Of a stretch of DNA of 32,000 nucleotides, positions 1-32,000 are shown piece after piece. The DNA is from Hallerella sp. (lineage in GTDB: Bacteria > Fibrobacterota > Fibrobacteria > Fibrobacterales > Fibrobacteraceae): positions 2,155 through 34,154 of the forward strand of contig JBNMGX010000004.1 of assembly GCA_050872465.1 (NCBI GenBank), read 5' to 3'. The number at the start of each line of letters is the position of its first letter. Position 1 is the first letter of the stretch. Below the pieces are notes generated by a model. It saw only the letters and a list, made by a program, of their open reading frames with translations. It was not told the origin of the DNA and did not search any database. Both the position numbers and the translations under genes were made by a program.

Positions 1-70
1 CGCCGTGACGTTTGCCACCGATTCCGCCTGGTGCGCCTTTTGCTTTTCGTTCGCTTTCTTAAGCTGGATT

Positions 71-250
71 TTAGCGCGTTTCAAAGAGGGAAATTTCACA
101 GTGGCGGTTTAGGTCGCTGACCCTGTCGAGTACAATGGAAGCTGCTGTAATGTTCGGGTAAAATTTGCCGAGCGCATCCACTTCTTCTTTTAAATGATCC
201 TGAAGCGTGTCGGAGATTGTACAATGACGGGCAGAAATTTGAACTTCCAT
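71..250 (-). CDS. hpf: ribosome hibernation promoting factor / RaiA-family protein (sigma-54 modulation protein), unusually short
   Basis: ORF 71..316. The internal start MEVQISARHCTISDTLQDHLKEEVDALGKFYPNITAASIVLDRVSDLNRHCEISL matches the N-terminal beta-alpha-beta-beta pattern of HPF/YfiA by eye. GGAAGG lies about 7 nt upstream of the ATG at 250. It sits downstream of rpoN, as in the classical rpoN-hpf arrangement. It ends about 35-40 aa earlier than typical HPFs (see finding). Confidence 0.6.
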   Translation of the reverse strand: MEVQISARHCTISDTLQDHLKEEVDALGKFYPNITAASIVLDRVSDLNRHCEISLFETR

Positions 251-402
251 AACGAACCTTCCAGTTAAAGGGTGAGACAACAGTAAAAGGCTTTCGCCTT
301 CTCCAAAGATATACATCTTTATTTTCCAAAAAAGAACGATTTTTAAAGAAAAATTTTTCTTTTAGACCGTCCCAGTTGGAATATAGGTCCAAACTTTACC
401 GT

Positions 403-942
403 CTAGGCCAGCTGCTGGATTTCCTTTACCGAAAAACCGGAATACTTGGCGACCTTTTCTAGGGGCATTCCATCGGCAAGCATCGCCTTGGCGATTTGGA
501 GCTTTCCTTCCCGAAGCCCCTTGGCAACACCTTTTTTGACACCCTTTTCTATGCCTTCTTCAACGCCTTCCTTAATCCCTTCGGACTTCCACTCGGCCTT
601 ATGGGCATCCACGTATTCCTTTTCGAGAACCTCGTACAGGCTAGGTTCGCCATATACATCGCGATGAGTCACGAAATCCATAAATTCCTCCTTGTCTTCA
701 GGGCGTTTAACCGCTGTTAAATATAGCATCGTTTTTCGGATCAGGGTTGTTCTTTCTTTTTGTGGAATTTCAAAAAAAATCCTGTGAGCGTCTTCGCGCA
801 AATCTTTTAACCCATCTGGCTCGAAGGCGTATTTTTTGTTTTGCATGGCTGCCAGGCGGAGCAAGTCGGCACAGCGTTCGGGCTTGTAGAAGACGGACCG
901 GAAAAAACCGTCATGCGGATGGCAGTTCGTTTTTCTTTCCAT
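403..942 (-). CDS. Rpn (YhgA-like) recombination-promoting nuclease/transposase-family protein, short form apparently lacking most of the PD-(D/E)XK core
   Basis: The N-terminus HPHDGFFRSVFYKPERCADLLRLA resembles the HD..FK..F motif of Rpn/YhgA proteins. The C-terminus (EGIKEGVEEGIEKGVKKGVAKGLREGKLQIAKAMLADGMPLEKVAKYSGFSVKEIQQL) is the typical Rpn repeat tail plus helix. At 179 aa it is far shorter than the roughly 300 aa usual for the family. Confidence 0.55.
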   Translation of the reverse strand: MERKTNCHPHDGFFRSVFYKPERCADLLRLAAMQNKKYAFEPDGLKDLREDAHRIFFEIPQKERTTLIRKTMLYLTAVKRPEDKEEFMDFVTHRDVYGEPSLYEVLEKEYVDAHKAEWKSEGIKEGVEEGIEKGVKKGVAKGLREGKLQIAKAMLADGMPLEKVAKYSGFSVKEIQQLA

Positions 943-1026
943 AGAAATTTCCTTTGATTGAAAATGTTCTATGGGATTAACGCTTCAAAAAGGAAATCGA
1001 AGAAAAACGGCGAATTTAAACCATTC

Positions 1027-2544
1027 CTAGGAGACGGATTTCCGGAGTCTCGCCGGGAGAATCCTGAGTTCCTCGCGATACTTGGCAACCGTTCGACGCG
1101 CCACCTTCATCCCCTGCCGTTCAAGCGATTCGGATATCGCCTGGTCGGATAGCGGGGCCTTGCGGTCTTCGCCGGAAACAAGCTCCTTGATGGCGTCGAG
1201 AATCTTGGCGGATCCGATAGATGTCCCGTCGCCCTGGGCAACGCCCGAACTGAAAAACTGTTTAAGTTCATAGACGCCGTAAGGCGTATCGACATATTTG
1301 CCGTTCGTCGCCCGGTTGACGGTGCTCGGATCGCGGTGGATTTCGTCGGCGATGTCCTGGAGAACCATCGGTTTCAGGTTTTCCGGACCTTTGGCAAAGA
1401 AGTCGTGCTGCTTTTGAAGGATGGCGTTCATCACCAGTTCAATTGTACTGTGGCGGTTATCGACGCTCTTGATGAAAGAATTGGCCGCGTTGAGTTTTTC
1501 ACGGACATATTCCTTGTCTTTTTTGCTCGCGGTAGGACTTTGCAAAAGCTTGCGGTAAGTCTCGTTGATATGCAGATGCGGAATGTGGTCGCGGAACATG
1601 ACGACCTTGAACTCGCCGGGTTCCGTCTCGATAACTTCCATGTCGGGGACAATCGACTGGATGGGCGTATTGTTGATCTGCGCACCGGGATGCGGGGAAA
1701 GACGGGCAAGTTCATGTACGGCCTTCTGGACATCTTCCGTGGAGACGTTCAGAGCCTTGGCGATCGACGCATATCGCAAATCCCGGAGTTCGTCATAGTG
1801 ATTTTCAAGAATCTGAATGGCGAGCGGAGAAAAATCCGGAATCCGGTAAGCCTGGATCAGCAGACATTCACGAAGGTCCCGCGCCCCGATTCCCGGCGGC
1901 GTAAACGATTGGAGAACATGAAACGCTTCCTGGACAGGATACGAGGCTTCTTCGAGAGGCTTCTTTTCTTGCAGAACGTCTTCCACCTCGAGAATGTCGG
2001 GATTTTGTTCCGAGAGGCTTGTTTCCTGGGCGGCAAGGTTTTTGTCCGCAGGCGCGAGAAATCCGTCGTCCCCGACGCAATCGATGAGATATTCGACGAT
2101 TTTAACGATTCGAGGCGGTCGCTTCCAGTCGCGAAGCTGGTTTTTCAAAATATCCTGCATACTGAGGCCGCGCGTCGGCTCGGAGCGAAGTTCGTCATCC
2201 GGGTCTCGTCCACCAAGGTCCTTATAAGGAGCTTCCGCATTCCGAAACCCGTCTTCCATGTACTTTTCCCAATCGATCGAATTTTCCGCGCCGGGTTCCA
2301 TCAGGTCGTGGCTGTTGTCGTCTCCGTCGCGCCCGGAGCTTTCCTTTGCCGGAGCGTCGAGGGATTCCAGGCGGCTGTCGGGAGTCTCGTCCGCTTCGAG
2401 GAGAGGGTTTTCGGCAAGTTCTTCCGAAATAGCCGTTTCGAGTTCAAGCGAGTTCATTTGGAGCATCTTGACGGACTGCAACATCTGCGGCGAAAGGTTT
2501 TGTTCTAGCCGCACGCCTTGCTTGAGCTGTATTCCTAAATCCAT
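1027..2544 (-). CDS. rpoN: RNA polymerase sigma-54 factor
   Basis: 505 aa. It has a Gln/Leu-rich N-terminal region I (LSPQMLQSVKMLQMNSLEL), an acidic region II and a C-terminal RpoN box (ARRTVAKYREELRILPARLRK). It follows lptB, as in the conserved lptB-rpoN operon. Confidence 0.95.
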   Translation of the reverse strand: MDLGIQLKQGVRLEQNLSPQMLQSVKMLQMNSLELETAISEELAENPLLEADETPDSRLESLDAPAKESSGRDGDDNSHDLMEPGAENSIDWEKYMEDGFRNAEAPYKDLGGRDPDDELRSEPTRGLSMQDILKNQLRDWKRPPRIVKIVEYLIDCVGDDGFLAPADKNLAAQETSLSEQNPDILEVEDVLQEKKPLEEASYPVQEAFHVLQSFTPPGIGARDLRECLLIQAYRIPDFSPLAIQILENHYDELRDLRYASIAKALNVSTEDVQKAVHELARLSPHPGAQINNTPIQSIVPDMEVIETEPGEFKVVMFRDHIPHLHINETYRKLLQSPTASKKDKEYVREKLNAANSFIKSVDNRHSTIELVMNAILQKQHDFFAKGPENLKPMVLQDIADEIHRDPSTVNRATNGKYVDTPYGVYELKQFFSSGVAQGDGTSIGSAKILDAIKELVSGEDRKAPLSDQAISESLERQGMKVARRTVAKYREELRILPARLRKSVS

Positions 2545-2553
2545 AAATCCTCC

Positions 2554-3291
2554 TTAATCCAACCGGAACGATTCCCCGAGATAGATGCGCTTCGCTTCTT
2601 CGTTGCTTGCCAGATAATCCGACGAACCTTCGGTGAGAACCTGGCTTTTATACATGATGTAGGCGCGATTTGTAATCGAAAGCGTTTCACGAACATTGTG
2701 GTCCGTAATCAGAACGCCCATTCCCTTGTCGCGCAAGGAAGAAATGACCGACTGGATATCCGCAACGGCAATCGGGTCGATTCCCGCAAACGGCTCGTCG
2801 AGCAAAAGAAAGTCCGGGCTTGCGGCAAGCGCACGTGCGATTTCGAGTCGGCGGCGTTCCCCGCCCGAACAGCTCATCGCCTTTGTCTTTCGGATGTGCG
2901 TAATCTTAAACTCTTCGAGAAGTTCTTCGAGACGTTCCTTGCGCTCCGCGCGTTTCAGTCCCTGCGTTTCGAGAATCGCCATGATGTTGTCCTGGACGCT
3001 CATTTTTCGAAAGATGGAAGCCTCTTGCGGCAGGTATCCCACACCGAGGCGCGCTCTGCGAAACATCGGCTTTTCGGTCATCTCGATATCGTCCAAAAAG
3101 ATGTGCCCGGAATCGGGGCGGACCATGCCGACGATCATGTAGAACGTGGTCGTCTTTCCCGCGCCGTTCGGGCCGAGAAGTCCAACGACTTCGCCCTGCG
3201 AGACGCTGATGGACGCTTCGTTTACCACCTTGCGACCGTTGTAGATTTTGGAAATCTTTTCGGTGCGAATCGTGCGGATCAGGTTTTTCAT
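2554..3291 (-). CDS. lptB: LPS export ABC transporter ATP-binding protein
   Basis: 245 aa with Walker A GPNGAGKTT, ABC signature CSGGERRRLEIARAL and Walker B FLLLDEPFAGIDP. It lies between an OstA/LptA-like gene and rpoN. Its start overlaps the upstream stop as ATGA (3288-3291). Confidence 0.9.
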   Translation of the reverse strand: MKNLIRTIRTEKISKIYNGRKVVNEASISVSQGEVVGLLGPNGAGKTTTFYMIVGMVRPDSGHIFLDDIEMTEKPMFRRARLGVGYLPQEASIFRKMSVQDNIMAILETQGLKRAERKERLEELLEEFKITHIRKTKAMSCSGGERRRLEIARALAASPDFLLLDEPFAGIDPIAVADIQSVISSLRDKGMGVLITDHNVRETLSITNRAYIMYKSQVLTEGSSDYLASNEEAKRIYLGESFRLD

Positions 3292-4535
3292 TTTTTCCCC
3301 CGCTTTTTTGTCGGAACCTTTGCTCCGCCTTTCTTGGACTTGAGCCGTTCCGACGAAATCACTTTGGACGAATCGATAAGGGATTCGGAAACTTTCGGCA
3401 AGATGTTCTGCTTGGACAGATCGATGTAGCGTCCGCTAGCGAGCGTTTTCGTTCCTGCGAGTTTGAGATGCAACACTTTTCCTTCGTCAAATACGATTCG
3501 AATCGTGTCTCCCGCGGCTTCGTTCTTGCCTTCGATGACGCGCTGCTTTTCGCCGACATGGAAATACGTACTTTGCGCATCTCCCGAAATCAGGGCTCCT
3601 TGCAACTTCCCGTTTCGAAAGGAAAGGTCGAGCCTTCCGCCGTCCATACTGTTTTTGTAATCGGCGAAATCCGCTTCGTAAAAGGTTCCATGCGCATTGA
3701 GATTCACGTAAAGGCTTTGAATCTTGTCGCCTGCAAATTCCGCGAAGAGCGTGTCACCGACCGCTTCGGTGTATTGGTCGGGTTTTCCACGCTTTCCCTT
3801 TTCGTGCTGCTTTCCGTGGGCGTTCCGAATGACCAGCGCGCTTCTGAGCGTCCGTTTGTCCGCATCGATCGTCAGGTAGATGGAGTCGCCGGTAAGCTCG
3901 TAGCCGTCCATGGTGAATTTGGGATTTCCCTTGAGCGAAACCCAGCCGTGCTTCTTGTCTAGATATCCCGAATCGCAGGTCACGACCATCCCGCCCTGGG
4001 TGATGATGACGTTTTTGAAGGCCTTGGCGAATTCCGCGTTTTGATCAAACGTGATGAATTCCGCCCGAACGGATGTCGTGTCGATTTTCCCGTCTTTCTG
4101 GACTTGATACTGGTGCAGGAGAGGCTTTCGGGTAAGCGTCAAAACCTTTTCCTTCTTGTTGTAAACCAGATGGTTCCCGAAGAATGCGTATGATCCAGCG
4201 GAATCCTTCGCCTCGACCGAGCCTTTCGCCGTCGCAATTTCCGTCTTGCGCTGGTAACTGCCGCTCTTCGCCTTGATGTAGCCGTCGGGATGCGTAAAGA
4301 GAAAGTTTCCTTCGCAATCGACCTGGTCCGAATTTTTGTTCCACGTCGCGCGGCCCGTGCGAAACTCGATGGAATCATGCGTGAAGCGGACCCGTCCGTT
4401 TAAAAGAAGAAAGCCCGCCTTGCGCATCGCAGCGAGACTGTCGGCGTGCCGCATTACGAGCGGTGACGTCTGCGCAGCGACCTGCGAAAAGATCCCGCAC
4501 AGAAAAATCCAGAGAATCGCCGCCCGAAACTTCAC
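3288..4535 (-). CDS. OstA/LptA-family periplasmic protein (long, about 415 aa, basic C-terminal tail)
   Basis: The ORF is open to 4778, but the first roughly 80 codons are Arg/Gly-rich shadow overlapping the upstream gene. A GTG at 4535 precedes the signal-like segment VKFRAAILWIFLCGIFSQVAAQ and overlaps the upstream stop as GTGA. OstA-like beta-jellyroll repeats are visible (LLNGRVRFTHDSIEFRTGRATWNKNSDQVDCEGNFLF..., KAKSGSY...). The position between the lptC-like gene and lptB supports the call. Confidence 0.65.
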   Translation of the reverse strand: MKFRAAILWIFLCGIFSQVAAQTSPLVMRHADSLAAMRKAGFLLLNGRVRFTHDSIEFRTGRATWNKNSDQVDCEGNFLFTHPDGYIKAKSGSYQRKTEIATAKGSVEAKDSAGSYAFFGNHLVYNKKEKVLTLTRKPLLHQYQVQKDGKIDTTSVRAEFITFDQNAEFAKAFKNVIITQGGMVVTCDSGYLDKKHGWVSLKGNPKFTMDGYELTGDSIYLTIDADKRTLRSALVIRNAHGKQHEKGKRGKPDQYTEAVGDTLFAEFAGDKIQSLYVNLNAHGTFYEADFADYKNSMDGGRLDLSFRNGKLQGALISGDAQSTYFHVGEKQRVIEGKNEAAGDTIRIVFDEGKVLHLKLAGTKTLASGRYIDLSKQNILPKVSESLIDSSKVISSERLKSKKGGAKVPTKKRGKK

Positions 4536-5194
4536 CTGGAACCTCCGGTCGGCGGCAAGTGCGGCACGGGACCTTCTAAATGCTCCGCGTTCTGCTTCTC
4601 GTCTTCTTCCTTGAGGCGCTTGGCGGCATCCTGGAAAATTCCCGTCACGTCCGAAAGGATATGCCAGTTTTCCATCTTGGTATCGCTTTCGAAACCTTTT
4701 CCCTGCAACACGTCGCCATCCTCGCTCACCACACGCACATAGCTTTCCGTCTTGACCAGGTTGTCCTTCTTGTGCCACAGAAGGGAATCCGCCCGGACCG
4801 AAGCGCCTTTGGGCGTAATCGCATAGACATGTCCGTAGGCATAGACGTAGTTCATCCGGCTGTCGAGCGTTCCCGAATCCGCGCGCAAAAAGGCAGAGCG
4901 TTCCCCGAGCGAATCGAAAATATCGACGAGGATCGGCTTCGCGAAGATTTTTTCCGTCCCGCCCCAGCGTTCGAGATACGCCGTCTTCACCTTCCAGGAA
5001 AGCCTTTCCTTTTCGTAAAAATCGAGGAGCGTCGTGTCCGTAAAGAGCATCATCGGGCGCTCGACCGCTTCGCTTTCAAACGGCAAATCCTCTTCGGGAT
5101 CCTCGCAGGCCGAAAGCAAAAGAAACGCCAAAACGCCGACGCAGGAAAGCGTCCGCAGAAACAAATTGGCGCGGCCTAGCAAAAAATGTGCCAT
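4532..5194 (-). CDS. lptC: LptC-like LPS export protein with lipoprotein-type signal peptide
   Basis: 220 aa. The N-terminal hydrophobic segment ends in LLSAC (lipobox-like). The body (YAITPKGASVRADSLLWHKKDNLVKTESYVRVVSEDGDVLQGKGFESD) resembles the LptC fold pattern. It is the first gene of the lptC-lptA-lptB-rpoN string. Confidence 0.55.
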   Translation of the reverse strand: MAHFLLGRANLFLRTLSCVGVLAFLLLSACEDPEEDLPFESEAVERPMMLFTDTTLLDFYEKERLSWKVKTAYLERWGGTEKIFAKPILVDIFDSLGERSAFLRADSGTLDSRMNYVYAYGHVYAITPKGASVRADSLLWHKKDNLVKTESYVRVVSEDGDVLQGKGFESDTKMENWHILSDVTGIFQDAAKRLKEEDEKQNAEHLEGPVPHLPPTGGSR

Positions 5195-5573
5195 CTGAAA
5201 TTAAAAATACAATAATTGGAAACTTCGAGGCAAAAATTTCGACGAGACCGGAAAGCGATTCGGACTTTTTGAAGAATCTTCGCAAAAGCCTTGACGAAGC
5301 GTTTTTTTACACTTAACAAAGCGAAGGCTATCGCGTAATCGGCACGGGCGAAAATGACGCCGTAGTCGATTGCGACTATGATAGCTGTTTTTTTTCATTG
5401 TTCATTGGGCAAGCCAGCCAGTCACGGCGATGCGGTTTGTACTGGAACCCGATAGCGGAGAAATGCGAACTGTTCCAAGGCCGAACCGAAACCGTCGAAG
5501 AAATCTGCGCGTCAGCCGACGAAAGTTCTCGCCCATCGGATTAAGAGCGAAAATCGGTCTTTAGATTTCTACA

Positions 5574-6698
5574 TTGTTCCCAATGATTATTGGGCTTGTT
5601 ATCGATACTTACGATGCGCTGAACAACGGCACGACAGCCTCGGCGCGGCGTTTTGTAGAAAATCTCCGGGCGGAAGGCCACACGGTCCGGGTGCTCACTG
5701 CGGGCGTTCCCGGCAAGGACAAATTCATCCTTCCGAAGTGGAACATTCCGATAGTTTCGCACTTTGCCGACCCGCAGGGAATCACGTTTGCCAAAATCGA
5801 CGAGAAAATCATCCGGGAATTTTTGACAGGTCTTGATGTCGTCCATTTCTATTTGCCGTTTCCGCTGGCAAGAGCCGTCGAAAAGATGGCTCGCGAAATG
5901 AACATTCCATGCCTCGCCGCTTTTCACGTCCAGGCGGAAAACATCACCTACAACATCGGGCTCGGAAAAGTCGCGCTCGCCGCAAAATTCTTTTACAAAT
6001 TTCTCTACCGTTATTTCTACAAGCGTTTCCGCGACATCCACTGCCCTACGGAATTCATCGCAAGCGAACTGCGGGCAAACGGCTACAAGGCAAACCTGCA
6101 TGTCATCAGCAACGGTGTCGATGCGGCATTTACGCCGGGTGAACCGATTCCCCATGAAAACATCCGCGTGCTGATGATTGGCAGGCTCTCGCCCGAAAAA
6201 CGTCAGGACCTGATTATCGAAGCGGCCAAGAAATCCAGGCATGCGGACAAGATTCAGCTCGTATTTGCGGGACAGGGACCGCTTCTCGAAAAATACAAGC
6301 GGCTTTCCAAGGGGCTTCCACGCGAGCCGGTTTTCGGATTCTACTCGACCGAGGAACTTTTAAAAATCATCCGAAGCACGGACATCTACGTCCACGCATC
6401 CGATGCGGAAATCGAAGCCATCGCCTGTATGGAAGCCTTCGCCTGCGGGCTTGTTCCGATCATCGCTGATTCGCCGAAAAGCGCGACGGTTCACTTCGCA
6501 CTCGACGAACGTTCCCTCTTCAAACCGGGAGATTCCGACGATCTTGCCGAAAAAATCGACTACTGGGTTGAACATCCCAAAGAAAAGTCCGAAATGAGCA
6601 AGCGGTATATCGAAGAGGGAAATCGTTACCGCGTCAAGGAATCCGTTCGCAAGATGGAAGAGGTTTACAGGAACTTGAAGCCGGGGCGTCCATCGTGA
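5574..6698 (+). CDS. GT4-family (GT-B fold) glycosyltransferase
   Basis: 374 aa. The N-terminus (IGLVIDTYDALNNGTTASARRFVENLRAEGHTVRVLT) and the E-x7-E motif (EIEAIACME) are typical of retaining GT4 enzymes. An alternative start lies at 5583. Confidence 0.8.
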   Translation: MFPMIIGLVIDTYDALNNGTTASARRFVENLRAEGHTVRVLTAGVPGKDKFILPKWNIPIVSHFADPQGITFAKIDEKIIREFLTGLDVVHFYLPFPLARAVEKMAREMNIPCLAAFHVQAENITYNIGLGKVALAAKFFYKFLYRYFYKRFRDIHCPTEFIASELRANGYKANLHVISNGVDAAFTPGEPIPHENIRVLMIGRLSPEKRQDLIIEAAKKSRHADKIQLVFAGQGPLLEKYKRLSKGLPREPVFGFYSTEELLKIIRSTDIYVHASDAEIEAIACMEAFACGLVPIIADSPKSATVHFALDERSLFKPGDSDDLAEKIDYWVEHPKEKSEMSKRYIEEGNRYRVKESVRKMEEVYRNLKPGRPS

Positions 6699-7762
6699 AA
6701 AATTTTCCGTACAAAGTAATTTTCCGTTCGCTCTTTGCGTTTTTTTTGCTCACCGCGACATGTCTCGCTGAAAGTCCAATCCAAAAAATCCACATCCGCG
6801 GGCAAGTCGGAAAGGCGAAAATCGATACTGCGCAGAAGACAATTTTTGTCACGGTAAACTATTACGGGAAAAACGGAACCTATCCGCTTTCGCAAGCGGT
6901 CGTGGAAAAATTTTCACTCCGGGATTCCCTGGAAAGTACTCTACGCGACACGCTGGATCTGCGCAACTGGACATCGTTTAACATCGGAAACGAAACCTGG
7001 AGAATCAAAGGCGGCTACCAGCTCCCCGGCAGTTCTTTCTCGGATTGGCACAGCGAAGAAGTCCCGGGATTCATCACGTTCGGGCATGTCACCTGCGATG
7101 AAATGGTCGGGAAGACAGCCGACCATCATATCTGGGACAATGGCAACCCGGCATTTTCCGCTTCGGGTAGCAAAAAATGGCCCACGAAAAAAGTGAAGCT
7201 CGCGGACAGTAGCTACGCGGCAGTGCTTACGACAAGAAAAGTCGTCGGGGTCATCGCGAGCGGAAACCTTTTTACCGGAAGAATCGTCCGCGATATGAGC
7301 CTCAAGCAGCTCCTAGGATTCACCGACAAGGACGGCAAGGCTCTGATCCGCTGGGGAGTTCCGTTCGAAGCGCGTCCCAAGGCGTTTCGCGTCAAGTTCA
7401 AATATGATGGACTCGGCGATTCTTGCACCGTCATGGCGACGCTTGAAAACCGGAAAAAAGGAAAGCGGCGCTTTGTCGGCGTCGCCTGGTACAGTTCGAC
7501 AACCGATTACGATACGTCCAAGGAAGGCGTTGTCTTCATTTCGAAGCCCGACAAAAACGGTCTCCGCACGCTCGAAACAAAATTCATCTATGGGCGTTCC
7601 CATGCAAACGCCGACCCGATGCCGGAAGGCGCTGTCCAGGGTGACGCGGACGAACCGATAACCCATGTAAACGTCGTCTTCGCAAGCAGCCGAAAAGGCG
7701 ACTATTTCAAGGGAAAGGAAAACGCGACATTAATCGTCAAGGATTTTCAGTTCGTGTATTAG
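6695..7762 (+). CDS. secreted PCMD-like (putative carbohydrate metabolism domain) protein
   Basis: 355 aa with an N-terminal signal-like segment (FRSLFAFFLLTATCLAES). The core LPGSSFSDWH...IWDNGNPAFSASGSKKWPT...GNLFTGRI...RWGVPFEARPKAFRVKFKY resembles PCMD-domain proteins of Bacteroidota/Fibrobacterota by eye. Its GTG start overlaps the GT4 stop (GTGA at 6695-6698). Confidence 0.5.
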   Translation: MKNFPYKVIFRSLFAFFLLTATCLAESPIQKIHIRGQVGKAKIDTAQKTIFVTVNYYGKNGTYPLSQAVVEKFSLRDSLESTLRDTLDLRNWTSFNIGNETWRIKGGYQLPGSSFSDWHSEEVPGFITFGHVTCDEMVGKTADHHIWDNGNPAFSASGSKKWPTKKVKLADSSYAAVLTTRKVVGVIASGNLFTGRIVRDMSLKQLLGFTDKDGKALIRWGVPFEARPKAFRVKFKYDGLGDSCTVMATLENRKKGKRRFVGVAWYSSTTDYDTSKEGVVFISKPDKNGLRTLETKFIYGRSHANADPMPEGAVQGDADEPITHVNVVFASSRKGDYFKGKENATLIVKDFQFVY

Positions 7763-7950
7763 ACAGGAGAAGTTGAAACCGCGGACGTCTAAGCTTTTAG
7801 GGAGTGGTCGGCGGAGCGAACTGCTTTTTCCCCCACGCCCCTCTTGCCGCATTCCAAAAACTTAGACATCCTCAGCTCTAAGTTCTCCCGACTAAGCTTT
7901 GATTTCTATATTTACCTCGTTAGAATTTTGCGATGTCGCAGAATTTTTCC

Positions 7951-7984
7951 GGAAGTCCTTGTCTAACCTTCCTTAAAAAACAAA
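7951..7984 (+). promoter_or_regulatory. preQ1-I (class I) riboswitch-like aptamer
   Basis: GGAAGUCCUUGUCUAACCUUCCUUAAAAAACAAA aligns position for position with the 34-nt B. subtilis queC aptamer AGAGGUUCUAGCUACACCCUCUAUAAAAAACUAA. A 5-bp P1 (GGAAG/CUUCC) shows compensatory changes. U6 and the ligand-pairing C17 are conserved. The A6C tail is present. A P2 is possible (G11-C31, U10-A32, U9-A33). It ends directly at the ATG of a YhhQ-type transporter, a known preQ1 riboswitch target. Confidence 0.7.
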
Positions 7985-8749
7985 ATGAAAAAGAAACTTT
8001 CCGATTGGATTCGCCGCGAATGGACCGATTACGTTCTCCTTTTGCGGAACATTCCCTCCCTAGTCGTCAGCCTATTTATCCTTTCCGTGGTGTGCATGAA
8101 CCTGCTCGCCAACAAGGAGCTGGTTTCGTTTCGGTATCTCGCGCTCGATTGCGGATTCACGCTCAGCTGGGTCTCGTTCCTGTGCATGGACATGATCTGC
8201 AAGCGGTTCGGCGCCAAGGCAGCGATGAAAATTTCCCTGCTTGCGCTGTTCGTTAATCTGTGTGTATTTTTCCTGTTTCACCTGCTCGCTATGACGCCCG
8301 GAATGTGGGGCGAATTTTACAGCTACGCGGATTCCAGTTTCGAAAAGGCGAATGTCGCGAACAACGCCCTGAACGCAACTTTTGGCGGCACCTGGTATGT
8401 CGTTTTCGGCTCAGCGGTCGCCATGTTCGTGTCGTCAATCGTCAATTCCGCAACGAACCACTGGATTTCCAAGAGGACAACATCTAGGGATTTCCGGAAT
8501 TTCGCCATCCGATCCTATACTTCGACGATGCTCGCCCAGTTTGTCGATAACCTCCTTTTCGCCTGCATCGTAAGCCATGTTTTCTTCGGCTGGACCATGG
8601 CGCAGGTTCTCGTCTGTTCGCTCACGGGCGCGGTGATGGAGCTTCTCTGCGAAGTCGTCTTCAGCCCGCTAGGCTACCGGATTTGCCACGCGTGGGAATC
8701 CCAGGGAATCGGCAAGGAATACATCCGATACAAGGAAGGAAAAGCGTGA
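7985..8749 (+). CDS. yhhQ: queuosine precursor transporter (VUT/YhhQ family, DUF165)
   Basis: 254 aa and polytopic. Family-like motifs are visible: NLLANKELV, LDCGFTLSWVSFLCMDMICKRFG, and IRSYTSTMLAQFVDNLLFACI. The preQ1-like element lies immediately upstream. Confidence 0.8.
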   Translation: MKKKLSDWIRREWTDYVLLLRNIPSLVVSLFILSVVCMNLLANKELVSFRYLALDCGFTLSWVSFLCMDMICKRFGAKAAMKISLLALFVNLCVFFLFHLLAMTPGMWGEFYSYADSSFEKANVANNALNATFGGTWYVVFGSAVAMFVSSIVNSATNHWISKRTTSRDFRNFAIRSYTSTMLAQFVDNLLFACIVSHVFFGWTMAQVLVCSLTGAVMELLCEVVFSPLGYRICHAWESQGIGKEYIRYKEGKA

Positions 8750-9411
8750 ACGTATTTGTCAGCGGACCGAGCCGCGGCATCGGCAAGGCGGTCACAAAAA
8801 AGTTTATAGAAAACGGAGCGCGCGTTTTCGGGTTCGACATCTTGCCGGCAAGCATTTGCCATGAAAGATACGAACATTTTGTCTGCGATGTTTCCAAGGA
8901 TTCCTTGCCCGAAATCTCGATAGGTGCGGAAATCGTCGTGAGCAACGCGGGCGTCCAAAATTCCGGTCGCGATATCGATGTGAACCTCAAAGGCTCGATG
9001 CGCTTTGTCGAAGAATACGCATTCCAGCCGTCCATCAAGTCCGTGCTGCTTGTCGCATCGGCCTCAGCGCATTCCGGCGCGGAATTTCCCGAATATTCCG
9101 CATCAAAGGGCGGCCTGCTCGCTTACATGAAAAATGCCGCGACAAGGCTCGCAAAATTCGGAGCGACCTGCAACAGCATTTCTCCGGGCGGAGTTTCCAC
9201 CGACCTGAACCTTCCCGTGATGCGCGACAAAACCCTTTGGCAAAAAATCATGGACGTTACCCCGCTCAGGCGTTGGGCAAGCCCCGAAGACATCGCCGAA
9301 TGGATTTACTTCCTCACCGCAGTGAACAAGAACTGCACCGGGCAAGACATCTTGATCGACAACGGGGAAAAGGATTTAAACGGCACATTCGTGTGGCCGC
9401 AATTTCTTTAA
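8746..9411 (+). CDS. SDR-family oxidoreductase
   Basis: The ORF is open from 8683, but the GTG at 8746 (GTGA overlap with the yhhQ stop) gives the normal SDR N-terminus VNVFVSGPSRGIGKA (TGxxxGIG-type). NAG (VSNAGV) and the catalytic YSASK (YxxxK) are present. Confidence 0.8.
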   Translation: MNVFVSGPSRGIGKAVTKKFIENGARVFGFDILPASICHERYEHFVCDVSKDSLPEISIGAEIVVSNAGVQNSGRDIDVNLKGSMRFVEEYAFQPSIKSVLLVASASAHSGAEFPEYSASKGGLLAYMKNAATRLAKFGATCNSISPGGVSTDLNLPVMRDKTLWQKIMDVTPLRRWASPEDIAEWIYFLTAVNKNCTGQDILIDNGEKDLNGTFVWPQFL

Positions 9412-9485
9412 GCTGTTTTCAAGTTGCAAAACGACCATAAAAATCTTGGGCCTTGTCGCCAAAGACTTCTCTGGCTGTACAATAA

Positions 9486-9518
9486 AAAGCGAACGCTGTA
9501 TTTAACAGCATTCGCTTT
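9486..9518. terminator. hairpin between convergent genes (putative bidirectional terminator)
   Basis: AAAGCGAACGCTG-TATTTAA-CAGCATTCGCTTT forms a 13-bp stem with one mismatch. A-rich sequence lies 5' and TTT/CC 3'. It sits between the SDR stop (9411) and the lipoprotein stop (9537). Confidence 0.5.
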
Positions 9519-9536
9519 CCGAGGAAACGACAGAAA

Positions 9537-11150
9537 CTATATTGTAGAATTCCAGGAATAAGCCCCATAGGATGATTGACACGAATAGGTCTTGCCGCCT
9601 ATCGAAATACTACTATCCGGGTTCTGAAACGAGCATTCTTCCCACCGAGAACCCGAACATAAAAGCTGGATAACATCCTTTCCGCATGCTTTTTGAAATT
9701 CTTCGCTCGTTATTTCTTCGCCGCCCAAGTATTTCATCATAATATCCTCGTCTAATTCAGCACACTCTTCAATTCCGGCGGTTGTTCGCGCAAGAAAAGC
9801 AATCTCTCCGGCATTGGCGGACGAACACTGCGTACCGGTAGGCGAATCATCTTGCACATTCTCGTTTACCTTCCATTTGCCGGCAGAACATACGAAGAGA
9901 TCGACAGCCTTGTCTGTCCATTCGGGCGTCGTCGGACAAGGCGTTCCCTCGACAGGAGCCGAAAGCGACCACCAGTTGTTTGCCTTGCAATACCAGTTTT
10001 TCTTGATTTCCCCCTCTTTGCCTTTTACGCAAACAGCCTGCAGCTCCCGTTCCGTTTCAAACGGAATGTCCGTCAGACTGAAACCGGGCGTACCGCAGGA
10101 CACATTCATAACGGCATCGGCAAGCTCCCTGTTTTCATAGCCAGCGAGGCGAATGTCAAAAACGACGCCAGTTTCGTAAAATCTTCCAGATATACTCGGT
10201 TTTTTCTTAAAGAACGCCAGATAAGGATTGTCCGCATCATGAATCCCGAGCAAAGTCGGCAGATTGTCGAAATCTTCGTCGGCTAGCGTGCCAACGGATT
10301 GAACAAGCTTATAGTACAACCACATAGAGGAATCCGCAGAGTTTACGTCCGCATCAATGCTTAACCGCAGAGCGTCCTTTGAATAGAGGTAGTACAATTC
10401 CGTCGTCGAAGATTCACTGAAGCACTGCGAAATCATCCCGCCATCGCATGGCATGGACAGGAGCCTATCCGGAGTATCCCGGATGATTTGGAGCACAGCT
10501 CGATTTCCTTTGGAATCCACCATTTGCAAATGAATATCCAGCTGAAAGTTTTCCTCGTCGCATTCAAAATCCAGTGTCACAAGGCTGTCTTCTATGATGG
10601 TACAGACAGGATCAGACATCGCTGTCGAATCTTTGCAGTAAACCGACGCAATCCCTTCTCGAGATGCAATCGGGCTTTCGCAGACACCTTTCTTGAACTG
10701 CTGTTTTTTTTCTTCGGCCCCCTCTCCAAGATACATTCCACCTTTGTAGGAGACCTTGTAATGGAGGATTCCGTCTTGCGCATAGATTTCATCCTTGTTT
10801 ATATGGTCGTCGCATGTAAAAATGTTTTCCCTTTGGGAAACAGAGGACGAAGAAACAGAGGACGAACTCGCAACATTTTCCGAAGAACTAGTTCCGTCTT
10901 TCCTGGCAGAGCTGCTCGATCGATTCGCTTGGGAAGTCGAGTCTTTTTCAATCCATTCGCCATTCTTGCAGACATACTCAATTCCGGATTCCTCGTCCAT
11001 TCTGGTTTCCGAATCTAAATCCGCAGTGCATTTCGGCATAGATTCCGAAAGCGGCGGTTTGCTCGACCCCGAAGAATCGTCCCCGCATGCTACGAACCCC
11101 GCTAGCGGGAATAAGGCGATACCGAACAGTTTCGAAACGTCAATTTTCAT
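9537..11150 (-). CDS. Ser-rich, Cys-rich secreted lipoprotein of unknown function
   Basis: 537 aa. The signal peptide has a lipobox (LFPLAGFVAC), followed by a Ser-rich linker (SSSSARKDGTSSSENVASSSSVSSSSVS). A short C-x-x-G-x-W-type module recurs (YVCKNGEWIEK, WYCKANNWWS, FVCSAGKWKV, LLCSGSRWEE). Confidence 0.7.
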   Translation of the reverse strand: MKIDVSKLFGIALFPLAGFVACGDDSSGSSKPPLSESMPKCTADLDSETRMDEESGIEYVCKNGEWIEKDSTSQANRSSSSARKDGTSSSENVASSSSVSSSSVSQRENIFTCDDHINKDEIYAQDGILHYKVSYKGGMYLGEGAEEKKQQFKKGVCESPIASREGIASVYCKDSTAMSDPVCTIIEDSLVTLDFECDEENFQLDIHLQMVDSKGNRAVLQIIRDTPDRLLSMPCDGGMISQCFSESSTTELYYLYSKDALRLSIDADVNSADSSMWLYYKLVQSVGTLADEDFDNLPTLLGIHDADNPYLAFFKKKPSISGRFYETGVVFDIRLAGYENRELADAVMNVSCGTPGFSLTDIPFETERELQAVCVKGKEGEIKKNWYCKANNWWSLSAPVEGTPCPTTPEWTDKAVDLFVCSAGKWKVNENVQDDSPTGTQCSSANAGEIAFLARTTAGIEECAELDEDIMMKYLGGEEITSEEFQKACGKDVIQLLCSGSRWEECSFQNPDSSISIGGKTYSCQSSYGAYSWNSTI

Positions 11151-11401
11151 AGAACCTCTTTTTTTTGTTGCATTTTATTACAAAATTACATTCAAATTTA
11201 ATTTTGCGGGCATTCATCGTCAAACAAATCCAATTTTAATCAAAAAAGCAAAAAAAACATCGAAAAACGAAAAGTTGTCGCCGACGATTCTTACAACTTC
11301 GCAAAAGCGTTCAACGGGAGCGGAGGATTTCGACATCGCCGATCAGCCTAGGGGAGTCGTAAAGCAGGCCGAGTGGAAACGGAATCGCTATCGGCGATAA
11401 T

Positions 11402-14400
11402 TCATTTTTTTACAAGTTCAATTTCCGGAAGTATAATTGGGCAAAGGTCCTCGCGTTCTTTATTGTGCCAGGCGACCACATAGCGGATTCGAACCTGTTT
11501 TACGGAATATCCCAAATCATTCAAATGGGAAATTTTTTCTCTTGCCGTTTTTGACAGTACTGCGACAGGATTTTTTGATCCGCTGTCGTCGTACAGTTTT
11601 CCTCGGAAATACTTCAATGCGTCTCCGCTGTGCAGTTTGAAGATTCGTTTTTTCAGGTCTGCGCCTTCGTCAATCGTTTCGCCATAAGAGTAATCAAGCC
11701 ACATGTCCCTGTGACCGAATTGGAAAATGATTTCGGCGGGTTCCGAATACTTCGCTTTTTCGACTATTGCGGGAGCGTACTTATCTAAGAAGGGGCAGCA
11801 ATGGAAAACATACAGTTGCTTTTTCGCGCGGGTAAAGCCTACATACAATACACGGCGGCCTTGATCGGCATTTGCTCTTTGATCCTTGATCAGCATATAG
11901 ACTCGATCAAATTCGCGCCCCTTTGCCTTGTGAATCGTGGAGACAACGACCTCGTTCTTTTCTCCGCGTTCAAAGTCGGAAATTTTCGATTCCATCAAAA
12001 ACAGCTTCAAGTCGTTTCGATAAAGTCGATCGTTGTGCTTTTGATACACCTTAAGCGCCTTTAAGCAGATTGGCAGCAACGAACTCTTTTGATAAGCGTC
12101 TTTAAACTTGTTTATGGACGCGCTCCACTCATCCGAGCTAATGACAGGCTCTTCGTTTTTGGAGATCCATTTTACAAAGCATCTGAACTCTGCTAGATCG
12201 TAGAGCGAAAATCCGTCGCTATCCTGAATCAGCTTCGCCTTGATGTTTTCGTGATTTAGGAGCGCCATCATTTTCAGGGCGTCGTCATTCGTCTGGGTTA
12301 AAACACTCACGGTCCCTTGAGGCGGATATTTTTTCAAGTGTTCAACGACGGGGTATTCCATATTCGGCGAATCGAACTTTCGGATTCTTACAGTTCCTTC
12401 CCCATCCGAAACAGCTCGAATCGGATTCACCTTCAAGCGATTAGGAATGTCCTGAACAAAAGAATTTGTAAAATCGACGACCTTTTTGATGCTGCGGTAA
12501 TTTTCGACAAGTTCATACTTTTTGGCCTTGTAAAGTTCAATAAAGCGATTCAAATCCACAGACTTTGAACCCGCCTTTTGATGGATACCTTCGAAAATGT
12601 TCTGGTCATCGTCGCCCACGGCAATGACGCGCATGTCTTCGTTCTCTTCGATCAAGGCTTGAACCAAGGCAAACTGGTGTTCATCCATATCCTGGGCTTC
12701 GTCAATCACCAGGACTTTCTTGGTTACCTTGCTATGCTCAATTTCGCCTTCCTTGATTTTTGCGACCGCCATTTCTACGGCGGATTTGGCCTTGTCCAGA
12801 TCGCCCATGGTGCCTAGTAAATCAAAGGCATAGGAATGGAAGGTCTTGGCAGTCAAAAAAGAGGCCGCGCGACCAATCAACTTATGGAGCTTTTCCTTGA
12901 AATCGATGGCTGCGCTGCGAGAGAACGTGAGCATTAGCAACTGTTCGTGCTTCACGTCTTCCAAGAGCATCAATGACGCCAACTTATGGACGAGAACGCG
13001 GGTCTTTCCGCTTCCGGGGCCTGCAGCCACCATGATGTACTGGCTGTTTTTATCTTCGATAATTTGCTTTTGACGTTCCGAAAGGGAATCCACAATTTCG
13101 TGATACTTTTCGGGAGTAATATTGTGGTTGATTTCGTCCATGCGGTTGCCCTTGAAATACTTGTTCAAGAACATCTTGTAATCCAGGGCGAAATAATCGC
13201 TTACAAAAGTCTGAGCCTGCTTGCTGTCACGCACCATCATGTTGGCGTATTCACCGACGATATGGATTTGCTGCATTTTCATCTGGTAGAAATGATTCAG
13301 CTTTTCATAGTCATCGACTTTATACTTGATCAGGTTGCTCTTTTCGATTCGATGAATTTCAAGCGCGTTGTAGAGAACCAAGAATCCGTCTTCCAGTTGC
13401 AAAGAATTGATCTTGGAAAGATATAGAAGAGACGTTTCAAGTTCCTTGTAAGATACCGGTTCGTTGGCAAATAAGGAAACCTGTTTTTCGTAAGCGGTCA
13501 GCAATTCTTTTTCGGAGAATTGAATCAGGGCTTCTTCACGAGAATTCGTCTTGGCGTCGGCATTTGCCTGGTACAGTTGGTCAATCACAAAATGGGCCAA
13601 TTGAACTCGGCGCTTAAAATTGCTCTCTAAGTTTTGGAGAGAAACCTTCAATTCAATTTTTGTACAGATGTCCGAACAGTAATTCTTTTCGATAAGGCCA
13701 TTGATCATCCAAAAGAACAGAATGGTCTTGAAGTCCTTTACGCTTGACTTCTTTATTCCCTTAGCTTCTGCTTGTTCATTCAATTCCTTGAGATTGAATA
13801 CGGTTTTTCCTTCTTTCAGTTTAGTAATCAAGAAGTTTTCAAGAGCCTCGAAACGTTTGAGGACCAGCTTTGACTTGTTTTCGCCATCGCCTTTTTTAAT
13901 GTAGGCGGTCAAATCCTTGGAATCGTCCAGAATATTTTCGGCGCGCAAAAGCTGAACCGTTTCTTGAACAACACGACATTCCAAGCCGAGAACATCGGCG
14001 ATGTAGTCGATGCGGGATTCCGCTTCATCGCCCTTGCCTTTTGAAACGATTCGTTCCGAAATCAACAGGCTAATAATTCGAATGGCGTTTTCCTTCTGAT
14101 TTTCGTCAAACATGTTTGATGCGGTAATCTTGCTACGAGCCTCGTCCATGTTTGAAACAAGAATGCCTGTGGCGTAAACCCGAGGGCAGTTCTGCTTGCG
14201 CTCAATGTAGCCCGCTTCTTCCAAAGCGAGAATGGCTGTTTTCACACGCGTTTCGATATCGCCATTTGGGTCGTCAAAACCCGCTTCTCTTGCGATTTCA
14301 AGAGGCGAACGCTTCAGCACGGTCCTGTTCTTTGTAAGGTTCTTGATGGCCTTCCAGACCTGTTGAATTTCGCTCATGCTGAGCTTCGTCTGGTTCAGCA

Positions 14401-16246
14401 ACAAGAAATGTTTGTCCAAATCACTTTCGTTAAAAAGGACGAAACACTCCGCCTGCAAGCTCTGGTCTCGCCCGGCGCGACCGGCCTCTTGAACATAGTT
14501 TTCAAGCGAATCCGAAATTTCGTAATGAACAACAAGCTGCACGTCCGACTTGTCAACGCCCATTCCAAATGCAGAAGTGGCGACGATAATCTGAACCTTG
14601 CCGCTGATGAACGCTTCCTGGTTTTCCACCTTTTCGCGGGCTTCCATTTTGCCGTTAAAAGGCAAAACCGCAAATCCGTCTTTGCCCAGTTTTTCTGCCA
14701 GCTCGTGCGTTTTCTTGGTTCTCGAAACATAGACGATAGTCGGGCAATTTTTCGCCTCAATCAACGAACGCAAGGTCTTGTACTTTTGATCATCGTCTTC
14801 TTGATAGATGACGTGATAGGTCAGATTTGCGCGGGTCGCCCTTGTGGCAAAAATCCTTAAATCAAGATTCAGCTTTTTCTTGAAGTAATCGCAAATGTCC
14901 TGCACCACTTTTTGCTTTGCCGTTGCCGTAAAGCAGGATACGGGAATCCTTCTTGTCCCAGACTTTTGCGCCTGGATATTCTTGATGAAATCTCCGATAT
15001 AGAGATAGTCCACACGAAAATCATGACCCCAGCTCGAAAAACAGTGGGCCTCGTCGATTACAAATCGAGCAATCTGCCTAGAGAGCAAAAGCTTTTCGAT
15101 AGTGCGGGAACGCAGAGACTCCGGCGAAATGTACAGCAACGAAGCCATGCCGGTCGCGACACGCTTAATGGACTCCGCGCGTTCAATGGGATCCAGCAAA
15201 CCGTTGATGGTTACCGCATCCACAATTCCCTTGGAACTCAGATTATCCACCTGGTCCTTCATCAGGGACTGCAAAGGCGAAATCACGACCGTTAAGCCCT
15301 TGTAATTTTCCCCTGCCATCAAAGCGGGTAGTTGGAAGGTAATGGACTTACCGCCACCTGTCGGGAAAATGGCCAATAGGGATTCGTTATTGACCGCCGC
15401 CGCAGCTGCACGCTCCTGCAGAGGTTCGCCATCGTAAGTTCTAAAGCTATCGTAGCCAAAAATTTCCTTCAGCTTTTTGCGGACATCGAGCTTGCCGTTG
15501 CAATAGGCGCATGTAGGCTCGTGACACGGATTGTTGCGCAAAAAGAAAAGGATGTTCTCGGTGAACGGATAGTTTCGCAGTACCCAGGCCGGTGTAATGG
15601 AACGCTTATCCTGAAGGTTGATTACGGACAACGCATAGGCCAGTTCAATCGGACGTTCTGTCGCGAACGATTCCATCACGGCATTTTCACAAATCAGACC
15701 GGCAAATCGACTTTGAATCTGTGTTACAAGGTTCTTGGTGTTAGACCTTGCCAAAAGAAGATTGTTGAAAAATCCCTTGCTTTCTTCTTTCAGACCGACA
15801 TAATCAAAGAATCCCTTAAATTCTTTTGAATCTTTCAACAGCTTGAAATAGATGTCCTTTAATTCGCCATCTAGGGCATTGAACGCATTTACTTCATCGT
15901 GGAACAATTCCCTGGACTTTTCCGCATCTAGCAAGGGGTTGTTCAAAGCGTCGCTCAGGATTTTTTCGTCTTTCAGCAACTTGTGGCTAGGCCGCATGGG
16001 GAACATCAGCGGAGAAAGATAGAGCGTGTCAATAACCTTCTTTTTATCCAGTTCCATGTGCTTTAGATACTGAAGATCGTGATTCAAAATGTTATGACCA
16101 CCGACGTATTCCGCACCTTTCACAAAATTCAGGAAATCACCCTGGCTCGGTGTATGAATCGTCCGATCCAAAGAATCGACGGCTCCGAGATCGGCAATTC
16201 TCCCACTGGATGTGGAAACTTCAATATCAAAAAAAACGATGTTCAC
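11402..16246 (-). CDS. giant fusion helicase: DnaQ-like exonuclease-like N-domain + RecQ-family (SF2) helicase + UvrD/PcrA-like (SF1) helicase
   Basis: 1614 aa. The N-terminus carries FFDIE, GHNILNHDL and LLDAEKSRELF (DEDD-exonuclease-like). The RecQ core has PTGGGKS (15344-15364), DEAH (VIDEAHCFSSWGHDFRVDY, 15044-15055) and YVQEAGRAGRD. The UvrD core has VAAGPGSGKT (13001-13030), VIDEAQDM (12686-12709), TIHKAKGREFD and GFTRAKKQLYV. Confidence 0.85.
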   Translation of the reverse strand: MNIVFFDIEVSTSSGRIADLGAVDSLDRTIHTPSQGDFLNFVKGAEYVGGHNILNHDLQYLKHMELDKKKVIDTLYLSPLMFPMRPSHKLLKDEKILSDALNNPLLDAEKSRELFHDEVNAFNALDGELKDIYFKLLKDSKEFKGFFDYVGLKEESKGFFNNLLLARSNTKNLVTQIQSRFAGLICENAVMESFATERPIELAYALSVINLQDKRSITPAWVLRNYPFTENILFFLRNNPCHEPTCAYCNGKLDVRKKLKEIFGYDSFRTYDGEPLQERAAAAAVNNESLLAIFPTGGGKSITFQLPALMAGENYKGLTVVISPLQSLMKDQVDNLSSKGIVDAVTINGLLDPIERAESIKRVATGMASLLYISPESLRSRTIEKLLLSRQIARFVIDEAHCFSSWGHDFRVDYLYIGDFIKNIQAQKSGTRRIPVSCFTATAKQKVVQDICDYFKKKLNLDLRIFATRATRANLTYHVIYQEDDDQKYKTLRSLIEAKNCPTIVYVSRTKKTHELAEKLGKDGFAVLPFNGKMEAREKVENQEAFISGKVQIIVATSAFGMGVDKSDVQLVVHYEISDSLENYVQEAGRAGRDQSLQAECFVLFNESDLDKHFLLLNQTKLSMSEIQQVWKAIKNLTKNRTVLKRSPLEIAREAGFDDPNGDIETRVKTAILALEEAGYIERKQNCPRVYATGILVSNMDEARSKITASNMFDENQKENAIRIISLLISERIVSKGKGDEAESRIDYIADVLGLECRVVQETVQLLRAENILDDSKDLTAYIKKGDGENKSKLVLKRFEALENFLITKLKEGKTVFNLKELNEQAEAKGIKKSSVKDFKTILFFWMINGLIEKNYCSDICTKIELKVSLQNLESNFKRRVQLAHFVIDQLYQANADAKTNSREEALIQFSEKELLTAYEKQVSLFANEPVSYKELETSLLYLSKINSLQLEDGFLVLYNALEIHRIEKSNLIKYKVDDYEKLNHFYQMKMQQIHIVGEYANMMVRDSKQAQTFVSDYFALDYKMFLNKYFKGNRMDEINHNITPEKYHEIVDSLSERQKQIIEDKNSQYIMVAAGPGSGKTRVLVHKLASLMLLEDVKHEQLLMLTFSRSAAIDFKEKLHKLIGRAASFLTAKTFHSYAFDLLGTMGDLDKAKSAVEMAVAKIKEGEIEHSKVTKKVLVIDEAQDMDEHQFALVQALIEENEDMRVIAVGDDDQNIFEGIHQKAGSKSVDLNRFIELYKAKKYELVENYRSIKKVVDFTNSFVQDIPNRLKVNPIRAVSDGEGTVRIRKFDSPNMEYPVVEHLKKYPPQGTVSVLTQTNDDALKMMALLNHENIKAKLIQDSDGFSLYDLAEFRCFVKWISKNEEPVISSDEWSASINKFKDAYQKSSLLPICLKALKVYQKHNDRLYRNDLKLFLMESKISDFERGEKNEVVVSTIHKAKGREFDRVYMLIKDQRANADQGRRVLYVGFTRAKKQLYVFHCCPFLDKYAPAIVEKAKYSEPAEIIFQFGHRDMWLDYSYGETIDEGADLKKRIFKLHSGDALKYFRGKLYDDSGSKNPVAVLSKTAREKISHLNDLGYSVKQVRIRYVVAWHNKEREDLCPIILPEIELVKK

Positions 16247-16409
16247 GATGGTAAAATAAATCTTTTTCGGTGCGAATTATGCAGGGAAATGCGGATAAAG
16301 TTTTTGTTGTACTATTCCTGATCCGAAATTCTGGCTTATATGACATTTGGGTACCTAGATTCTTTCTAACCCATTGTCATTCTTGACGTTAGAGTAGATT
16401 TTTCTTTTT

Positions 16410-17192
16410 ATGGGAAAAATCTGCTTTTTTTGTGGTAGAAACGACGTAATAAAGAAAGGGTTGAAGAACGGGAAACAACGCTGGTTTTGCAAAGCGTGCG
16501 GCAAGTTTTTTTCGTCCCGAAAGCGCGCGGACAAGAAAAGGATGATCGAACTCTATACCCAGGGAAACTATACAGTACGACAGCTTGCCTCCTTGTTCGG
16601 CTTTTCGGAAAGAACCGTATATCGCTCATTGCAAAGGTACTCAAACAACAGCTCGGCAAGACCTGTCCAGAAAGATATTGTCGCCATGATGGACGCTTCC
16701 TATTGGGGCTGGAATTTCGGCGCCGTCGCCACCAAGGATCACGTTTCGGGAGTTGTCCTCTGGCATAAATTTATCGACCGAAAAGAACGGACCGGCGACT
16801 ATGTTGAAGGAATCCTGGCTCTTGAGCGACAAGGTTTCACGATACGCGGCATCGTAAGCGACGGACTGAAAGGCTTGCGGGACAGGCTATCCGCCTATCG
16901 TTTCCAATACTGCCAGTTTCATCAAGTAATGACCGTAAAACATAAATTGACCAACCATCCGAAGTTGGAGGCGTCAATAGAGTTGCTGGACATTGCGAAG
17001 CTTCTATGCCATACAGACAAAGAATCTTTTGCGGGAATTTTGAACGACTGGCGTGCAAGATGGGAATCCTTTCTTAACGAAAGAACTACCGATGAAAAGG
17101 GAAGATCTTTCTACACCCACAAAAACCTGAGAAGTGCGTATCATAGCCTTAAACGGAACATGCATTCAACGGTTCATCTGTTATTGGGTTAA
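16410..17192 (+). CDS. transposase-like protein (N-terminal zinc ribbon + HTH + DDE-like core; IS1595/IS1-like, family uncertain), probably 3'-truncated
   Basis: CFFCG...WFCKACGKFF forms a zinc ribbon and TVRQLASLFGFSERTVYRSL an HTH. Candidate catalytic acidic residues are MMDASYWG and IVSDGLKG, followed by THKNLRSAYHSLKRNM. The ORF stops only 8 aa after that last motif. No terminal inverted repeats were found. Confidence 0.5.
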   Translation: MGKICFFCGRNDVIKKGLKNGKQRWFCKACGKFFSSRKRADKKRMIELYTQGNYTVRQLASLFGFSERTVYRSLQRYSNNSSARPVQKDIVAMMDASYWGWNFGAVATKDHVSGVVLWHKFIDRKERTGDYVEGILALERQGFTIRGIVSDGLKGLRDRLSAYRFQYCQFHQVMTVKHKLTNHPKLEASIELLDIAKLLCHTDKESFAGILNDWRARWESFLNERTTDEKGRSFYTHKNLRSAYHSLKRNMHSTVHLLLG

Positions 17193-17255
17193 TCCCCAAA
17201 GAGAGTTTACGAAGATAGCTTTCAGCATGTTCCAAAATTTCTAATTCGGTCGCCA

Positions 17256-18296
17256 TTATTTCCCTCTATGTTCCGCTTCGCTTTCGATTTCTCGCAGTTC
17301 GGCCATATCCGCTTCATCGGCTTCAATCGCGTCCTGCATTTTGCGGCGTTCGGCAAAAGCATCGTAAATTTCGGACACGTGAGCTTCCATCTGCTTATTG
17401 GAGATATGTCCCTTATCTCGCAAGACACCCTTGTTTTGGAAGTTCAGCAGGGCATCGACATTGTTTCTCCAAAAGTCCAGAGTCAGGTCCTTACGTTCCT
17501 TAACTCGCAACTCTGCAGAGTCCAAAAAGAGAACCGTAAGACGATTCAGCGAATCAATCTCGTCGTGCGAAAGGTAATTCTTGGCAATGAAAATATCTTG
17601 CTTGCGAACCACCGTACCATGCCATGCCGTTAAGCCCATATTCGGTTTTTGGGCATCTGCTCGATCGCATATAATTTCTGCAGCAGTTCTGTTGGCTACG
17701 GCATAAAGCAGTTTGTTCTGTGTTTCGGCAAAGAACATTTGGGTTGCCTTGTCTGACGCATCGTAATCGCTACTTAGGGCAAGCAAATCTCGAACCTTCT
17801 GATAGAAACGCTTTTCAGAGGCTCTGATATCACGAATGCGCTCAAGAAGTTCATCGAAATAGTCTGGACGTCCATCGGGATTCTTAAGACGATCATCATC
17901 AATATCAAACCCCTTAATCATGAACTGTTTAAGGTGTTGATTCGCCCAAATGCGGAATTGGACGCCCCGTTTGCTCCGGACTCTAAAACCGATGGCCAAA
18001 ATCATGTCCAAAGAGTAAAAAAGGACCTTATAATTCTTACCGTCTTCGGCAGTTGTAAAGTAATACTTTACAACTGAATTTTCATCTAACTCCTTGTCCT
18101 GCAAGACATTGGCGATATGCGCACCTACATTTTGCTTTGAGGTGTCAAAAAGTTCTGCAATCTGATTTTGATTCATCCATACATTGCCGTCTTTGGCCAT
18201 TAAGGCGACTTTCGCCTTGCCATCAAGGGTGTTATAGATGATAATGCTCTGCTCAACTTTTCCCGCAGAGCCTTTATTTTCGTCTTTTTTCGCCAT
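17256..18296 (-). CDS. RhuM-family (virulence protein RhuM-like) protein
   Basis: 346 aa. IIIYNTLDGKAKVALMAKDGNVWMNQNQIAELFDTSKQNVGAHIANV...LAIGFRVRSKRGVQFRIWANQHLKQFMIKGFDIDDDRLKNPDG...DYFDELLERIRDIRASEKRFYQKV is a very typical RhuM-family sequence. Confidence 0.85.
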   Translation of the reverse strand: MAKKDENKGSAGKVEQSIIIYNTLDGKAKVALMAKDGNVWMNQNQIAELFDTSKQNVGAHIANVLQDKELDENSVVKYYFTTAEDGKNYKVLFYSLDMILAIGFRVRSKRGVQFRIWANQHLKQFMIKGFDIDDDRLKNPDGRPDYFDELLERIRDIRASEKRFYQKVRDLLALSSDYDASDKATQMFFAETQNKLLYAVANRTAAEIICDRADAQKPNMGLTAWHGTVVRKQDIFIAKNYLSHDEIDSLNRLTVLFLDSAELRVKERKDLTLDFWRNNVDALLNFQNKGVLRDKGHISNKQMEAHVSEIYDAFAERRKMQDAIEADEADMAELREIESEAEHRGK

Positions 18297-18380
18297 GTTT
18301 AGCCTATATTAGTCCGATTTCGCCACAAATTTCCATTCTACCTAAATATAACCCATTCCCGTTGTCATTTATTGTCAAAA

Positions 18381-19824
18381 TCAATATTCCCTCAATTCCT
18401 GGATAAGTTTTATTTCAATCCCAGCCATTTTCTCTGAGAAATCCTTAAATGACGCCGTGTTTTGCGGGATGGGAATGCCAATTGCTGAAATTTGGCCACC
18501 CTGTCCTAATGCTTTCTTGGGGCGTGATTGAAGAACCGTTTCATACTGATTGTTTTTGTTCTCGATTGGAAATAGCAATATTGCCTTTTTCGCGGGAATG
18601 CAGTGTATGTAGGCGAGCATTTGGAAAAGATCGTTTCTTCCCATGCAAACTTTAAAACCTGTATCGTTATCAAAAGTGTCGGTTTCGTCATTTTCCGATA
18701 CATTTGCAAATCTTTTATATTTTGCATCAAGAACGATACTTTGATCAATCGCCTGATTGCGACGGTAAAAATCCGGATAATATGTTCCACCGTTTTCAAA
18801 GAGTCTGATGCCATTTTGTTTGAGGCGGTTGTTGGAATGGACAAAGCCCAATTTGGCCTTGTCGATTACCGTTGCCAGGTATTCTTCCCAAAGACTGGCA
18901 CCGTCAAAAAGAATTCCTCCGATGAGTTTGGAATCTTCGCCATAGCTTAGTTTTTTGTGAAGTAGAATCGAGAGGCAAAGAAGTCGCAATGGTTCGTAGG
19001 CGGTGTAGTACGGATGCGTTATCCGGCGCAGATTTTTGGAGATAATCTGATTCCGGGCGTTTTTATTATAGGATTCCGTCACCTGTTCAATCGCTTGAAC
19101 ATTGTCGCGAGTTTTGCCGGCGATACCACCACCCAGAACCGCTCTGCCGCAAGGCAGGGATGTGTTCGATGGTATGGCGCACAAGTTGCGTCACGTTGTT
19201 GTCGGTGGTGTATTCTCGCGTGTGGTACGCGACCTTGCCATTAAAGGGAATGTTGTAACGGATGTGTCGGTTGATATCTATCGGGCCGCGGACATTGGCG
19301 TCGTTGTATTCACGCGTCACGTAAGCGCGATAGATGCCCTGCTTTATGGACTGATTCAAATAGTTCGGGAAAAGATAAAAGAGAAAATCGTAAAACTGAT
19401 CTTCGCCAGAATTGGTTTCGGGAACGTAGGCTATATTGCAGACCTTTTGCAGCATATAGTGCAAAAAGAAATTCTTGTCGGCATCGTCGAAACGAGACGA
19501 AATGCACATGTGCACATTTTTGCCCAGGCCCAGAAAGCCCATCACGTTCCCTGTCCGGAACTTGGGATTTTTCGTTTCTTTATCTACAAGCGAATAGATG
19601 AAATCCTTGTCGGCAAGGTCCTTTTCGCCCGCGGTAAACGGGAACACGAGAAACTTGCGAACGTCGAATTCCTTTTTCGAAAGATCGCTTAACGAGAGAC
19701 CGTCAAAACTCAGCAAAGCGTCTTTCTCTTCGCCTTCGTAGGCGTGAGACTTTTCATTTTTTTGAACAGCCTCGTCCCATTTTGTGAGATTGTTGACCTG
19801 ATTATCTTTTAAAGAGATGAGCAT
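18381..19824 (-). pseudogene. mcrC: McrC-like 5-methylcytosine restriction subunit, split by a frameshift
   Basis: Two overlapping minus-strand ORFs (19087..19824 and 18381..19184) together make one McrC-sized protein. The total span of 1444 nt is not a multiple of 3. The N-part is McrC-like (LISLKDNQ...FYDFLFYLFPNYLNQSIKQGIYRAY). The C-part carries the PD-(D/E)XK nuclease motif (YYPDFY...IVLDAKYK). It starts 2 nt after the mcrB stop. Confidence 0.7.
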
Positions 19825-19826
19825 TG

Positions 19827-21734
19827 TTATTTCTGTTCACTGGCTTTAAGATTGTACGCATCCTCAAGCTTTTTCAGCAAAATGCCACTTGCATCGTCAA
19901 TTCCGCGAAGGTATTCGCGAACAACGCCCTTGATGTGGTAATCCCACAGTTTTTCAAACGCTTCGTCATCATTACTTCCTTTGAAGTAATTGGCGAATTT
20001 AAGGAAGTATGCCCCGCCAATCTGGTAATCCTTGCCCAGATGGAATTCTTCATCAAGGATAGCTTTGTTCAGATTATCCATTCGATCTATGATTGCCTGG
20101 AGATGCGCGGACACGTCAATGGTTTCATCTGATCCATCGGCATTTTTCTCGCCAGTCTTCCAAGACTTTCCATCTCCAAACATATTTTTTCGACTCTGTT
20201 CGGCAGTTATTTCTTCAAAGGCGAATCTACGACGCATAGCAAAGTCCATACTTTCGACACTTCGGTCGATGTCGTTCATTGTACCGATGATATAGACGTT
20301 TTCCGGAACGAAGAAGCCATTTGCAAAAACATCCTCTTCATCAATTAGATTTTGATACTGGGTATTTATTCGACCTTTCTCTCCGCGATAACCAGGATCG
20401 ATCGCGTAAAACAGTTCTCCAAATATTTTGGATATTTCTCCACGATTGATTTCATCGATGATAAAGACAAATAGCTTGGCTTTTGAAGATAATGCACTTT
20501 TGCAGAATTTTTTGAATGCGCCATCTTTGTATTCAAAACCGTCTGCTTTTCCATCTTGCCCTTTTGCGGGTCTCAATCCTTCTACAAAATCAGTATAGTC
20601 ATACGATTGGTGGAACTGAACCATTTTCCATTCGGCGCCCATTGACTCTGCAATCTTTTTAGCAAGATATGTTTTCCCAGTTCCTGGAGCTCCGTGGAGA
20701 ATGATGTTGTGATTGTTCTTCAGAAAATCAACGTAATTCATGTAATCTACTTCCATAGCATTATCCTCCTTGTCTTGCGGGCCATCCATCTCCAGCTTAT
20801 CTTTTGCGAATTTGATTAAGTCATGTAACTTGTCACTGCATTCTTGCAATGTCTTGCGATACTTGCCATACATATTTCCATCGAAATCAATTTCTGGTGA
20901 AACGCGGACCCAATCGACATCACAGCTAAACCAGTGTGGACGAGTTGAATCTTTCGCCTCCATATTAGATGTGGCACAACCAACGCCATAGACCTTTATA
21001 AAAGGAAGGTCGTGTTTAGATCCCTTTGTAGAACATGTGGCCGCGATGATGATATCGCCGATTTTAACCTGCTTAATATACTTTTCGGTATCGCATTCGC
21101 CACCTTCCCAATATCCGTCTTTTACGAAGGTGTCGATCATGTTTTGACGTGGTTCACCGAAACTTGTCCCTGCAATCCAAATCCGCTGCATTTCTGCAGC
21201 GTAACTGAAAGCCGCATCAGAGAACTCGTAGAAATTGTGGTAGGACTTATCGCCACTATTAAGGAGTTCTTTAACTTTTTTAGCAGCATTCTCATACACC
21301 GCGTAGGAAACTGAATTGTCACGCAACTTTAAGCCGCTTTCCTTATTAAGAAAAATTCGAGAAAGACTGTCCATTGGCGGATATTCATTGGGCTTCATCC
21401 AGAAAAATGCATAAGTCAAATTCCACTTGACGCCATTCTTTTTCTGAGCCTCATCAAAATGCTCGGCAATCTTGGCGGAATCGTTCTGCATAAAGGCTTC
21501 AAACAGGTTCCACAGTAATGGAATTGTCTCCAACTTTTCATTTTCGTAGTAGAAACAGGATTTCTGTGCATTGCTGATGGGGAGCCCTTCAAAGTCGTCC
21601 GGGACAGGCGCTACAATTTCAAATTTCGCTTTAAGAGCCTTAATCATTTCCTGGCGTTTCTCAACACCAGAGGAACGGTTAAATATTGCAAAAACAGTAA
21701 ACGGATCGATATCGCGAAGAATTCCGTCGGACAC
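19827..21734 (-). CDS. mcrB: McrB-family AAA+ GTPase restriction subunit (largest intact ORF; the true N-terminus at 21875 is cut off by an in-frame TGA)
   Basis: Walker A ILHGAPGTGKTY (about 20670-20700), FIIDEINRGEISKIFGELFYAIDPGYRG and IIGTMNDIDRSVESMDFAMRRRFAF are McrB/GTPase AAA+ signatures. The tool start is a GTG. The same frame continues upstream as MAKFTWIPFYEEFAKKLLDYKD...SLDAE-TGA-IGFLTAK from an ATG at 21875 with a GAGGG RBS. Confidence 0.85.
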   Translation of the reverse strand: MSDGILRDIDPFTVFAIFNRSSGVEKRQEMIKALKAKFEIVAPVPDDFEGLPISNAQKSCFYYENEKLETIPLLWNLFEAFMQNDSAKIAEHFDEAQKKNGVKWNLTYAFFWMKPNEYPPMDSLSRIFLNKESGLKLRDNSVSYAVYENAAKKVKELLNSGDKSYHNFYEFSDAAFSYAAEMQRIWIAGTSFGEPRQNMIDTFVKDGYWEGGECDTEKYIKQVKIGDIIIAATCSTKGSKHDLPFIKVYGVGCATSNMEAKDSTRPHWFSCDVDWVRVSPEIDFDGNMYGKYRKTLQECSDKLHDLIKFAKDKLEMDGPQDKEDNAMEVDYMNYVDFLKNNHNIILHGAPGTGKTYLAKKIAESMGAEWKMVQFHQSYDYTDFVEGLRPAKGQDGKADGFEYKDGAFKKFCKSALSSKAKLFVFIIDEINRGEISKIFGELFYAIDPGYRGEKGRINTQYQNLIDEEDVFANGFFVPENVYIIGTMNDIDRSVESMDFAMRRRFAFEEITAEQSRKNMFGDGKSWKTGEKNADGSDETIDVSAHLQAIIDRMDNLNKAILDEEFHLGKDYQIGGAYFLKFANYFKGSNDDEAFEKLWDYHIKGVVREYLRGIDDASGILLKKLEDAYNLKASEQK

Positions 21735-21904
21735 CTTCGCTGTCAGAAAGCCAATTCATTCTGCATCCAGCGATGTGATCTTCTCAACCAATTCCGGTCG
21801 CGTTGCAGCATCCTTATAATCAAGTAATTTCTTTGCGAATTCTTCGTAAAACGGAATCCAGGTAAATTTTGCCATACCGCCCTCATGTGTTTAAAAAATT
21901 AAAT

Positions 21905-22705
21905 TTATATACAATCAATATAGAATAAAATCCCTTTCGTCACCTCTTCTACATCAATCCCTAGCCAGTTTTTGCCGGATGTTGACAATCGTTTCAAGTA
22001 GGCCTTGTCGCTGAAAACCTGTTCTAATCTTTTTACGACGTCGGCAATACTGTTTTCGCGCATTTGATTGTCACTGAAAATATACGCATCTAAACACTTG
22101 AGAAGATTCGTCTTGTTCGCAACACCGGAAAGATAATAAAGGTCAAACACATCCTTAAAGCGTGTTGAGAAACTCCCGAATTTCAGAAGCGAACGCAATT
22201 TTTCTGCGAACATCTGTTCGCTAGAATTGATTAAAAGACAGGCACCCTCACTATCGAGAGCGATATCGAAACAAAACATTTCCTGATCAATATCCAATCG
22301 GCTATGGACGCCTAAGTCAATTTTGCTTTGAATTTTATTTCCGTTGGAATCTGCAATTTCAATGTGAACGCGTTTCCCCTTGTATTCCTGTTGCTTCAGT
22401 TCCTCGATGGAGCCGAATCGCTTAATCGTTATCCCCTCAAGTCGCCCCATACTTGCTATAAAAATATCAATAGCCGAATCAGTGAGCGGATAACGTAAAA
22501 AATCAATGTCTAGGTCCTGCGTTGCACGGCGAACATTCTTCGTTTTGCTCCTCATTACAACGCCACCCTTGATTGTCACATTTCGCGACAAGGGACCCGA
22601 GGCAATGGCCTTCAAAACAATGTCCTGACACACCTTTGCGCGTGCGTTTAAATCACTATAGCCCAGCGCAATCTCCGCTTGAACCATCTTGGCAATATCC
22701 ATCAT
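21905..22705 (-). CDS. AbiEii/AbiGii-family nucleotidyltransferase toxin (type IV TA)
   Basis: 266 aa. ALGYSDLNARAKVCQDIVLKAIASGPLSRNVTIKGGVVMR...ATQDLDIDF is a typical AbiEii N-terminal NTase motif. Its start overlaps the stop of the upstream AbiEi gene (TGATG at 22703-22707). Confidence 0.8.
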   Translation of the reverse strand: MMDIAKMVQAEIALGYSDLNARAKVCQDIVLKAIASGPLSRNVTIKGGVVMRSKTKNVRRATQDLDIDFLRYPLTDSAIDIFIASMGRLEGITIKRFGSIEELKQQEYKGKRVHIEIADSNGNKIQSKIDLGVHSRLDIDQEMFCFDIALDSEGACLLINSSEQMFAEKLRSLLKFGSFSTRFKDVFDLYYLSGVANKTNLLKCLDAYIFSDNQMRENSIADVVKRLEQVFSDKAYLKRLSTSGKNWLGIDVEEVTKGILFYIDCI

Positions 22706-23370
22706 CAGAAAACCTCCAGCTGTAGGGCCTTGTTTATCATGCCTGCTTTGGGGAAGTTTTCAAGATATTCCTGCATCGATTGCAAATCTAGATCACCGAT
22801 GATTTTTCGGTAGTTGCCGATGATTTCTTTGTAGTAGTCGTAAGGGAGGTTGTTCTTGTGGCGGATCAGCTCCAGGAGCATCCGTTCTTTATTGTAGATA
22901 TTGATCTGTGCGTCGGCGTAAAGCATCGTTGTTGCGCCGAGGCGTAAAACATCTTCCTTTTCGAATTTTTGGACAACCCGCGAATCGGCAATTTTCTTTG
23001 CCCCGCTTGTTGTATTCAGGAAGATTTTATCGGGAATGGAATCTGTCAGTCCATGGCAATAAAAAGCCGTATTTAACGTTATCACGCCCTTGGGATACTT
23101 GGCCGCAACAATAGCAATATCCGACTCGTTTTTCCGGTCAGAATACACGCCAGGCTCCAGCTGAAAGATAACGCCCTCAGCAACAGCCCTCTTTACAAGG
23201 TACTTGGAACCAAACCGTTCTATGCACTGTTCGTAAGTCCGTATCATTTTGCCAAAGGTATGTAAAATATTTGATTTTACCGACTTTTGGTTAAAAATAG
23301 TCTTTTTTAAGGCAAGAATCAAGCCTATCAGAGGCAATTTGCTCATTTTCATCTCCTTCCTCGCCGACAA
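22705..23370 (-). CDS. AbiEi-family antitoxin/transcriptional regulator (type IV TA)
   Basis: VKRAVAEGVIFQLEPGVYSD...AIVAAKYPKGVITLNTAFYCHGLTDSIPDKIFLN matches AbiEi_4-type antitoxins by eye. The true start may be the internal ATG at 23247 (MIRTYEQ...), since the first roughly 41 codons look non-homologous. Confidence 0.75.
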   Translation of the reverse strand: MSARKEMKMSKLPLIGLILALKKTIFNQKSVKSNILHTFGKMIRTYEQCIERFGSKYLVKRAVAEGVIFQLEPGVYSDRKNESDIAIVAAKYPKGVITLNTAFYCHGLTDSIPDKIFLNTTSGAKKIADSRVVQKFEKEDVLRLGATTMLYADAQINIYNKERMLLELIRHKNNLPYDYYKEIIGNYRKIIGDLDLQSMQEYLENFPKAGMINKALQLEVF

Positions 23371-23445
23371 GCTTAAAACGGCGAGGCATTAATTTTGTGC
23401 CCAGAGAATATAATTAATGGCGAATGCCAAAAGATGACAAAAGCG

Positions 23446-24207
23446 TTAGTAAGAAACTTTCTTTCCATCTGGGGCAATCGTCAGCGCTTTTGCGGCATGC
23501 AGTGCGTCAATCAGTTTTTGAATATTGTCCTCAGAGATCTTTTCCGCCTTAAACCAAGTCTTCAAGGAATTGTGTAAACCGCTCTTTGTTGTCGGAGCGT
23601 TCTTTTTCATATCCTTCAAAAGTTTCTTGGCTTTAGCAACAGCCTTGTTTAAATCAAAAGCCGGTTGCTTGGGTTTCTGCGCTTTTGAAGCAGGCTTTGC
23701 AACGGTTTTAGAAACTTTCTTAGCCGGAGCAGGTGCCGATTGCGCAGAATTATTCAACGTAACACCTAGACGCTTTGCCAAGGCTTCGTAAGAATCTATG
23801 CGCTCGCAGCGATTTTCGCCAAATTCCTTTTGAACATGCAGAATCAACGGGTCATAATCGTGATCCTTTGAAAGAATCACGCAATGACTGTTAAATGGCT
23901 CGCGAGGCATTACTTGACCCATATAGAACGCGATATAGAAATCCAACGCGTTTTCCGCCTGTTTCTTGGTCATGTTTTCCGGAATAGACAGTGCGACTGT
24001 TTTAAGACGGTCCTCGTTCATCGCAAAGCTTAAATCTTTTAATTGATTCAAGGGAATGTCTTTTAGCTTATTGTTTGCGTTATGGAACAATACGAACTTG
24101 ATCGGGCTTCCGTCCGTTTGAACAACCAAATCCAGCAAACCGCTTAAACCGACATTTTCACAATCGATTAAGACATGGGATATGGGAAAGTTTTCTTTTG
24201 CTGCCAT
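23446..24207 (-). CDS. NYN/PIN-like (LabA-like) domain protein with Lys/Ala-rich linker and small helical C-terminal domain
   Basis: ISHVLIDCENVGLSGL...FVLFHNANN...HCVILSKDHDYDPL has the D-x-E-N ... D-x-D acidic pattern of NYN/LabA-type PIN-like nucleases. A low-complexity linker (APAPAKKVSKTVAKPASKAQKPKQP) follows. The ATG at 24207 is preceded by AAGGAG. The ORF is open to 24258, but that extension (MIFFFRIRIV) looks spurious. Confidence 0.55.
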   Translation of the reverse strand: MAAKENFPISHVLIDCENVGLSGLLDLVVQTDGSPIKFVLFHNANNKLKDIPLNQLKDLSFAMNEDRLKTVALSIPENMTKKQAENALDFYIAFYMGQVMPREPFNSHCVILSKDHDYDPLILHVQKEFGENRCERIDSYEALAKRLGVTLNNSAQSAPAPAKKVSKTVAKPASKAQKPKQPAFDLNKAVAKAKKLLKDMKKNAPTTKSGLHNSLKTWFKAEKISEDNIQKLIDALHAAKALTIAPDGKKVSY

Positions 24208-24466
24208 TATTTTTCTCCTTTTTTTCATCACTATGCGAATGCGAAAGAAAAATATCATATTGTCCTAAAGGAAACCAATCCTTAATTACTTTAGACAGAT
24301 CAACTTCATTAGAGCTTTCGGGGAAATGGTATTCATCTAATTTTCTTTCAACTTCATCCTTTTTCCTATTCGCAATTTTGTATCCACTTTTCGCACACTT
24401 TTCTAAATCAAAATCCTTTATCCCGTAATTTTCTATTTTACTTATTTTTAAGAAATGTTCAATCAT
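24158..24466 (-). CDS. N-terminal fragment of a TIR-domain protein (probable remnant)
   Basis: The ATG at 24466 has a strong GGAGGTGA RBS. About 70 aa of leader are followed by YDIFLSHSHSDEKK (TIR beta-A/alpha-A start, as in the paralog at 25155..25757). The frame then runs into the RBS and start of the next gene and stops at 24158, so no TIR fold can be completed. Confidence 0.5.
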   Translation of the reverse strand: MIEHFLKISKIENYGIKDFDLEKCAKSGYKIANRKKDEVERKLDEYHFPESSNEVDLSKVIKDWFPLGQYDIFLSHSHSDEKKEKNNGSKRKLSHIPCLNRL

Positions 24467-24470
24467 ACAA

Positions 24471-25115
24471 TCACCTCCTCCTAACAAGACTCTTAGTCCT
24501 CACTGTATCAATAATTTGAATATTCATTTTCTTCAATTCATCAATTTTCAAAATTAACGAATCTATTTTTTCTAAATTAATTTTCATAGAATCAAATTCT
24601 TTCAACTTTACTTCTAAAGGTATACCATCTTTTTCATTGGTTACTTTTATCTTTTGCGTATCATCTCCATTTATACAAAATGATACTACTGACAAGATTA
24701 AAGTACCAACAAGCATGCATCCATAAAAAGGTCCAATACTAGGAGATTTCAAAACTTCTTTGAAAGATTCTTTGTCTTTATAGTCTTTTATAGATGTGCT
24801 ATACAAAGAAACAACTTTTGGCGGTTGATTATCATTCCCTATTTTAACAACATCTTTATACAAACGCCGAAAGCGGCGCTCCAGTTGTAAATAGAACACA
24901 TCTAAGTATCCAAAAAGAATAATAACTAATATCGTAATAGTACATAACCAAGGAATATTCACTGTAAAAGATATTCCAACAACTCCGGAAACCAAAGCAA
25001 TACACCATTCTTTCATTTGCTTTGAATTTTCACTCATTCTGGTTATGATAGCTTCAACAATATCAATATGTTGTCTTTTTTCTTCTTTTTCATCAGGTCT
25101 TGTTGTGTCACTCAT
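24471..25115 (-). CDS. 3-TM membrane protein with C-terminal coiled-coil-like tail, unknown function (candidate effector)
   Basis: 214 aa. Hydrophobic segments are WCIALVSGVVGISFTV, IPWLCTITILVIILFGYLDVFYL and IGPFYGCMLVGTLILSVVSFCI. A conserved-looking YLQLERRFRRLYKDV lies after TM2. The tail is heptad-like (KINLEKIDSLILKIDELKKMNIQII). It is co-oriented and tightly packed with the TIR genes. Confidence 0.6.
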   Translation of the reverse strand: MSDTTRPDEKEEKRQHIDIVEAIITRMSENSKQMKEWCIALVSGVVGISFTVNIPWLCTITILVIILFGYLDVFYLQLERRFRRLYKDVVKIGNDNQPPKVVSLYSTSIKDYKDKESFKEVLKSPSIGPFYGCMLVGTLILSVVSFCINGDDTQKIKVTNEKDGIPLEVKLKEFDSMKINLEKIDSLILKIDELKKMNIQIIDTVRTKSLVRRR

Positions 25116-25154
25116 TATCGACTCCTTTTTTTTGACGCTACAATACGCCTTTTA

Positions 25155-25757
25155 TCAACGTAAATACGGATTGCATCCTTTAAGCCATTCTTCAAAAATT
25201 ATATAGTGTCTTTCGTCATTATTCACCCACAGAGCATTTCGGCCTTTATCTGTTTTAGTTTCAGAAATATAAGGATATATCCCTAAATATTCTTGTCCCC
25301 GATAAACATCACTTTCATATACCTCTCTTGTTAAAGGGCATACAGCAACTCTATCTTTTAATCCATCCATTAATCCTAATTCCCAAGGCATCCACTTTGA
25401 TTGTGGAGCATTCTCTGATGTTACATAAAAAAGACATTTACAATTTCTCATTCGAAATTTTATAGTCTTCGCCGTTTCCTTTGTCACACGAAAACGATTC
25501 AAGTTTTGGTCTTCTATCCAGTCAACATATATTTCGTAATGATATTGTCTTTTCAAATATTTTACCAATCCTGCAACAGCCACTCGATCCTTATAACTAT
25601 GAGACAGAAAAATGTCATATTTTTTCTTTTCATCATACCGAGAGAAACATTTCATTTCCGATTCTAATAATACAGCCTCATCAATAGCGTATTTTGATGC
25701 AACAACGCGATTTTCTCGAGCAATAGACTCAAATCGATCAATATTAAATAAAGCCAT
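25155..25757 (-). CDS. TIR-domain protein
   Basis: 200 aa with YDIFLSHSYKDRVAVAGLVKYLK (beta-A/alpha-A), YEIYVDW (beta-B), CLFYVTSENAPQSKWMPWELG (beta-C plus the catalytic-Glu helix W-x-x-E). Confidence 0.8.
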   Translation of the reverse strand: MALFNIDRFESIARENRVVASKYAIDEAVLLESEMKCFSRYDEKKKYDIFLSHSYKDRVAVAGLVKYLKRQYHYEIYVDWIEDQNLNRFRVTKETAKTIKFRMRNCKCLFYVTSENAPQSKWMPWELGLMDGLKDRVAVCPLTREVYESDVYRGQEYLGIYPYISETKTDKGRNALWVNNDERHYIIFEEWLKGCNPYLR

Positions 25758-25760
25758 TCT

Positions 25761-26255
25761 TTAACCTCTTGCCTTAATTGCTTTTTCAACCCATTCTTCT
25801 AAATGTTCTGCAATGTCATTGTATGCATCGTTAGGATTTGGGTTATAACATGGTACCACAGAAGATAATGGATTACCATTTTCAAAGAATATTTTATTAA
25901 AGGGGTTATCACCCATATTAGAGTACCCCGAAAAACCTCGCCGACAAAACAAAGGATCTTTTATACGATGGATATATATTCCAAAAACACCCATTCCCTT
26001 ATTCCATGCTCGCCGAATTTCGTAGTCAACCCAAGGTCTTTCTGAGGTATATTCCCCCACAAGAACTATCAAACACGAGCGATACAGCATATTAGCATCA
26101 ATCCAACGACGAATGGCCTCGTCTCCGCCTCGTTTTACCATTTCCCATTCATTATCGGATACAGATTGATTTCCTTCTACGGCACCGATATTTCGCACTT
26201 GTGCTGCACGACGAGAGTCTTTTTCGTAGTGAAAACTATAAAAAACCTGACGCAT
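25761..26255 (-). CDS. TIR-like domain protein (DUF1863 / ThsB-like)
   Basis: 164 aa. The pattern VFYSFHYEKDSRRAAQVRN...CLIVLVGEYTSERPWVDYEIRRAWNKGMGVFGIYIH is characteristic of MTH538/DUF1863 TIR-like proteins, the class used by many Thoeris ThsB proteins. Confidence 0.75.
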   Translation of the reverse strand: MRQVFYSFHYEKDSRRAAQVRNIGAVEGNQSVSDNEWEMVKRGGDEAIRRWIDANMLYRSCLIVLVGEYTSERPWVDYEIRRAWNKGMGVFGIYIHRIKDPLFCRRGFSGYSNMGDNPFNKIFFENGNPLSSVVPCYNPNPNDAYNDIAEHLEEWVEKAIKARG

Positions 26256-26256
26256 T

Positions 26257-27177
26257 TTATTCCTCCTTCTTTTGACATGTTTTATATAGCCAATTTAAGG
26301 ATTCTTCCCATTTTTCTAATTTTGGATATTGCTGATTACGATTATATAAAGGTTTTAAAGCTGGAGCATAGCATCTATTTGAACAACATGATTGCCACTT
26401 TTTCAAATCACCTATGTTTAGATGAAATAGATTGTCTAAATTTACTGGATATGACACTTTAAAAGGTTCTTGATTCACGGATGCATTCACTTGACTTTCG
26501 AAAAGAGATTTACGAGGAAGTGATTTTCGAACTTTATCATTCACTCTAATTGTATCTACCGTAGCCAATTCATGAAAAATCCACGGAGAAAATGTTGTAT
26601 CAGCAGAGGCACTTAATGTTATTGATTCATCTGATTTTAGAAAAAAGAAACATTCTGTAGAATCAATCATACGTGTTAGTGCATTGCACAACAGCATGTG
26701 GACATGTGCAGTGCTATAATTTCTGTCAGACGCACTATAAGTAGTCTTTAAAAATTTTCGTTTGTCATCCTTATCAATATGTTCTCCCGTCTGGGGATCA
26801 ATTCTGCAAAAATCGAAGTCAACTTCTTTTTGGAGATCACTGATACACCCCCATAAATCAGAGTCAATAAAGGAATTTATTTCAAAATTTGATTTCAACC
26901 AATGGGCGAATTTTCTAGCTTTATCAACATTTTGACTTGAATGAGATAAAAATACATGGCATTTTACATCAGATGGAAAGAATAGCTTTCTGATTGAGTC
27001 GCCATCTAAAATGTTAATAAATTTACCATCTTCATCTTCTCTTTCAATACAGCCATCCAATATTAAATCTTTTAGCAAGTCTTTTAGGTTATTATTTTCG
27101 TCATAAAGAGATTCAGATGATTCTTTTTCTATTAGCGAATCAATATCGTTTAAGTCAATTGCGTATGCTCTAAACAT
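26257..27177 (-). CDS. TIR-domain protein with about 70-aa N-terminal extension, an internal insertion and a C-terminal extension
   Basis: 306 aa with HVFLSHSSQNVDKARKFAHWLKSNFEINSFIDSD (beta-A/alpha-A/beta-B), ECFFFLKSDES...FSPWIFHELA (beta-C plus W-x-x-E helix). About 60 aa are inserted between beta-B and beta-C, and a roughly 100-aa C-terminal region is unassigned. Confidence 0.65.
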   Translation of the reverse strand: MFRAYAIDLNDIDSLIEKESSESLYDENNNLKDLLKDLILDGCIEREDEDGKFINILDGDSIRKLFFPSDVKCHVFLSHSSQNVDKARKFAHWLKSNFEINSFIDSDLWGCISDLQKEVDFDFCRIDPQTGEHIDKDDKRKFLKTTYSASDRNYSTAHVHMLLCNALTRMIDSTECFFFLKSDESITLSASADTTFSPWIFHELATVDTIRVNDKVRKSLPRKSLFESQVNASVNQEPFKVSYPVNLDNLFHLNIGDLKKWQSCCSNRCYAPALKPLYNRNQQYPKLEKWEESLNWLYKTCQKKEE

Positions 27178-27194
27178 CTTATAGCTCCTTAATT

Positions 27195-30100
27195 TTACCT
27201 ACTTTCCACGCTTGCGATTTCTTCTTCGCTGAAGTCGCCATACAGTTTATACACGAGGGTATTCACTTCACTTTCGAGTGCAGCGATGTCGCGCTGAGCA
27301 GCCTCTACAGCGCTTGGTTCCGCGGAGTCTGCGCCATCGGTGCTAGATTTTTTGAGGGCGATGATTTCATCGGCGAGGGTGGCGAGTTGGTGGAGGATTT
27401 CCTTGTTATCCAGGGGGATGCGGAGGTTTTCGAAGTAGGCTTTGCGGATTTCGCGAGTGCCGCCCATGAGTTCTGGGCAATTGTACCAGATCCAGAGTTT
27501 GCAAAGATTCGAATTGAATATGGCGAGGAGGGCCTTGAGAAGGTCTTCGCTAAATTCTTCGACTTCGCTTGCGCTGCGCTCAGAATGACGCATCGTAATC
27601 ATAAATGTTTTATCATTGCCGAGTGATCCTGTTTCGTCAAAGCTGAACGGGAAAACTGAGGTCATATTAGGGTAAACAATTTTTGGCTTTGCAAATTCCT
27701 TGTAATAATCTGCACCCCAACGCTGCAACGCATACCATTCGTAACGAATGCCAGTTTCTGCCTTATTTCGGGCAGAAAGTTGTTCTTTATAACCAAGCAA
27801 ATGATTGTAAATGGCTGGTTTTTGAACTTTGAATTCTGATTCAGATTGCTCTGAAGCCCCATTGATTAAAGGGTTTAAATGATTTGGGTAATGCCATGGA
27901 ACGAACAGCATATATTGATCATCCTTTTCGGTAACCCATGCTGTAACATCTCTCCCGCGAAGCAGGGGCTTTATGAGTTCTTCGCTCTTGGGATCTTCTG
28001 CAATCAATTTTTTTCTTGTTTTCTCGTCGATAAAGAAAGCCTCATTATATCCGGTTTTCAAACCGTAATTAATTGCAATCGGCATTTCCCTGAGCGGTGT
28101 TCCGTGATTCATTTTCTGCAGCACGGAATCATGGAGTTTATTGCGAATACTCCATTCCTTTTCACCAAATGTTTCGGGAGAAAGTTCAAACAATGCTGCA
28201 TTTACTTCTTTTTTAAAATCGCCAAAATAGTTCCTACTATTTAGCGTACAAGCCTGCACGGGCGTTTTTGTATCAGATTTTTGTGCGACAAAAATACATA
28301 CAATAGTCGCCGCATCAGCAAAAAATTGAATATCGCCAAAGTTCAGGATTTTCTTGAGCGAGGTCTGGCTCATAAACTCTCGCAATTCCTTGCCGTAATC
28401 CACCAGCATCCACTTGTTGGGCATGATAAAGCTGAAGTAGCCGTTCTTTTTCAAAAGGCTGTGGGCGCGTTCTACAAATAGGCAATACAGATCCGCCGAC
28501 TTGTTGTAGCAAGTGTAGCCGCGTTCGCCGTAAACGTCGCTCATGGCGCCCATGCTCTGCAACTGCACATAGGGCGGGTTCCCGATCACGGCATCGAATC
28601 CCACGAACTTTCCTTCGTCATCCAAGATTTCGGGGAACTCGAACATCCATTCCAGCGAGTTCGAAAAGTCGATGTCGCTTGCTTGCGATACGTTGCCCCA
28701 CAGGTCCACAACGGGGGGCTCCTTCAGCTGGGCCTTGAGAGCGTTGATGTTCAGGCGCAGTTGTCGCTTGTCGTAGGCGGTGCCGCCCTTCTTGTAATTC
28801 TGGACGCTTTCGCGATATTCCTTGAGCCTTGCGGCAAGCCCGCTCTTTTTGTCGGCTTTATCTCCCTTTTGCAAAAAGTTGAGAACCACGCGATTGTTTT
28901 GCACGGGGTACTTGCTCAAGAGCGAATCGCCCACCTTGATGTTGATGTCGATATTCGGGAGCGTTTCGAGGCGTTTGAAGTCGCTTTCTTCGGTGTAGTA
29001 GGCGTTCTTCAACAGTTCAATCCACAGGCGCAAACGGCAGATGTTTACGCTGTTGGGGTTCAGGTCCACGCCAAAGAGGCAATTCTCGATGATGTTCTTC
29101 TTTTCTTTGAACAGGGCTTCTTGAATGCGTTGGCGTTCTTCGTTGCCGGGCTTGTATTCAAAGGGTTCGTTGTCTTCGTCCACAACGGAGAGCTCGTCGT
29201 TGTCCACTTTCAGGCGGTAGTCGGCGCGCTTGATGCGCTTGCCCTTGGTGTCGCAGAAAATGTTCAGGTCCGATTTGATGGCGAGCATGCGGTTCAGTGC
29301 CGAAACCAAGAAATGCCCGGAACCGACGGCGATGTCGGCCACGCGCACGCTATCCACAATCTGGTTCGCGTCCTGCACGTCGTCGATTTTGTCGGCCACG
29401 TCTTCAAGGTCCTTACAATCCCAGTTCTTGACGTCGTTGAATTTTTGCACCACCGTTCTTTCGAGCACGTCTTTCGCCATGTAGTCGGTGATAAAGCCCG
29501 GGGTGTAAAAGCTGCCGTCCTTGTAGCCGTTGATCTTTTCGAAAATGAGTCCCAGCACCGACGCGTTAATGAGCGTCTTGTTGGTGTTGGTCACGCCACC
29601 TTGGGCGTCGCTTGCAAAGTTGTAGGCGTCCAGGAATCTGAAAATATATTCCAGATTTTGCATGGTGCCTTTTGCGCGTTTTCCCTTTTCGTCCTTGAGA
29701 ACGGTCTTGTTAAAAATTTCGATTTGGGCGTCGGGGATTCCGCAGATCTTGAGGCGGGATTCGTCTTCGGTGGGCTCGAAGAGCGAGCTGTTCAAATACG
29801 GCACGTTCGGGTATTTTTTTAGAACGTCCTCGTCGCGGGCGTCAATCTTTTTACCCAGGACCTTGAAAAAGAAGATGTTCAGTTCGTCGAAACTGCCGAT
29901 CTTGTCGAGGCTCATAAAGCGGTACGCAGGGTCGCCCTTTTGGTACATCAGGATCTGCGATTCCACAAGCTTTAGGAATAGCAGGCGGTTCACCCAGGTG
30001 ATGCAGAGGCGGAGCGCCATGGCTTCGCACTTTTCCGCGTCGTTTACGTCGTCTTCTAGCTGGTAGATGGCGCTTTCGAGGAGGCTTGCCTTGTCGCGGT

Positions 30101-30926
30101 TCTTGGGCTGTTTGCGGCGAATGACCTTTTTGCCGCCGTCCTTGACTTCTTCGAGGCCGATGATGTGCAGGAGTTCTGCGTAAAAGTTCTTGTCTAAGCT
30201 GTTGCTGTCGTTGGCGAAGGGCTTTGCGAGGAGCGTTTCCGGCGAAAGGAACTTGTAGAGGGCGATGAGCTTCTTTTCGTCGCTTTGCTCTGCTGCTTTT
30301 GCCGCTTCCGCTAAAGAAAAATGAACAACAGAAAATTCACAGTTGGCGAGAAAGTCGTCGATTGCCGGCTTTGCGATGTCTTTGTAAAAATCAGAGGTCT
30401 TGTTCCCGCTCATTTGTTGCGCGGTGAACTTCTGAAACTGATCGTAAATCGGATTCGATTTTTGGGCAAAGTAACGGATGAAGTCTTTTACGTCAAAAAA
30501 GTACCATTCGTCAAAATTTGAAATCATCAGGTATTTGATTTCACGATTTTCCCGACGAATGTATTCGAGCATAAAGTAGTACACCAGTTCCTGCAACGCT
30601 TTTGAATTGGGATGTTCTTTGGAAAACATCTCTGCTGTGTTGCTCGGCGACTTCATTTCGATAATGACCGCCGGCTTGGCTTTGGTGTCGTTGCCGTTGT
30701 AAATGGCGAGGTCGATCGGGTTCGTTACCTGTACGGAATAATCAGGATTGAATATCTTCTTTAAGAAGCTCCAAACTTCACCCTTGTGGTATTCTTCGTC
30801 TTGATTTTCGTTGCGCCTTTTGTACAGATTCTTCAAAGACGCAGTGAACCGCTCCATCTTTTCGAACGAAACCGGCAATTTTAAAAATGCAGAATTGACA
30901 GACTTCTTGGGCGAAATGAAGTTCAT
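27195..30926 (-). CDS. type IIG restriction-modification enzyme (PD-(D/E)XK nuclease + gamma-class N6-adenine DNA methyltransferase + TaqI/Eco57I-like C-terminal specificity domain)
   Basis: 1243 aa. The N-terminus IDLAIY...AVIIEMKSP gives D...E-x-K (ExK at 30651-30659). SAM motif I is DIAVGSGHFL (29307-29336) and catalytic motif IV is IGNPPYVQ (NPPY at 28569-28580). C-terminal GLKTGYNEAFFID...LIKPLLRGRDV and the tail LVYKLYGDFSEEEIASVE are typical of Eco57I/TaqI-like TRDs. Confidence 0.8.
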   Translation of the reverse strand: MNFISPKKSVNSAFLKLPVSFEKMERFTASLKNLYKRRNENQDEEYHKGEVWSFLKKIFNPDYSVQVTNPIDLAIYNGNDTKAKPAVIIEMKSPSNTAEMFSKEHPNSKALQELVYYFMLEYIRRENREIKYLMISNFDEWYFFDVKDFIRYFAQKSNPIYDQFQKFTAQQMSGNKTSDFYKDIAKPAIDDFLANCEFSVVHFSLAEAAKAAEQSDEKKLIALYKFLSPETLLAKPFANDSNSLDKNFYAELLHIIGLEEVKDGGKKVIRRKQPKNRDKASLLESAIYQLEDDVNDAEKCEAMALRLCITWVNRLLFLKLVESQILMYQKGDPAYRFMSLDKIGSFDELNIFFFKVLGKKIDARDEDVLKKYPNVPYLNSSLFEPTEDESRLKICGIPDAQIEIFNKTVLKDEKGKRAKGTMQNLEYIFRFLDAYNFASDAQGGVTNTNKTLINASVLGLIFEKINGYKDGSFYTPGFITDYMAKDVLERTVVQKFNDVKNWDCKDLEDVADKIDDVQDANQIVDSVRVADIAVGSGHFLVSALNRMLAIKSDLNIFCDTKGKRIKRADYRLKVDNDELSVVDEDNEPFEYKPGNEERQRIQEALFKEKKNIIENCLFGVDLNPNSVNICRLRLWIELLKNAYYTEESDFKRLETLPNIDINIKVGDSLLSKYPVQNNRVVLNFLQKGDKADKKSGLAARLKEYRESVQNYKKGGTAYDKRQLRLNINALKAQLKEPPVVDLWGNVSQASDIDFSNSLEWMFEFPEILDDEGKFVGFDAVIGNPPYVQLQSMGAMSDVYGERGYTCYNKSADLYCLFVERAHSLLKKNGYFSFIMPNKWMLVDYGKELREFMSQTSLKKILNFGDIQFFADAATIVCIFVAQKSDTKTPVQACTLNSRNYFGDFKKEVNAALFELSPETFGEKEWSIRNKLHDSVLQKMNHGTPLREMPIAINYGLKTGYNEAFFIDEKTRKKLIAEDPKSEELIKPLLRGRDVTAWVTEKDDQYMLFVPWHYPNHLNPLINGASEQSESEFKVQKPAIYNHLLGYKEQLSARNKAETGIRYEWYALQRWGADYYKEFAKPKIVYPNMTSVFPFSFDETGSLGNDKTFMITMRHSERSASEVEEFSEDLLKALLAIFNSNLCKLWIWYNCPELMGGTREIRKAYFENLRIPLDNKEILHQLATLADEIIALKKSSTDGADSAEPSAVEAAQRDIAALESEVNTLVYKLYGDFSEEEIASVESR

Positions 30927-31190
30927 GGTTCCATACTCACTTTTTGTGAAATATAAACTAAAAACGTGAGCATGGTCACGGCGTGATTGATTTTTTCAGA
31001 TTTCGTCTGCGAAGGAGACACGGTCGGAGTGATTCCCAACGGGAAAGACGGAGCGGACTGAAAACAGCTGACACTTCGCCAAAGACAAGGAAGGCGTCGT
31101 GAAATTTGTCTGCGAAAAAAACGATACGGTTACCTGGTACAAGTCGCTTTGCGGCGGAAAAAAGTCCAATTCGACAGAAAGTCCGCAGCA

Positions 31191-32000
31191 TCAAGGATTA
31201 GGCTTTTTCTTCCCGCGGCTCATCCAGCTCAGGACCAGGTTCTGCCATACGACATAAAATGTCGGGCAGAGAGCGGCCACGGGACCCGCGTAGAGCTGCG
31301 CAATCCAGATGACGAGCATCGTGTTTTTCTGGCCCATACTCTGCGAGCCTTCGATCGGGTGCGATTTCCGTTCGCAGAGCCATCCCAAAAAGAAGAGCAG
31401 CAGGCATAGTAAAAGGGAAACCAGCGCTGTCGCCTGAAAATCGCCCGCATCCCAGAGCTTTTTTACGCCCATCGCACGCACGTCAAAACTCGCCTTGGAC
31501 AGCAAAATAAAAACGTTGAAAATCCAGATGAACATCGTGTATTTCTGGAGCTTTGCAATCTTGTCGGCGACTTCCGGGTAAAAGTTTCGGAGGCCAAGCG
31601 AAATCGCTAGCGGGATCGTGATTATCGGCTGGATGGAATTGAAAATCGCCTTCGAAAGCCCCATCACGTCGAGATGTTCCATGCCGGCTGGTGGCGGACA
31701 GAAATAACCGAAGACAAGAGGAATCGAGAAGCACGCGATAACGCTTCCGACGAGAAATATCTTGAGTGCGAGAATCGGGTTCCCGCCGAGAAGCTTCGCC
31801 ATCACGGGTGCGGCATTGGCCGGCGGGCAGAGGCAAATCAGCATGCCACCGAGAACTATCGCCCGGGAAAGCCCGAAAACCTTTTCCGTTCCGAGCAAGA
31901 TTCCGCAAAGGAAAAGTCCCATCAAGAGGGCGCGCACTTCGATTTTGAACGTATAGCCGTGTTCTTGCGGCGGAACCTTCGACACAAAGGTCAGCGCCAT
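31191..32000 (-). CDS. bile acid:sodium symporter (SBF/BASS)-like membrane transporter, partial (runs off the window)
   Basis: Polytopic. CLCPPANAAPVMAKLLGGNPILAL resembles the SBF signature (PGG..SNV.T.LA.GD.ALS), and GQKNTMLVIWIA lies in the second repeat. The ATG at the window edge is probably internal, as the family is usually above 300 aa. Confidence 0.5.
   Translation of the reverse strand: MALTFVSKVPPQEHGYTFKIEVRALLMGLFLCGILLGTEKVFGLSRAIVLGGMLICLCPPANAAPVMAKLLGGNPILALKIFLVGSVIACFSIPLVFGYFCPPPAGMEHLDVMGLSKAIFNSIQPIITIPLAISLGLRNFYPEVADKIAKLQKYTMFIWIFNVFILLSKASFDVRAMGVKKLWDAGDFQATALVSLLLCLLLFFLGWLCERKSHPIEGSQSMGQKNTMLVIWIAQLYAGPVAALCPTFYVVWQNLVLSWMSRGKKKPNP

Follow-up and report, generated by a model that had tools for sequence, protein, structure and literature searches.

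A single open reading frame from Hallerella sp. encodes a 1614-residue protein in which a DEDD-like exonuclease domain, a RecQ-type SF2 helicase and a UvrD-type SF1A helicase are joined in one chain. The first-pass annotation of this DNA had proposed such a fusion, and its claim holds: the reading frame is real, and Pfam and the motifs agree on its two motors. We interpret the protein as a stand-alone mobile exonuclease-RecQ-UvrD enzyme whose most likely task is single-gene immunity against invading DNA (phage or plasmid), a reading that we give about an even chance of being correct. A search of the published literature found no description of this architecture, and family members are currently labelled only 'RecQ family helicase'. 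If the protein does serve defence, it would add to the known forms of bacterial immunity a single-gene system that is widespread and easy to test, spanning at least 109 sequence clusters and many phyla.

Domain architecture

The window analysed is a 32,000-nucleotide stretch of one Hallerella contig, and the features discussed are collected in Table 1. Its RpoN points to Fibrobacter/Fibrobacteraceae as the source, not to a Bacteroidota. The GTG start is shared with an ortholog in locus L001, to which the protein aligns without gaps (92% protein identity, dN/dS 0.063). Each motif string quoted in the first-pass annotation occurs exactly once in the protein: FFDIE (5–9), HNILNHD (51–57) and NNPLLDAEKS (102–111) in the exonuclease-type domain; PTGGGKS (295–301), DEAH (398–401) and GRAGRD (589–594) in the RecQ core; and GPGSGKT (1076–1082), DEAQ (1182–1185), TIHKAKGREFD (1437–1447) and FTRAKKQLYV (1471–1480) in the UvrD core. 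Pfam places DEAD (275–450) and Helicase_C (487–594) on the RecQ half and UvrD-helicase/AAA_19 (1056–1220) and UvrD_C (1396–1481) on the UvrD half, all above curated cut-offs, and assigns nothing to residues 1–255, about 640–1050 and 1484–1614. Judged by sequence, the three-module arrangement is far beyond chance, and hundreds of homologs retain it over their whole length. The possibility that the frame is an assembly chimera, which the first-pass annotation had left standing, is ruled out because complete plasmids and hundreds of independent assemblies show the same architecture, with full-length homologs in many phyla. Purifying selection acts throughout (dN/dS 0.04–0.14 in every segment, against the ortholog), and across the family each of the three modules keeps its catalytic residues.

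Table 1 Features of the open reading frame and its upstream flank, in window coordinates
Feature	Residues	Position	Strand	Basis or remark
Whole ORF		11402..16246	-	1614 aa + stop, GTG start
DEDD (RNase H-like) 3'-5' exonuclease-type domain	1-120	15887..16246	-	Motifs, AF2, Foldseek
Helical domain with four-Cys cluster, putative Zn site	121-255	15482..15886	-	DSSP of model
RecQ-type SF2 helicase core	256-635	14342..15481	-	Pfam, NCBIfam, PDB matches, motifs
Family-specific linker	636-1050	13097..14341	-	Conservation, fragment scans
UvrD/Rep/PcrA-type SF1A helicase core	1051-1483	11798..13096	-	Pfam, PDB matches, motifs
C-terminal alpha/beta domain, fold family unmatched	1484-1614 (131 aa)	11405..11797	-	AF2, alignment
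IS256-family (Zn-binding variant) transposase remnant		16268..17162	+	ORF 16410-17192
Small upstream gene, first 31 codons		17164..17256	-	tblastn 97% over 31 aa

The N-terminal domain is, by motif and structural model, a real DEDD exonuclease fold. Its key residues are D7, E9, H51, N52, D57, D73, H88, K92, P104 and D107, and none of the four metal-binding carboxylates among them (D7, E9, D57, D107) varies across 110 diverse family members. The AF2 model is confident (pLDDT 90.7), and Foldseek returns weak matches (E 6e-4 to 0.1) to the exonuclease domains of polymerase B, Pol II and phi29 and, in the same range, to S. aureus DinG, Orn, RNase AS and NrnC, with S. aureus DinG (8zef, 9ii8) among the best. 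Pfam and NCBIfam exonuclease models do not match the protein, a sequence-profile search of the PDB with this domain gives nothing significant, and fragment scans produce weak DNA_pol_B_exo1 matches in just 8 of 124 fragments. Together, the Pfam and Foldseek matches point weakly towards the exonuclease domains of family-B polymerases.

The first-pass annotation suspected a catalytically altered DnaQ-like site, citing a general-base His changed to Asn and an extra residue in ExoII. Neither detail survives the family alignment. ExoII reads N52-x3-H56-D57 and follows the N-x3-(F/Y)-D pattern; family members have H, F or Y at residue 56, and the HNILNHD string is a normal motif and no anomaly. The layout of the active site appears DEDDy-like with the Tyr replaced, (N/D)103-x3-D107, rather than that of a DEDDh enzyme of the DnaQ type. 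The position of the Tyr/His helper is occupied by N102/N103, residue 102 being Asn in 94 of the 110 members and residue 103 Asn in 61 and Asp in 40; these residues stand where the class has its fifth catalytic residue, His in DEDDh or Tyr in DEDDy enzymes. Because this helper is lacking, the activity of the putative exonuclease is unproven. The invariant carboxylates and a dN/dS of 0.067 (against the L001 ortholog) indicate a domain that is constrained, not decaying. Directly before the RecQ core, C186, C241, C246 and C249 are kept in about 90% of the 110 members.

The RecQ-type core carries motif 0 (FGYDSFR), a Walker A (TGGGKS), DEAH followed by an aromatic-rich loop (DEAHCFSSWGHDFR) and an arginine finger (QEAGRAGRD). 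It belongs to the RecQ family by NCBIfam TIGR00614 recQ_fam (273 bits against a cut-off of 219.8) and matches RECQ5, E. coli RecQ, BLM, RECQ1 and WRN in the PDB at E values of 1e-37 to 1e-55. By the equivalog model TIGR01389 it is not an ortholog of housekeeping RecQ (315 bits against a cut-off of 640). RecQ_Zn_bind, RQC and HRDC gave no Pfam match at E<0.1, scans of fragments did not rank them with the leading families, and a profile of residues 600–730 found no RecQ chain in the PDB; the linker thus yielded no RQC or HRDC domain. The UvrD-type core has motifs I (GPGSGKT), Ia, II (DEAQD), III (GDDDQNI), IV (NYRS), V and VI, scores 87 bits on PF00580 and 74 bits on PF13361, and matches UvrD, PcrA and Rep in the PDB, which places it in that family; the UvrD, PcrA, Rep and HelD equivalog models reach at best 94–117 bits, far under their cut-offs of 543–1168. 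K300, the DEAH residues, R590 and R593 in the first motor and K1081, D1182/E1183/Q1185, R1251 and R1473 in the second are nearly invariant in the 110 members, and by these ATPase motifs both motors look active.

The roughly 400 residues between the motors had been called a helical linker. They do separate the motors, but the segment is not merely helical: fragment scans give weak winged-helix (wHTH) Pfam matches, and the linker probably holds tandem winged-helix-like units. A segment just ahead of the UvrD core (QQIHIVGEYA ... DYF..Y..F..KYF) is strongly conserved, and the linker has no match among PDB sequences. The last 130 or so residues, left unassigned in the first-pass annotation, are likewise without a match in Pfam, the PDB or BFVD. 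They are predicted to form a confidently folded domain (pLDDT 93.1; dN/dS 0.135 against L001), for which structure searches of the PDB and BFVD gave no match (best E 0.02 and 0.05) and sequence searches of the PDB none. The alignment of this tail shows no conserved catalytic-type residues, and these results lend no support to PD-(D/E)XK, Vsr, Tudor or modified-base reader assignments. This fold and the DEDD active site in which Asn/Asp replace Tyr/His are both open to biochemical test.

Distribution and genomic contexts

Full-length homologs of 1590–1760 residues fall into at least 109 clusters at 50% identity, counted as cluster representatives at least 1500 residues long whose alignment runs from about residue 2 to residue 1200. 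Their carriers belong to Fibrobacterota, Bacteroidota, Clostridia, Proteobacteria and Cyanobacteria, and copies are also found on complete plasmids; identity across phyla is about 50–58%. The gene is, from its placement, horizontally mobile; close relatives (77–93% identity) occupy six different, unrelated contexts. Its G+C content (0.456) lies below that of rpoN (0.543) and the core flank (0.519), in line with the first-pass annotation, the island as a whole being at 0.435. It does not quite open this island as had been stated, since a 2-kb indel with a 537-aa ORF lies between it and the core.

A defence role is plausible, and the gene often lies among defence genes. About 8 of 13 Pfam-annotated contexts have known defence genes within 8 kb, a qualitative figure from raw counts that carries no background rate, and in about 5 of the 13 no defence gene was seen. 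Individual contexts contain GmrSD and PIN7; RhuM, methyltransferases, DndB and McrB/LlaJI; MNT/HEPN and SNF2-DUF4391; BREX, AAA_13 and AAA_15; or a methyltransferase with an HNH protein, and 150 other neighbours include type I RM, SoFic, IetA, DpdE and SIR2-Ago. In the window itself we find RhuM/PDC-S05, McrBC, AbiE, PIN, TIR/PDC-M50 and a type IIG RM.

The neighbourhoods can also be read in favour of an accessory genome-maintenance enzyme, a bacterial factor in the manner of WRN. Its substrates would be stalled forks or recombination intermediates arising on the host chromosome or on large plasmids, and it would have no part in immunity. DNA-metabolism genes adjoin several loci (recO, recR, dnaN, ruvC/ruvA and a housekeeping-type RecQ, the last as a 680-aa gene directly upstream in L063), some copies stand alone, inserted between housekeeping genes, and others sit on large plasmids or megaplasmids beside par/rep genes, one of them beside parAB/rep. 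WRN is itself a bifunctional exonuclease/helicase, with an N-terminal DEDD-type 3'-5' exonuclease fused to a RecQ-type core (core E about 1e-38). However, housekeeping RecQ and WRN use RQC and HRDC domains, neither of which is detectable here; the WRN exonuclease is a DEDDy enzyme with Tyr where this protein has Asn/Asp; and WRN has no second, SF1 motor. The likeness implies no orthology. The sporadic distribution, the change of context even among close relatives, the frequent placement among restriction, Abi and BREX genes and the G+C below that of core genes also speak against maintenance, which we consider a doubtful explanation, if one to be taken seriously.

Less probable still is that the gene is cargo of plasmids, mobilisable islands or prophage-like elements, aiding their replication, their establishment or their resistance to host defences. 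Copies at 80% coverage or more are present in 22 plasmid records, the L003 copy adjoins a Mob_Pre relaxase and an integrase, the L138 copy adjoins resolvase/recombinase genes, and full-length copies are found on 13 IMG/VR contigs. By contrast, at most of the 85 loci no mobile-element genes lie beside the family member, 50,697 curated phage genomes contain no full-length copy, and most plasmid carriers are typed non-mobilisable. For the immunity reading, the IMG/VR copies and those on large plasmids count against it, and the absence from phage genomes counts in its favour. Since defence systems are themselves common element cargo, this unlikely reading is compatible with defence.

No partner gene is conserved in the 85 loci, in line with the first-pass annotation, which saw none at this locus. 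In L001, L003, L008, L016 and L026 a small gene lies directly against the helicase gene or overlaps it, and in principle it could be the antitoxin of a RecQ-like toxin of the PsyrT/RqlH type, a genotoxic helicase held in check by its small neighbour; the PADLOC PsyrT model indeed matches the RecQ core (residues 254–639) at 4e-80. That match, however, covers only model positions 8–377 of 689. The small gene accompanies the helicase gene in the closest relatives; we reject it as a general partner or antitoxin because no more than about 5 of 80 independent loci have it and only 7 clusters make up its family. In the window, moreover, it is destroyed while the helicase gene is intact and constrained: the gene is whole (320 aa) in L001, whereas here everything beyond its first codons is deleted at the IS256-type remnant (model positions 2–249 of 304), which replaces the native upstream region up to 21 bp from the helicase start codon. 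We hold the toxin reading to be very improbable. Two further neighbours were set aside. The 537-aa downstream ORF (9537–11150) lies in an indel absent from the L001 ortholog locus and has no homolog beside other family members, and the divergent upstream HTH ORF, a candidate regulator, is the truncated IS256-family transposase.

Possible mode of action and relation to known systems

RecQ and UvrD/Rep/PcrA motors both move 3' to 5' on single-stranded DNA, and DEDD nucleases trim 3' ends. For the immunity reading that we favour, in which all three modules would be working enzymes, we envisage that the enzyme would load at a junction of single-stranded and duplex DNA, for example at a 3' tail, a gap, a fork, a D-loop or a rolling-circle intermediate. 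One strand would go to each motor, and two motors of the same polarity, placed on the antiparallel strands of a branched structure, would either pull apart or converge; a freed 3' end could then be passed to the exonuclease, and replication or recombination intermediates of the invader would be dismantled and degraded. The linker would bind DNA, the domain of unmatched fold would complete the C-terminus, and tail or linker may act as a sensor or autoinhibitor. A bolder version is that the protein is the first member of an undescribed class of single-protein immunity, in which the two same-polarity motors grip the two strands of a branched replication intermediate, the non-canonical DEDD domain destroys the nascent 3' end and the tail recognises invader DNA or proteins; this we offer tentatively, as possible but not likely.

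The absence of a named defence system is borne out by PADLOC, which gives domain-level matches only. DpdF (2e-95, over the same residues as PsyrT) and the PsyrTA/RqlHI helicases share a defence-associated RecQ-like core with our protein, but they have no exonuclease or UvrD module, the matches span the helicase core only, and neither an antitoxin nor a dpd gene cluster lies alongside the gene. The NF041063 DpdF model reaches 206 bits against a cut-off of 550, and the window holds no dpd genes. The UvrD-type module scores equally on GajB and on UvrD/PcrA models, which recalls Gabija; the GajB matches are partial, though, and GajB works with the ATPase-TOPRIM nuclease GajA, of which there is no like neighbour in the window and none conserved elsewhere, whereas our protein carries its nuclease, a DEDD domain, in the same chain.

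Other helicase-nucleases offer parallels in design. Hna protects against phage by abortive infection and does so as one large protein chain, which carries helicase motifs and acts as a 3'-5' exonuclease on ssDNA (bioRxiv 10.1101/2025.11.12.688083); as a single-protein helicase-nuclease it resembles our protein, but it has one DinG-like SF2 motor and a C-terminal PD-(D/E)XK nuclease and bears no sequence relationship to it. Firmicute DinG of S. aureus and B. subtilis ('ExoDinG') likewise fuses an N-terminal DEDD exonuclease to a helicase and has 3'-5' ssDNA exonuclease activity (PMC3270479, PMC12525004); its motor, however, is an XPD-like 5'-3' SF2 helicase and not RecQ, it has no UvrD motor, and it is a chromosomal repair gene. 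RecBCD and AddAB also bring two helicase-type modules and a nuclease to one DNA molecule, and they serve both repair and the destruction of foreign linear DNA. RecBCD is a multi-subunit enzyme with two SF1 motors of opposite polarity and a PD-(D/E)XK nuclease, whereas the present protein combines in one chain an SF2 and an SF1A motor, both expected to run 3'-5', with a DEDD nuclease. A covalent dual motor of this kind, equipped with its own exonuclease, would represent a new design among enzymes that process branched DNA, and it provides a compact bacterial counterpart for comparison with WRN and RecBCD.

Architecture of the three-module helicase

The first-pass annotation described an exonuclease-like domain, a RecQ helicase and a UvrD helicase fused in one ORF, and implied a defence role. 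The fusion is confirmed, and the interpretation proved largely right, although how it read the exonuclease, the linker and the surrounding genes needed correction. The gene comprises 1614 codons from a GTG that also serves as the start of the ortholog at locus L001, and homologs share an equivalent N-terminal start, M-x-x-I-x-F-x-D-x-E. Each motif quoted for the fusion was found once, at its expected position. Both motors are recognized by Pfam, and the protein passes the cut-off of an NCBIfam RecQ-family model and does not reach those of the equivalog models RecQ, UvrD, PcrA, Rep and DpdF. When the PDB is searched by sequence, residues ~254–645 match RECQ5, E. coli RecQ, BLM, RECQ1 and WRN, and the second motor matches UvrD, PcrA and Rep. 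Motif 0 is present in the RecQ core, where DEAH is immediately followed by the aromatic-rich loop specific to RecQ; the UvrD core has the complete set of SF1A motifs. Both motors keep their Walker A lysines, DE(A)H/DE(A)Q boxes and arginine fingers with little or no variation in 110 diverse members.

In the same members, D7, E9, D57 and D107 of the N-terminal domain (residues 1–120) are invariant, as are H51, N52, D73, H88, K92 and P104. The extra residue initially counted in ExoII is no irregularity, as N52-x3-(H/F/Y)56-D57 follows the usual N-x3-(F/Y)-D pattern. An Asn, N102, does stand at the position of the DEDDh His. ExoIII, (N/D)103-x3-D107, is spaced as in the DEDDy type, with other residues in place of the Tyr. 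The domain is unrecognized from sequence by Pfam and by PDB profile search. An AlphaFold2 model of residues 1–256 is confident (pLDDT 90.7). Its best PDB structural matches are weak (E 6e-4 to 0.1), and every one of them is a DEDD exonuclease domain of RNase H-like fold; among them are those of family-B polymerases, Pol II, phi29 polymerase, S. aureus DinG, oligoribonuclease, RNase AS, NrnC and EXD2. A scan of 124 homolog fragments (tails, linkers and N-termini) gave weak DNA_pol_B_exo1 Pfam matches in eight. Residues 121–255 are helical and carry a four-Cys cluster that is ~90% conserved.

The linker (residues 636–1050) is family-specific; profile searches against the PDB returned no match, and Pfam detects no RQC, HRDC or RecQ zinc domain in the protein. 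The commonest weak matches in the fragment scan are winged-helix models (HTH_Crp_2, 22; HTH_36, 15; TrmB, 14; MarR_2, 11). The scan pools all fragment types, and it is our reading of the sequence that would place these matches in the linker. The tail (residues 1484–1614) has a confident predicted fold (pLDDT 93.1) with no significant match in the PDB or BFVD, which agrees with its being left without assignment originally, and its alignment contains no conserved catalytic-type residues.

Family size, mobility and neighbors

The family is real and large, and apparently undescribed. A protein search returns full-length relatives of 1590–1670 aa at 52–93% identity, and a scan of species-representative genomes finds at least 80 full-length loci in Fibrobacter, many Bacteroidota, Clostridia, Lentisphaerae, Proteobacteria and a Patescibacteria bin. 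An exhaustive search of 50%-identity representatives gives at least 150 matches; at least 109 of these have a length of 1500 aa or more, with a single alignment stretch from residue ~2 to 1200, at identities down to 33%. The gene also occurs on complete plasmids (22 records at ≥80% coverage), whose hosts include Bacteroides, Aliarcobacter, Rhizobium, Paracoccus, Cereibacter and Nostoc. The full-length relatives, also on complete plasmids, rule out an assembly chimera of two genes. Database entries name members only "RecQ family ATP-dependent DNA helicase", and a full-text literature search found no description of an exonuclease-RecQ-UvrD protein.

Against the gapless L001 ortholog (92% protein identity), dN/dS is 0.063 overall (exonuclease 0.067, RecQ 0.038, linker 0.062, UvrD 0.053, tail 0.135). 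Proteins 77–93% identical to the helicase occur in six unrelated contexts. As judged from these comparisons, the gene is mobile and stands alone, and purifying selection maintains its three catalytically equipped modules together. The homolog on Nostoc punctiforme pNPUN02 is annotated as three CDS in one frame with two in-frame stops between them, which points to a pseudogene by nonsense mutation or to read-through. On a second Nostoc plasmid, an IS1634 element disrupts the gene.

The original statement that there is no partner gene is borne out by clustering up to six genes on each side, which reveals no conserved neighbor in 85 loci. Close same-strand neighbors (~15 upstream, ~14 downstream) are mutually unrelated. 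The sole recurrent family is the small upstream gene of L001, found at ~5 independent loci (upstream in four, downstream in one); its members span 190–320 aa and seven clusters, have no recognized domain, and could be an optional accessory or regulator. In L008, an 8.4-kb contig binned as Oscillospiraceae, this gene accompanies a helicase 94% identical to that of the window, whose host is Fibrobacter-like; the contig may have been misbinned, or the gene transferred very recently.

Defence or repair

Recognized defence genes lie within 8 kb in ~8 of 13 independent Pfam-annotated contexts (e.g. GmrSD, McrBC/LlaJI, DndB, methyltransferase-nuclease pairs, BREX, AAA_13/AAA_15 ATPases, MNT-HEPN and SNF2-DUF4391), and housekeeping or recombinase genes flank the rest. 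Among 150 neighbors from a further 40 loci, PADLOC identifies type I RM, SoFic, IetA, DpdE, SIR2-Ago and PDC candidates, each family at most twice. Curated phage genomes contain no full-length copy; 13 of 2.9 million IMG/VR contigs do, the phage status of these contigs being putative. The protein matches no named defence system in PADLOC, in line with the first-pass view: that resource gives module-level matches only (RecQ core, DpdF and PsyrT; UvrD core, GajB), and the defining partner genes of those systems are absent. We consider the family a plausible, as yet unproven candidate for a defence system of one gene, with a defence role about evenly poised. A repair role is also possible, given that recO, recR, dnaN, ruvCA or a housekeeping RecQ is found close to several copies.

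In design, the protein most resembles WRN, firmicute DinG, RecBCD/AddAB and Hna. Motors of the RecQ and UvrD types both translocate 3'-5' along ssDNA, and DEDD nucleases remove nucleotides from 3' ends. In a defence role, the enzyme might engage both strands of branched or gapped DNA, then unwind it and degrade the released 3' end, with replication intermediates of invading DNA as its substrate. This detailed two-strand model is considerably less probable than the defence role itself.

The island in the window

One stretch of core genes (rpoN, lptB, Lpt-like genes, a glycosyltransferase, PCMD, Vut_1, SDR) stops at ~9411, and the next begins at 31191 with an SBF transporter. The best matches of RpoN are proteins of Fibrobacter and Fibrobacteraceae (81% and 71% to the named matches), which makes the host a Fibrobacter-like bacterium and overrides a placement in Bacteroidota suggested by the flanking genes. 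The helicase, with lower G+C than rpoN as reported (0.456 versus 0.543), lies within the intervening island but does not open it, since the 537-aa orphan ORF precedes it. This ORF has no match in Pfam, NCBIfam or PADLOC, and has its own sigma-70-like promoter match at 11223–11195.

Features of the window, in island order, and of homologous loci
Feature	Locus	Position	Strand	Remarks
537-aa orphan ORF	window	9537-11150	-	in 2-kb indel missing from L001
Helicase	window	11402-16246	-	
DEAD + Helicase_C	helicase	aa 275-594		Pfam, above curated cut-offs
UvrD-helicase/AAA_19 + UvrD_C	helicase	aa 1056-1481		Pfam, above curated cut-offs
Truncated IS256-family transposase, Zn-binding variant	window	16268-17192	+	NF048019, 259 bits, model positions 2-249 of 304
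RhuM/PDC-S05	window			
McrC, two overlapping ORFs in different frames	window	18381-19824	-	Pfam McrBC positions 2-145 and 145-318
McrB, intact	window	19827-21734		
AbiEii/AbiEi	window			
PIN7/NYN protein	window			
PDC-M50A-like protein, then three different ThsB-like TIR proteins	window	24471-27177	-	
Type IIG restriction-modification enzyme, 1243 aa	window	27195-30926	-	N-terminal DUF7149 + DUF7814
Small gene	L001	6670-7632		
Small gene	L003	7417-8004		overlaps helicase start by 4 bp
Small gene	L008	3292-4254		
Small gene	L016	5516-6178		downstream of helicase
Small gene	L026	232-804		
680-aa housekeeping-type RecQ gene	L063	9020-11059		directly upstream of family member, same strand
Homolog, pNPUN02	L095	8812-13830		

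L001 occupies the same chromosomal site (88–95% DNA identity). From 21 bp before the helicase start codon, the native upstream region, including the 320-aa small gene, is replaced in the window by an 895-bp segment encoding the truncated transposase, where L001 has 1.2 kb; 31 codons of the small gene remain. No sigma-70-type promoter match is left upstream of the helicase, in a scan that may not suit this organism. The split of McrC across frames implies a frameshift, from either a pseudogene or a sequencing error. No ThsA-like effector was detected in the TIR cluster, so that it may represent a candidate system of the PDC-M50 kind or one related to Thoeris. One of its three ThsB-like proteins also matches PDC-M50B, and this stretch has the lowest G+C in the window (0.32–0.36).

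Follow-up and report, generated by a model that had tools for sequence, protein, structure and literature searches.

We find that the AT-rich gene cassette on the minus strand of the window (the whole 32,000-nt stretch of Hallerella sp. DNA that was analysed) is very probably a type V Thoeris anti-phage system, in which three ThsBs from three TIR clades accompany a single ThsF and the 3′ end is truncated. This assignment is based on homology, gene order, conserved residues and a recombination junction. The original prediction had seen here a candidate non-canonical Thoeris-like system with no recognised effector domain; a reading as an undescribed or effector-less architecture fails, as the membrane protein is a ThsF/PDC-M50A homologue. 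Since a known effector family is found in the cassette, it falls within a described Thoeris subtype, and it is a multi-sensor copy of a recently described system rather than a new one.

The ORF check gave five tightly packed minus-strand genes at 24158–27177, namely three intact TIR genes, thsF and a TIR stub (Table 1), separated along the cassette by 1, 3, 39 and 4 nt, in agreement with the predicted ORFs and gaps. The operon was also correctly described as AT-rich, with a GC content of 0.32–0.36 over 24–27 kb versus 0.42–0.54 in the flanks, and the Pfam scan bore out that no SIR2, SLOG, Macro, SAVED, caspase or nuclease domain is encoded inside the cassette. The truncated layout, with both stub and PIN7 gene, was found again in contigs of at least six independent sequencing runs, so an assembly artefact is excluded.

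Table 1. Features of the cassette and its surroundings, in positions of the window.
Feature	Position	Strand	Description
Type IIG restriction-modification enzyme	27195..30926	-	Pfam DUF7149, DUF7814, Eco57I, TaqI_C; PADLOC REase_MTase_IIG 4e-233
thsB-A	26257..27177	-	306 aa; long A-type clade; bA motif HVFLSHS; putative catalytic E203 in SPWIFHEL
thsB-B	25761..26255	-	164 aa; ThsB_TIR (DUF1863-type); putative catalytic E79 in RPWVDYEI
thsB-C	25155..25757	-	200 aa; TIR_2; bA motif YDIFLSHS; putative catalytic E126 in SKWMPWEL
thsF (gene D)	24471..25115	-	214 aa; ThsF/PDC-M50A domain, residues ~8–149; putative membrane effector
Truncated fourth thsB (A′-type) stub	24158..24466 (ATG) or 24158..24487 (TTG)	-	102 aa from ATG
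Approximate recombination/deletion junction	24222..24226	.	End of homology to full-length cassette
PIN7/NYN-like gene	23446..24207	-	Pfam PIN7 1.4e-12; NYN 2.7e-4 (under curated cutoff); Lys/Ala-rich tail

The window ThsF matches all four PADLOC PDC-M50A models, the best at 2.6e-28, and retains the invariant residues of the superfamily (R26, N30, S31, K35, D72, Y75, E79, Y86, S124 and Y131). Its family profile aligns over window residues 8–147 with the 141-aa ThsF of Bacillus thuringiensis (Bt) DAR 81934 (hhalign 99.9%, E 2.5e-34). This three-TM protein is encoded 14 nt downstream of the validated Bt type V ThsB (Table S1/S2), which is 100% identical to P0174; from its adjacency, size and three TM segments we infer that it is the tested effector IMG 2624526260. 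Because Bt ThsF also matches PDC-M50A (1.8e-48), PDC-M50 would on this evidence correspond to type V Thoeris. The thsB-B and thsF pair is exactly this two-gene PADLOC candidate (PADLOC-DB v2.0.0, 2023; PDC-M50B 1.3e-56 for thsB-B), to which the window adds ThsB clades A and C and the stub; our literature search found no paper that names PDC-M50. These matches support one of the explanations offered originally, that the three-TM protein is the effector, and we regard this as likely.

Hydropathy shows three hydrophobic segments, at 36–55, ~56–79 and 127–151; TM1 is placed at ~37–53, TM2 at ~56–76 and TM3 at ~127–149, with an amphipathic N-terminal helix before TM1 and a charged loop between TM2 and TM3. 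The AF2 model has helices at 7–52, 56–89 and 128–149, and its pLDDT exceeds 90 at residues 11–150 and is 46–68 in a C-terminal extension of ~65 aa (residues ~150–214). This extension, which has no counterpart in the validated ThsF and is confined to a small subfamily of ~26 sequence clusters, is the only unusual feature. Profile searches detected no Macro or SLATT domain in the window ThsF, and hmmscan gave no match to Pfam PF10028 (DUF2270, the published label for the effector). Since the validated Bt ThsF is unmatched as well, the miss reflects a limitation of the model and not a discrepancy; PF10028 matches only two or three ThsF relatives, weakly.

The family is large and keeps close company with TIR genes. 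A search with the window-ThsF family profile retrieved, at E ≤ 1e-3, 4225 representative proteins, most of them 130–160 aa long, and 78 of the 79 sequences scanned (the window ThsF and 78 relatives from the profile search) match PDC-M50A. The cross-genome association of the membrane protein with TIR genes, suggested as a check, was borne out: in 59 of 80 genome loci, from many phyla, a BLAST-detectable TIR ORF lies no more than 300 nt from the ThsF-like gene, sharing its strand in 58 of these 59. With flanks reaching 6 kb, 81 of 88 TIR ORFs lie within 1 kb of the ThsF-like gene.

The TIR calls made from the sequence also stand. Pfam recognises thsB-B (ThsB_TIR PF08937, 4.7e-25) and thsB-C (TIR_2, 5e-7), and PADLOC ThsB models match thsB-A over its full length (PDLC00430, 3.2e-53), thsB-B (PDLC00433, 1.2e-65), thsB-C (PDLC00422, 1e-53) and the stub (PDLC00430, 1.1e-11, profile positions 8–78 of 269). 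In thsB-B, which matches PDB 8WCF (7e-46), E79 aligns with the WVRYEI Glu of BcThsB (6LHY/9B7D; E85 by sequence count), and thsB-C matches the TIR protein 8BTN (8.4e-47) with the WMPWELG motif aligned. For thsB-A no Pfam match was found, the AF2 model (pLDDT 81) stayed below significance in Foldseek against the PDB, and hhalign to thsB-C covers only the bA–aA region (82% probability); structural comparison thus did not confirm its TIR fold. Its residues F76, S78, H79, W199 and E203 are invariant across the family alignments. All three proteins keep the putative catalytic Glu, at the W-x-x-E positions first assigned. No pair shows significant BLAST similarity (E 0.015–0.43), which makes them old paralogs, as proposed, and the YDIFLSHS motif is indeed encoded differently, by TATGACATTTTTCTGTCTCATAGT in thsB-C versus TATGATATTTTTCTTTCGCATTCG in the stub.

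Validated relatives are only 33–53% identical to these ThsBs. Among validated proteins, thsB-A matches the B. cereus VD021 type IX ThsB best (BLASTP, 35%, 4.8e-42), and it is 33% identical to the type V ThsB of Bt DAR 81934 (2.1e-36); thsB-B is 37% identical to a type XI ThsB; thsB-C has its best match in the P. macerans type IX ThsB (53%) and shares 42% identity with the validated Bacillus sp. 1NLA3E type V ThsB. The clusters concerned (2734579397 for thsB-A, 2661146773 for the B type and 2612357774 for the C type) are listed by Yirmiya et al. with type V, IX, XI and III systems and include those of validated type V sensors. Throughout their Table S1, A-type TIRs carry the label “DUF2270 - Type V”, and the B- and C-type clusters are listed with DUF2270/type V effectors.

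The cassette resembles type V Thoeris (ThsB plus ThsF) in its small three-TM effector, its sensor clusters, its operonic order and its place in a defence island, and differs in having three intact ThsBs and a stub instead of one ThsB, in the ThsF extension, in the truncated 3′ end and in its Fibrobacterota host. Unlike type IX systems (ThsB plus the TIR-SLOG effector ThsJ), it has no TIR-SLOG fusion. Type II (TM-Macro effector) and type VII (SLATT effector) are likewise believed to couple a TIR-made signal to membrane disruption by the effector, but the window ThsF belongs to a different family.

Type III Thoeris is likewise a multi-TIR operon. The P. aeruginosa L0872 system (van den Berg et al. 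2024) is cited as comprising four TIR proteins and the SLOG effector ThsD. Two relatives of our cassette, L001 and L005, continue downstream of thsF with a full fourth ThsB, two further TIR genes resembling TIR1 and TIR4, and a final SLOG gene (LD_cluster3); these downstream genes are a second, type III-like module. The window's thsB-B and thsB-C and the downstream TIRs of L001 and L005 are 36–43% identical to TIR2, TIR1 and TIR4 (thsB-B 41% to TIR2, thsB-C 38% to TIR1), whereas the window has ThsF and no SLOG gene. It is possible, if somewhat doubtful, that only thsB-A, once joined by the A′ copy that is now truncated, signals to ThsF and that thsB-B and thsB-C come from the type III-like TIR and SLOG module and became orphan sensors when its effector gene was deleted. 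Besides these identities and gene contents, this would fit the finding that in each of the six related arrangements examined the ThsF gene directly adjoins one or more A-type ThsBs. However, a B-type TIR and ThsF by themselves constitute PDC-M50, the TIR nearest to ThsF in the 80-locus survey is mostly B-like or BcThsB-like, and B- and C-type clusters appear with type V effectors in Table S1. Moreover, one validated type V system uses a C-type ThsB as its sensor, and L006, L008 and L010 have C/TIR1-like TIRs beside ThsF and no SLOG gene.

Published type V systems protect B. subtilis, a ThsB and ThsF pair being enough for defence; their ThsBs produce 3′cADPR upon infection, and this molecule is toxic for cells with the Bt system, which is triggered by exogenous 3′cADPR and blocked by the Tad1 sponge (Yirmiya et al., bioRxiv 10.64898/2025.12.03.692087). 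According to the same work, the Bacillus sp. 1NLA3E system is not triggered by 3′cADPR and type XI ThsBs, nearest to thsB-B, make a signal of unknown identity, so the signal here is uncertain. Many bacterial TIR domains are NADase effectors in CBASS, Pycsar, SPARTA and Avs (same preprint), and the TIR proteins might deplete NAD+ themselves, with the membrane protein as accessory or sensor; yet the closest characterised relatives of thsB-A and thsB-C are Thoeris ThsBs that make 3′cADPR on infection, and the behaviour of the Bt system towards this molecule and Tad1 also renders the idea very improbable. For the type V system we envision that, on infection, at least one ThsB would convert NAD+ to an ADP-ribose-derived signal, most likely 3′cADPR for the A- and C-type clades, going by their validated homologues. 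The signal, presumably gating ThsF, would bind positively charged pockets of the ThsF oligomer, putatively formed by the conserved N-terminal helix (R26, N30, S31, K35) and the post-TM2 helix (D72, Y75, E79, R80, R83, Y86). The ThsF ring may then disrupt the membrane, aborting infection. With several divergent ThsBs acting on one effector, a wider range of phages would be sensed.

The 3′ end of the cassette records a rearrangement. The stub, started at the ATG by public gene callers, is TIR-derived only in its N-terminal region through the bA motif YDIFLSHSHSD, its last ~22 codons being foreign DNA. It shares 41% identity with the N-terminal end of Bt type V ThsB, and 67%, 49% and 40% with the full-length genes (266–309 aa) downstream of thsF in L010, L001 and L005. 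DNA alignment with L001 shows conservation through GATATTTTTCTTTCGCATTCGCATAGTGATGA and breakdown thereafter, and GC content changes from 0.32 to 0.43 across the junction. The ancestral cassette would thus have been longer, and the window copy would represent its 5′ portion; a rearrangement probably removed most of the fourth ThsB, two TIR genes and the LD_cluster3 SLOG gene, so that an unrelated PIN7 gene now adjoins the cassette, with the AbiE genes further downstream. Of the earlier proposal that an effector was lost at the truncation, the loss of the fourth ThsB and of the TIR and SLOG genes of L001 and L005 stands; the primary effector, ThsF, was kept.

In all related loci a ThsB gene directly follows thsF (A-type in five of six arrangements); here that gene is truncated, so function is possibly impaired. 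Along with the three genes missing relative to L001 and L005 and the cut at the bA motif, this could signify an inactivated remnant heading to pseudogenisation. We consider that unlikely, as thsB-A, thsB-B, thsB-C and thsF are full-length with family-invariant residues intact, a ThsB and ThsF pair suffices in published systems, and the identical truncated layout recurs in the independent runs noted above. Judging from its homologues, the truncated type V cassette may continue to defend.

The PIN7 gene (called as 253 aa in public contigs) adjoins the cassette without belonging to it. It starts ~15–20 nt past the junction on the same strand, behind its own strong ribosome-binding site (AAGGAG), so co-transcription is possible, and PIN/NYN domains are nucleases by their Pfam names; it had been put forward as the effector. 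We give this hardly any credence: the gene lies beyond the junction in DNA of different GC, is absent from every related ThsF locus examined, matches no recognised nucleotide-sensor domain (SLOG, Macro, SAVED or CARF) in Pfam, having only the tail listed in Table 1, and the cassette already has ThsF as a bona fide effector. At the other end, the Type IIG gene lies 17 nt upstream of thsB-A as a syntenic neighbour that may be co-transcribed with the cassette; in L005 its counterpart (69% amino acid identity) is also directly upstream.

The AT-rich cassette of the window had originally been predicted to be a non-canonical Thoeris-like system with no recognised effector domain; we now consider it very likely to be type V Thoeris, with several divergent ThsBs that would produce an ADPR-derived signal and a ring of the membrane effector ThsF that this signal would open or assemble. 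The underlying observation stands in full. Our ORF list reproduces the five minus-strand genes, comprising three intact TIR sensor genes (thsB-A, thsB-B and thsB-C, encoding A, B and C), the gene for a 214-aa membrane protein (D) and a truncated fourth thsB (the stub). By their ORF coordinates these genes are separated by gaps of 1, 3, 39 and 4 nt, and TIR genes adjoin the effector gene, as 39 nt separate D from the end of thsB-C upstream and 4 nt from the start of the stub downstream. The GC content is 0.32–0.36 within the cassette versus 0.42–0.54 around it. Promoter and terminator consensus matches in 23.3–27.4 kb were no more numerous than in shuffled sequence, an NCBIfam search with all cassette proteins returned nothing meaningful, and a search of complete E. 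coli genomes for near-identical DNA gave no match.

Features of the window and of related loci (L001, L005: related ThsF loci in other DNA; L012: contig of B. thuringiensis DAR 81934)
Feature	DNA	Position	Strand	Length	Remark
thsB-A (A)	window	26257..27177	minus	306 aa	ORF list
thsB-B (B)	window	25761..26255	minus	164 aa	ORF list
thsB-C (C)	window	25155..25757	minus	200 aa	ORF list
thsF (D)	window	24471..25115	minus	214 aa	ORF list
C-terminal extension of D, after TM3	window	24471..24665		~65 aa	D residues ~150-214
Stub	window	24158..24487, or 24158..24466	minus	102 aa (second form)	second form from ATG chosen by public gene callers
ThsF of B. thuringiensis	L012	4773..5198		141 aa	
Type IIG R-M enzyme	window	27195..30926			DUF7149-DUF7814-Eco57I-TaqI_C
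Type IIG R-M enzyme	L005	1312..5082			DUF7149-DUF7814-Eco57I-TaqI_C
Protein in thsB-C position	L005	6882..7922		346 aa	no Pfam or PADLOC match
TIR1-like, TIR4-like and LD_cluster3 SLOG genes	L001	9694..12001			TIR4-like, 360 aa
TIR1-like, TIR4-like and LD_cluster3 SLOG genes	L005	9572..11980			TIR4-like, 360 aa
PIN7/NYN-like gene	window	23446..24207			weak DUF5089 match
AbiEi	window	22705..23370			PADLOC 8.5e-74, no Pfam match
AbiEii	window	21905..22705			PADLOC 6.9e-117, Pfam 5.9e-15
McrBC-like restriction system	window	18381..21734			
First ORF after McrB-like gene	window	19087..19824			
Second ORF after McrB-like gene	window	18381..19184			Pfam McrBC
RhuM-family gene	window	17256..18296			
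DEAD/Helicase_C + UvrD-like helicase fusion	window	11402..16246		1614 aa	
Protein adjoining helicase fusion	window	9537..11150		537 aa	no Pfam match
Protein with weak LptA/LptD_N match	window	3288..4778			
ABC-transporter ATPase	window	2554..3291			
rpoN (sigma-54)	window	1027..2544			

Thoeris types I–XI were defined by Yirmiya et al. (bioRxiv 10.64898/2025.12.03.692087), who describe type V as ThsB plus ThsF. The latter carries the annotation DUF2270, spans the membrane with three helices and in their model forms a channel-like homo-heptamer; the type V system of B. thuringiensis DAR 81934 (Bt) is triggered by 3'cADPR. D has three hydrophobic segments, and its AF2 model places confident helices at 7-52, 56-89 and 128-149, in agreement with the three-TM protein of the original prediction. 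It has no match in Pfam or NCBIfam; in PADLOC, each of the four PDC-M50A models matches it (best 2.6e-28). The validated Bt ThsB of Table S1 is 100% identical to P0174, and 14 nt downstream on its contig lies a gene for a protein of 141 aa that has three hydrophobic segments; we infer that this is the effector tested by the authors, as its IMG ID is consecutive to that of ThsB and it agrees with their description in size, adjacency and topology. The Bt protein matches PDC-M50A (1.8e-48), and hhalign of the D superfamily profile aligned with it at 99.9% (E 2.5e-34) over 135 columns, spanning D residues 8-147. The PDC-M50A matches of both proteins, together with this alignment, identify D as a ThsF homologue. 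A profile of D and 26 close homologues retrieved 4225 representative proteins at E <= 1e-3, most of them 130-160 aa long, the size of the 3-TM domain alone, and PDC-M50A was matched by 78 of 79 scanned sequences (D and 78 superfamily representatives).

With hmmscan, D had no match to Pfam PF10028 (DUF2270) at E <= 10, and the model matched just 2 of 27 and 3 of 79 relatives, weakly (best 5e-4). Since it misses even the validated Bt ThsF, the model does not discriminate and its miss on D is uninformative; HH-suite appears in the reference list of Yirmiya et al. as a tool that they used. A small membrane protein without a Pfam match beside TIR genes should thus be checked against ThsF/PDC-M50A before its cassette is taken to lack an effector. 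For the D model, Foldseek against the PDB gave nothing better than E about 1, with generic helical bundles and ESCRT-III/Vipp1 only. Readings of D as a SLATT, Macro, SLOG, SIR2, SAVED or caspase protein were rejected, as no profile matched for any of them. A weak match to 8xMP, an octameric membrane protein family, was seen by hmmscan in the Bt ThsF (E 0.012) and in 2 of 79 relatives, and there may be a distant ThsF-8xMP link.

The TIR identity of the sensor genes is borne out by Pfam (B to ThsB_TIR, 4.7e-25; C to TIR_2, 5e-7) and by the PADLOC ThsB models (A, 3e-53; B, 1e-65; C, 1e-53; stub, 1e-11). Their description as old paralogs is correct, since A, B and C share no significant similarity in pairwise BLASTP and the YDIFLSHS motif is written in different codons in C and the stub. 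By BLASTP against the Table S1 sequences, A is closest to the type IX ThsB of B. cereus VD021 (35%, 4.8e-42), followed by the type V ThsB of Bt (33%, 2.1e-36); C resembles the type IX ThsB of P. macerans (53%) and the type V ThsB of Bacillus sp. 1NLA3E (42%); B resembles a type XI ThsB (37%) and a type III TIR2 (41%); and the stub matches the N-terminus of the Bt type V ThsB (41%). Judged by these similarities, all four fall in clusters already tied to Thoeris, and A-type TIRs are repeatedly labelled "DUF2270 - Type V" in Table S1. The putative catalytic Glu is kept in all three intact ThsBs: E79 of B aligns to the Glu in the WVRYEI motif of BcThsB (6LHY/9B7D), C E126 aligns inside WMPWEL of the TIR protein in PDB 8BTN, and A E203 is invariant across the A family, validated ThsBs included. 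For A the assignment rests on motif and family conservation, as structural confirmation failed: a PDB sequence search gave spurious matches only, Foldseek of its AF2 model (pLDDT 81) returned nothing significant, with TIR-containing SPARTA and TLR1 chains at E 0.4-0.9, and hhalign of A to C covered only bA-aA. That the TIR proteins are themselves NADase effectors is very improbable in our judgement. In the type V reading, the signal made by A and C is probably 3'cADPR; 3'cADPR on infection, signal-triggered ThsF toxicity and phage defence are published only for the Bacillus homologues (bioRxiv 10.64898/2025.12.03.692087).

The components of type V Thoeris are thus present in the window: a small effector of the ThsF family with three membrane-spanning helices, operonic TIR-domain ThsBs beside it that are homologous to validated type V ThsBs, and the putative catalytic Glu of signal-producing TIRs. 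Both genes of the PADLOC system PDC-M50 are also co-located, D as PDC-M50A and B as PDC-M50B (1.3e-56), about 0.65 kb apart with C between them, and on this evidence PDC-M50 would correspond to type V Thoeris; a literature search for "PDC-M50" found no paper. As originally predicted, Pfam detects no SIR2, SLOG, Macro, SAVED, caspase or nuclease domain inside the cassette. Unlike type I, with its SIR2-SLOG ThsA effector, the cassette proteins have no SIR2, SLOG or STALD match in Pfam; unlike type II, with its TM + Macro effector, neither D nor its 26 homologues match Macro; and unlike type VII Thoeris and CBASS, with their SLATT membrane effector, D and its relatives match no SLATT family (Pfam, E <= 10). 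Type III, compared solely via its four TIR sequences in Table S1, combines multiple TIRs with a SLOG effector (ThsD), whereas the window has multiple TIRs and no SLOG gene. The architecture is already known, as type V Thoeris (December 2025) and as PDC-M50 in PADLOC-DB (2023), and multi-ThsB islands with several effectors have been noted, e.g. in Psychrilyobacter (bioRxiv 10.64898/2025.12.03.692087). The finding opens no new category; it extends type V Thoeris to Fibrobacterota and documents a multi-sensor layout of three TIR clades with one ThsF.

The proposed recurrence of TIR genes beside homologs of the 3-TM protein is seen across many phyla. A survey with one genome per species yielded 268 relatives; among the best 80 of these 268 loci, a BLAST-detectable TIR ORF lies within 300 nt of the ThsF-like gene in 59, on the same strand in 58, and 81 of 88 TIR ORFs found in the 6 kb flanks lie within 1 kb, counts that, given the small TIR reference set, are a lower bound. 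All six related arrangements examined have at least one A-type ThsB gene immediately next to ThsF, and often there is one on both sides; the other TIR genes differ from locus to locus.

Two relatives, L001 and L005, whose ThsFs are 87% and 50% identical to D, carry a longer cassette: A-type, B-type and C-type ThsBs and ThsF are followed by a full-length A'-type ThsB of 308-309 aa (the clade of the stub), a TIR1-like gene, a TIR4-like gene and an LD_cluster3 SLOG gene (2e-44). The last three resemble type III Thoeris, which per Yirmiya et al. has multiple TIRs and a SLOG effector, and form a type III-like module that shares one operon with a type V module. In L005 the thsB-C position is taken by a 346-aa protein, which looks like a cassette-position swap. 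DNA homology between the window and L001 covers the bA motif of the stub and ends at about 24222-24226, immediately beyond which lie an AAGGAG ribosome-binding site and the ATG (24207) of the PIN7 gene, and GC rises. What remains in the window is therefore the 5' portion of a composite cassette, and, given the SLOG gene that follows the TIR1- and TIR4-like genes in L001/L005 and is missing here, the window has lost that module. The suggestion that truncation removed the effector thus holds for the SLOG-based module and the fourth sensor and fails for the primary effector, ThsF, which is retained. It is possible, though the less probable reading, that B and C are orphans of the lost SLOG module, which would be compatible with type V; a decaying remnant is unlikely, and the truncated layout recurs in at least six sequencing runs. 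The adjacent NYN-like (PIN7) gene, also put forward as effector, lies beyond the recombination junction, differs in GC and does not co-occur with related ThsF loci, and we rejected this scarcely credible candidate on these three grounds. The series from the full V + III-like cassette (L001/L005) to the truncated window form could be used to ask which ThsBs signal to ThsF and if the A'-type ThsB beside it is required.

The only unusual feature of the locus is the C-terminal extension of D. It is conserved in this ThsF subfamily (consensus KIKLTNE...PL.V..KEFDSLKI...KIDSLI.KIDELK.MN.QI.DTVKTKSL) and absent from most of the superfamily, the majority of the 4225 representatives stopping right after TM3. 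The AF2 model is of low confidence here (pLDDT 46-68) except for one helix at 182-196, and if the N-terminus lies inside the cell, the extension would be extracytoplasmic. A doubtful joint reading is that the Fibrobacter-type ThsF subfamily forms a distinct type V sub-type, which could be defined by the conserved, probably extracytoplasmic extension, by A-type ThsBs always adjoining ThsF, often on both sides, and by the frequent addition of B- and C-type ThsBs. Its single membrane effector could integrate chemically different TIR signals, 3'cADPR from A/C-type ThsBs and another product from the type XI-like B-type ThsBs, with the extension as a new element of gating or oligomerisation. Were this so, a common pool of TIR sensors would serve both a ThsF arm and a SLOG arm in the full-length relatives.

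Upstream of the cassette, in the window as in L005, a type IIG R-M gene lies 15-17 nt before the first thsB (69% amino acid identity between the two enzymes), which suggests that R-M and Thoeris form a conserved, possibly co-transcribed unit. On the other side, the PIN7/NYN-like gene starts ~15-20 nt past the junction with its strong ribosome-binding site, ends in a long C-terminal tail rich in Lys, Ala and Pro and immediately precedes AbiEi and AbiEii, a toxin-antitoxin/abortive-infection pair with a 1-nt overlap; it might form a module with AbiE. The McrBC-like system that follows includes a 635-aa McrB-like AAA_5 protein, whose long N-terminal domain bears the annotation DUF8425 in related contigs, and two overlapping ORFs, with a Pfam McrBC match for at least the second; two McrBC genes are likewise called in related contigs, so McrC looks split or duplicated. 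The helicase fusion, its adjoining protein and the RhuM-family gene (9537..18296) may be another defence system. The defence island starts roughly 9.5 kb into the window, where GC falls; the left flank (1..9400) is ordinary chromosome of GC ~0.5-0.55, which besides the listed genes has a glycosyltransferase and a Vut_1 transporter.
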